This document shows, piece after piece, positions 1 to 64,000 of a stretch of 64,000 nt of DNA. Positions within the stretch are counted from its first letter, which is position 1. The number at the start of each line of letters is the position of its first letter. Location of the stretch: the NCBI RefSeq assembly GCF_964204645.1, contig NC_134026.1, positions 13,700,050 to 13,764,049 on the forward strand, read 5' to 3'. The notes beneath the pieces were generated by a model, which had not been told where the DNA came from, made no database searches, and saw nothing but the letters and a program-made list of their open reading frames with translations. The position numbers and the translations under genes are program-made. This DNA is from Tubulanus polymorphus (taxonomy: Eukaryota > Animalia > Nemertea).

Positions 1-455
1 ATCAAATTTGACCTTCAGAAGCGAAACACTGCACTACCAGACGCACGACTGAAGCCGCCAGTACTGCCGCCACCTGGTCTTCCGATAGAAAGGCAGTGGT
101 ATTTACATGATGAAATAAGAGAATTTGTAGATGACAACTTCAGAGATATTGTCTGTCCTGTTCCTCAATGTCCAAAGCCAAGTAAAGCTAAGTAAAACAA
201 AGTTGTAGATTTGTGTTGATATGTTTATTCATAACAATAAACTATAAAATTATAGTCGTAAACTTTAATCACCTTTTTCTCAAAACTATGGTTTCGCTAA
301 TTCCAAACTTCAATTTCTCATATCTGAGAATCTAGAAGAGCTAAGATGCTGATCTATGGCTTGTTGGAAAGCTTTTTTAGTAAAGAATCCATTTCTGAAA
401 TAATCTCATTTATTTCCCCTGGACCCCCGAGCCTAAAAATCACAGCACAGGTCAC
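1..455 (+). mobile_element. 3' end of a DNA transposon (Sola-like): transposase C-terminus 1-195 and probable right terminus
   Basis: Frame 1 is open from 1 to TAA at 193-195 (PPGLPIERQWYLHDEIREFVDDNFRDIVCPVP), a C-terminal motif I recognise from invertebrate DDD transposases. It ends ...GGTCAC followed by ATAT, compatible with an AWWT target site. Confidence 0.45.
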
Positions 456-459
456 ATAT

Positions 460-3400
460 TGTAATTGGTAATATTTCGGAGGCTAGAGATGCTAATGATC
501 CTATCGGGTTGGAAGAGATGCAAGCTGTAGTTACTAGGGCTCAAGGTGTAAAAAGAACGGGTAGATTACTGCGACCATTGAAAATAGCAGATACTGGAGT
601 TTTAAATGTCGACCGAGGGGAGTTACAAAGATTACAGTTGAATGATAGATCGTTAAATCAGTGTAGACAATTGGCGGGTTAAGTTGGGAAACAGTACAAG
701 AGTGGAAAGTCAGTAGCTTTTATGATGGATAAAGCCATATTGTTTAGAATATTCACGAGTAAAAAATTGAAAACGACTAATCAGGTGGTATTACCCGAGA
801 AATTACGCAATGGAGTCATAGAAGTGGCTCATGATTCTGTTTTAGCTGGTCACATGCGAGCAGCAAAATCATTAGATAGTGTTATGAATCAATTTTATTG
901 GCCTGGGGTAACTGGGGACGTTAAGCGTTATTGTAAGTCGTGCGACTCGTGTCAAAAAACGATGCAGAAAGGTAAAATTAAACCGGTGCTGTCGACACGC
1001 CTATAATAACCGAACCATTTTCTAGGGTAGCGATAGATTTAGTTGGCCCATTACCAATTACGGAAAGTGGTAATAGGTATATATCAATATTAATTGATTT
1101 CGCAACGCGTTATCCCGAGGCAAAAGCTTCAAAGAGTGAAGTTCAAAAAGTGAAACTTCAGATGTAGCGGAAGCGTTATTGGAAATGTATTCAAGATTAG
1201 GGGTTCCGAGAAAGGTGATGTCAGACAGAGGTCCTCAGTTTATTTCAGAGGTTTGTAAAGAGGTTTATAGGTTAATGTCTACAAAGGAAATACTGAACTC
1301 TCCATATCATCCAATGGTCTTTGTGAGAATTTTAACGGAGTTTTTAAACGATTGTTACAAAGAATGAGCGGGGAAAGACCTAAGGACTGGGATCGCTATT
1401 TACCTAGTTTACTTTTCGCGTACAGAGAAGTGCCTCAAGAGTCTTTGAAATTCTCTCCTTCTGAATTACTCTAGGGTAGAACAGTACGAGGGCCGTTATC
1501 TATCCTTAAAGAATTGTGGGTTAGCGAGAAAGAAGAACCGGAAGTAAGATCTGCATATCAGTACGTATTTGAACTAAGACAACGCATGGAAGAAACATGT
1601 AGAATAGCTCATGAAGAATTAAGAAAAGCCAAGGTCAAGCAGAGCAAGTATTATAACAAAAGGGTGAAAGGTCAAATTTAAAGTTAGGCGATAAGGTACT
1701 ATTATTGTTGCCAACCGATAGTAATAAGTTAACTATGCAGTGGAAAGGTCTTTTCAGGGTTACGGGTACGGTACCGGGGTATGAAAATGATTATAAGATA
1801 GACGCTAATGGGAAAGTGAAAACATTTCATGTGAATATGCTTAAAAAGTATTTGATAGAGAGAAGACATTAAGTTGTACAGATCCAGGAAGAAAGACACT
1901 AAATATTTGGATGGATATATGAAAGCTGTGGGTACTGGAGTGTGTAATGGGTAGGGTAGTGTGATCTGTGTGCATTTGTGGCCAGCACACAGATCACATT
2001 GTTCAATGGGGTTTGGTCCAGGACTCGCGAGATTTTCAACAACACAGAAGTAACGTGTAATAAATGATGACTTGAATTGCATGACTACCTACCACCCCTC
2101 ATTAATGTTGGAAAACTGAACGTTCGGCACTGACTAAAAATTAGTAATAACATTTTAGAAATGGCCAGAATTTTAACTTGGGTTCTATCTCATTTTTATT
2201 TTACAATTGCGATTGGTATAATTTTTTTTTAAACGGCCGTTAAGGCTTCATGTTTCGTCTGCAATTCACTGCAAATAATTACGCAACCACGCACATTTCA
2301 GTGTTTTTGGCAGCTGTACACTCAATCGGCACCGTTCGTGACTAGCTTCACTGTGGAATTATCATTAACATCGCCATATCACATCATCAACTTATATTGT
2401 GCCTTAAAACCCTAACAGCCGAAAATTGAGAGAGTGGCCATGTTTGTGTTTGCTGCTTCGCGTAAATCCCGCGCGGTGGCGCAACCGCGCGGAGTGGGGC
2501 CGATATGTCCAGTGGGATTACAAATGTTTGAAAACAACTCAGCCGAGTGTGTTCAGGACGAAACGTGTGGTAAAGAATTTTGTCCTTATGAGTCCAAAGA
2601 GTCATGGAGGGTCGCTGATATAAATCCCAAGTTGTCATGTGAACAACAGGACGAGTTAAGAGATTTATTACAGGAATACACAGATGTTTTTAGTGATTTG
2701 CCGGGTAGAACTAGTTTTAAAAAAATGCATATTGAGTTAGAGGATGATACCCCTGTGCGCATGAAACCATACCCCACTCCTTTTTCACTTCATAAGCAAT
2801 TAAAAGAAGTTGAGAAGATGGAGAAAATGGACGTTATAGAAGAGTCTGATAGTAATTTCTCTAGTCCACCCATAGTAGTAGGTAAACCTGACGGTACGAT
2901 AGGCTATTGTATTGATTTCAGGAGGTTAAATGCTCAGACAAAGTTTCTGGCCGAGCCTACGTCAGATCAAGAGCCGGTTTTGATGAAAATGAAAGGCAAG
3001 AATTTTCTAACCAAAATTGATTTAGCGAAAGGCTATTGGCAGATACCAATGTGCGAGTGCTGTAAGCATTTGACTAGTTTTTAAACAGAAAGCGGGTTGA
3101 AACAATTTAAGGTTATGCCATTTGGGTTAGTGAATTCTGGTCAAGTATTTTGTCGGATGATGAGAAGATTGTTACAGAATATCGAAGATTCCGGCAATTA
3201 TATTGATGATTTAATCATTGGTTCAGTAAAAGAATCATGTAGGCACATTGAGAAGTGTTTTTCAGAGATTAAGAGAAAATGGATTAACAGCCCGTCCATC
3301 AAAGTGGTAAGTTTAGTTATTTCGAGATTGATTTTGTGGGTCACAGTTTTTGGGGTGACAATATTCGTTGCCAAGATGATAAAGTTGAACGCGTGTTACA

Positions 3401-3560
3401 AGTAGTTCTTCCTGACACCAAGAAACAGTTAGGAGCATTCCTGGGTATGACTGGATACCATTCTAAATTCAACGAATATGATAAAAAAGGGCACCCTGTA
3501 AATATACAGTGGTCTGATAAACCATAAGAAGAAATTTTACTTTATTGAGAAATAGGGAGG
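460..3560 (+). mobile_element. Decayed Ty3/Gypsy pol, Gmr1-like domain order (integrase upstream of RT)
   Basis: Integrase HHCC zinc finger (AHD..GH..YWPG..CxxC, 722-1006), core (IDLVGPLP, SDRGPQF, SPYHP, KDWDRYLP, ~1020-1860), then RT (YCIDFRRLN, KIDLAKGYWQIPM, MPFGLVNS, YIDD, 2600-3530). Many stops and frameshifts. Confidence 0.85.
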
Positions 3561-6373
3561 TCCCATTAGTATGCTTAAGATTATTTCTTCTATTTGTTCA
3601 TTTTGCGGAGGCACCACATTATAATGACTTCATTTCTCATTTTTAGGCAAGTTTCAAGCTGTCAGCCAGAAGAACAGGACTATGCTCTATTCAGTTATCT
3701 GGTGATCTGGCTTGCTGTTGAAGTATAACAGTCGAAGTTGAAATTTCATAATAAATGATGTAATTTTTTTGATATTGTTTTGATTTTGCCACGTGGAGAA
3801 CAGGCTATAATTTTAAAGCCCACTATAAACAGAATATAAAAGATTGAAAACAAATTCAAAAGCGAAATGAAATTCTTTTTTAATATTTCAAATTCTGTAT
3901 TAAGTGGGTTTTAAATTAAGGTTGAATTTAATTTTGTCAAATAACAAAGCTTGATGTAGGTATACATCATAGAATTTTATTGTTGTTAACATCCCATACT
4001 CAGAATTTGTACTGAATCGTTTTTTGTTTCAGTTTAAAATTCTGAGTGTTTGTTTTTCTTTTGTCTCAACATAACACGCATTAGTGTGATCAACTTGTAA
4101 TTTACTGATCCCACCGCATTTATTTTGCTATCACTGTTATTGTTTAAGCTAAAATCTATTTCATTCAGGGTTTTTTAAGTAAATATAATGTACGTGTTAT
4201 ATTCATCCATGGTTTCTTGCTGGTATTTTTCAAATGTACACTAAACCTTGTCTAACTTGGACAGATTAGGACCACAAAATTTTTACTGAGCTATCAATAG
4301 GTAGACGTCATTTGCAACGATTTGAGTTAGGCAAGGTTAACTGTATTTGTGTTACTAAAAGCGAAGGCAACTGAGGTTATGTTTCTAATCTAATCTGCCA
4401 CAATACCCTTGAGAGCATAGAGAACACCAAAATGAAACTAATTAGAACTTTCACAATTACTTTAGTTGCTGGTTTGTCAATCTTTGGGGTGGAGATTTGT
4501 TCATCAGTCAGTCTCTTCATGTCGTCTTCAAAATGGATGAGTGAGTGGAAACAGTAGATTTGCTAACCTTAGAATTCATGGGATGGACACTTGAGCTAAC
4601 ATGTATAAAATTGAAAACCTGTTACAGTAGGACCAAACTTTTTTTTTAGGTGAGCAGAATTCTGACTGAAACCATTCTGAGGCAAGCAAGTTCAAATCCA
4701 GTGTAAAAATGGTGTAACAAATCAAGATCTGATTGATGTTTTTCTGCATTATTTTACTGCGATGCATTATTGTTCCCTCCCCTTCAACTGACTTGGGACA
4801 GTCATGACATCCACCGGGTTTGACAAAAAGTGGTGTTTGGATTTACAGTCTATTGCTGCTGGTAAATAAGTGATCATCCAGATGCTATTCACACTTCTGT
4901 TTTCCTGAATGATTGGCTGAATACTCTTTTTGTCAAAACCTGATGCTTTCCTTATTACCATAGAACATATTTTTAAGATAATATCACTTTAATTAATTGA
5001 AGTCAAGACAAAGATAATGAAAGAAAGCATATATTACAACATACATATTCTACTATCAGGTATAGCCAATAAACAACAGAGAATTAATCTTCTTTCCAGT
5101 GTAAAAAATGAAAATTTGTACGGTTGTCATTATCCCTAACAGATGAAAGGAAAATGTCATGGTAGGGTTACACAAGCATGCAGTGCAGTTATAAGAGCAA
5201 AGCAGACTGATACTTATGTACCCCCAAAATGACATGTCCTTATGGGCTTTTTTTAAAAATCACTCTGCTTTGCTCTTATTATGTCATTTTGGGGGTACAC
5301 AAGTATATCCATTGTGACCTTAGCAAAGCTTTCCCTAATTAGGGAAAATGAGGTTTCAGGGAAATAAATTGCCATGTAAGCAAATTTATAAAAAACAAAA
5401 TTAAAGGAACAGGCCATTTCAACATAATATTACTAATACAATATATACATAATTTAGCCCATGCGAAAATAGCCCATGTGTCGATATTTGGATTTCAATA
5501 ACTTTCCAAGTGATATGACGTCGATCCCTTGCCCAAGAAAAATTTCGACCCAGTCACTGCATGTCTCTTTTTAGACGAACAGCTTTTTTTTCTGTGATCA
5601 AGCGTCGATCCCTGGGTGGAGAAATATTTAAACCTTGTGACATAGAGTCGAATCCTGAGCTTACGGAAATATTAAACTGGGTGATAAACTGTCGTTTCCT
5701 GGATGATAGATAATACAGGAAGTGTCGATTAAGTGTTGCTTGACTGTGGAGGGGGGCAAGAGAGTTGCAATTGACAGCTGCCTTAGTAAAACAGCAGAGT
5801 CTCCACAAACTTTGACTGAAGGCCAAAACAGGGTTCATAGCTGTAAGGCTATAGGAAAAATATAAGCACTTAAACTCACTTTTTTTCAAACCTAAGTACG
5901 CACTTTTTACAAGAAAATCAGGCTAAAAAGTGAATTTCACTGCCATTCTTATGTAAAATTCACTGCCAACTGCAGCAACTTTTTAAGAGATTTGAAATTT
6001 TTCAAGCCAGTGACCAAATGCCTATACTAAAGCCCTCCAAATTGGTTGGAGTAGGCCTACTGATTTATCAGCATGAATGAAAGGTTGAAGGAGAAAATGA
6101 AATTTAAAATCTTATATAAAATATATTGATTTCTAAGATCACGGATCTATCAAAATGGAGGGGATCATAGCTTCCTCTTTGAGTATTTTCCACGTAAAAT
6201 CTTTGATGGACTGCAGAAAAATTAAGAATGAAAACTGGATTGAATTCCAATGAGGAGAAATCTTACTTTTTTCAAATGATCATAAATAGATAATGAGTCA
6301 AAACGGAAATATCAGAAAAAAGTTTGTTTTAAAGTTAGATATGATTCAAAGGGGATCCGTGCTCCAAGTGATT

Positions 6374-6990
6374 AACTAGGGGTCCAGGGACACCATGCCC
6401 ACTTGGGAAGTGGTTTCAAATGCTCAACAATCTAACAATTTCAATATTCAACGCCTCCTGGTGACCATATACAAAAACCAATGACCTTGAAAAACACCAA
6501 AATCATAGAACATGTCAGCAGCTACGATTTCGTAATTGATTGTGAAATCATGGAACCTGTCAACAGCTATGATTTCATAATTGATTGTGATAACAAAATA
6601 TGCCTCATTACCAATTTCATATGGAAATACAAAGTTATTCTACTATTCAATGCCCCCTGGTGACCATATTAAAAACCAAATAACCTTGTAACTCACCACA
6701 ATCATAGAACATGTCATGAACTACAACTTTGCAATCGATTGTGGTAACAAAATATGTGTTGGTACAAATATAATATAGAAATACTAAGATATTGTATTAT
6801 TCAACACCCCGCTGGTGGCCATATACAAAAACCAATGAACTTGAAACTCAACACAATCATAGAACACGTTATAAGCTACGACTTTCTAATTCATTGTTGT
6901 AACAAAATATGCTTAGGTATCAATATAATGTCGAAAAACTTTTTCCCACCAACGAATGAGTACTAATGACACCAAGATGGCCGCCAATTG
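6374..6990 (-). mobile_element. Helentron-associated non-autonomous element (HINE), partial copy
   Basis: Starts aactaggggtccagggacaccatgcccacttggga, identical to the end of the complete copy at 28675; contains ~124-bp tandem units. Confidence 0.75.
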
Positions 6991-7318
6991 CGCCATTATT
7001 GGCCTGCTACGCACGGAATCCTGTAGCAACAGCAAACATGCGTGGCACTTTCAGCTGCCCTGACAGCTGATTGGAACATTGCCAATTTCTTGGAAAACCT
7101 AAACTAAGTCACGTGCGTCTAGGCGTGTTTTTCTCATAGCTTACAATAGTGAGAAGAGTCAAACCACGCAGCAGTTGTGATGTGTGGAGCATATATTCAC
7201 AAATACTGCTGACCAGAAAATACACCGGGAATGATGTCGGGTTGAAAAAATCAGCCGGGTCTAAAAGGACTGACAGACATGTCCAAAACCCGACACCCGG
7301 CTATTAATGAAAACACTG

Positions 7319-7830
7319 GCAAAGTGGTTTACCTTCAAAGTGGAGCTTGTTTGGCAAGGGCATTGCCTATGAAAAATCTTTTTAATGAGTACAGTTATAG
7401 TTTATATTGTATTTCATCTTTTCCAAAGAATTATTTTGAAGCCAAATAAGGTTCAAAATATACATTTTATAATTTGGTAGGGCGCAGGTATAAGAGAAAC
7501 TACTTTATATTTTGAAAAAATATTTTTCACAATATGGAAAACATTTAGATTAAAAAATCATTTGATTTCACCAATCAGAGGGTGACTAAATAGTCTTGGC
7601 AACCTCTGCCAATATTGGGCCGCAGAAGCTACCTAAGATATTGCATACGTGGATCGTAAGTGGATCGTTTTAAACCGCGACTTTTACTGCTAAAATATTG
7701 ACCTCGACTTAAACACCAAGCGAAACAATAGCTGCTGCTTAGTATTTTTTAGGTCACAAGAAATTACAATTTATAAGAAATTCTTCCAAACAGAAAACAC
7801 AGCGCTCATCTTCTGCTATAATATTTTAAA
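7319..7830. repeat. Interspersed repeat family copy 1 (also ~9870-10420 and ~27917-28420)
   Basis: Collinear similarity across three loci, from ..tttaccttgaaagctagagg.. to ..ggtcacaagaaattacaatttat.. Confidence 0.75.
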
Positions 7831-9470
7831 TGATTATTCATGATGAATTCTAAATACTTTATTTAAAACAAATCTTTTATTTGGACGTCATTTGACACAA
7901 TACACAGGCACTAGCAAGCAGCATTGAAGTATCCATCACTAGTAATATACATAGTGTAGACTATGCATGTGTGTACGTGTGTACGTGTGTAACTGTGCTT
8001 GATTAGAACGTACGCGCATGCATGCGAAGTGTTAAGTGAACTTTGTTTACACGTCTATGGTCAATCAAAACAAACTACAGATATTAAATGAAACAATAAG
8101 GACAGTGGGTGTAAATATATTCTCACAAGCTGAGATAAATAGAAGCAAGAAAAGTTAGGGGGTTGATAAAGTGAGGGCCTGCAGGTCGAAAAGTACATCG
8201 GAATGAGTCACACAAAAAACGGTTACACTTCCAGGAAGGATTGAACTTTTATATATTTCAATTCCAAGTATGCAAATTGTCATATATAAAAACGTGCCAT
8301 TACTTAATGCCAAAAAGCAGGATTTTTAGGTTCCCCTAAAAATACCTCGATCACTATGAAATTTTTGTTGGCTTGAGAACTCATTAAGCCAGACCATGAC
8401 ACCAAAAATCAACACTATTGTTTCAATAGCCAATGTTTGTGCCTTGTTGACACACCGGTACTCTATTCATTTTCAATGAAAACTGCTTCTCCAGACCGTT
8501 TGCATAGGCAAACCTTAGGTTCGCCAAAAATATGTAAAAAGTGCTAGTTGTGGCAAACAAAAATGGCGCTAGATGGCCATTTTGATTCTGATCTGTTGAA
8601 AATGTATCTTGGTATATAAATGTATAAACCAAATATAAAGACAATCCATTAAACAGGGATGAAAACAGAGGCGTTTAAAAAACGTGGATGAATTAGAAAT
8701 TAAGTTAATAGGCTAACTACTGCTGCAGCAGTTGCGCGCACCAAAAGGTGTGAAGCCCCTAAAGGGGGATTTGGGGCCCTCCCCCAAGAAACTTTTGAAA
8801 TTTCAAGGAGTTTTAAGCGCATCTGAGGCCCATTTCCAAATGAAAAAATAGGACTGCCACGTGATTGATCGTTCGTTGTTTGTGTCTTGAGTACATGAAA
8901 AGGAAAGCTCCGCAATATCCAAATCACTAGAACATGTTCATACTTGAATGCACTTGTCAATAAATTGTTAAGTCCCAAGAGGAACCCCCATCTATAATCT
9001 TCCAATCTATCACTCAAGACAAGCGCATTGCGCCTGAATTAAAACAATGACTCCTTTTATTGAGCACATAGGCTATGCTTTGTTGAATGCTAGACCAACG
9101 GGGGTGTTTCGCAATGATGTTAAAGAACAAAGATTTCAGGGATCGAAGCACCGGTTTTATGAGACGCTGGTCTGTTCTTTAAGTATGCTACGATCTAACT
9201 CTCAACTTTTCCCCAAGACCCTAACCCCCCCATCATTTTCCCAACGGATCTACATACCTCCAACTGCGGAAATCGAGATTTTCATCCCTGATTAAAGTGT
9301 CTTCAAAACTTCCCAAAATAACTGGATTCCGACAATATTTTGTGCACCAACACAGTTTTTAAAGAAATTTTAACAAGCCGACAACATCATCTACAGAGGT
9401 TTGCAAAGCCACAATCGCATCACTTATACGTTGATTAGACCTAATACCAATTAAACAAACGCTCACATAA

Positions 9471-9865
9471 AACTAGTACTCCAGGGACACCACACCAAGT
9501 AGTTTAAAATGCTCAACAATCAAAAAAAAAAAATTTCAATATTCTATGCCCTTGGCGAACATATTCAGAAAGAAATTACCTTATAACACATCACAATCAT
9601 AGAAAATGTCACAAGCTACAATTTTGCAATTGATGTGGTTACAAAATATGCTGAGGGACCAATACAACATTACAATACTCAGTTATTTGGCCATCAACAC
9701 ACCCTGGTGACCAGATACAAAAACCAATGACCTTGATACAACAAAATGATGTAACATTTATTAAGCTACAAGTTTGCAATCGATTGTAGTTACAAAATAC
9801 CCATCGGTACCAATATAATTTGGCAAATCATACATAATTCAATATTCAGCTCCCCTTGGTGGCGA
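9471..9865 (-). mobile_element. Diverged HINE fragment
   Basis: aactagtactccagggacaccac.. end plus degenerate 124-bp units. Confidence 0.6.
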
Positions 9866-9869
9866 GAAG

Positions 9870-10420
9870 AAATAAATTGCCCAAGGGGCAAAGTGTCGTT
9901 TACCTTGAAAGCTAGAGGTTGTTTGGAGTAAGGTGATTGCTTGAAAAATCTTTTTAATTTGTGACTTCAAAGTTCTAGAAGTTTATAGGCCTATTGTATT
10001 TTATCTTTCTTAAAGAATTATTTTGTAGTCAAATAAGACCAAAGATAAACATTTGTTTATGGTCTACGACCAATATTTCGTAGGGTACAGGTAGGCACAG
10101 CAGGGAAACTATCTTTATATTTTCAAAAAAAATGTTTTTCACAATATGAAAAAATATCCACATAAAATTCGTATGATGTCACATATCAAGAGGCTGGCTG
10201 AATATTGAGTCTTGGAAACGAAACCTCTTCTTATATATGGCCACGGAAGTTAAAACGCCTGGGCGTAGTATTAGATCGTTTTAAATCCTGGAATTTACCA
10301 CTACAATATTCAGACCTCGACCTATACCTATAGTTTGCTGCTTAGTATTTTCAGGTCACAAGATATTACAATTTATTACAAATTCTATCGAACAGAAAAC
10401 ACAGCGCTCATCTTTTCTAC
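9870..10420. repeat. Interspersed repeat family copy 2
   Basis: Highly similar to 27917-28420. Confidence 0.75.
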
Positions 10421-11064
10421 TACAACGATTATTCAGCCTGTTATCATACCAAACGTGCATGCCAAGCAGCGTTACAGCATCACCATATAGATCCTTACAG
10501 TAATTTTCGACGGCTGACAACAGCCATCTCCTTGTTGATGCAATTTTCAAGGGGGTTCGAAATTAGCATCAATGCAGTATCCAAGCATAACACGGGGGTT
10601 TGGGGGTTCTACCCCGTAAATTTTTTGAAAATCGGCGGCTTTAGAGAAGTTTCCAAGGCTCTAAATTAATCATAAAAGACTCAAATTTGCAAGAAAAAAT
10701 TTGAAAACTAGGGGATCTTATACCTGTTCAAGGGTCTACTCACTTCTAAACATCTTGTGCTGGTCCCTCGATTCTAGATGTATATCTAAAACTTAACCTT
10801 GTTTCAACTTAGGATTTTACCAGCTGTATATATCAATCCTTGCCCACTGCCTATTCACCAGGGGCCGATACAGCAATTTGAGAAAGGGGGGTGCAAATGA
10901 AAGCAATAGGTATAGCATTGTGAGCCTTCTTTTTCGATGTGATAGAAAAGAAAATATATTCAATTTTTTTCAATAAGATTAGCAATCAACGAGATGTAGC
11001 TGCAGCAGCTTCGAGCTGACGAATGAAACTTGCCATAGCAATTCCAACACCTATTTCCGTCTTA

Positions 11065-11911
11065 CTGTATTTTCTGGCGATTAAGCCGACTCGCCCAATA
11101 AACCGAGGGCAGTTTTTTAGCCTAAAATACATGGATTTCTTAAACCCGAGGCCCTTCATCAGGAGATTTCAACTCAATGACTACGTTAAGCCACTATCAG
11201 CGGCTTTCATGATGTCACAAATGTTAACACTGCCTACGTTCAAACTACACCTGATTTTTACCAATCAGAATGCAAGTAAACATTATTATCATAAATTATG
11301 TGAGGGAATTCTATGGAATCCCCTACGCAACGCGTCATAGACATTATTGATCATGGGAAACCAGAGGGGGAGTCCCTTGTTAACCAAAATAGCGGAAATT
11401 CTGTCTGCTGCGCGCGGTTTTGAATTTGGGTAATCCGGGGTGAATGATTCAATCCACAGATTTGTCAATTAGTTTGTCTTAATTGACGATATATGAGGCC
11501 GACAATAGGCGCCTGCCGATGTTTGAGAGTACTGCGAATACCAGCATCGATGAGTCACTGTGCTATATATAGACTCGCTCAGGTGATAGAGCCATATATT
11601 GTAACCTACATTCGCAAACACACGGCTGACTGCTGATGCCAGTATATACAAATGTAATGCCGCTGTGAGGTGACGAAAGAAACGAAGTAACAAAATAGTT
11701 CTAAATAGATTATTGGTAGTAAATAATGACCCCAAATAAAAATTGAACACTCACATTTATTTTGATGATGCTTCAGGAGCATAAAAGTGACATAGTTCGG
11801 GAAGTAATCATTTAGGTAAGATCATATCTGTCCAATAAGCCGATCATGATATTTTGGGGTAAGAGTAAAAATCTGAGGCTACAAAATTGGCTTATTAGCC
11901 GGAAAATACGG
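11065..11911. mobile_element. Tc1/mariner-pogo-type MITE with TA target duplication
   Basis: TIRs ctgtattttctggcgattaagcc / ggcttattagccggaaaatacgg, flanked by TA at 11063-64 and 11912-13. A paralogous empty site at ~14416-14445 (ctatttccgaccTAatgacaaaatatcagc) confirms the insertion point. Confidence 0.8.
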
Positions 11912-12303
11912 TAGTGACATAATATCAGCTGTCTAGCCTATATCCATTGGTTACAATTTGTGCCACCAAAAGCTAACAAAGTTACTCTCAGGACCATTCT
12001 ATAAGGATCAACACAGTTGATTCTCACTAGGGGTCCTGAGACACCATGCCTACTTGGGAAGTGGTTTTAAATGTTCAACAGACAATTTCAATTACCCATG
12101 CACCTGGGGAACAAATTCAGATAGCAATGACTTTAAATTCACCACAGTCATAGAACATGTCACAAGCTATTGTGGCTTCAAAATGCCTACCCGGTATAGG
12201 CCTAAAATAGGAAAATACTAAGTTATTCAGCTATTCAACACACTCCCCTGGTGAACATATACAAAAACCAATGAACTTGATATTCACCAAAATCATAGAA
12301 CAT

Positions 12304-12747
12304 GGAGTAGTAGAAGACGAGTTCCACTTTGTAATGGAGTGTGCAAAATTTGATAATTTAAGAACAGATCTGTTGAATAAATTTTATAATCAATATCCTA
12401 GCATGTCGAATGTAAATGATAAAGTCAAATTTGTAACTATAATGTCCTCTATAGAAATGGCCAAATATTTAGGGAAATACATCGAGAAAGGGTCTAACTC
12501 ATGAAAAAAAAAACAATCTGAAATCTGAGTGTTACGTCGCAGTATCCATTAATTAAACTATCACTGATTCACTTACTGAAAACCTGTCTACATCGTGTAT
12601 ATATGTATATTAAACTGTTATTGTTTTTGTTATCTCTATCTTTAAAATGTTATATTTTATCCCCCTGTCTTTATTGCACTTAATCTTATAATGTTTAACT
12701 ACGTTACGGAACAATAAAGAATTAATTGAATTGAATTGAATTGAATT
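12304..12747 (+). mobile_element. 5'-truncated LINE (CR1/L2 group) 3' end inserted in a HINE unit
   Basis: ORF2 C-terminal motif VEDEFHFVMEC..FDNLR, then 3'UTR, AATAAA and an (ATTGA)n tail. The HINE unit resumes directly afterwards. Confidence 0.75.
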
Positions 12748-13845
12748 ATCACAATCTACAATTTGTCTTGATTCCATCCTTGTCCCTTCGATTGAGCCGA
12801 GAAGTAACTTTTAACGACCAGTTTTTCTAGTTTTCATGACTTTTTATTCATTCTTTTCACTTCCGGTTCTGGCAAGTGAGCATTCACACATTTTTTCCCT
12901 ATAGATGGCAGCAGTAGCAAAGGTTACAATACAGAGTGTTCCATAACAAATGTCACACCAAAAATTGAACACAAATTAAACAAACATATCGATGCCACTG
13001 CAATCAATCAATGACGTAGTTAATAATACTGATCAATAATAAAAAATATATTCGCACTTCGCGACACAATTTTGCAATTGATTGTGGTTACAAAATATTC
13101 CTAGAGACCAATACAATATGAATATACTAAGTTACTCAGTTACTCAATGCCGCCTGGTGACCATACACAAAAACCAATGATCGTGAAACTCACCACAATC
13201 AATATAAATATCTATCTACAATGTTGCAATTAATCAGGGTTACAAAATATGCCTAGTTACCATATACATGCCCACTAGTTACCATATACAAAAATCAATG
13301 ACCTTGAGACTCAAACACAACCATTCAATATAAGCTACAACTTTGCAGTTGAATGTGGTTACAAAATAAATGAGGATTGATGACACTAAGATGGCTACTG
13401 GTTGCGTCTTGCTTGACTGATAAAAAAATATGTCCGATATGTTTAACAGCCCTTCTCAAAGTAAAACCATCACAAATTTCAATGAAAAATGGCCAACCAT
13501 TTGGGAGCTACAGCTATCAGAATTGAGGGCAAAAAAGGTCACATGACGGCCATCTTGCATCCGATCCAGCCAATTTTTGTTGCGCTGATGAACCATGGGT
13601 AGAAACAAACATACGTTAAAGATCAAGATGATTGATCACAGCGTTCTCAAAATTTTCCTTGAAAACGTCAATAAAGGACCATGGGTCCAGTAGGATCAAC
13701 TGAGTACATTTTAATTTTGAGCACCAAAATCAATATTTTCTTGGATTTGCAATTACGTATAAACAGCTGATTAAGATGAAATCATCATGGTGTACTGTGT
13801 AGTAAGCATGCTCAACTTAGATGATATACATGGTAATGGGTTTTC

Positions 13846-14171
13846 TACGGAAGCCCCTAGGTGACATACGAGATATTTTTTCACAATTTCGTCTTCTTAT
13901 GTCGAATTTCGACTTATTATCTCGAAATTCGACGTACTAAATTTGACTTATTATATCGAATTTCAAGTTTTCTTTCCATTCAAGTTAATTATGTCAAATG
14001 TGTTATTTTCATGTGGACTTATCTCGAAATTTGACATAAAAATAAATAAAAATTAGACATACCACGAATTTCTACATAAAAATACCAGTTAGGTGAATTT
14101 CGACATAAACTAGACATAATAAGTCAAAATTGTGAAAAGATTATCTCGTACGTCACCAAAGGGCTTCTGTA
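13846..14171. mobile_element. MITE with 6-bp target duplication GTTTTC
   Basis: TIRs tacggaagcccctaggtgacatacgagata / tatctcgtacgtcaccaaagggcttctgta; GTTTTC at 13840-45 and 14172-77; internal tcgaaatttcgac repeats. Confidence 0.75.
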
Positions 14172-14991
14172 GTTTTCCCTGAGTCCCTCACAAATACATG
14201 GTAGAACAGTTCTCTATAATGATGTCACTGGGAAAGCCCTTCTAGAGGGATTTCCAAGTGATGCCCTTCTGCAGGGATTTCCTGTGATGTCATGAAACTA
14301 GATCTAGCATCCATTAGCAGAATGGGGAAAAAATTATTGAAATTTTGCACATTTTCTCACAGTACTTCCAAACAGCTTAAGCTGATGGCAGAACTTGCCA
14401 TATCAGTTCCAACCCCTATTTCCGACCTAATGACAAAATATCAGCAGTGTTCATCCAGAGGTTACAATTTGTGCCACCAAGAGCTAACAGAAAGTCACTC
14501 TCAGAACAAGGATCAAAACAGTCGATCCTAAAAATGTGTAAAAAGTGCTGATTTCTGCAAACAACAAAGACTGCCAGTCAGCCATCTTGATTCTGATCGG
14601 ACCAGTTTCAAGGCAGGATCTAGGTAGATACATAAACCAAAGGTGTATAAAGCAAAAAAGCACATACCTTCAAAAATTCACCAAGCCACATCTTCAGCAT
14701 ACGTTCAGGCTGAAAAGATAATTAGAAATAACTGTCAACAAAAGAATAATTACAAATAACTGTCAACAAAAGAACATTTAGCCTTTCACTTTTCAATTTG
14801 GATGTCCTTTGTGAATAACATATCTGCCACATGTGATTGAATGCATGTATGTTTACCACTTCTAACGCTTGAACAAATTAATGATATCCCCAGAACAAGA
14901 TACAAGTGTGGTCAGCCCACCAACTGTAAAAGCAATGTACAAGTCAAAATATGTTTCACCTCTCATGATGTTTCAGATAATCCAAAAATAT

Positions 14992-15790
14992 AACTAGGGG
15001 TCCAGTCCGCCATGCCCACTTGTGGAAGTGGTTTAAAATGCTCAAAATCTAACAGTTTCTATATTCAACGCCCCTGGTGACCAATAAACTAAAAGCAATG
15101 ACCTTGAAACCCACCACAATCATAGAACAAGTAACAAGCTAATATTTTGCAATTGATGGTGAAAACAAAAAGGCTTATGCCTGGAACCAATTTATAAAAA
15201 ATACGCGTCCTTTTCTCTCAGATGGTCGTCACATTTCCTTTCGATCGCGCGTGAATTGACCACATTGCACCTTTTGTAGTTCCTTCTAGCCTTCAAAATC
15301 AGCCGCCTCGTCTCCTTCAAATTTTGACAAATGGATCCAGCTCAAGGGACCAAATTGGAGTGACTGCGAACTACAAGAACAAACAGCAACGAGACATACG
15401 AGGAACCCTGAATCCAACGAATAGGCCTACGGTATATATGGTGAACAAAACCAGTGATGACCCAGGGACAACTAGGGGTCCAGGGTCACCATGCCCACTT
15501 GGGAAGTGGTTTCCAATGCTCAACAATCTAACAATTTCAATATTCAGTGCCCCTAATGACCATATACAAAAAACCAATGACCTTGAAACTCACCACAATC
15601 ATAGAACATGTCAGCAGCTACAATTTTGTAATTGATTGTGATAACAAAATATGCCTAGTTACCAATTTAATATGGAAATACTAATTCATTCTACTATTCA
15701 ACGCCCCCTGTTTACCATATTCAAAACCCAATGACCTTGAAACTCACCACAAACATAGAACATGTCATGAAATACAATTTTACAATAGAC
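14992..15790 (-). mobile_element. Two HINE end fragments (14992-15195, 15470-15790) separated by a BEL fragment
   Basis: Both start with aactaggggtccag..atgcccactt. Confidence 0.7.
15205..15420 (-). mobile_element. BEL/Pao fragment (LTR end, PBS, gag start) related to the element at 41447-45291
   Basis: Collinear with 44975-45190 (cagatggtcgtcacattt..gtgaattgacc..caaatggatccagctcaagggaccaaatt). Confidence 0.75.
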
Positions 15791-16218
15791 CATGGATATA
15801 TGAATATGTACCTCGTGCATTACTTGAAACCTACCTACCACAGTATTGTTAAGCATCATTAAAACATATACATTGTATCTAACGCACCTCTCCTAAGTTA
15901 CGGTACATGATTATTTTGCTCCTTTAATCAAATTTTGTTGTCCACGGAACAGATAAAATGACTGTTAATTCCAATTCATGGCACAATCATTTTCTAGTCA
16001 GCTAGTCGTATAATATTACTGTTTATTTCTAAAGCTGTTACTGCAATCGACTCAACAGTTACGTCTATGTAAAAATTCTTGCTTCATTTTTATGTGGACT
16101 GTAGAATAGCAATCTGTGACTCCCAATTTAAAAAAAAATCCAGATCCCCTGACAGCACCCCCTCTACAAAATCCTGGATCCGCGCCCGACTCTGGTAGAC
16201 ATGCTGGTTGAGGCTAGT

Positions 16219-16470
16219 CCGGTATTGTAGAAAGACTACAAAGATGACTACAGATTGGTATTGTAGAAGGACTATAAGCATGAAAGAGGCCGGTATTGTA
16301 GATGAAGGACTATGAAGATGATAAGAGTACGGTATTGTAGAAGGACTATAAAGATGATACGAGTCCAGTTTTTGTAGAAGAGCGAACTAAAGATGATAAG
16401 TCCAGTATTTGTAGAGGGACTACAAGGATAAAAGTCCGGTATTTGTAGAAGGACATTGAAGATGATGAGC
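16219..16470. repeat. Minisatellite, ~33-bp unit (ccggtattgtagaaggactacaaagatga..)
   Basis: About 7 degenerate direct copies. Confidence 0.8.
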
Positions 16471-17171
16471 GCAGTGTTGCCAACCTTATCATTTTCAAAT
16501 TCAGGACACATTTAACTTTTTTTCATATTTTCAGCGGTTCAAGGAGTAACAGCAAAATAACACTTTTATGTGATCAAATAGAGTTAAGAACAAGCAAAAC
16601 TTAAGTAGGAAAACTTTTTCATTCCGAAATAACAATCAGTTTTGATGGAATGCGCAACATTTTTGATGAAAAACTTTTAAGAAAATAAAACTATGAACTG
16701 CCAACAACTTTCTACTTCTGGCAGGACTTCTGAATGTATTGCATCTCTCATCAAATTTTCACCGTATCACTGAAATGACAAGGTCAATGAGCAAAGGTGT
16801 CAATAATGACGGAAAAAGCACATTTCGGCTTGAAAACATTGTTCCCATTTGCAGAATAACTATTCTAGGACATATTTCGTGAAATGGAGGGCCAGCATGG
16901 TCAGCAGCAGCTAACAGGAAAATATGTTTTACAAGAAACATGGTAAATAGGACTTCCACTTTGGTCGTGCCATCATAACTTATGGGGTTTTTTTTAAATG
17001 TCGAAATCCATTTATTCTTACTTTTGTCTACCTATTGGCAGAAGAACAGTGTTTGTACGATATTCACACTCAAACGTGGTGAACAGATAATAAGATAAAG
17101 TCCCACTATGTACAAATGAAAAGAATTTTAAAATTGAGAATTTATTTATTCAAACAATCTAAAATATAAGA

Positions 17172-17205
17172 ACACAACGTTTCCCTAGAGATCATCGTCA
17201 GGTGT
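17172..17205 (-). ncRNA. Degenerate minimal hammerhead ribozyme of a Penelope-like element
   Basis: Minus strand reads acac-CTGACGA-tgatctctagg-GAAA-cgtt-gtgt, followed by AATAAA. Stem II is damaged. Confidence 0.55.
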
Positions 17206-17404
17206 CACCTCAGGTGGTGGGTTTTTATCTTATTAAGAACAGTGTTTCTTCACATCGCAAATTCCTTCGCGGCCGACACTAAATTCACAGCAGCAAACAG
17301 TGCACAAAGCAAAATGTAAAAATTCCTTTTTTGCTGCCAGTGATGCAAGGGAAGGCTGACGAATATGAAAGTTTAAACTGTTGCATTCTTTTGATTCAAC
17401 AAAC

Positions 17405-17471
17405 TGACAGACGACGGACGAAAAGTGAACATAATAACCTGCTGGGACTAAAAACCCTAGGTGGGCTAACA
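17405..17471 (-). mobile_element. HINE 5' terminus fragment
   Basis: gacagacgacggacgaaaagtgaac..ctgctgggactaaaaaccctaggtgggctaa, homologous to 26485-26551. Confidence 0.65.
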
Positions 17472-18951
17472 ACCATCTGGACCAGTAATCCATGGTTTAA
17501 AGTAGGCCAAATCGACTGTTTGTAGACCTCCCTTTTATAAAACCGTTGAACAAGATTCTAAATTCAGGTATCGCGCTGGGCCGTGTTTATGTCCGGTAAC
17601 ATACTCCCAATCCAAAGCTAATTGAATTTTCCCAATTTGACAAAAAAATTTATTCTATTTGTTATGATGTTTTAAGCATCATTAAAATGCAAACATGTTC
17701 TCTACAATAACGTAATTGAAATTTAATGAAGTTCTACTATAGGCCTAAACTGCCACTAGTGCGTCATCTCTGTGTGCAAAATGAAACAGCACATTGTAAC
17801 AATGCGCGCTTTCATGTTACCAGCTTTAACATAGTCACTAAGAATGAATGGCAGCTTATTGGAACACTGCCAGTTTCCCGGAAAACTTAAACTACGCCAC
17901 ACATCAAGGCATATTTTCACATGATGCCCACTCGACTTCAAACATAAGTAGCTCATTACAGTAGTGGGTCGGTCGGTTTGCCATTTTTATCAAAAATAAG
18001 ATTTATTTCAATCAATCCCAGGAAAGTTTTCACTCGGTACATTTGAAGTCCATTTGGGATGCCCCCTCAAGCTCCCCCCACTCGCGGCCGAGCTTCGCGG
18101 CTCGGTTGTCAACGACGTTGAATCGGCAATTTTTTTTCCAAATACGTTAATAACGGACATAAAAATATTTTTCCAGCGTGATGCCTGAAAATCCCTTCAT
18201 CTTCAATGGCATGGTGCGGCTGCGTCAGCATGCACGCAATCGGGGTCGACAGTGTCCTGACACAAACAAGTATACAAACATGGTTGTGCAGAAAAATATA
18301 CATTATATACAGTATTTGTCAATGCAGCATAGCACTTGTGATACAGAATGGTTTCACTGACAGTGAAAGTAAGTTGCAGTAGTTTATATCCTTTCAGTAC
18401 GATCCAGAGTGAAAAAGAAAATAATTATAATGATAATCAGCATAATTAAAGGAGGGTTTCTTGCATTGATTAAAATTCTCGTGATTACTAGGGTTTCTGC
18501 TGCTTTCGCAGAAACCCTAATAATCACAAGAATATCAATGGGGTTTTCTGCAAAGAAACAGAAAACCCTAAATACTAAGTTCTTCTACTATTCAACGCCT
18601 CCTGGTGACCATATGCAAACCCAATGACCTTGAAACTCACCACAATCATAGAACGTGTCATGAGCTCCAATTTTGCAATTGATTATGGTAACAAAATAAG
18701 CCTAGGTACCAATACAATGAGTCAATACTAAGTTATTCTACAATTCAACGCCCCTCAGCCCGGTTTCACGCACGGGGATTAAGTACCTAATTCAAATTAA
18801 TTGTCTAATTTGAATTTTAAATTTTGAGGTTAATTTTCGATGCCCGTTTCACAAACACGAATTAACTTAAATTCAAATTAGTTTAACCCGGCAATCTAAT
18901 CCTGCCACGGAGTGGGATTAAATCGGCTAATTCGAATTAGTTTCCACGAAA

Positions 18952-20351
18952 ATGGCTGCTGCACTGTTTTTCGGAGCTAGACTCGAACGCAGAAATCGAC
19001 AATGTTTCGAATTAGTTGACAATTTTAGTGATGAGGAGATGCGAATGAGATATAGATTTGGAAGACAAAGTATTGAATATATAGAACATTTAACTGGAGT
19101 AAGTATTCAATGAAATACTAATCGATTGGATGCGATTCGACCATACCACCAAATCCTCGTCACTTTGAGATATTTGGCGACAGGGACATTTATGAATGAA
19201 AGCGCAGACACATTTGGGATTTCAAAGGCATCCATATTCAGGATCATAGAAAGGGTGTGTACGGTTTTAGTAGAGCACATGGATGATTTTATTTGCTGGC
19301 CTAATGCCGCTGAACAAACTCGGCAAAAAGAGAATTTATTGAAATCGCTGGTTTTTTGGTTGTATGGGACTTACATCCGCATACAAAGGCTGAGTGAAAA
19401 TGAACCTGCGTACATCAACCGCAAGTCATATCCATCTATAAACATTCAAGCTATATGCAATAGTAATGGTCAACAAATCGTCTTATTTATACACGTTTCC
19501 ATAAAACTTACAGCGGTGTCTCCATTCAAAGCTAAACAACATTAATTTTTAGGGAATACTCCATTTTGGCCACGAGCCGTTACTAAGAATGGCATTAATG
19601 GTTAAAAAATATTTTTCAATGACACTTTTCACTATTAATGACTTCACCGGTTGAAATAATCAAACCAATAATTCTTTCTGTTAATTAGGTAAATTCATCA
19701 ACATCGTTAGCAATTGGCCAGGTTCTACGAATGGGGCGCACATATTCAACAACTATGCACTTGGCAGGTAGGCCATCGAAGTGATCCATGGTTGATGTTA
19801 TCTATGCCTTAAGGCTTATTGAATCTTAAAGGCACATGCTAGTCTTATAAAAATTAAATTTTAGACACCTTGAAATGAATTATCGTGGATTTGTTAGAGA
19901 TGGTGTGCTTTTAGGAGACAGTGGGTATGGTTGTAAATCGTACCTAGTCACACCCTACCATGCGCCTTCAACAAGAGGACAAGAAAGGTTAGTTTTGAGA
20001 TCCAACAATTTAGAATATAATACAATTAAATATATATGTATAATGGTTTGTTTTCCCTTGATGGTCAAGGTATAATGTTGCGCACAAGAAAACTAGATGT
20101 CTCATTGAAAGGACATTTGGAGTTTGGAACAGGCGATTCCATATTCTACATGGTGAAATTCGAATATCGCCGAGGAAAGCCTGCACTGTTATTACAGCAT
20201 GTGCAATTCTTCATAACATTGCTATTACGATGGGAGAACCCGACTTAGATGTGGGTTTTAATTTTGATGGCGAAGTTCGTGAAAAGGAGTTGATGCTGCA
20301 AACGCACGACAGACGGTCAGAGAATTTATCGTCAGCGAATATTTCGACTGA
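18952..20351 (+). pseudogene. Harbinger DDE transposase (HARBI1-like), 4 exons, disrupted
   Basis: Exons 18952-19468, 19689-19767, 19865-19987, 20070-~20351 join in frame through GT-AG introns. Motifs [58 protein letters not shown]. In-frame TGA at ~19111. Confidence 0.85.
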
Positions 20352-20459
20352 GAGAAATGAAAAGCAGAATCTCTTACAATAAAGGACCTAAAGCTATTCA
20401 AATATATTTAAACATATGAAATCTTCAAACAACATTTCAAAAGCTGGTTTATAAGTTAA

Positions 20460-21760
20460 TTTATTAATAAAATTCCTGTATATTCTTCTTGAATTACAAT
20501 TTCCACCCCGGTTTCTTTCTGCAATTTAGCGATCTCTAGCTGTACATTTACGTTTTCGAGGGTCAACTTCTGACACGCTAACTTGATTCTCTTGTTATCT
20601 TCGATCAGATTCAACCATTGCTAATGATTTATGTCAGCTGCGGTTACACGTTTGGTGTTGTTGACTGCTGCAGTGCTGGTGGTTGTAGGAGTGGAACTTC
20701 CTACAGGTAAGGCTGCTTTCAGCAGATGATTTTGGTGACCGTCAGTCTCCTCGATCTCATTCTGATCAAACCATAAAATTTGTAAATGACAGCGCTGGTG
20801 TTTAAGTGCTTAGAATTGAATAAATAAATGCAATCAATGGGATTCGAACTGCTCAACCTGAACAAGTTTACCACAGAATTTCAGAATGAATATATGGATA
20901 TTGAAGGATGATATACAATACGCTAGATGTAAAACAATTTGTTTATAGTGATAATGCACAAATCGAGGTGAGTCGTTAAAAATAACAAATTTTCGACGTG
21001 AACTTAAGACATGATTAGAAGAAGGGGTGATAGGTTGTATCTAAGAGCCACGGAACCTATCACACCCATCCGCGAAATAATAGAATGCTCAAATATTCCT
21101 AGAAGTTAGCAGACGTAAACAAACAAAACGCAACTCGAAAAATAAAAATTATAACAAAATAAATAAAGTTCCAAGGTCGAAGATATGAATTGAAGGGCTA
21201 TTGATGATAGACTTGTCTTAACGTGTTAATAACCTACCTACTTAAAATGCAGGCTACTGTGCTGACGTCCCTTCGATTTTATTATTTTGTTTTTTTATCC
21301 TTTCCAAATTGTTTGTACTTAATTGACTTCACACTCGAATGTTTTTTATTGTAAGATCACCTTCACTTTCGATTGGATTGTCAGCTAATATCCCATCCCA
21401 ATTTGGCACTCCATCAGAAAGTTCGACTATCGCCGAAGTTGCCTCGTCCAACGATTTTGGAGGTGGCCCACCACCGGTTTTTGCTACTTTGTTTTTCATG
21501 ATCATCTTCTCTTGTTTCGCCTTTTTTTAACAGTTCTTCCAACAAATTTTTACTTCTGGGCCACTTCTCGTGCCGAATCCTAAACTGGAGACGGATCTTG
21601 CTATCTCGCTCCATTTCTTTTGTTTGCTTATGTTTGGTATTCCTTTCGAATAGTATAACTGACCATACAACACATCATAATTGTTTTTAACCAGATCTAC
21701 GATCATGTTCTTCTCCTCACGAGTGAAATTTTGTTTACGCTTGAGATCCGCGCTCTCCAT
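20460..21760 (-). pseudogene. Harbinger Myb/SANT-like DNA-binding protein
   Basis: RKQNFTREEKNMIVDLV..KKWSEIARSVSSLG..RSGPEVKICWKN (21527-21760), frameshifted into KTGGGPPP. Downstream exons are inferred. Confidence 0.75.
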
Positions 21761-22479
21761 TTTTCGACAATTTATTACTAATTAGGAATGATGCACTTTG
21801 GGTAGCCAATTCAGAATTAACTTCGGAGATAATTCAAATTAGTTAAGTTTTCGCCAATTCCCGTTTGTGAAACAGATTTAACCATCGAATTATCACCTTA
21901 TTCGAATCAATAGTTTATTCTTGTTTGTGAAACCGGGCCCTGGTGACCAATAACTAATGACCGTGAAACTCACCACGATCATAGACCATGTCATGAGCTA
22001 GGCCTACATCTTTGCAACTGATTTTGGTAACAAAATATGCATAGGTACGAATATAATATAGAAATATTAAGTTTTTGTACAAAGCCCCCGGTGGGCATAT
22101 ACAAAAACCAATGACCTTGAAACACACCACGATCATAGAACACATTATGAGCCACAACTTTCCAATTGATTGTGCTAACAAAATATGCTTAGGTATCAAT
22201 AGGCTATAATGTGGAAAAACTTTTATCCACCTACGAATGAGGTACTGATGATAAATTAATATTTTTGGGCACAAAAAGGTCACAGGACGGCCATCTTGAT
22301 CCATCGACCAAGAGGAGGAGTGAGTTCAAAGCGGAATTAAGTAAAAAAAACCATCTAAAACAGCTATTGAAACTCATGACAAGATAAAATGCCAGACCCG
22401 CGAACGTAATAGAAAACTGCGCAATAAGTCGCGTGAATCTATTGCTGCTGCCGAGTCCCCAGCCCGTAAACAATTGCGA

Positions 22480-23800
22480 ATAAAACTTAAAACCCCAATT
22501 AATAATCGAAACTAGGAATGCGGTTGAAAAACAACGTCATGAATGGCGCAAACATAAGCGGGACGAAAGGTCGCGGTGGTCGGCTCAAAAACGCCGGCGA
22601 GTTCACGAGTATGATTGAAAAACGAAAACAAGCTAAAAAGACCTGACCAGTTCCGGAACCACCCAAGCGAGTCTTTGTCTCATGGCTGCAAACATTCTCT
22701 ATATAATGCAACTCATAAGGCCAGTAAGTCGTTACCGAAAAACAAAAAGCAAACATCGGAGGTAGTCGCGCAACTGGCCCACTGATGTTTTAAACCCATC
22801 CTCATCGCAAGCAGCCGAAGATATAATCGGACAAAAAATTCGGCAAATAAAGGGGAGCCACGGCGTTGTCATGGCAAAACCATTGGCACTTGCATATACA
22901 CAGGCAAAAAAAAGTAGCAGTATTCGTCGGCTCTCGCATACCAGTAGCTTGAACCGGGCCACCATTAAAAAGATCATTCAGTGCCGTGACGTAGGCCTAT
23001 TACCAAGAAAAAAAAGAGTTGGTTGTCAGTTGCCACAAAAAAATCTGTGAACGCATTCTATATGCGCGAAGATGTTTCGCGTATAATGCCTGAAAAGCGA
23101 TATGCCACCAAAGAGGGTCCGGGGCATTTCATGACATGTTCCCTGAAGGCTGCATTTAAAATGTATAAAAAAGAAAACCCCCATGTAAAGCTGGGCTTTA
23201 CAAAATTCACTTAGTTACGACCAAGAAATGTAAGATTAATGAATACAGTGCACATGTGTATACTGTGAGAACATTTGATTTAAATGTGCTGCGCTATCAT
23301 TCAACTCAGTTGCTCACGAGGTCCGAAGCAAAAATGAGCTTACAGAATGTCAGAAATCTGATGCAGACAGGTTTCACAAAAGAGCCTGTGTGCTTGGCAT
23401 TTGTGAGAACTGTAGGGACCATGACTCAACCATCGATAAACTTTTCCCAGATGTACCCAGCGACCAGCTCATTACATGGAACCACTGGGAAAAGAAAAAA
23501 CTACACGAGAACTCTCAGCCGAAATATGTGCTTGAAACGAAACAACAAACGACTGCTGAATGTAAAACGGAGTTAAAAGATGATCTGAAGAAATGTGGTG
23601 GTGTAACTTTTGTTCGCCACACATTTACGTCAGGGTGGCAGACGAAGCACTATTTAGAAATCAAATCTAAATTACCTGAGAATTGGGTTCTCATAATCTG
23701 TGATTTTGTCAAAAATCGAGAGATCCAGTACCAAGACGAAGTGAAGAGCGCTTTCTTTTGAAAGCCACAAGTAACCTTGCACCTTTGTGTGGCTTATTAT
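22480..23800 (+). pseudogene. DNA transposon transposase relic (Sola-like; superfamily uncertain)
   Basis: FYMREDVSRIMP..YKKENPHVKLGFTKFT*LRP, Cys cluster, and ICDFVKN..QDEVKSAFF*KPQVTLH, which resembles the DFxEN..QxEIQSxHW..QVT motif. Confidence 0.55.
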
Positions 23801-24714
23801 AATTCTCCCAACAAACCAGTTGTGTGCCATACACAACAGGTCCCGCTATCTGCGTCAACTGCCGAAGCTGTACAGTGAAGAAGTATACTAAAGTATATCG
23901 TATCCACGTAACTACAACGCAGCCACTATGTATAGCGCCGGGATTTCCCCCATTTCCTAGTATGGAATACTGCGTGCACGTCACCGGGAGATAATTATTT
24001 ACGTACGCTACATTTCCGTCAGTTGTAGCGTGCGAACACTTTTCGCGGTATGTCGGTTATTTTATATCTGAGGCAGGGATTGATGTAAGAACGGTATCAT
24101 ATAGAAGAACATTATACTAGGTCATAAATAATAGTTTCAAATGTTTTTCTAATATCAAATCCGGGAAATTAGATTTTACCGATGATATTTCCGTCCACAC
24201 AATTCATATTTTCAGTACATATTTTACAGCTTTTAATGTAGAGCTAAGCTGTCGTAGTATTCACTTACCTTAGAACATTCCTTCCTTTGATTATTGATGA
24301 ATGATTTAACCTTGTAAGACGCTGATCCTTAAAATACAGCTGGTCAACTTTCATAAGGCATTTTTAAGCCAAAATGAGTTCCCAAAATAAAAGGCGTTTT
24401 TTTAAAGCAAATCATATTTATTTATCTTTTAACATATTTTTTCCTGTATTTCTAAGAGCATATGAAATCTTGTTCTGGCGAATTTCAAATTTTTTCCATC
24501 CGAGGTAAACGATGGTACACAGTATAATGAAATCTGTCATAAACCAAATATCAAGACATTACCTTGAAGCGTTTTCAAAACTTCCAAAAATAACTGGATT
24601 CCGTCTATGGACGGACGAAAGTTTACCATGTCATCGACGGAGGTTTGTCATGTCTTCAATCGCATCATTATAGGCGTTTAACCCGAGATTTTAACCGCGT
24701 TAAACCGATTAGGC

Positions 24715-26551
24715 CTATGCCTCATTACCAATGAAATATGGAAATACAAAGTTATTCTACTATTCAACGCCTCCTGGTAACCATATGCAAAACCCAATGA
24801 CCTTGAAACTCACCACAATCATAGAACATGTCATGAACTACAACTTTGCAATTGATCATGGTAACAAAATATGCCTAGGTACCAATCTAATAAGGAAATA
24901 CTAAGATACTCTATAATTCAACGCCCCCTGGTGACCATATAGAAAATGTATTTCCTTAAAACTCACCACAATCATAGACGATGTCATGAGCTAAAACTTT
25001 GCAATTGATTGTGGTAACAAAATATGTATTGGTAAAAATATAATATAGAAATACTAAGATATTGTATTATTCAACGCCCCCTGGTGGCCATATACAAAAA
25101 CCAATGACCTTGAAACTCACCAAAATCATAGAACACATTATGGGCTGAAACTTTCTAATCGATTGCGGTAACATATTATGCTTAGGTATCAATATAATAT
25201 GGAAAAACTTTTTCCCACCTACGAATGAGTACTGATGTCACCAAGATGGCCGTCAATTGGCCGTCAATTGGGCCATAATTGGCTGATCCAAAATACCTGT
25301 CTCAGGTATAAATTTCTCTTTCCTAAAAATACCCATCACAAATTGCAATTAGAAATGACAAACCAGTAGGAAGCTACAGGACTCAGAATTCAGGCCAAAA
25401 TTTTTGGGCACTAAATATGAAATATGGAAATACAAAGTTATTCTACTATTCAACTTCCCCTGGTGACCATATGCAAAACCCAATGACCTTAAAACTCACC
25501 ACAATCGTAGTACATGTCATGAAATACAACTTTGCAATTGATCATGGTAACAAAATATGCCTACGTACCAATCTAATAAGGAAATACTAAGCCATTCTAC
25601 TATTCAACGCCCCCTGGCGGCTATATGGAATAGCTAATGTCCTTAAAAACTCACCACAATCATAGACGATGTCATGAACTACAACTTTGCAATTGATCAT
25701 GGTAACAAAATATACCTAGGTACCAATCTATAGTTATATAATTTGTTTTTACTCTGAACTGTTTAGAATTGCTGTGGTTTCCACGGTACCCCTTGATGTT
25801 TTATTGCTTGGTTTGTTTATCTTTGTTTTTGACACACTGCTTCTATTTTAGATCCTGTGAGTTTATATGCTTTGTTACTTGTTTTTCTGGTCATTCCACC
25901 AGATGATGGCTGTTAGTCAACAGCCAAAATGTTGTGGTTTCGTAAGAATAAATTTAATCGTATAATTTCAAATTCGAAGTGTGGGATTTCTTCATTTATC
26001 TACAGTATACATGGATTATAGTGTTTATTCGACAACTTACCTGTCTCAGGTATAAAACATCCCTTTCCAAAGAATACCCATCACAAATTGCAATGAGAGA
26101 TGGCAAACCAGTAGGAAGCTACAGGACCTAGAATTCTGGCTAAAATTGACATTTTAGGGCACTAAAAAGGTCATAGGACGGCCATCATGAGTCAGATCGT
26201 CCCAACTTTTCTTATGCTGATGGGCCCTTGGTAGATTCAAATATGAACGAAAGATCAAGGTAATTGATCAAAAGGTCTTCAAAATTTCCCTTGAAAACTT
26301 TGAAAATGTGTAAAAAGTGCTGATTTTGGCAAACAACAATGGCTGCCAGTCGGCCATCTTGAATCTGACAGGGCCAGTTTTTGGGCTGAAGATGTGTCTA
26401 GGGTAGATACATGTATAAACCAAATATCAAGACATTATCTTGAAGCGTCTTCAAAACTTCCAAAAATAACTGGATTCCGTCTATGGACGGACGACGGACG
26501 AAAAGTGAACGCAATAGCCCGCTGGGATTTAAGTCCCAAGTGGGCTAAAAA
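24715..26551 (-). mobile_element. HINE copy with expanded 124-bp array and intact 5' terminus
   Basis: Tandem units 24730-25730; (GACG)n microsatellite; gcccgctggga..tcccaagtgggctaaaaa terminus. Confidence 0.8.
25896..25937 (+). ncRNA. Degenerate hammerhead ribozyme in a Penelope-like fragment (~25731-26037)
   Basis: ccac-cAgatga-t-ggctgtt agtc aacagcc-Aaaa-Tgtt-gtgg followed by AATAAA. Stems I and II are perfect; the core is mutated. Confidence 0.55.
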
Positions 26552-27916
26552 TGCATCAAGAATTGGTGTAGGCATCGTGCTGAAAATAAATCCAAGATGG
26601 ATGGCAACCCTGGTGGACACAAGGGGTAGACATTTCACCTACCAAAATTCTTACACCTAGTATCTTGAAAATGCACCAAGAATTGCAGGCCGTTTCGTGC
26701 TAGAAATTCAAGATGGCTGACCTTGCGGCCATATTTGAAGGCCGATGACCTCCATATACAAAAGGCATGGACAGATTGACCCTGATCCTCACACCAAATT
26801 TTCTGATAATCCATCAAGAATTGCGGGCTGCATCGGCAAACAAGAAATTCAACATGGCCACCCCAATGGCAGCCATATTTGATCACCAATGACATTTTTT
26901 TACAATATGGGTGGATATCTCACCAGACCCAATCTTCATGCTAATTTTCAAAAAGATTCATAGCAAATTACAGGCGAATTACTGTGTCGAATTCAATTCA
27001 ATTCCAGAGGTCCTGGCTTAGGCCTATGTAATATGAGTCAATTAAGATTCGACTTTTTGAAAAACCAGCACAGATGCCCATTCAAATCACATGTAATTAA
27101 AAAGTGCTCCTTAGTTTGATGTCCCTGTTTTCATCGCGCATGTGGTTAAAATTATTGTTTACATCGCAAGTCTTCAACAGCTGATACGACCGCACCCGCG
27201 TCTGTCAATCATCTTAATTGATTCACATACTAAAATGCACACTATGAAAAAACTATGCGGTGGATCAATCCGGAATTTTTTAGTAGATGTCAGACAATAG
27301 GTACCTTTCTTTAAAGGTTTAATTGTTGTATGTCATTAACAATCAGTTATACAGTACTTTATTCATAACTTTGAAGCGGCGCACCGGCAGCAAACGCTCA
27401 AGCAAGGTCAGTCACGTAGGCCAACGATAACACGAAACAGACCACGGTTTTGCCGGTTAAGAGCGTCTCTCCACATAAATTAGAGGGACTGTAATGGACC
27501 ATTTGTTGACACTAACCTGTAATAAGCTTCGTATGGATACAATCAAGATAATTCCACCCTATAATTCCACAATTCAACGATCGACATACAACGCGCAGCT
27601 TAAACATGGCGCCGCCATTCAATACGCTAGTCACGATGTATCTCTACACGCATCAAAATCACACTTGAATTACAAGTTTTGACTTAGGACAAACGATCGA
27701 AATCTAGCAAGTTGATTGGGAAAATAGCAGCACAATAGTTTAAAAAAGTTGATAAACCACCTCCGACTGTCTAATCATTTAAAAACTTCGCGTTCACATG
27801 GAACTATTTCCGCCTTATCACAGGTGCACTCTGCCGCCGTGATTCGCCCATTCAACGATAAAAACTTTCCCACGGTCTTACTATCGGCATTTTCTAATAA
27901 TTTAGGGAAATATCTT

Positions 27917-28420
27917 AAATAAATTGCCCATTGGCAAGGTGTGGTTTACCTTGAAAGCTAGAGGTTGTTTGGAGTAAGGGCATTGCTTGAAAAAATCTCT
28001 TTAATTCGTGACTTGAAAGTTCTAGAAATATATATTGTTTTTTATCTTTCTTAAAGAATTATTTTGTAGTCAAATAAGACCAAAGATAAACATCTGTTTA
28101 TGGTCTACGTCCAAAATTTCGTAGGGTACAGGCAGGGGCGGCATTGCGAACTATTTTACATTTTCAAAAAAACATTTTTCACAATATGAAAAAATATTCA
28201 AATAAAATTCATATGGTGTCACATATCAGAGGGTGGCTGAATATTGAGTCTCGAAACCTCTTCCAATGTATGATCGCGGAAGCTAAAACATCGGGTGTAG
28301 TATTAGATCGTTTTAAATCCTGGAATTTACCACTACAATATTCAGACCTCGACCTATATACCTAAAGTTTGCTGCTTAGTATTTTCAGGTCACAAGAAAT
28401 TACAATTTATTACAAATTCT
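27917..28420. repeat. Interspersed repeat family copy 3
   Basis: Highly similar to 9870-10420. Confidence 0.75.
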
Positions 28421-28674
28421 ATGAAACGTTCGCCATAAATGGCTTCCCCATAATTATTTTAGTAGCGCCGGAATTCCCCGTATATCCCAAAAACAGCCAA
28501 TCACATTCGCTCGTAGAGACGACGCCCCCCAATCGAGATCATTGCAATTATAGACACGAGAGCTAAGAATTTTCCCGCCAAAAACAGTTTTTCGTAGAAT
28601 TTTAACTCAGTTGACCATGTCATCGACGGAGGTTCGTCATGTCTTCAAGCGCATCGATTATACGTCATGAAGGT

Positions 28675-30093
28675 AACTAGGGGTCCAGGGACACCATGCC
28701 CACTTGGGAAGTGGTTTCAAATGCTCAACAATCTAACGATTTCAATATTCAATGCCCCCTGGTGACCATATACAAAAACCAATGACCTTGAAACTCACCA
28801 CAATCTTAGAATATGTCAGCAGCTTTGATTTTGTAATTGATTGTAATAACAAAATATGCTTCGTTACCAATTTAATAAGAAAATACTAAGTTATTCTACT
28901 ATTCAACACCCCCTGGTGACCATATGCAAAACCCAATGACCTTGAAACTCAGCACAATCATAGAGCATGTCATGAACTACAACTTTGCAATTGATTGTGA
29001 TAACAAAATAGGCCTATGCGTAGGTACAAATATAATATAGAAATACTAAGTTATTGTATTAATCAACGCCCCTGGTGACCATATGAAAACCCAATGACCT
29101 TGAAACTCACCACAATCATAGAACATGTCATGAACTACAACTTTGAAATTGATCATGGTAACAAAATAGCCCTACGTACCAATCTAATAAGGAAATACTA
29201 AGTTATTCTACTATTCAAGGCCCCCTGGTGACCATATGCAAAACCCAATGACCTTGATGCTCACCACAATCATAGAACATGTCATGAACTACAACTTTGC
29301 AATTGATCATGGTAACAAAATACCCCTAGGTCCCAATATAATAAGGAAATACCAAGTTCTACTATTCAACGCCCCCTGGTGACCATATAGAATATTTTGT
29401 CCTTGAAACTCACCACAATCATAGACGATGTCATGAGCTACAACTTTGCAATTTATTGTGGTAACAAAATATGCATAGGTACAAATATAATATAGAAATA
29501 CTAAGTAATTGTATAAATTCAATGCCCCCTGGTGGCCATATACAAATTATTCAATGCCCCCTGGTGGCCATATACAAAAAGCAATGACCTTGAAACTCAC
29601 CAAAATCATAGAAAACGTTTTTAGCTACAACTTTCCAATACATTGTGGTAACACAATATGCTTAGGTATCAATATAATGTGGAAAAACTTTTTCCCACCT
29701 ACGAATGAGCACCGATGACGCCAAAATGGCTACCAATTGCGCTATAATTGGCTGATCAAAAATATATACAAACAATCAATATAATTGATAAAAGCGTCTT
29801 CAAAATTTCCCTCGAAAACTTCGAAAATGTGTAAAAAGTGCTGATTTTGGCAAACAACAATGGCTGCCAGTCAGCCATCTTGAATCTGACAGGGCCAGTT
29901 TTTGGCCTGAAGATGTGTCTAGGGTAGATACATGTATAAACCAAATATCAAGACATTACCTTGAAGCGTCTTCAAAACTACCCAAAATAACTGGATTCTG
30001 TCTACGGACGGACGAACGCTACAAGGGACGAACGGACGGACGAAAAGTGAATGCAATAGCCCGCTGGAACTAAAGTCCCAAGTGGGCTAAAAA
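28675..30093 (-). mobile_element. Complete HINE (DINE-1/pearl-like Helentron-associated element)
   Basis: Minus strand: T-run, subTIR agcccacttggga with nearby inverted copy, (CGTC)n microsatellite, about 7 tandem ~124-bp units, 3' subTIR tcccaagtgggc, small stem-loop and CTAGTT end. Confidence 0.85.
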
Positions 30094-30104
30094 TGTTCGT
30101 TTCG

Positions 30105-30515
30105 TTTTGAAAGTTTTATGTAGGTCACCTTGTCTATCATGCCACATGTATGCAATTCAGAGAAATGGCAGCCAATGGCGGAATTTGTGGAGAAATTAAT
30201 CAATTTCTAAAACAAAAGTTGATCAATCGCTCAGATCATTCATGAAATTGGATTATTTCGAAAGGTACCTGTGTTAGTTTTGAATTTGGCAACTTATTGT
30301 GGACTGAAGTCAATAGAAAGTATATCTTTGAAGCGTTACTTTTTTCAACCGTGTTTTGGCCCTTGCCCTAACATTGGTATTAAGCTCATTCGATTATAAA
30401 CAGTTTACCACCAACGATTAGGTAACTAACTAGTAGCTTGTGTAAACTAAATAGGCCCAGGCCTATCATAGCGATTTCATACATGACGTCCCCAAATTTG
30501 GTAGCTATTACTATA

Positions 30516-30602
<87 letters not shown>

Positions 30603-31500
30603 CATATATATGTTGTATAATATTGGGTAGGCCTACCAAACTCCGTCAATATAGCTATTTGGGTATAATTTGTTTTAAATATAATAAACGAAGTGGATAT
30701 TTTGCCAATGCGGCATTATTTTAGTAAACGCTATTGTGCCAATGGCTATATATAACAAGATATAGGCCTAGCAGGCCTAATAAACTATAACGATTAACAT
30801 CATTATATTCGCTTTAGGGTTAGGCTTTGACCTTGTTGGCGTGTTAAAAATGATAACATTTATCTTAATCTACGATAAAAACTGGTTGCCATCTTAATTA
30901 TCCATGATTCAACTGTTTTACCCATGATCCAATGCGCACCCCTCGTCTAACTATACTTTACAGAAACGCTCCTATCTCCGTAATGCTTAAATCTACTCTG
31001 CAAATATCGGGACCGCTGACGTCACAGCAATCCCGAAGAGGCATCGCGAATTTTCAAAAATCAATTTTGTTGCCAGTTAAAATCTTTAACGGAGCTAAAA
31101 CAGTGTCAATGTTTCCAAAAAATCATCTACAATTGAAATTATGGGCGCTCTAGTTACCTAATCGTTGGTGGTAAGCTTTTTATAATCAGATGGGCTTATA
31201 GCCTGCCAACGTTAGGGATGACAAGGGCCAAAACACGGTTGAAAAAAGTAACACTTCAAAAATATACTTTCTATTCACTTCAGTCCACAATCAATGGCTT
31301 AAATCAAAAACCAACACAGGTACCTTTCGAAGTAATCCAATTTTACGTATGTTTCGAGCGATTAATCAACACTATTTTGAGAAATTATTTAATTTCTCCA
31401 CAAATTTCGCCATTGACCGCCATTTCTCTGTATTGCATACATGTGGCATGATAGACTAGCTGACCTACAAGGATTTATATAGGCCTAAAACTTTCAAAAC
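30105..31500. mobile_element. Foldback-type non-autonomous element with long inverted arms
   Basis: 30105-30428 is the diverged reverse complement of 31152-31500; the interior is non-coding. True ends and TSD not resolved. Confidence 0.7.
30519..30598. repeat. (TA)n microsatellite
   Basis: About 40 perfect TA units. Confidence 0.98.
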
Positions 31501-32879
31501 AATTTTTATTTTTGATAGTTTTCCAACTTATATTTCAAATGTTCGTGTTTTCCACAATAAATGATGAAAAAATAAATTCTGGTTTAAGAAAATGTGAATA
31601 AGTGTTGATTTCTTAATTTTTCTAATTTCGTCGTTTAGTTTGTTTGTGTTGTGGTCCTGGCCTCAGTCCACAGGTACCAGCACCCTCCACACGTTTTCAC
31701 AATGGCCGCCGTCGAATCGACGGAAATTTACTCTCACTTCACGGCCGATTTGCACATGGATTAAGATCGTCAGGTGAGGTTTTATGGCGATCAAACAAAC
31801 TACGAATCTGTTGTGCGTTGATTACAACAAAAATTAGACGGATATCTTAAGAGACAATGAAATGCCAGGCAAATTACTCGTGAGTCAAATTGACTGATGA
31901 AAATTTCATTGAAAAATGACCTTCCCATTCCTGACTGTGGTGTGTGAAAATATCCGATCGTGAAACTAAACCACAGTCAGTTTACTGACTAACCTTACCC
32001 TAACCCTATCCCTTCCCGTACGAACCAGAGTAATCCGTACGGGTGCGTACGAAGAGCCTACGGAATTATTCGTACGGGTCCATACGAGTAGCCACTTTGT
32101 ATAGTTAAATGATGGGCGCGCGTTGCGTCATGGGTAAATTATTATAAAACATGGTGGATTATCGAAGTAGGAACAACGTATCGCTGGTGAATTATTAAAT
32201 ATTTATCCATTATCAAAGCCCATATTCAAGTGCCTGTGGTTGAAAAGTATAGTAGGCCTAGCCAAGTTCAACTTACATCTTCAAACATAGATCCTACGTT
32301 TGCTGTTATGAGTAACACATTCGTAGTTGCAGGGTCCATTTTTCATTAAGTTCCACAATTATTCGCAAATAAAAATGGCCATATAGCCTTCAAAAATGCG
32401 AAAATGAATGTTTACGGATCTGGCCTACTACTAGGAGCGGGAAAACTTGAACTGTCAAAATCCTTGGCCTTTGCTATTCCCGTTCATGGCGGACAAGTCT
32501 TCACGAGAAGTTGCGGAATCGATCGTGTAAGACTTATACCGCATCAAGCAGCTGCATCAAGTAAAACAATATTCACTACACGAACCGATCAGCGAAATAA
32601 TTTTCAGATTTGGATAAGGCGCTTTTACGAAATTGAAATTACAAAGATTCAGTTTCGTAAAAGCGCCTATAGTGATAGAATGGTGACTCTTTACGATATG
32701 ATTTACATAGAGTTGCATTATAGAATAATTTGAATAGTTATCTGTACTATTCTACTATTATTAGATCACCAATCTCTAATTTTTTCCGTTATTGTACCGA
32801 GGTCAAAACCATAGGTAATGAGCGGAATCGAATCACGAGCAATTCAACAAATTCTGTGACAACGCAGTCTTCGTCAGTT

Positions 32880-35800
32880 CCGATTTCTGAGACAGAGTCT
32901 ATGATACATGGGTCATTCTTCACGCGAGCTATTCATGTCCCGGACAGAGATTTATCATGAATTCAGACAAAGGACCAATTTTTCACGACCGTAGTCGTAG
33001 GATGGTCCACAGATGAATTTTCACAAGATTCACTAATGAAATCTTTAAGAGTGGAGGTACGAGAACTAAAATCACCGCACATCAGGATACTATTGTGGTG
33101 GCTGTACATTACAACATCGTTATAAATTGAATCAAACATATCTATTTGGGAACTTTTATGAATTGGAGAGTTAGCAGGCGGAATATATACCCGCTACATA
33201 CACAAGATACATAGGTTTATTGTCAGTGGACAAGAGGCGCGAGAGCTTGATCCACACATCATACTCAGTACCCTTGATAAATTTTACATGATTTTTAAGG
33301 TTGTTCCTGATTAATACGGAAGTACCAGCGTGATTCCTTGATAATGAGGGGGTGCCCCTATCGACACGGAGGGAGAAAAAACCGCTAAGCGAGATCACTG
33401 TAGACAGATTAGCATGAGTTTAATGTATACATATAATATCGTAAGATTTAGCAATGTTCGCGAGCGGAATTTTGTTTGATCGAATACCGTTTTCATCATT
33501 CGTCATCAAATCATTAACGTTCCAAGAACATATCCTAATTGAATGTATAGCTGACTTTGCGGAATCCATAACCGATATTATAAGATTATGGATAAAAACC
33601 GACGGAAGGTTTACTATATTATTGGTTATGACAGTTGACACTTATTCCTTGCTTAGATCTGCCAATTGAGCGGATCATATTAGACGCTAGGATTGCACTA
33701 CCCTGTTTAAAAGGATGTACCTTATCTCTGAAAAAAATCTCACAGGGAGAAGGCCATTTCTGAAGAAGTTATCATTGTTAAGATATGGAATTCTGGTCTC
33801 ACAATCATTAAGTGACGATCTAACACAATTATCAAAACAGGCAATTTTACCATCCAAATCAATATCTAGATTGGGGATTAGATTAGATATCACTTCAGCC
33901 CCATAATACCGTTTAAAGTTTATAGCAATGTCTACCAAGTCTTAGGCCTAAGCCGTATTTTCGTATATGCTCTCATACGAGCGACATTTTCGCAAATCAT
34001 TCACTCCGCAATGATTGATGATCAGACAGTGGTTGCCATTGTAACGTTTCGCCCAGCTTTCAAGGCTACCCAATGTGGGTGTTTTTATGAAGTCCATTTC
34101 GGCATTGAGGTATTTTGTCAGTCTTCGGAGGTCAATATGATAAGTAGTGATGGAGTCGGAGCGCAGTAGGATTGGAATGTCACTTTTCGTCGAGCTCGGT
34201 TCAAGATCAACACGCTTGTTCTGACGAACGGAGGACAACGGTATGTCATTTTTGGAGCCGCCGGTTGCGGTTGCGATTGCGATTGAACACATTTCATCCG
34301 TTGAACGGTGGTCATCACATCAGTCGACAGTTTTTTGCGAACAGGAGTGAACTGTTCTCCAACGTAATTACCGAGGCAAATAATCTCGTTCCAGTTTTTT
34401 GTTAGCGCAGATCGTTCCACTTTTTTTGTTAGCGCAGATTGAGTCCACGCGATGAAGTTCAATTTGTTGAGCGGTGTTATGCGTATGCGAATCTTGCTGT
34501 AGACTCTCTAAGAAATGTTGTACCGTTTTAGACGAGTCGGACATGCCTGCAGCTATCTTCTTTTGGTTGTTGATTTGTGATAAGATGTTGAAGTCGCTAT
34601 GATTATTGTTCTTATCAATGGAAGCTAAGGATAAGGCATTATCCGATAACAACTGAGTGTTGGATGCTATCTTTGATCGCGATCATCCCTGACAATACCG
34701 TGACAATCGATTCACTATCGAGAACAGGGGTAACTAATTGCGACACAGATGCCTCTACTTCCTTTATAATGGGTGGAAGAGCAGCATCGTCATTGTACTG
34801 ATTATTCCCAGAATACGGACAGGATAGTTTTTTTTTTCGTTTTTTTTTTTGTTATAAAGATGTTTATTCCGAATATTAATATACATTATAATATAAGTTC
34901 CAGTGCCACGGTACAAGTACATTATAGGCAAAATGGTTAAGTTAAACATTTACAAGTTACAAATTTGGCGTAAACCAGACATTAATTTAGAAATGTTACA
35001 CGATGGTTTATATGAAATGGCTAACAGAGCAGGTACTGTACAGTGTAGGTGTCTAATGTTGGAATTGTTGGTAGTTACTAAGAATAAATTTTGAAACATT
35101 TTTTTGCATTTGAGTGACAGGATAGTTCATTGATTACTTTCCGATTCTGATCACTTCCGGCCATTGGTCTGGTATCCGGTGCGACATTTGTTTCGGAGTT
35201 ACAAATGTCGTCGACATGGGACAATAACGATGGAAATTCCTTTGACGACCAGAAATCTAGGTAATTACCTTGAATCGATATATTATGTGTCGTGAGGTAA
35301 ATGCGGATTGTAAATAAGGTTATCTCGTTTGTATTTTCGGCAGTAGAAAGACGTTCAACCTGGACACATATATCCTCGACAATATCCTCTGCGTTTGATG
35401 ATCAGTCCAGCTACAACGAAACATGTCAGACCTTTCGAGGGCCCTGAAGTATCTAGCCATTATTGCACACTATCCACTATCACTAGATGTCTTGAAACAA
35501 ACCATTTTAGCGGATGGTTTGTATAGGTTAATATCCAGTTTTTCGAACAAGGCTTTCGCAATTTTGCCTTTGGATTTGGCTAGATTTATCGGAATGCGGT
35601 AATTCGTGCACATGTCATTTATGTCAGTTATGTCATGCGGATCATAAGATTGTTTTAGGATGTCAAACAAATCGTCTACGACAGGTGCGGAATGGCAGGA
35701 CCATCCAACAGGTATTTGTGGGTCATCGACTAAACGGGCCTCCTTCGGACCCTCATCCTGTTTATCGGATTCAGGTTCAGGTTGAGAACATAGATTGTCA

Positions 35801-35960
35801 TAACTAGTGCCATAATCAAATGGGAGGTCACACGTCGATGAAAAAGACGACGAAGGTTGGATCGCCACTTCCTTGATCAGGATCTTCTTGAAATTTTGCG
35901 TTTTCTCGTCCAGACGGTCTAGCTGAAGAACATCCATTTTCTCTTGTAAGCGCAGGGTCG
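32880..35960 (-). mobile_element. Decayed CR1/L2-group LINE: ORF1 with SGNH-esterase-like domain and start of ORF2 AP endonuclease
   Basis: ORF1 pieces: 35470-35937, LFTIRIYLTTHNISIQGNYLDFWSSKEFP (~35210-35320), IINHCGVNDL (33948-34292). ORF2 APE motifs: ICSWNVN, YDIICIH*T, AGTSVLIR, AGIY, ILMCGDF (33060-33560). Confidence 0.7.
34828..35115 (-). mobile_element. Short 5'-truncated poly(A) retroposon inserted in the LINE ORF1
   Basis: Poly-T tract and tttatt on +; 12-bp direct repeat gacaggatagtt at 34818-29 and 35116-27. Confidence 0.8.
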
Positions 35961-36059
35961 AATTCAGCTGAAAAACATGAAATCGAGGATAAATATGGTA
36001 AGTGATGGGCTAAGTAACAATCACATTAAACCGTGGTTAGGTAAGTGATTGACTTTTGC

Positions 36060-36720
36060 CTAGTTCTTTCTAGCCATTTCTCATTCTCTGCGAGCACTGA
36101 CTACCAGTACTGGGTGCTGGTCATTTCCTCATTTACCGAGGCAGAACAAACATAACGAGATGGGAGCATATGCCTTCTCTCGGTCTCAAAGATTCGTCTG
36201 CCTTGGTCGACGTCCGAGGTATCTAAAGGTGCAGAGTGTTGGTCGATATTTGAGTTGTCTTCGGGTTCGGAATCTTGGGGACAAGGGTCTGCAGCCTGCG
36301 GTTCCTGGCCCTCCGGTTCCACGGCCGGTTCAGGGTCTACACCTTGCTTGACTGGTGTTTGACCCTGGACTGTCAACGGCCCCCTGGTCCACACAGTCTC
36401 CTCATCCGGTTCTGAGTCCGAGGTGTTGTCCTCAAGAACAACCACACGTGGTCTAAAAATATTTGAGGGTTCCTTTGGCGCCGTTTCTTCTTCTGTTGCC
36501 TGGGAAATGGGTTCACTCTATTGGGTGACAAGGTTCCATGACAAGGTTTCATGTCATTAAAGTGGACCACCTTTGGCACTTTCTTCTCTTCTTAAGGCAG
36601 CACCCTGTAGTTAACTTCTGAGAGGCGTTCCGTCACGACAAATGGTCCTTTCCATCGTCGATGGAATTTAGACGCCTCGCCTGACCTCAAGAAGTGACTA
36701 TACAGCCAAACCCTGTCCAA
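36060..36720 (-). mobile_element. Gypsy integrase C-terminal (GPY/F) relic
   Basis: DRVWLY..SKFHRRWKGPFVVTERLSEVNYRV..KVVHFNDMKPC followed by a low-complexity tail. Confidence 0.75.
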
Positions 36721-36836
36721 TAGAGAATATTGGATTTTTAGTTTTATTCTACAATAAAGATAGTAAATCAATGCAACAATCATTGGAAGAAAATCAAATT
36801 ATACCTACTGAATTACATGATGAATATATGAATAAA

Positions 36837-37741
36837 TTAATAAGTAATAAATAAGTTCATTGCATAAGTTACATTTGGTTTAAAGTTATCTAACTTTTTC
36901 AATACGGTAACTATATCATTACTCGAGAAATAATCTTTAAATGTTTTTCTATAGCACCGATAATCTAATATATTCATTTTATTGAATTTTGGATTTATAA
37001 TTAATGGATTCTCTATTACATTATCTGTACCTATATCTTTAATTGAGTATCTATGGTTCAATTGTTTATCGTATATTACATATTCTCTACCTTTTTCACA
37101 CCATGATTTAAATACCTGTATTGCATGGACTGAATCATTTCCACCTTTTGTTTTTAATTCATAATGTTTTGACCAATTAGTCCTTGTTATACATTCATTA
37201 CAGAAGGCGCAATAATTTTGATCTTCTTTGCATTTATCTATATATATATTAGCATATGTTTTTACTAATTGTAAAATATGTTCAGCTTTTTTGATATGAA
37301 ATAAATAATCATTATAATTATCAAAATCTTTTTCACAATACATACATCTAATGATATCTTTTGGTTTAACATTTAATTTTTCTTTTTTATAGTTAGAGGT
37401 AGATTCTGTTACATCTTCTTTGTTTGTTTCAATATTATCTTCTACTTTAGTATCAATATTATCTTCTTTTAGGTTCAACATTATTTTCTATTTAAGTATC
37501 AATATTGTTTTCTATTTTTGTTGCAACATTATCTTTTTTTTGTTTCAATATTATCTTCTATTTTAGATTCAATATTATCTTCTTTTTTAGTTTCAATATT
37601 ATTATCTATTTTACTTATTCTATATTTGAATTGATTAAAGTATTCTCCAAAATACTTACTATATTCATCATAACGTATAACATAATATATATCTGATATC
37701 ATTTCACATGGACTTTGTATTTCATATATTCCTCCTTCCAT
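36837..37741 (-). pseudogene. Zn-finger/peptide-repeat protein, paralog of 51830-53143
   Basis: MEGG.YE..YYVI start, (EDNIETK) repeats, CxxC..H fingers; frameshifted. Confidence 0.75.
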
Positions 37742-37773
37742 TTATTATAGAATTTTTTATTAAAATTAAAATT

Positions 37774-39018
37774 TTAATACATAACACTATTCAATTGAGG
37801 ATTTACAATATTTAATTGCGCGTCAGATATAATATAAATGTGCATTTTGAAATTTAAACTTCCTTTTTCCTTTTTCATGAATAATTGTATTCCATCTTTT
37901 GTGTTTTGTAGTTTTTTCCCAGAAGCATGTAATAAATTATCTTCAGTTGTTCTAAAATCTAACCATAATGCGCATTTATTACTGGTATAATTATCAATTT
38001 GATTAATATTACAATTTTCATATGATTTTACTTTTTCATTCATAAAATGTTTTCTAATTTCTGGCCACTGATCTATCATTCTCATTCCTTGGCAAAGTAT
38101 TTTATTTGCTATACCTTCAATAGTTATTTCTACTTTTGTTATTTCAGGATTATAATAATTATCAACATTTATTGCGCCATTAGAATATGTTGCAATGGTA
38201 AAAAATATTAATATACCTTTAAAAGATCTTCTTGGGAAGTTAATATTCTCATTGATCATTTCATCATTTGCACAATAGTTAGTGTTTTAAATTTATCAAT
38301 ATAATCATATAATAATGAAAATCCTTGATTATATTGAGTTTTAATTATACTTGAAATATTTTCATCAGTAACTGTATCATATTCTAAACATATATTCGAT
38401 AATTTATAACCCATATCTTTAACAACGCTTGATAATACAATTCATTAACAGGAGCAAATGTTATTTCGAATATAATATCTTCTTGTATAGCATATTTATA
38501 TAAGGGCGCATTATTATTTATCAATTCAAAATCTAATGGAATTTTATATTTGCTTCCATAAATCCTTTTTATCAAATTATCTATAGCATTAGTTACTACT
38601 GCATTATTAGCTTCTGATCTTAATTTCTTTTGGTTTTCTGATTGGATGCCTTGAAATATCATATTATTACTATTTTCTTTTGTTTACCATAAATCTTTAT
38701 AATGCATGAATAAATTATAATCATCTAATGAAAATACTGTTTCTGGACCGATCTTTATAGTTAATTTTTTAATCAAATACTTTCCATCATTATCAAAACA
38801 TAATTATCATCATGGCCAGTTACTTTTATATCGGCTGATAAATGAATACTATTTGGAACATAAAAAGTATTTTGATTTAATCTCGGGATTCTAACATATA
38901 AAGTTTCATCAGGATTAATATTTGAAGGATTATGAGTAATTATATAATGAGATCTCTCTGCTTTAATAGCATTAGATATTCTAAAACTCTTAGAAGGATT
39001 TATGTAACTCCCACTCAT
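37774..39018 (-). pseudogene. Major capsid protein pseudogene
   Basis: Three ORF fragments closely matching 53176-54423. Confidence 0.85.
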
Positions 39019-39038
39019 TTATTTAAGAGAAAAATTAA

Positions 39039-40756
39039 TTACTTATTTTTTATCATATTCACTAATCCAAAAATAATTGCACTTACAACTGTAATTAAAA
39101 ATAAGATAATATGTTTAGCGGCAAAGTGAATAATATTTTCAGTATATCTCAATATAAAACCAACAACTGATGCTATAACTCCGGGCAAAGCAGCAGCAGA
39201 TTTTTTAGATAGTTCCCATAGATATTTTGCTAATTTTTATAAACCATCTTTAACTTTATCCTGTATAGAATTATTATTATTCGGTGGTTTATCCGGTTTA
39301 TTAGGAGTAGGTGTAGATTTCAGTGAATTTGACATAGCTAAACCAATTGTTGTAAATACCATATTTACAGCTGTTAGAATTGAAAGAATTGTGATACCTT
39401 CTAGTTTAAATAATAATCTTATTCTATCTTTAAATGATATTTTAGAATCTGATTTTATCAATAAATCTTTAAAAATAACTTTTTTAATTTTTTAATATGA
39501 TTAAGATCAAATGATTTTAATAATATATCTCTTTCTTTTTCCTGTAATTCTTTGTTATATTTTAAATCATCACTTTCTTTTTCTAAAGCTAACTTTCTGC
39601 TTTCATAATCAGCTTCCCCAATTAATTGAAGATTTTTATCTAGTTCTAATTATTTTATTTCTTCATATGCATTAGTTAATTCTTTTTCTAACATGGTTAT
39701 TTCAGAAAATCTCATCTTAATATAAGCAATTTCACCAGCTGATTCTTGCATACCTTTAATTTCTCTACGTGCTTGTTCGGGAAATATTTTTAATTCTTCT
39801 TCATTTAAATCAAGTAATCCTTTTTTTAATAAAGATTGCATTCGATTTATTCCAGTTCCAGTACCAGGTGTATCTAAAGTACTATTCATCTCTTCTTCTG
39901 AATCTCTTAATCTATCAATTTGTTTTTCTAATACTAATTGTAATTGACTTGAATCATTATCAATTGGTTGAATGTCTCTTCTCGATGTTTCTGGTGTTGA
40001 AGTTCTTAATTTATCTAATCGATCTCCATACTCTTCCATTTCTGGATCAACATAAGTAGGATTTAGATTTGGATTTTTAAATGGTGATTATTTGTTAATA
40101 TCAATACCAACATTTGGTTCTTCTTCATTTATTCTATCGAGTGCATTCCATATAATTCTGAGAAATTTTAAACCACCTTTTGAACGTTCAATTGTAGATT
40201 TTGCTCGCATTTCAGGATGGTACAGATCTTCTTGTCCCATTTAAGATAATTGAATTGATCCAGTTTTGTTATTTAATTCAACATTATAATACCATGAATC
40301 ATTTTTTAAATTCTAAATTAAAATGAAATGAAGATCATCTTCTCTAATTTGTTCTGAAATATCTTCTGGTTCAATGTTATCTGTTACATTTTTTGGCAGT
40401 AATTCTTCAATAACTGTTTTTGTTACACTATTTTTTATGTATAATAATTCTTTTTTCAATTTAGGGTTGTCTGTTCTTTCTAATCTATTAATTAAATCTT
40501 TTCTTTCTGGTCTAGTTTTAATTATTATCTCATCGCGGGTTCCTAAATAATCTATTGATTTTTCACTTGTTTCAGTATCATCTTTAAATTCATCATAATC
40601 ATATAATATAGGCCCACTAGAATCATCTTCAACTAAATTAGTATTATATGCTGCTCCATCATCATTATCAATATTAGTTTCATTAAAATCAGGTTGTGGT
40701 TCATCACTTATACCAGGGGCGTCACCAAAAGTATCTATTGGAATATCTTCTTCCAT
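39039..40756 (-). pseudogene. Paralog of the 560-aa coiled-coil/membrane protein
   Basis: Fragments match 54445-56127 (EGITILSILTAV, QARREIKGMQES). Confidence 0.85.
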
Positions 40757-40771
40757 TTATATAATAAAAAA

Positions 40772-41446
40772 TTAAAATTTAAAATGTAATATTCCTACTA
40801 TTACAATTCCTATACAAGTTATAGCTAATTTAGCATTTTCATGTGATTTATTATCATTATTCGTTTTAATTATTTCAGGTTGAATATTTATATATATATC
40901 AGTTTTTATATTTTCTGATGTATGGTAATCTTTTAATTTAGAATCATTATTTAATTTAATATTCTTAGTTTTAGTTCCTGTAGAGTGTATATGCTTTTTT
41001 AATTTTTTCACCTTCCATTCATTTTGGAGCAGTAATAATCTTTTTATTTATTTCATTTAATCCAAATGAATTATTTATTGTTGCAGTTTTAATCAATTTA
41101 TTATAACCAATTATATTTCCCATTTTTAAAACTAAATCATAAGAAATAATTAATAAATTAGGGCCTATACAATAATTTAATCTTAAATGAGATTTATCTA
41201 AATAATTTTGATATCTTACAATGTTTTCTGGAATCGATCTATTTTTATCATTATGAATAACTTTAAATTGTTTCTGCACGTCAAATGAAGTATTATCATT
41301 TCCAATTATTGGGGATCTTGTTTCAACTTGCGCATCTAAAATACAAATTAACTAAGTTCTAATTGATTGATTTATTCTCTGTATTCCAGCTTTAGTAAAA
41401 CCTTCACTATTTTCTAAAATCAAATTAATCCATTATTATTTTGTTG
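40772..41446 (-). pseudogene. 3' half of the 431-aa protein paralog, cut by the BEL insertion
   Basis: Matches 56144-56820. Confidence 0.85.
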
Positions 41447-41721
41447 TGTAGCGACTGTTGACTACAAGGACGAACGACGAACGACGAAAACCAGAGACAA
41501 CCAGAGACAACAAGAGACGACCAGAGACAACAAGGCAGTCCTTACGGTTACAAGGTTTAGTGCGGTCTAACATTTTATTTAGTTTAAGATTACAGGAAAA
41601 CTCGGTGGGAAAATGCATGAATCTGATAGGTCGAGAGACGTCAGTTCAGTACTTCATGGTTCATGATTATGGCAAGTACACTTCGTTGAGTTTGTATTGC
41701 AGGTAAATGCTCGTCACGACA
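41447..41721 (-). repeat. BEL 3' LTR (275 bp, TG...CA)
   Basis: tgtagcgac...gtcacgaca; first ~170 bp repeated at 45138-45291. Confidence 0.85.
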
Positions 41722-44700
41722 CTCGGGCCAGCAAAATAGGTTCTATAATTAAACTATCTACAACATTCAGAAAGGACAATATGATACAATAATACATTAA
41801 TCTTTAAACAATTCAGCAATTTTGTCTTTTGCCTCTAACGCGGCTTTGCGTGTAGATGGAATTCGATCAGGACATACTTCTTTTAACAACAGTGGAACGT
41901 TTCAATACATCGGTTTCAATTTCTAATGGAAATAATCTTGAAATCGGTGTATTTGTGACACCGTTCGCTGTTTTAACTGTTGCCGATCTTACGAGACCAT
42001 CGGTACCCATATGAAGGTTTTCAATGATACCTAGTTTCCACTTAAGTCTTGGTACATTATCATCATGTATAATAACCACCGCACCCGGTTTGGCGATTTC
42101 TCTGTTATCCCCGGTTACCTTATGGAATTCTCGGAGATTGACCAAATACACTTTTTGCCAACGTACCCAAAAACAGTCAATGAGCTTATTAAGGTACGGG
42201 TAACGTTTTGTTAAAATATCGACACCAGGAGAAAACGTCGTATCACCTTCGAGATTATCAATAGGACACAGTTTAGAGAGCGCGGTGATGCGCCTAATCA
42301 ACATCAAATGAGATGGAGTTAGAGTCTCGTTCTCTTCCGTCTCAGAAGAAACATAAAGCAACGGACGGTCGTTCAGACACGCTTCAATTTCACACGATAT
42401 AGTATATAATTCAGTACCCGATACCAACGACCTACGTACGTACCTGAGACTTTCTTCAAACATGATTTCATTAGACCTATCATACGCTCCCAGAAGCCCC
42501 CGTGCCAAGGGGCTCGTTTCGTAATAAATTTCCAGTCGATATTACGCTGTGAAAGGTGATTGTGGATGTTTGTATCTTCGAAGATTCGCTTCAACTCTGC
42601 GTTGGCACCAATGAATCTAGAAGCGTTATCTCAAACGAGCATCCGTGGCACGGAGCGTCGGGCAACAAACCTCCTGAAAGCATAAATAAAGTCTTCAGTA
42701 GTATTACTATTTACAATTTCTATATGTACACCGCGCGACACAGCACACGTAAACAAACATATGTAACGTTTCATATCACCTCTTACAATTAGAAGACCAC
42801 AATAGTCTACCCCAACGTAACTAAAAGCAGGCAACTCGTCAACTCTACACGATGGCAACGCTGGTGGATTAGGTTTTGTGAACGGTTTTGCTTGCGACAA
42901 GTTACGCAACGTCGTACTTGTGATTTTACCAACTGTCGAATTTGCGGGACACAAAACTTCTCTCTAATTTTTGCTACCGTTGTAGAAATACCAAAGGGTC
43001 ACACATCAAAATGAGAGTTACGAGCTATCAACTCAGCCAATCGAGAGTTCTTTGGAATCATAATCGGAAATTTAGTCTCGTCGGACAGAGACGTATTTTG
43101 TAATCGACCTTTACACCGGACGATGCCATCTCTGTCGAGAAACAACTGAAGTTGATTAATCAATGTACATCGTTTTCCCGATTACCTGACAAGAAATCTA
43201 AGATGTTAGGATAACGACTATTTTGAAAATGTTTCACCCATAGAAGTTCAGCATCCGCAATTCGGAAGCACTGAGTGGACCCTTGTTACGCTCAGAATCT
43301 GAACATTTCACGTTTCTTACAAACCGACGCACTAACGCTGTAATTCTCAGTAATCTATACAAATGTGAAAATGTGAAAATGTTAATCACTTCAGCAATGG
43401 ATAACATATTGTTTTCAAGTAAATTATCACAATTATTAATCTCAACATTACTGACTACCACAGTAGATTTGTCAACGAGAAGTTCAACAGGTCTACGAGA
43501 CGCATTTAATAACCAATCAGGTCCGTGTAACCACAAGTCACATTTCAAAACTTCTGACGTATTGCCTCTCGTTAGCAATAATGCTAATTTTCGACAGGTA
43601 ATGTATTTCTTATTTCTTCGACTCGAAACAACTCGCCAACCAAGCACTATTTGACTGTCGCACCAGGCAAATACTTTCATTGGGCGATCAATAACCATAG
43701 AAATCGAGTTCAATACATGATTTACCAATCGTGCGCCGATCAATGCGCCCTAGCTCGAGTTTAGGAACAGTGATTTCTTTGACAGGTGCTACCCTAGCTT
43801 TGGCTATTACTAAAGAGGATTCATCTTTACAAACTAGGTAAACCACTGCGCCGTAGGCTAAAGTACTACTATCAAAGAAGACGTGTAACTCTATCGGGTA
43901 CTCTGTGATACATGAATTCATAATTCGAGAAAACCGAGTATCCAAACTTTCATGTATGTCATTTATGATACAATACCACATCTTACATATTTCGTGTGAC
44001 AATGGATCATCCCAGTCATAATTTTGTTTCCAGATCGACTGCAAAAGAATCCTAGATCGAATGGTAACTGGTAAAAGTAAACCCAGTGGATCGTGGATAG
44101 AAGCAGCCTTTTGAAGGATGATACGTTTTGTCAATTCGGAATCACTGGACATGTCTTTGGTAACAAAAGACATCGAATCACTCTCAATATGCCAATACAG
44201 ACCGAAAACTTTACCTACGGAACATTTCTCCAAAGTTTCCTGTTTAGCAGCAGACTTCTGGAGCTCTGGGGAATTAGATGACCAACATCGCAAGTTAAAA
44301 TTATCTTCGGAGAAGCAATTGCGTGAATCATGGAGAAATTTGACGGCCTCAAATTCGGAATGAACGCTAGTGACAACATTGTCTACATAAATGTCTCTCA
44401 GAAGCTGCTGTGACAGAGGGAAATCTATATTTCGTAGATGGAAAATAATTGAACTATTCAACAAGAATGGAGAGCATGTAGCTCCAAACAAAACTCGTTT
44501 GAATCTCGATACGATCAACTCACTATCGGGATCATTGGGGTTACTCAGCCAAAAGAATCTAGTGGCATCGCGACACGAAGGTCTAATAGATAATTGCAGG
44601 AATGCCTTTTCAATGTCTGCAGTAATACCAAACTTAAAAAGCCTAAAACGTATCATTATTGAGCAAAGATCATTCAATAACGGTGGACCACTCTCCAGAC

Positions 44701-45118
44701 AATCGTTTAGAGAAACTGATGACTTTGATTCTCGCGAACTGCAATCAAAAACTATTCGCATAGGCGTGGTTGATGATTGTCTGAAAACTGGGTGGCGTGG
44801 TATATAGTGCTCATGGCTATCGACAATAGAAGGATCAGTTACGATTTCAATAAAATCTTGTGCTAATTGATCTTGAATGATTTGATTATAACTGTCTAAG
44901 TACTTATCAAGTCTTTTTCTATCTCGAAAATTTATGTCTTAGAGTGAAAACGGTAGACATACCTTGAGCTGCGTGTTTTTCTTTCAGATGGTCGTCACAT
45001 TTCTTTTTCCATTTCGTGAATTGACCTCGTTGCACCTTCCGTAGCTCCTCTAAGTTTCAAAATCTGTCATGTCGTGAACTTCTGGTTACTTCGTTCTTCA
45101 AATTTTCTTCAAATGGGT

Positions 45119-45135
45119 CCGGCTCGAGGGACCAA
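45119..45135 (-). promoter_or_regulatory. Primer-binding site, tRNA-Tyr type
   Basis: Minus strand TGGTCCCTCGAGCCGG right after the 5' LTR; one mismatch to the complement of the eukaryotic tRNA-Tyr 3' end (..CCGGCUCGAAGGACCA). Confidence 0.75.
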
Positions 45136-45137
45136 AT

Positions 45138-45291
45138 TGTAGCGACTGTTGACAACAAGGACGAACGACGAACGACGAAAACCAGAGACGACCAGAGACA
45201 ACAAGGCAGTCCTTACAGTAACAAGGTTTAGTGCGGTCTAACATTTTATTTAGTTTAAGATTACAGGAAAACTCGGTGGGAAAATGCATGA
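45138..45291 (-). repeat. BEL 5' LTR, truncated by Polinton copy 2
   Basis: Identity to the 3' LTR stops after ..aaaatgcatga. Confidence 0.85.
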
Positions 45292-45295
45292 CTGT

Positions 45296-45703
45296 GAGTA
45301 ATAGGGGTAATAGGCTTTCAGATCAAAGGTCGAAAGGTCGAGCTCATTAAAAAACAAAATATTAAAAGTAATTAAAAAACTATAATATATTTTCATAACC
45401 GTGTGTATTTTATATTAAAACTAAATATTTATTCTAAGATATCAATAATATAAAAAGCATATTGTATTAAATCAATTGGTCGCTCCACTTCGCTACCGCT
45501 CCGCTCCGCGACCAATTGATTTAATTACAATACACAAATTCATATAATCAAATATATTCAAATGATAATAATTATTCTATTGTTCAACTGAAATACACAC
45601 GGTTATGAAAATATATTATAGTTTTTTAATTACTTTTAATATATGTTATTAATGAACTCGACCATTCAACCTTTAACCCGAAAGCCTATTACCCCTATTA
45701 CTC
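45296..45703. repeat. 408-bp imperfect terminal palindrome (hairpin)
   Basis: gagtaataggggtaataggctttc.. pairs with ..gaaagcctattacccctattactc; ~110-bp outer stem, ~50-60-nt bubble, ~23-bp inner stem, 24-nt loop. Confidence 0.92.
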
Positions 45704-45784
45704 TTAAAATATTCATATATATATGAATAACATTTAAATCATTGAACTTCTAAAATCAATTTTAATAAAAAATATAGTATTAAA

Positions 45785-45958
45785 ATGGAAGCAAATAAAT
45801 ACTACTGCCCAACATGTAATATCGATATAGATAAATCCCAAAAAGCAAGACACAATAAAACTATAACACATTTGTTTTTAGTCCAGTTGGTTAAAGCAAA
45901 AACATTTATCGAATTAAGGAACTCAACACATAGTGAAAAATACGTTGAATCGTTATAA
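45785..45958 (+). CDS. 57-aa single zinc-finger protein
   Basis: MEANKYYCPTCNIDIDKSQKARHNKTITH; below the ORF-track cutoff; A-tract and TAAAATG start. Confidence 0.55.
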   Translation: MEANKYYCPTCNIDIDKSQKARHNKTITHLFLVQLVKAKTFIELRNSTHSEKYVESL

Positions 45959-46939
45959 ACACCCGATAATACTCAGCTATATAGTTGGTTGTATTAACTC
46001 TAGTAAACATATGTTACCAGCTTATATTTCAATTGTAAAGAGTTAATTAATTTCATTAATCTAAATGCTTTTATTATTGTTTTTTTTCAACTTCAACACG
46101 TTGTGTATACAGCGAACGTAGCGAATCACAAATCTCATAATTTACAAGTCTCAACACGCTTGTTCTAGATGTTTATACTAGAACATGATTCTATTTGAGC
46201 CTATATACATTCAATGTACAGAGCCATAGAATAAATCTATAAATTCACAGCTGTTACAGTTGTTACTATAACGACGAGACATTATTACACGTCATAATCA
46301 GAAACGTGTAGAATATTCTAGAACCGGAACTAGATGGCGTGGCATAATCAACGACGTGTCATTCTAGAAATCACCCCGGAAATGGATATACGCTGTAATA
46401 TTGTGCTCAGGATATTCTATCTTTCGAAACGAAATAAGGAGTTTATAGTTTACAATTATAAATCTAAATGTAAGTACTGTTTGTTGTAGTTATTAAGGCT
46501 ATTAAATACGAAACCTTTAAATATATTTAAGTGTATTTAGTATATCTTTTAGATAGTTAGAGTTACCGCTAATATCTTTTAGATAGTTAGAGTTGCCGCT
46601 AATATCTATTAGATTAATAAAACGCCATACGCATCAAGAAGTGATAGAGAAACTCAAGATACTCTTTCTGACTGAGGAATCAACAGCAATGGATATCAAA
46701 CCAATAGAAATTAGCACAAGAAACACAAGAATCACCAAAAGATCGTCGAAGAAACTATATAAGAATTTCAAAAACATTAAGACTCCAATGATTAAGTTTA
46801 ACATTTGTTGATGTAGTTAAATATTTACCAGCAATTGAAAAAATGTTTGTAATTATAAATTGTATTTATAGAAATCAAATGATGTATTGGAAGAAACGGC
46901 CGAACAACTTGTATAATGTATTGTGTAAATCTGATTGAT

Positions 46940-47412
46940 GAATTTTTATGTTCGGTCGTTTCTATTCAGAATGAATATATAATTATGATTAGCGCATGCG
47001 CATTAAGCAAAAGCGCTCCTATAAGAGCGGTTTTGCCTAATGCGAACACGTTTAGATATTTTATGTCGGTCGTTTCTATTTACATAATTATATATTCATT
47101 ATGTAAATATAATTATGATTAACGCATGCGCATTGATCAAAAACGCTCCTATAAGAGCGGTTTTGCCTAGTGTACATACGTTTGAATTTTCTATGTTCAG
47201 TTGTTTCTATTTCACAGAATGAATATATAATTATGATTAACGCATGCGCATTGATCAAAAACGCTCCTATAAGAGCGGTTTGCTTAGTGCGAACACGTTT
47301 TGATATTTTATGTCGGTCGTTTCTATTTTACAGAATTTACAGAATGAATATATGATTATGATTAGCGCATGCGCATTAAGCAAAAGCGCTCCTATAAGAG
47401 CGGTTTTGCCCA
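46940..47412. repeat. Four ~120-130-bp tandem repeats with embedded palindromes
   Basis: cgcatgcgcatt at ~46993, 47123, 47241, 47366, each followed by aaa(a/g)cgctc-ctataa-gagcggttt. Confidence 0.9.
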
Positions 47413-47549
47413 GTGGTATTATTTAGATATCAAGGAATCGAAACAACTTATCAAAAGCAGCGAGGAATGAAAAAGGATGACGTTGGTCGAAGAAATGGAA
47501 GAGGATTCTAAAATTATTAACCAATTTAGTAAAAAAATACATATAATAA

Positions 47550-48224
47550 ATGGAACCAGAACAACCACAAACTATCAATATTACAAATAACACTGGCGTT
47601 ATAAACATATATTACAAGAAGTGTTCTAAATGTGAATTAAATAAATCATTAACAGAATTTAGTAAGCGTAAGATTAGCAAAGATGGTTTTCAATATTGTT
47701 GTAAAACTTGTACTAAACTATATACCAAACAATACCGAGAAGATAATATAAAACATTATAATTATTATATGACAAAATATATGAGAGAAAGATATCAAAC
47801 AGATCTTAATTTTAGATTGAAACAATGCTTAAGGTCTAGATTAACACAATTATTCAACAAAGAAACACATTCAGAAACATTAACTAATTTGTTGGGTTGT
47901 TCAGATGAATTTCTCAAATCATGGATTATATTTCAATTCGATGATAAAATGAATATAGATAATTATGGGGATTATTACCACATTGATCACGTGTTACCAA
48001 TATCTAAATTTAACATGAATGATGAATACAATAAAAAACTTATTTGGGGTTGGAAAAATTTAAGACCTTTAGAAAAGAAAGAAAATCAAACCAAATCTAA
48101 TAAACTAGATTTACAATTATATTTGGAACAGTTGAATAAAGCAAGGAAATTTATTGATTGGTGGAATAGTAACCCACAGAATGAACAATATGTTGAGGAA
48201 TTTGATATCAAGGATCCGAAATGA
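47550..48224 (+). CDS. HNH-like endonuclease with N-terminal Cys4 zinc ribbon
   Basis: CSKC..CKTC; YHIDHVLPISKF..WKNLRPLEKKEN..KSNK beta-beta-alpha-type motif, of a kind I recognise from large DNA viruses. Confidence 0.7.
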   Translation: MEPEQPQTINITNNTGVINIYYKKCSKCELNKSLTEFSKRKISKDGFQYCCKTCTKLYTKQYREDNIKHYNYYMTKYMRERYQTDLNFRLKQCLRSRLTQLFNKETHSETLTNLLGCSDEFLKSWIIFQFDDKMNIDNYGDYYHIDHVLPISKFNMNDEYNKKLIWGWKNLRPLEKKENQTKSNKLDLQLYLEQLNKARKFIDWWNSNPQNEQYVEEFDIKDPK

Positions 48225-48526
48225 CTTATCTGGACAGTTATAGTTACTGCTCCTAATAGATAAACAAAAGTAGTGAGATATCAAATAGAATTCAAATAAA
48301 ATATATTAAAAAAACAATCACTTCAACTGCTAGTGAATTCTGTTATATTTTTAATATTTTCTTTTCAAAAAGAGAATACTTTATATTTTGAATAGATTCA
48401 AATAGAAATTCTTTAAATTCAAATAGCTAGTATCAGTAGTCAATACTAGAATTCTTTAACTTTAATTATCTAGTATCATTTGAAGAATACTTATAATATT
48501 TTTTTTGCTTTTTTTCTCTAATATAA

Positions 48527-49132
48527 ATGTCAAAGAAATCTAATAAGAATAGTATTGATATTGAAAAGACATTAGATGATTTGGGTATAAGTGATAATAA
48601 TGATAATGTGGCAACTAAATGTGATAATAAAATTGATAGTAATATTGATTACGAGTACTATTTATATTGTAAACATCATCTAGAATTATTAATTGCTGGC
48701 GGGAAATCTAAGGACTTCTTGGGAAAAATAATAACTTTTCAAGAACTAGACTCTATGAAACCAGATAAAGTAATAAAATATTTTAAGATTTATGAAGAGT
48801 CAAGATTAGCTAGAATAAATAATTCTATTTCGGATGGTATTGTCAAATGTTATTCTAAGTTATGTAACCAGTTAATACCAATTGATGATGAAAATAAATT
48901 ATATAATGATTTGAAAAATGACTATTTAGTTATGACTGAATTACAAAAATGGGTTGGTTATGCTTCATTCCAATTAGGATCGGTTATGACATTGATTTCT
49001 ACTGGAGTTATAACATTTTCGAACATCAAACCTATGGAATATAAATCAGGTAAGAACGAAACAGATGTACTACAACAAAACGCCGAAACAGAAAATGAAT
49101 CAGAACAAAAATTAACTAAAATAAATGAGTGA
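48527..49132 (+). CDS. Polinton hypothetical protein (201 aa)
   Basis: Intact ORF with T-tract and TAAATG start; mildly hydrophobic segment near the C-terminus. Confidence 0.75.
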   Translation: MSKKSNKNSIDIEKTLDDLGISDNNDNVATKCDNKIDSNIDYEYYLYCKHHLELLIAGGKSKDFLGKIITFQELDSMKPDKVIKYFKIYEESRLARINNSISDGIVKCYSKLCNQLIPIDDENKLYNDLKNDYLVMTELQKWVGYASFQLGSVMTLISTGVITFSNIKPMEYKSGKNETDVLQQNAETENESEQKLTKINE

Positions 49133-49490
49133 TGGAGTTAAGAAAAAGGCTAGATCCGAGAAACAAATTAAATGGGCAAGAGAATTAGGTAAAAGATCTT
49201 CAGAATTAAAAAAAGCTAAGAAAAAGAAATTAACTGATATAAATGAATCACCTGATATTGATTCAAATAATAATCCATCTAATTCTTCTAATGTTGGAAG
49301 TAATTATGAATTATATATTACAATTGGATTAGTAACAGTTATTATATTATCCGGTGTAATATATAAATCAAAATTCAAATCTGACGATAAAGATGATCGG
49401 AAACTTAGTTATCCATGTACAGACAATAAACCTATCATACCAGAAAATAAATCAAATGAAAATAAATCTAAAATATTATTAATGGATTAA
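49125..49490 (+). CDS. Basic single-pass membrane protein (121 aa)
   Basis: K/R-rich N-terminus, TM segment LYITIGLVTVIILSGVIY; overlaps the upstream stop. Confidence 0.75.
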   Translation: MSDGVKKKARSEKQIKWARELGKRSSELKKAKKKKLTDINESPDIDSNNNPSNSSNVGSNYELYITIGLVTVIILSGVIYKSKFKSDDKDDRKLSYPCTDNKPIIPENKSNENKSKILLMD

Positions 49491-49493
49491 AAT

Positions 49494-50581
49494 ATGATGA
49501 AAAAAGAACAATATTTAAGAGAGTTATATTATAACCCAGAAAGTGAAGTATCATATTCTAACGTTTCAGAATTATGGAATAAAATTAAATCTGATAATAG
49601 CAATATAAAATATAGTGAATTAAAATCATGGTTACAAAATCAACCCACATATCAAATTCATAAAAAGATGGATAAAAAATATTTAACAAGAAAAGTAATG
49701 GTTTCATATATTGACCAACAATGGCAAGCTGATTTAATTGACATGAAGAACTTAGAAGAATATAACAAAGGATATTTTTGGATACTAAATGTTATAGATA
49801 TATTCAGTAGATACGCATGGAGTATCCCGATTAAAAATAAAACTGGAATAGAAGTAACAAATGCTTTTAAATCTATATTTAAAGAAGCTATTCCAGATAA
49901 GATACAATTTGATGAAGGTAAGGAATTTTATAACAAACATTTTAAAAAACTATTATCTGATAACGATGTAGAATATTTTTCAACACATTCAGATAGAAAA
50001 GCATCTGTTATAGAAAGATTTAATAAAACATTGAAAACTAGAATGTGGAAATATTTCACCGCTAATGAAACATATAAATATATCGATGTGTTAGATGATT
50101 TAATGAAAGGTTATAATAATTCTAAACATAGTTCTATAAATATGAAACCTATACAAGCTAGAAAAGAAGAAAATTCAGAAATAGTTTGGAATAATTTATA
50201 TGGCACATTTGTTACATATGATTTTGGAGAACCTAAATTTATATAGGACAACATGTTAGAATTTCTAAATATCGAAAAACATTTTATAAAGGTTATACCC
50301 CTAATTTTACAGAAGAAATATTTAAAATTAAAAAGATAATATTAACTAAACCTTTTGTTTATAAATTGTTTGATTTAAAAGATGAAGAAATATTAGGTTA
50401 TTTTTATGAACAAGAATTATCATTAGTACCAAATCCAGATGAAATAGAATACAAAATAGAAAAAGTATTGAAAACAAAAACTCTTAAAGGAAAAAAGTAT
50501 TCTTTGGTGAAATATAAAGGATACGATGATAAATTTAATGAATGGATTTTATCTAGTAAAATTAAAAGAATAAATGAATAA
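49494..50581 (+). pseudogene. Retroviral-like (rve) integrase with C-terminal chromodomain; one frameshift at ~50241
   Basis: WQADLIDM, VIDIFSRYAW, QFDEGKEF, KASVIERFNKTLK; other frame continues IGQHVRISK..KGYTPNFTEE and IEKVLK..LVKYKGY..FNEW. Confidence 0.92.
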
Positions 50582-51140
50582 AGATTTATTTATATTTGAA
50601 CCACATAATATGTTAGTTACTGGAGTTACAAATTGTGGTAAAACACATTTCATATTAGACTTGTTAGAAACTATTTATAAGAATCATTTTGATAATATAA
50701 TATTATTCTGTCCTACATATGAAATGAATAAAACATATAATAGAGATATAGTTAAGATAAAAAAGTTTATTATATTAAACCCTAAAACAGTAAAAGAAAA
50801 TTTAGATAATTGTATAAAAATTACATTAGATATTTATAAAGGATCTAATACATTATTTATTATCGATGATTGCGCAAATTTACATGATTCTAAAATTAGA
50901 GAAAGCGAGTTATGTTATTTAGCTTTCTCTGGTAGACATTTTGGGATAACAACATGGGTTTTAAATCAGAAATATAATTCAATTGTGAAAGATTTTAGAG
51001 AGAATATAAGATTTCTAGTTTTATTCTACAACAAAGATAGAAAATCTATGCAACAATCATTGGAAGAAAATCAAATTATACCTACTGAATTACATGATGA
51101 ATATATGAATAAATTAAAGAATAATAAAGGTTCAAAATAA
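50574..51140 (+). CDS. A32/FtsK-like packaging ATPase
   Basis: Walker A GVTNCGKT, Walker B LFIIDD, SGRHFGI..LNQ. The stop at 51138 may be premature (frame stays open for about 14 more codons). Confidence 0.9.
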   Translation: MNKDLFIFEPHNMLVTGVTNCGKTHFILDLLETIYKNHFDNIILFCPTYEMNKTYNRDIVKIKKFIILNPKTVKENLDNCIKITLDIYKGSNTLFIIDDCANLHDSKIRESELCYLAFSGRHFGITTWVLNQKYNSIVKDFRENIRFLVLFYNKDRKSMQQSLEENQIIPTELHDEYMNKLKNNKGSK

Positions 51141-51238
51141 TTAATGAGATTACAATTTCCATATGAATATAAGTTTATAAAATAACTATTTGTATACCTA
51201 TGTATTAGATATCAGATATGTATTATATACCTCCCCTA

Positions 51239-51803
51239 ATGTCTTTATTATCTTTAGTACTTTAGTACTTTTAGTACATAAAGAATAAATCTTTATTTTA
51301 TTAGTAGTGAATAAAATAAAATAGAACTACTAAACTACTAAAGATAATAAAGACATAACAAAGACATATAGATTTATTATTACTGAATCAAATATATATA
51401 ATAAATATGTGAGATAAATAAATCTATGATATTTATTACATCTATATGTGTTTGTTATGTCTTTATTATCTTTAGTAGGTTTAGTACTTTTAGTACATAA
51501 AGAATAAATCTTTATTTAATTAGTACTTAGAAAAATAAATATATAAATAATTTTTATAAATGATAAATCTATGATATATATAATAAATATATGTGATAAA
51601 TAGATTTAATTATTGAAACTGTAATATATAAAATCCATCAGATGAATAAATATAATTATTGAAACAGTGTTATATATATATTTATATCTTTATTATCTTT
51701 AGTAGTTTAGTAGTTTTAAAAATAATTTTATTCACTACTAATAAAATAAAGATTTATTCTTTATGTACTAAAAGTACTAAACTACTAAAGACAATAAAGA
51801 CAC
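51239..51803. repeat. Nested direct and inverted repeats between the convergent gene blocks
   Basis: atgtctttattatctttagta..tagtacataaagaataaatctttattt at 51239 and 51458, inverted at ~51745-51802; further inverted part-copy at ~51327-51373. Confidence 0.88.
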
Positions 51804-51829
51804 AAAGGGTATTATATTCATATTTTAAA

Positions 51830-53143
51830 TTACTTTTCTGATTCTAATTCTGAAAACAATTTGCTCCATGCATCTCTTAATTCTTGTGATCTTCTTTCAC
51901 CTAATAGTTTAAAATGATAACCATTACCATTCAAACCCTTAACAAAGAATTCATAAGTTAAATAAATATATTGGTTTAATTTGTCTTCACTTATATTTTT
52001 ATATTCATTTTTTGCATCATTTCTTATTTTATTTATAACATCCTGTGAAAAATCTTCATAACGATAGTATTGAATTATTTCATCAAAGTTATCACTTATA
52101 TTATCATTAGAAGCAACTTTTTTCAATTCTGTTAAAAAATCTATATTTTTAAATTTTATGAAATAATGTATACCCCAATAATTATTTAGATCAATTTTTA
52201 TATATAACCGACGAGTTTTTAGATCTGATAATACTTGTTTTGGATTATTTCTTACATAATCGATAAAAATTGATCTATATAATTTCCTATGATCATTATT
52301 TTTGATATCAAAAAATGCATTTGGTACTCTATAAAGGTTATTTAAATCAGCAGCTTTTATTGTGTGTTCAAAAGAATTATCATGTTTAATTCTATCTTTA
52401 GGTAATACAACAACATTACACTTTTCACATATATTTCTTTCTATATTATCCAAATGTATCTGTGTTAATTTATGCTTTGAAAAATTACTACGACTTATAT
52501 ATTTATCACATTCTTCACAATATTTATCTTCTTTAACATTATCATTATCAATTTCACTATCATTATCCAATTCATTTAAAATCTTATTCTTATTTTTCTT
52601 ATGCTTGAGTGAATTAAGATGAGTTGCCCAATTCTTATAACTTTTATACTGTTTACATACGTCACAATATTTTTCATTTGTCTTTTTTGATTCAATATCA
52701 TATGTAGAGGGTATATTATAAGATATAGATCCTGTTACATCTTCTATTTTATATTCAATATCATTCTTATCTTCTATTTTATATTCAATATCATTCTTAT
52801 CTTCTATTTTATATTCAATATCATTCTTATCTTCTATTTTAGTTTCAATATTATCTTCTATTTTATATTCAATATCATTCTTATCTTCTATTTTAGGTTC
52901 AATATTATCTTCTATTTTTGTTTCAATATTATCTTCTATTTTTGTTTCAATATCTTTCTTATCTTCTATTTTTGTTTCAATATTATTATTACGTTCAATT
53001 AAATATTCTTTGTATTGATTTAATTCATTTAATAAAAATGTTCCAATATATTCATTTATTCTTTTATAAGGTATTACATAATACAAATCATCATTGATTT
53101 CTTTATCAGCTTTGATTCTTTCATATACTTTACCTCCTTCCAT
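51830..53143 (-). CDS. Zinc-finger protein with IEDKNDIEYK/IEDNIETK peptide repeats (437 aa)
   Basis: Three CxxC-x11/12-H-x5-H fingers; coding minisatellite ~52741-52985. Confidence 0.8.
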   Translation of the reverse strand: MEGGKVYERIKADKEINDDLYYVIPYKRINEYIGTFLLNELNQYKEYLIERNNNIETKIEDKKDIETKIEDNIETKIEDNIEPKIEDKNDIEYKIEDNIETKIEDKNDIEYKIEDKNDIEYKIEDKNDIEYKIEDVTGSISYNIPSTYDIESKKTNEKYCDVCKQYKSYKNWATHLNSLKHKKNKNKILNELDNDSEIDNDNVKEDKYCEECDKYISRSNFSKHKLTQIHLDNIERNICEKCNVVVLPKDRIKHDNSFEHTIKAADLNNLYRVPNAFFDIKNNDHRKLYRSIFIDYVRNNPKQVLSDLKTRRLYIKIDLNNYWGIHYFIKFKNIDFLTELKKVASNDNISDNFDEIIQYYRYEDFSQDVINKIRNDAKNEYKNISEDKLNQYIYLTYEFFVKGLNGNGYHFKLLGERRSQELRDAWSKLFSELESEK

Positions 53144-53175
53144 TTAATATAAGATTTTTTATTAAAGTTAAAATT

Positions 53176-54423
53176 TTAATACATAACACTATCTAATTGT
53201 GAATTAACAATATTTAATTGCGCGTCAGATATAATATAAATGTGCATTTTAAAATTTTTGATTCCCTTTTTCTTTTTCATAAATAATTGTATTCCATCTT
53301 TTGTATTTTGTAATTTTTTTCCAGAACCATGTAATGAATTATCTTCAATTGTTCTAAAATCTAACCATAATGCATATTTATTACCGGTATAATAATCAAT
53401 TTGATTAATGTTACAATTTTCAAATGATTTTATTTTTTCATTCATAAAATGTTTTTTAATTTCTACCCATTGATCTATCATTCTCATTCCTTGACAAAAT
53501 ATTTTATTCGCTATACCTTCGATAGTTATTTCTACTTTTGTTATTTCAGGATTATAATAATTGTCAACATTTATTGCGCCATTAGTATACGTTCCAATAG
53601 TAAAAAATATTAATATACCTTTAATAGATCTTCTAGGAAAGTTAATATTCTCATTAATTATTTCATCATTTGCATTAATAGTTACAGTTTTAAATTTATC
53701 AATATAATCATATAATAATGAAAACCCTTGATTATATTTAGTTTGAATTATACTTGAAATATTTTCATCAGTTACTGTATCATATTCTAAACATATATTC
53801 GATAATTTATAACTCATATCTTTATTAACACTAGATATTACAATTTCATTTACAGGAGCAAATGTTATCTCAAATATAACATCTTCTTGAATTGCGTATT
53901 TATATAAAGGTGCATTATTATTTATCAATTCAAAGTCTAATGGAATTTTATATTTGCTTCCATATATACTTTTTATCAATTTATCTACATCATTTGTTAA
54001 TATTGCGCTATTAGCTTCTGATCTTAATTTATTTTGGTTTTCTGATTGGATTCCTTGAAATATCATATTATTTCTATTTTCTTTAGTTAACCATAAATCT
54101 TTATAGTGCATAAATAAATTATAATCATCTAATGAAAAAACTGTTTCCGGACCAATCTTTATTGTTAACTTTTTAATCAAATATCTTCCAACATTATCAA
54201 CGACATAATTATTATTATTACCAGATACTTTTATATCAGCCGATAAATAAATACTATTTGGAACATAAAAAGTATTTTGTGTTAATCGAGGGATTCTAAC
54301 GTATAAAGTTTCATCGGGATTAATATTTGAAGGGTTATGAGTAATTATATGATGTGATCTTTCTGCTTTAATAGCATTAGATATTCTATGATTCTTCGAA
54401 GGACTTATATAACTCCCACTCAT
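53176..54423 (-). CDS. Probable major capsid protein (double jelly-roll)
   Basis: 415 aa, beta-rich; ITHNPSNINPDETLYVRIPRL, LWLDFRT, YIISDAQLNI as in invertebrate Polinton MCPs; the best-conserved gene between the two copies. Confidence 0.8.
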   Translation of the reverse strand: MSGSYISPSKNHRISNAIKAERSHHIITHNPSNINPDETLYVRIPRLTQNTFYVPNSIYLSADIKVSGNNNNYVVDNVGRYLIKKLTIKIGPETVFSLDDYNLFMHYKDLWLTKENRNNMIFQGIQSENQNKLRSEANSAILTNDVDKLIKSIYGSKYKIPLDFELINNNAPLYKYAIQEDVIFEITFAPVNEIVISSVNKDMSYKLSNICLEYDTVTDENISSIIQTKYNQGFSLLYDYIDKFKTVTINANDEIINENINFPRRSIKGILIFFTIGTYTNGAINVDNYYNPEITKVEITIEGIANKIFCQGMRMIDQWVEIKKHFMNEKIKSFENCNINQIDYYTGNKYALWLDFRTIEDNSLHGSGKKLQNTKDGIQLFMKKKKGIKNFKMHIYIISDAQLNIVNSQLDSVMY

Positions 54424-54444
54424 TTATTTAACAAATAAAATTAA

Positions 54445-56127
54445 TTATTTATTTTTTATCATGTTTACTAACCCAAAAATAATAGCACTTACAACTGTAA
54501 TTAAAAATAAAATAATATGTTCAGCAGCAAAGTTAAGAATATTACCTGCAGATTTCAATATAAAACCAACAATTGAAGCAATAACTCCTGGCAATGCTGC
54601 AGCAGATTTTTTAGATAGTTCCCATAAATATTTTGCTAATTTCTTTAAACCATCTTTAACTTTATCTTGTATAGAATTATTACCTGGAGGTTTATCTGGT
54701 TTATTGGGAGTAGGAGTAGATTTCAAAGCATTTGATATTGCTAAACCAATTGTTGTAAATAACATAGTTACAGCTGTTAGAATTGAGAGAATTGTTATTC
54801 CTTCTAACTTAAATAATAACTTTATTCTGTCTTTTAATGATATTTCAGAATTTGGTTTAATCAACAAATCTTTAAAAATAACTTTTAATCTATTAATATT
54901 ATAATCATATGATTTTAATAATAATTTAATTTCTTCTTTTTGTAATTCTATGTTATATTCTAAATCATCTTTTTCTTTTTCTAAATATACATTTCTTTTT
55001 TTAAATTCAATTTCTTCAATAACTTTATTATCTCTATCTAATTTTAATTGTTCTATTTCTTTATTTTTATCAGTTCTATCTTTTTCTAAAAATCTAATTT
55101 TAATATCTCTTTTACTTTTTTCATGCGCAATTTTATCAGCTGATTCTTGCATACCTTTAATTTCTCTACGTGCTTGTTCAGGAAATGCTTCTAATTCATC
55201 ATCAGTTAAATCAAATAATCCTTTTTCTAGTAAAGATTGTATTCGATTTATTCCAGCACTATTCATCAGTTCTTCTGAATCTCTTAATCTATCAATTTGT
55301 TTTTCTAATTGTAATTTACTTGAATCATTATCAATTTGTTGAGTGTCTCTTCTAGATGTTTCGGGTGTTGAAGATCTTAATCTATCTAATCGATTTCTAT
55401 TCTCTTCCATTTCTGGATCAAAATCAGTAGGATTTGGATTTGGATTTTTAAATGGATTTTTAAATGGTGAATATTTGTTTATATCAATTTTAGGAATTGG
55501 TTCTTTTTCATTTATTCTATCGATTGCATTCCATATAATTCTGAGAAATTCTGTGCCACCTTTTGAATGTTCAATTGTAGATAATGCTCGCATTTCAGGT
55601 TCATAAATATTTTCTTGACCCATTTTAGATAATTGAATTGATACAATTTTGTTATTTAAATCAAGATTATAATACCATGCATCATTTTTAAATTCTAAAT
55701 TATTCATGAAATATGGGTCATCTTTAAAAATTTGTTCTACAACACCTTTTGGATCAATTTCATGTATTACAGCTATTGGTAGTAATTCGTTAACAATTGT
55801 ATCTGTTACTCTAGATTTCATTTTATATAATTCCAAACGTTCATTAGGATATTTTTCTTCTTGTTTTACTAATAGTTCCATGAATTCTTTTCTTTCTGTT
55901 CTAGTTGAAATTTTACCACTTTCAAGAGCTTCTAAATATTTATTTAATTTTTCACGTACTTCGGTATTAATTCCATCATCATCATCATAATCATCTTCAC
56001 CTAAATTAGTATTATATGCTGATTCATCATCATTATCGATATTAGCACCTGCATCATTATAATCATCATCAATATATCCTTCATTATCATTTCCCATGTC
56101 ATCCAATGGAATATCTTCTACATCCAT
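54445..56127 (-). CDS. Acidic/coiled-coil protein with C-terminal hydrophobic helices (560 aa)
   Basis: D/E-rich N-terminus, coiled coil, EGITILSILTAVTMLFTTIGLAI, ALPGVIASIVGFIL and C-terminal TM. Confidence 0.8.
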   Translation of the reverse strand: MDVEDIPLDDMGNDNEGYIDDDYNDAGANIDNDDESAYNTNLGEDDYDDDDGINTEVREKLNKYLEALESGKISTRTERKEFMELLVKQEEKYPNERLELYKMKSRVTDTIVNELLPIAVIHEIDPKGVVEQIFKDDPYFMNNLEFKNDAWYYNLDLNNKIVSIQLSKMGQENIYEPEMRALSTIEHSKGGTEFLRIIWNAIDRINEKEPIPKIDINKYSPFKNPFKNPNPNPTDFDPEMEENRNRLDRLRSSTPETSRRDTQQIDNDSSKLQLEKQIDRLRDSEELMNSAGINRIQSLLEKGLFDLTDDELEAFPEQARREIKGMQESADKIAHEKSKRDIKIRFLEKDRTDKNKEIEQLKLDRDNKVIEEIEFKKRNVYLEKEKDDLEYNIELQKEEIKLLLKSYDYNINRLKVIFKDLLIKPNSEISLKDRIKLLFKLEGITILSILTAVTMLFTTIGLAISNALKSTPTPNKPDKPPGNNSIQDKVKDGLKKLAKYLWELSKKSAAALPGVIASIVGFILKSAGNILNFAAEHIILFLITVVSAIIFGLVNMIKNK

Positions 56128-56143
56128 TTACATAATAAAAAAA

Positions 56144-57439
56144 TTAAAATTTAAAATATAATATTCCTCCGATTACAATTCCTATACAAGTTATAGCTAT
56201 TTTAGTATTTTCATGGGATTTATTATCATCATTTAGTTTAATTATATCATGTTGAATTTTATCAGTTTTTATATCTTCTGATGTATTGTAATCTTTTATT
56301 TTAGAATCATTATCCAATTTAATATTCTTAGTTTTAGTTTCTGTTGATTGAATGTGTTTTTTATTTTTTTCACCTTCAATTAATTTTGGAGCAGTAATAA
56401 TCTTTTTATTTATATCATTTAATCCAAATGAATTATTTATTGTTGCAGTTTTAATTAGATTATTATAACCAATTATGTTTCCCATCTTTAATACTAAATC
56501 ATTAGAAATAATTAATAGATTAGGTCCTATACAATAATTTAATCTAATATGTGATTTATCTAAATAATTTTGATATCTTATAATGTTTTCTGGAATCGAT
56601 CTATTTTTATCATCATGTATGGAATCTTCAAATAAAACTTTAAACTGTTTCTGCGCATCGAATGAAGTGTTATCATTTCCAATTATTGGGGATCTTGTTT
56701 CAACTTGAGCGCCTAAAATACATATCAAATAAATTCTAATAGATTGATTTATTCTTTGTATACCTGATTTTGTAAAACCTTCACCATTTTCTAAAATGAA
56801 ATTAACCCAACCATTATTATTATCAATTTTATAATTATGATAAGCTCCAATTCTATGCATATAATCAATTCTTTTTATTTCATACTGTTCACCAACACCT
56901 TGCAATTTACCATGCGCTCTGAAATCGGAATTAATATTTATATTAAATTCATTACATATTTTATAAAACTTGGATATATTAATATTATCATCCAATTCTT
57001 TAAAATATTTAGACCCGGGTAAAGGACATTCTAATTCATTTAATATTATTCTGATTTGAAAATATGTGTGAAATCTAAATATTGTGTGAATTAATTTTAA
57101 ATCAGAATACTTCAAATTTTTATCTAAGTTATTTAAATGATCATTCCAACTAATTCCACATCCTGTTGTTGCACAATGAACAGCAAAATTTAATTGATTC
57201 TGCCAATATTTCATATTAGATTTTACTTTATATATATGATATTCATCTCGAGTAAAAGTAACTTCATATGTATTAAATATATTTTCCATTTTAGAAATAA
57301 AAAACTGTGATTCAGTAACATAAATTTCTAAATTAGTTAATGAATTTAAAACTACATTTTTATATGTAATATTTTTCTTAAAATCTGGAATATTATATTT
57401 AATTGATTTATTATATTGGAAAGCTTTTGGAAACCCCAT
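56144..57439 (-). CDS. Conserved Polinton protein (431 aa) with C-terminal membrane anchor
   Basis: WQNQLNFAVHCATTGCGIS motif; terminal IAITCIGIVIGGILYF. Confidence 0.8.
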   Translation of the reverse strand: MGFPKAFQYNKSIKYNIPDFKKNITYKNVVLNSLTNLEIYVTESQFFISKMENIFNTYEVTFTRDEYHIYKVKSNMKYWQNQLNFAVHCATTGCGISWNDHLNNLDKNLKYSDLKLIHTIFRFHTYFQIRIILNELECPLPGSKYFKELDDNINISKFYKICNEFNININSDFRAHGKLQGVGEQYEIKRIDYMHRIGAYHNYKIDNNNGWVNFILENGEGFTKSGIQRINQSIRIYLICILGAQVETRSPIIGNDNTSFDAQKQFKVLFEDSIHDDKNRSIPENIIRYQNYLDKSHIRLNYCIGPNLLIISNDLVLKMGNIIGYNNLIKTATINNSFGLNDINKKIITAPKLIEGEKNKKHIQSTETKTKNIKLDNDSKIKDYNTSEDIKTDKIQHDIIKLNDDNKSHENTKIAITCIGIVIGGILYFKF

Positions 57440-57455
57440 TTATATAATTAAAAAA

Positions 57456-57890
57456 TTAATAATTTATTAATTCTTTTAATAATTTATCTTGTTCTTCAAC
57501 TGTTATATGACCATTTAAACTTATTGTATAATCTAGTGTGTTCTTTAATTTATTAATTTCTTTTATATTAGTTTTAATTTTTTCTTTATTACTTTTTATA
57601 TTTAATTTTGAACTTATACCAGTTAAAACACTTGAACTTAATCCTAACACACCAATTGATATAGCTAAAGGTGTTAATGGACTAAATATTGCTAAAAATG
57701 TTATTACAGAACTAATTGTAACCGAACCACTTATAATCAAATAATATATAATTTTACTTTTTAAATATTTTTCCTTTTTTATCTTTAAGTCACTTTCAAA
57801 TTCTAATATTTGTTTTTCTAAATATGTTTTTAATTTAGTTTTATTTATATCATGAGGAATAATATCAATACTATCAACTTTATCTTCCAT
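57456..57890 (-). CDS. Two-TM membrane protein (144 aa)
   Basis: Hydrophobic hairpin flanked by K/E coiled coils. Confidence 0.78.
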   Translation of the reverse strand: MEDKVDSIDIIPHDINKTKLKTYLEKQILEFESDLKIKKEKYLKSKIIYYLIISGSVTISSVITFLAIFSPLTPLAISIGVLGLSSSVLTGISSKLNIKSNKEKIKTNIKEINKLKNTLDYTISLNGHITVEEQDKLLKELINY

Positions 57891-57909
57891 TTATTTAGAA
57901 TAAAAATTA

Positions 57910-58332
57910 CTAATTAGTAAATTTATAAGCAACAAATATAACAATAACAGTTCCACCTAAAATCCATATTATTTCATATTTCTGTTGTTCTTTACTTGGG
58001 GTATAATAATCTGATAATTTAGGTTTGTATAGATGTAATTTTTCTTTATTTGTTACTGCGTTATATAAACTCATTGCATCATCAACTGATTGAAAATCTC
58101 TATGTGAAATCTTCTGATCATATAATTCTTTATTGATGTAATCCATATAGTTTTGTCTCTTTTCTCTATATTCTTCTGCAGCTTTATTATATTTCTCTAA
58201 CGCTAAGTTATGTCTTCTTTGTTCTCCTAATGAACTATTTTTATCAATATGTTTAAATAAATAACCACCACCAGTAAATGCCAAGGCGTTAACAATTGCC
58301 GATCCTATAATAGTTATAATTGCAGAAGCCAT
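57910..58332 (-). CDS. Conserved small protein with N- and C-terminal hydrophobic helices (140 aa)
   Basis: IGSAIVNALAFTGGGYLF..EQRRHNLALEK; C-terminal TM. Confidence 0.78.
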   Translation of the reverse strand: MASAIITIIGSAIVNALAFTGGGYLFKHIDKNSSLGEQRRHNLALEKYNKAAEEYREKRQNYMDYINKELYDQKISHRDFQSVDDAMSLYNAVTNKEKLHLYKPKLSDYYTPSKEQQKYEIIWILGGTVIVIFVAYKFTN

Positions 58333-58355
58333 TTATTTAGCAAAAAATTATGCAT

Positions 58356-58577
58356 TTATATGGGAGGAATATATTTTTGTTTTTCCAAATAATCAATAGT
58401 TAAATTAGATAAAGTAACTGCTAATGTTAACTTTAAAATATCATTTATATCAAATCTATCAACATTAACACTTCCCATTTTGAATACTTTTTTTAATACC
58501 ATTGAATAACCAACAGTTCCAACTGATAGTAATGCACCATTATATAATCCAGTTATTATCCACTTATTATCACTCAT
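58356..58577 (-). CDS. Small hydrophobic protein (73 aa)
   Basis: Intact, tightly packed ORF with TAAATG start. Confidence 0.7.
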   Translation of the reverse strand: MSDNKWIITGLYNGALLSVGTVGYSMVLKKVFKMGSVNVDRFDINDILKLTLAVTLSNLTIDYLEKQKYIPPI

Positions 58578-58919
58578 TTATTTATCAAAAAAATTACTAT
58601 CATCAAAATATTTAGTTAACTTAGTGATGATTAATTCAACATTTATTTCATTACTAGTTTTATGATTATCATATATTTTGGTTAATATGTTTTTAATATC
58701 ATCAATAATTCCATCTTCATTTAATTCATAATATTCTAAAGGTGATTTAATTAAATCAATTACTTTTTCTATATTATAATTTTCTTTATTAATCATTGAT
58801 GCATTGTTAAATGATTTACTTTTTATATCAGTAATTACATCATTTAGTTTAATTCTCATTTCTTTACCATGTTTAAAATCAAACCCAAAACATATACTCG
58901 GTCCAACAGTTATATTCAT
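58578..58919 (-). CDS. Hypothetical protein (113 aa)
   Basis: Intact ORF, TAAATG start, stop abuts the next ATG. Confidence 0.7.
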   Translation of the reverse strand: MNITVGPSICFGFDFKHGKEMRIKLNDVITDIKSKSFNNASMINKENYNIEKVIDLIKSPLEYYELNEDGIIDDIKNILTKIYDNHKTSNEINVELIITKLTKYFDDSNFFDK

Positions 58920-58935
58920 TTATATATCAAAAAAA

Positions 58936-59694
58936 TTACTCTTTACATCTTATAACTAATTCATAAATTACAGGGAAATTATTTAAATCAATTAAGTATC
59001 CATTATGATTTCTAATTTCTAATCTAAAATTATTAAAACGAGGAATGCATGGTTTGAAATCACATTCTGTTAAATTATAATTTATTTGCGTTCCAAATTC
59101 TTTAACATTCTTCAATGGTAAAATGTTTAGTAAACCAGAATTACAAGTTATATCTTTAGTTGCTTCGAATGTTTTTGTAGGATCGATTAAATTGCAATAA
59201 ATATAAAAATGTGTAAAAGGCATTATATTTGGTGTAGCATCAGCATTGCGTATCCTTATATCTGGGGTTATTCCTAAAATTTTAGCTAAAGGTTTTTTAA
59301 CTAGAAATTGATGTTGATCTTCATTACCTAATTTTATTCTTATTTTATCAGAACTATCACTTTTAATCAGTCTTAATCCAAATCCAGCAGATGCACCCAT
59401 TTTCAACCGAGCTCTTCTATTAATTTCTTGAGCTAATGTTTCTAAATTATATAATCCTGGTTTAAGATAAAGATGAAACCATTTACTTTTATTTCTATCA
59501 TGAATTAAAAAGACTCTATGTTCAATAGACTTATCCGATACATTGTAAATAGAATTACATAAACTTATATTAACTAATTTTAAATCTACACAATTCTTAA
59601 ATTCTCTGTCTAATTGTACTAATAAATTATGTGATTTATAATTTGTAAGTTTTCTAGAATCAACAAATATTCTGTATTCTTTTAATTCCACCAT
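58936..59694 (-). CDS. Probable minor capsid protein (penton, single jelly-roll)
   Basis: NSIYNV, LKPGLYN, FYIYCNLI, LLNILP, LEIRNHNGYLIDLNNFPVIYEL pattern typical of Polinton pentons. Confidence 0.75.
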   Translation of the reverse strand: MVELKEYRIFVDSRKLTNYKSHNLLVQLDREFKNCVDLKLVNISLCNSIYNVSDKSIEHRVFLIHDRNKSKWFHLYLKPGLYNLETLAQEINRRARLKMGASAGFGLRLIKSDSSDKIRIKLGNEDQHQFLVKKPLAKILGITPDIRIRNADATPNIMPFTHFYIYCNLIDPTKTFEATKDITCNSGLLNILPLKNVKEFGTQINYNLTECDFKPCIPRFNNFRLEIRNHNGYLIDLNNFPVIYELVIRCKE

Positions 59695-59711
59695 TTATTT
59701 TACATATTTTC

Positions 59712-60053
59712 TTATTCGAAATCTATTTCATGGTGCCCTTTTTCATTCTTACCTTTATATACGAAATAGAAATCTCCAGAACATAATTCTTCTAGATCTT
59801 CACTTGATAATCTATGAAATCTATCTGGTAAATAAGTTCTGAATTTATATTTATTTCCTTTTAATCCTTCATATTCTAAATGAATTACTAATTTATCTCC
59901 ATATTTATTAGTAATTGTTTCAATGTTAGTAATTAAATATTTCTTGTGAATTGTTAACTCAGTTAGTTTTTTAAATTTATAATCTACAGATTTGACGCTT
60001 GAAGTATCTTTAATTCTATCTAAGAATTCACTGTGTACTTGTTTACTCTCCAT
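59712..60053 (-). CDS. Small beta-rich protein, possible OB-fold ssDNA-binding protein (113 aa)
   Basis: FKKLTEL..KYLIT..NKYGDKLVIHL..TYLPDRF; lies directly downstream of pPolB. Fold is inferred. Confidence 0.65.
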   Translation of the reverse strand: MESKQVHSEFLDRIKDTSSVKSVDYKFKKLTELTIHKKYLITNIETITNKYGDKLVIHLEYEGLKGNKYKFRTYLPDRFHRLSSEDLEELCSGDFYFVYKGKNEKGHHEIDFE

Positions 60054-60081
60054 TTATTATACAAATTTTTATTGAAATTGA

Positions 60082-63000
60082 TTAACACGCTAGAATCCTT
60101 TTCATAATCTCATTTTCTTTTGTTTCTTCTCTTTTGAATTTTATATATTCATCTAAATTGCAACCATAGGCGACTGTGTGGATTCCATCATCTAAAATAT
60201 ATCTTTTATCATCAAATGGGTTTAGACTTATCTTTTCAATTTCTTCAATATACATTTCATGATCTTCAGATCTCAAACATTTCATCTTATGTTTTCTAAC
60301 TTCTTCATTAAATATACAATTGATGTAATCTTTGAAATGAATATTCTTTTCTACTACACTTTTGGTTATTCCTTTTAACTTTTTAGCTTCATGTTCTTTA
60401 GTTTTATATGAATACATTTTAGATCTAATACCTATGAACTCTATCATTTCTTCACCACCTAATTCATCTTTGAATTTACCGGGAACTTTTTTATTATCAT
60501 TGCTAAACAATTCATGATTTTTAGGATAGTTACTGAAATCAAAATGATGATTTAATATTTTTAAATCATCTCTTATATTATCACTTTTTATCTTTAATAT
60601 GTAAGAATCTGTATCAAAGTATAGAATTTCTATATGTTTTTCCCCAAAATGGGGTTGCAATACATTATAATAGAATTCATACATCAATAGCTTTGAAATT
60701 TCTAAAACCGATGCTCCAACATAAATAGGTTTATTGAACTTCATAGAAGTTCTTTTTAATTTAACTGCAGCTAAATTTTCATCAAATATTCTATTACCTA
60801 TGAATTTCGGATACGATTGTAAATGCCTTATCCTTTTACCATTACTAACTAACTCAATATCATTTCTATTTCTAATATTTTCACATGTTTTTCCATAAAA
60901 CGCATTATTCATCAATTTAAAAAATCCTTCTCAAAATCTGTTTTTGCTTCAGTTCTCTGTGTAGTATTAAAATCTATATATTTTTCAAACCACTTAGATT
61001 GACTAAATGAAATATATCTATGTACTTTTTTTAATATCATTCCTTGTCTCAAATAAAACTTCAACATTCTATAATGTACTACATAATTATATTTATCTTC
61101 TTGAGTTACCATTAACTTTTCAGTATGAATATGATTATCGGGTTTAATTCTTTTTTGATAATTTGATAATTCTTCATGTTTAACAGTTTTATGTTCGGGA
61201 CAATATGCTAGATTTCTAGATTTGAATTTAATATTTTCAGGGTATTCTAAATCTACAACGAAGAAGTAACCAGTATCTGAATCATCTGCAATATCTAGGA
61301 TTCTTTTCTTCCAATCAGTAAAACTTCAGTTATTTCAAACATCCCATAAGGTTGTGGTTCCATCATTGCCCAACCATAAAGATTATTTGCATCTATGTAT
61401 AATAATTTATATCCAGGATTATCATTTACATTGAAATATCTATCACCTAATACACCTGAAACACCTCCTCTTATAGATTTTTCAAATAATAGTAATTGAT
61501 CTATATTTGTTAACAAATCCATTTTTATATCTGTAAATTTTAAACCACAATCCCAAGTTAATCCTGGTGATGAATAACAATGACAAGGATCAATATTGAA
61601 ATATTTTAGGTTTACATCTCTAAACCTTTCAAATATATCGGTTAATAATAATACATCTGATTTTAAATATAAATCTACTAATTGCCCATGATTTTCTATT
61701 TTGAAATGATTCCAAATATTCAATGTTCTATTATAGACTTCATCTTTAACATATTCATTTTTTAATTCATCATAAAATTGTTCTTTTAATAATTCAGTTA
61801 TTTTAAAATCATTATGATTTTTATAGAAAGAATATGGAATTGCTCCTTTATATCTCATTAATTTAAAATCATCATTATTTGGGTAATATTCTTTTAATAT
61901 CTTTAATTCATCATCAACTAATGATTTTGATAAGTTATCTAATGAACTATTTAAAAATCTATATGAATCTATAAATCTTAAACAACCAAATTGGAATGAT
62001 ATATAATTCTCAGATGTTTTAGCTAACATTCTAAATTTATAAGTTGGTATTTTATCTTTTGATCTATTTGAATTTAATATTTCTATTTCATTATTGATTT
62101 CTTCTATTTTATAACATAGCTGTTTGATAAATAAATGTGCATCATATCCTGATAGATTATGAAATATAACTGGTACAAAGTTAATTTTCTTAGCTTGTAA
62201 GTTACAATTCTCATGTGCAGCGCCTCTAAACTTTCCATTCAAATGATCATGGTCTCTTACTTTTTTATCTTTATAATTAAATATCTTTTCACAATAATAA
62301 CATTTATCTGCAAACGCAAATACTTCTTTATCTTCTTCTGTCATTATAATTTCTATATTTTTATTTAACTTTTCATTAAATCTTATTTCATATTCAATTA
62401 ATAAGTCACAAAAATGATTGATAACATTTTCATTTCTGTAATTATAATATTCACTTTTAATTAGTTCTGGATAATTAGATTTAATATATAACCCGAAAGC
62501 TGCAGCTGATTGATGAATCTTTTTAATAGTATTTGTTTTTGGTGGTTCTTCTGAATAATCACTTTCATTAGAATTTAATTTCTTTCTTTTATAATATATA
62601 TCTTTTCTATCTTTATCTGTTAATTCTTTATTTAATGATTCAAAATCTCCATATATTACAAATGGTACTTTATTTTTGTAATCATATTTTTTGAATTCTA
62701 ATATTTTATCCTTTTCATTTGGTAAAACTAATTTACAATAATCATGATTATCACATAATTGTTTATGATTTAATAATGTACTTTCATTACTAAATTTATG
62801 TAAACATTTTCTACATAGATATATTTTATGGTGATCATTTTCTGTTCTAAAAAATAAATCTATTTGTTTAATCCACATATAATGATTCTCATAATATAGT
62901 ATATCTATAACATCATTTGAATCATAATCTTTTGATAGATATAAAGGTTCTAATGTATAATGTTTTATGTTGTTACCTTTTGTATTTGGTAATTTGATTA

Positions 63001-64000
63001 AATCAAATACATTTATCTTTATATTATTATCTCTTTCTATTTTTGGGATGTTTTTAATTCTAACAGGATACTTATCTATCTTATAATTATTTTCAAATTG
63101 TTTATAATGAGTTAATCTACAAATATTATAAGTTGCAGGATGTAAACAACTTATTATAGTCCATAGTAAACATTTATCATCAAAATTTTGTACATTTATT
63201 ACAGCATTAGTTTTAAATGGTAGTTTAATATAACTCGATGCTTCAATATCTGGTTCTTTATAATATGATACATTATTTTCATCAATTGGTTTTGATTTAG
63301 TTAACTTATTATATTTTGTGTTATAAACATGTAAAGTCATAAATATTATCTCATCAAATATTAAACCAGATCCTTCAAAATATTTCTCTTCTATTTTAGT
63401 TTTTATTTCATTATAACATTTATTTAATTTATCATCTATATGTTGTTTAGATATAATATGTTGTGAATGAGAATTTATATTATATATTGGTTTATCTTCA
63501 GATTTTATAAACTTTACTTTAACTGATATACTAAGTTTAGGATATTCAACATCAGTAATTATTTTTATAATATTTTTCATATTTTCTAAATGTTTTTTAT
63601 TTTCTTCTAATGTTTTTCCTTTATGAAATTTAAACTCGATAGCTGCTGGACCAATATCACTTTTAAATGCTTCGGTTATCTCTATATCTTTTTTATTATC
63701 TAATGAATTAATATAATTTCTTACATCTTCCATGTATGGTCTTTTATTGTTTAATTTATTTTTTATTCTTTTAATTGTCTTCTGTTTCTTATCGTTATCA
63801 TTATCAAAATAATCTTCACCTAAAATATCATTATTCTTATTTCTAATATGACTTATAGATTTTAAATGTTCTTTATAATATCTTTTATCACTGAATGATT
63901 GATTACATGTATCACATTTATATGTTTCTTTTTCATTCTTTAATTCTTCTAATTTAGTTTCTAATATATCATCTTTATATTCTAGTTTCAATTTATTCTC
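60082..64000 (-). pseudogene. Protein-primed family B DNA polymerase, two frameshifts (~61322, ~60920), 5' end outside the window
   Basis: Exo I YGDFES, Exo II FHNLSGYD, Exo III YLKSDV; Pol A YIDANNLYGWAM, B KLMNNAFYGKT, C YFDTDS; endonuclease-VII-like insert CYYC..RDHDHLNGKFRGAAHENCN. Confidence 0.95.

Follow-up and report, generated by a model that had tools for sequence, protein, structure and literature searches.

What reads the genes of an animal Polinton? Because the life cycle of an animal Polinton has never been observed, it is still debatable whether these elements live as autonomous viruses of the nucleus or depend on a helper that they parasitise. The question is raised anew by a 64,000-nucleotide stretch of the genome of the nemertean Tubulanus polymorphus (NC_134026.1, positions 13,700,050 to 13,764,049; hereafter the window, to which all coordinates refer). 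It contains a decayed Polinton insertion from a lineage in which nearly all genes start at TAAATG, with a fixed AT-only core ending 8 bases upstream. A fixed promoter of poxvirus type on almost all genes renders helper dependence testable.

Architecture and gene content of the element

Three Polinton/Maverick features are present, namely a double jelly-roll capsid protein, an rve integrase and an A32/FtsK ATPase, and the element occurs in tens of copies in the genome. An older, truncated copy 1 (36722..41440, minus strand) runs from the ATPase end to a fragment of the 431-aa gene and is 82.8% identical to copy 2, the subject of this analysis, over 4118 columns. Reads suggest that the window holds nearly the whole of copy 2, probably with its entire internal region. 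Its probable left terminal inverted repeat is placed at 45297..45873; it begins AGTAAT, and an imperfect palindrome takes up the first 406 bp (z -19). In run X6 the flanks found before 45297 are unrelated in 1841 reads, while at the inner edge 952 reads leave at 45873 into one continuation, with depth about double. The right terminal repeat lies past the end of the window. From one run, presumed to be RNA, a single 40-base piece fell on 31600-46960, which speaks neither for nor against transcription.

The non-coding left arm contains a 130-bp unit in 3.6 tandem copies (46966..47415). It is followed, on the plus strand, by an HNH/endonuclease VII-like gene (47550..48224; PHROG 1035, E 3e-18), a conserved 201-aa gene of unassigned function (48527..49132), a 121-aa gene with a hydrophobic segment (49125..49490) that starts inside the upstream ORF, an rve integrase with a chromodomain-type tail (49494..50582; PF00665, E 8.5e-10) and an A32-type packaging ATPase (50574..51140; PF04665, E 1.3e-11). 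The integrase frame is interrupted near 50246, the chromodomain being found in relatives, and the ATPase is shorter than its orthologues (188 vs 204 aa). Behind the ATPase gene lies an AT-rich nested inverted repeat (51225..51817) of subfamily-specific sequence; its fixed position there in four relatives argues against an inserted MITE.

The remaining genes are on the minus strand. The product of a hypervariable 437-aa gene (51830..53143), with repeats and zinc-finger-like motifs, gave nothing beyond matches at the repeat or zinc-finger level. The model of the major capsid protein (53176..54423) has a pLDDT of 83 and matches the PBCV-1 and iridovirus capsids in Foldseek (E 1e-16). Next come six conserved genes (560, 431, 144, 140, 73 and 113 aa; 54445..58919) separated by gaps of 0-23 nt; five encode hydrophobic segments, and the products are likely virion-associated. 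The model of the 431-aa protein (pLDDT 82) matched nothing clearly; the best Z was 4.6, and we treat as a lead that three chains of adenovirus capsids scored Z 3.0-3.9. The gene at 58936..59694 presumably encodes a minor capsid protein, as judged from a sequence motif. The 113-aa product of 59712..60053 is possibly a single-stranded DNA-binding protein (SSB); the lead comes from an orthologue in a related locus (L001) with an Atlas score of 0.87 to a cluster in which 44% of members are Phi29 SSB. For two orthologues, Atlas scores to named families stayed below 0.9. Interrupted pieces of a putative DNA polymerase gene with an endonuclease VII domain (60082..64000) extend to the window end, where the gene is open. 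From motifs recognised in the translation we take this to be a Family B polymerase; profile searches of Pfam, PHROG and PDB returned no polymerase match. A 57-codon frame in the left repeat (45785..45958, plus strand; TAAAATG with an A-type core) had been counted as an exceptional gene start. The reading TAAAATG is correct, and the frame is probably a repeat-borne copy of the 5' end of the polymerase gene rather than a separate gene.

The TAAATG start and its upstream core

The original prediction held that 14 of the 16 gene starts of copy 2 read TAAATG, and each was found exactly where it had been placed (47550, 48527, 49125, 50574, 53143, 54423, 56127, 57439, 57890, 58332, 58577, 58919, 59694 and 60053), as were the three promoter strings quoted for 57439, 58919 and 53143. 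The exceptions are 45785 and the integrase, whose start at 49494 is TAAAATATG; its orthologues in two related loci (L001 and L002) start at TAAATG. The comparison with internal ATGs that had been proposed as a check bears the enrichment out: elsewhere in the element TAAATG stands at 47/744 ATGs (Fisher P 1.1e-14), and the AT-matched count is 2/93. The count is 47/520 for the first ATG after a stop in non-gene frames and 3/82 for ORF starts in the host flank.

The same holds in related Polintons, another check that had been suggested. Relatives with 51-77% capsid identity keep TAAATG, and in seven related loci (L001-L007) it stands at 34 of 42 ORFs of at least 100 aa, an uncurated count that includes L003, L005 and L007 as well as antisense frames and starts that are internal or truncated; control counts are 15/142 in AT-rich viral contigs and 35/465 in all control contigs. 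The curated set covers five loci, with TAAATG at 45/49 starts, and each of the four exceptions has TAAA just 5' of the ATG. It drops the three loci just named, of which L003 and L005 nearly duplicate L002 and L006 and L007 is broken (0/2 ORFs), along with the antisense frames and the internal or truncated starts. The motif persists through gene rearrangement, and it also precedes a deoxynucleoside kinase gene of the relatives that copy 2 is without; relatives of this kinase carry no informative names. Across 23 orthologue pairs the TAA is kept in 23/23 and position -12 in 21/23, as against just 11-13/23 for spacer positions. Copy 1 retains three starts (37741, 39018 and 40756), not the four first claimed, and since it is about 83% identical to copy 2 it is not independent evidence. 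Searches with the capsid, the capsid alignment, the ATPase, a polymerase piece and the 431-aa alignment found no relatives in a viral contig collection, and none were found in a phage collection.

Could the motif be a signal for translation or RNA processing, such as stop-start coupling, an in-frame stop shield, an upstream poly(A) signal, a trans-splice site or mere AT bias? One start (58577) does abut the upstream stop, two overlap it, and AATAAA overlaps many starts. However, ten others are separated from the upstream stop by 16-302 nt (302 nt at 48527), 47550 heads its unit, and TAAATG is kept at divergent gene pairs, which have no upstream gene on the same strand. Stop-start coupling, which the original prediction had itself named as a threat, accounts for only one of the 14 starts. 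A YAG within 20 nt is found in just 4/45 curated starts, the AT-matched background is low, and a fixed T at -12 and two kinds of core would be left over. We regard this explanation as largely refuted and very improbable.

The upstream core is sharper than first noted: in 42/45 curated starts an AT-only block ends in T at -12, and positions -16 to -13 are either all T or all A. Thus the T and A tract classes described at the outset stand, while the strongest upstream feature, the T at -12, which is common to both classes and present at 13 of the 14 window starts, had been overlooked. That the two classes are real is indicated by a bimodal T count at -16 to -13, with 3-4 in eight starts and 0-1 in six (column-shuffle P 5e-5); the same test on background TAAATG sites gives P 0.65. 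The T class comprises 48527, the six-gene block and, with a broken tract, the capsid gene. The A class contains 47550, 53143, 59694 and 60053, as claimed, and also 49125 and 50574, which had been missed.

In vaccinia the late consensus is T-N9-TAAATG, the intermediate promoter has a TAAAAA core 14 nt 5' of TAAA (PMC11423596, Table 1), and the late core is placed 5-7 bp from TAAAT (PMC5294985); these spacings are taken from later papers, which refer to the primary promoter studies. The late consensus fits 7/8 of the T-class window starts. The vaccinia T is at -13, a position that is T in 29/45 curated starts, and the T at -12 of the element is one base nearer. The further proposal that the A class is the poxvirus intermediate promoter is not supported. 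In all 12 starts with TAAAAA at the core position its spacing is 9-11 nt instead of 14, in the same register as the T class, and orthologues switch between the classes. Transcription of the A-core genes (polymerase, putative SSB, ATPase and nuclease) might come earlier or be weaker than that of the T-core virion genes.

At 58577 the T tract lies inside the upstream coding sequence; therefore, the tracts track the start and not the stop. Termination of the upstream gene by T tracts was ruled out as their register is kept to the downstream start. TTTTTNT, with 7 seen and 10 expected in coding strands, is neither enriched nor clearly depleted. No early-promoter consensus is found in the element. 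At the level of sequence, the evidence supports a cis element that is conserved throughout the lineage, with initiator and T tract arranged as in poxvirus late promoters.

Which polymerase reads the motif

As originally noted, no RNA polymerase is in view: none was detected among 17 ORFs, several of them unassigned, which probably cover the whole internal region, and Pfam, NCBIfam, PHROG and PDB gave no transcription-related matches. The 14/16 TAAATG starts together with the lack of a detected RNA polymerase gene suggest that the element likely spread by parasitising a poxvirus-type virus. We see about an even chance that the TAAATG sites serve as promoters for the RNA polymerase of a cytoplasmic, co-infecting virus of poxvirus type. 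Element DNA would reach the factory of the helper, whose post-replicative factors would transcribe its genes; its own protein-primed polymerase would copy the DNA, its own capsid package it and its own integrase insert it, as in mavirus with its giant virus. If so, a poxvirus-type virus is predicted in the host. No poxvirus-specific or poxvirus-derived gene was found in the element, and a 21-kb poxvirus-type record speaks against the pox reading, with T at -12 in 5/10 and at -13 in 5/10 of its TAAATG starts.

In a possible but rather unlikely alternative, host RNA polymerase II and TBP would use the motif in the nucleus as a compact promoter of the Polinton itself, perhaps switched on via a small factor encoded by the element; the pox likeness would then go back to common ancestry or to convergence on an initiator combined with an AT-rich TBP site. 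The element integrates and has reached tens of copies, several conserved ORFs are without assigned function, and the left-arm tandem repeats carry words that we take to resemble Pol II sites. Three distant Polinton loci (L008-L010) have TAAATG at 0/12 starts, and in two of them (L008 and L009) TAAAATG is frequent and divergent gaps are likewise short (38-59 nt), so the TAAA start may predate any helper link. Vaccinia late and intermediate elements, moreover, bind TBP, to judge by the title of a reference. Against Pol II, no scan gave a TBP-like match, and coding strands show no shortage of AATAAA (70 seen vs 65 expected, a weak point). Eukaryotic start contexts prefer a purine at -3, whereas T occupies -3 in 45/45 curated starts; the likely starts of L008 and L009 have A there in 7/7. 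The 8-nt distance of the core from the initiator is also far removed from the spacing of a TATA box. As a separate observation that counts against a pox reading, the insert is nuclear and pox-type polymerases are cytoplasmic.

Nor need the helper be a poxvirus, since a non-pox large-DNA-virus contig with an NCLDV-type capsid gene (L045) has TAAATG with T tracts at three starts, and yeast linear plasmids use TAAAN initiators (PMC6211774). A different carrier of a cytoplasmic polymerase with promoters in the exact 8-nt register, be it a large DNA virus outside the poxviruses or a linear element whose polymerase is pox-like, would account for the one-base offset and the shorter A-class spacing relative to vaccinia. 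Nevertheless, late signals of the asfarvirus type resemble TATA and come with AU leaders, and the fusion of TAAATG with the start codon is the documented hallmark of poxviruses; we hold this unlikely.

Under a poxvirus-type helper, it is tempting to see an entire clade of animal Polintons as endogenous virophages of an undiscovered poxvirus-type lineage, the promoters being a fossil of its late transcription and intact copies a heritable germ-line antiviral reserve; we offer this tentatively, as a doubtful extension. The inducible antiviral role proposed for copy 2 itself is unsupported because its polymerase, integrase and ATPase frames are broken. With the start motif, Polinton clades could also be sorted from sequence only, according to which polymerase transcribes them.

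Comparison with known systems

With the animal Mavericks/Polintons described as 'adintoviruses' (PMC8502044), the element shares the rve integrase, A32 ATPase, double jelly-roll capsid, a membrane-type gene block and many genomic copies, and probably also the terminal repeats and Family B polymerase motifs. It differs in that no separate adenovirus-type maturation protease was matched among the 17 ORFs, a divergent or polymerase-fused form being possible. The main text of that paper uses 'promoter' and 'helper' 0 times, and a poxvirus-type promoter is not described there.

With vaccinia post-replicative promoters it has in common TAAAT over the start codon, a T tract 5-8 nt upstream and an A-rich alternative core. 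Unlike in vaccinia, the T is at -12 and not -13, the A core is at the T-core distance (9-11 nt, not 14), and the motif serves nearly every gene, replication genes included.

The Polinton-like viruses found in entomopoxvirus occlusion bodies (PMC11296320) are likewise of Polinton type and are proposed parasites of an invertebrate poxvirus. Those viruses were found physically with their helper and two are without integrase, whereas the element here is multicopy and rve-integrated, linked to a helper by its promoters alone. Promoters were not analysed in that paper ('promoter', 'motif' and 'TAAA' 0 times), and we found no published report of poxvirus-type promoters on such a Polinton.

Mavirus-type virophages and the pacmanvirus transpoviron, which shares its helper's promoters (PMC11788076), as do Halocafeteria virophages, are also integrated or episomal, lack an RNA polymerase and carry the promoter motifs of their helpers. 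They differ in their protist hosts, mimivirus- or asfarvirus-type helpers and other motifs, and for some of them reactivation and host protection have been demonstrated.

The Polinton and its copies

The Polinton under study, copy 2, runs from 45297 to beyond 64000, with about 20–26% GC across its genes against 33–43% in the flank, where retrotransposon-like ORFs are present. The transposons point to an animal as the host. Profile matches identify an rve integrase and an A32-type ATPase, and the element also encodes a double jelly-roll capsid protein, an HNH-type nuclease and a block of conserved genes, mostly hydrophobic. A probable family B polymerase was identified from motifs alone, its gene giving no match in the profile searches. 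The frames of polymerase, integrase and ATPase are interrupted. Copy 1 (36722–41440) is truncated, older and 82.8% identical to copy 2. The insertions at 36722–45297 are nested: an LTR element (repeats 41447–41626 and 45138–45297) cuts copy 1, and copy 2 starts inside the second of these repeats. The flank also holds a dispersed repeat family of many blocks with a period of about 150 bp (6370–30620) and the end of a high-copy element near 31940–31990.

In the raw DNA reads of X6, a run with the same species label, depth is 469–1105 in 23 of 30 bins of 47430–64000 and 14–21 in six of seven flank bins, which suggests tens of Polinton copies; of 69233 reads, only 2392 show at least 99% likeness. 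The reads place the left end of copy 2 at 45297 and the inner repeat edge at 45873, and their continuation past 45873 agrees, compared by eye, with the last bases of the window. Therefore, the window probably covers the entire internal region, and the original prediction that no RNA polymerase is in view becomes the statement that none is detected in this copy, to which it is limited. Searches of copy 2 found no poxvirus-derived genes.

The terminal repeat opens with an imperfect hairpin of 406 bp (45297–45702; z −19), in which the terminal motif recurs inverted and which is possibly part of a replication origin; palindromes in terminal repeats are reported in 10.64898/2026.07.28.741278. Tandem repeats of 130 bp in the left arm (46966–47415), a candidate nuclear switch, hold GCGCATGCGC and TATAAG words. 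Both resemble Pol II factor sites.

The TAAATG signal and its conservation

The predicted TAAATG at 14 of 16 gene starts was borne out. The motif is far commoner there than at the other ATGs of the element (47/744), AT-matched ATGs (2/93) or non-gene first ATGs (47/520). Nor does stop–start coupling explain it: the upstream stop supplies the TAA at just one of the 14 starts, while two overlap the upstream gene, ten lie 16–302 nt past its stop, and the remaining one belongs to the first gene of its unit.

At 45 TAAATG starts from five loci, positions −18 to −12 are nearly AT-only (4 G/C in 315 bases, background 81/329), T occupies −12 in 42, and −16 to −13 is T-rich or A-rich, giving T and A classes with a common register. 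Window starts of the T class are those of the capsid gene, of a six-gene block and at 48527. Those of the A class are 47550 (HNH/endonuclease VII-like), 49125, 50574 (the ATPase), 53143, 59694, 60053 (possible SSB) and the probable polymerase start. Orthologues preserve the TAA and −12, the 8-nt spacer drifts, and class switches between several of them, for instance at 60053, at 58919 and in the capsid gene of the related locus L006.

TAAATG occurs at 34 of 42 ORFs of at least 100 aa in seven metagenome loci with 51–77% capsid identity, counts that measure conservation among kin rather than independent origins. It is found at 0/12 ORFs in three loci at 34–38% identity and at 35/465 in control viral contigs (15/142 at GC ≤30%). 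Gene order in the related locus L001 is rearranged, and its deoxynucleoside kinase gene (10340–10981), missing from the window copy, has a T-class TAAATG start with a T tract. At divergent gene pairs whose starts are separated by 19 and 24 nt, each strand has TAAATG. The promoter system is real and well conserved in a Polinton clade.

The gene behind the capsid gene (51830–53143; 36837–37741) keeps its promoter and first residues, its C-terminal part differs in each copy and locus, and read depth drops to about 25; it looks like a fast-changing accessory slot. Behind the ATPase gene, all relatives examined have an AT-rich inverted repeat, unrelated in sequence between loci (window 51225–51817; L001 9173–9340; L002 3720–3837; L004 3163–3275) and present with a convergent as well as with a tandem gene following; it is absent in copy 1 and was not detected in L006, and is a possible terminator or origin. 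The 431-aa protein (56144–57439) has weak structural matches at residues 233–348 to three adenovirus capsid chains (Z 3.0–3.9) and may be a cement protein.

Who reads the promoters

Judged from sequence, these promoters are best read as helper-dependent. Given the fixed core, the initiator fused to the start codon, the T at −3 and genes with hardly any space between them, the simplest account is that a pox-type polymerase would initiate within TAAAT and add a poly(A) leader; the enzyme would be a helper's, since none was detected in the element. The main rival, in which host machinery would read a nuclear promoter, stays in play through TAAAATG starts in distant Polintons. Under the helper-dependent reading, the helper virus, the element's transcripts and an antiviral effect are proposals. 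Virophage promoters have been used to infer an unseen helper (10.64898/2026.07.28.741278), and a gene transfer from an egovirus to a Polinton is reported in trichomonads (10.1101/2024.03.23.586382). The system is apparently unpublished: we found no report of poxvirus-type promoters in Polintons, supplements and subscription reviews being where prior mention might lie, and passages and term counts show no analysis of promoters in PMC11296320 or PMC8502044.

Comparison with poxvirus and other promoters

In L063, a poxvirus-type record, a phospholipase A2-like gene (PF08398; 1355–1795) has a TAAATG start. This gene class has been described in Polintons and parvoviruses.

In poxvirus late promoters, TAAAT(G) overlaps the start codon, with a T-containing core 5–7 bp away (PMC5294985), and a T is conserved ten bases upstream (PMC11980589); Table 1 of PMC11423596 gives T-N9-TAAATG as late and TAAAAA-N14-TAAA as intermediate consensus. 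The equation of the T class with the late promoter is supported, 7/8 T-class starts fitting the published pattern; that of the A class with the intermediate promoter is not, its spacer being 9–11 bases where 14 are needed. Across 21 kb of a poxvirus-type record with an NPH-II match, 10 of 26 ORFs start with TAAATG, although the search pattern itself picked one of the ten, and T is fixed at neither −12 nor −13 of these starts.

Poxviruses are not alone in having such an initiator: yeast linear plasmids use TAAAN initiators with polymerase slippage (PMC6211774), and L045 (1026–4120), a non-pox viral contig of 53% GC that carries an NCLDV-type capsid gene, shows TAAATG at three starts and has AT-rich gaps. 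Asfarvirus-type late signals, as described in PMC7163114 and PMC11788076, are unlike the TAAATG system. Taken together, the Polinton initiator is identical to that of poxviruses, its T-class core comes close to the late one, and the two classes map loosely onto late and intermediate promoters.
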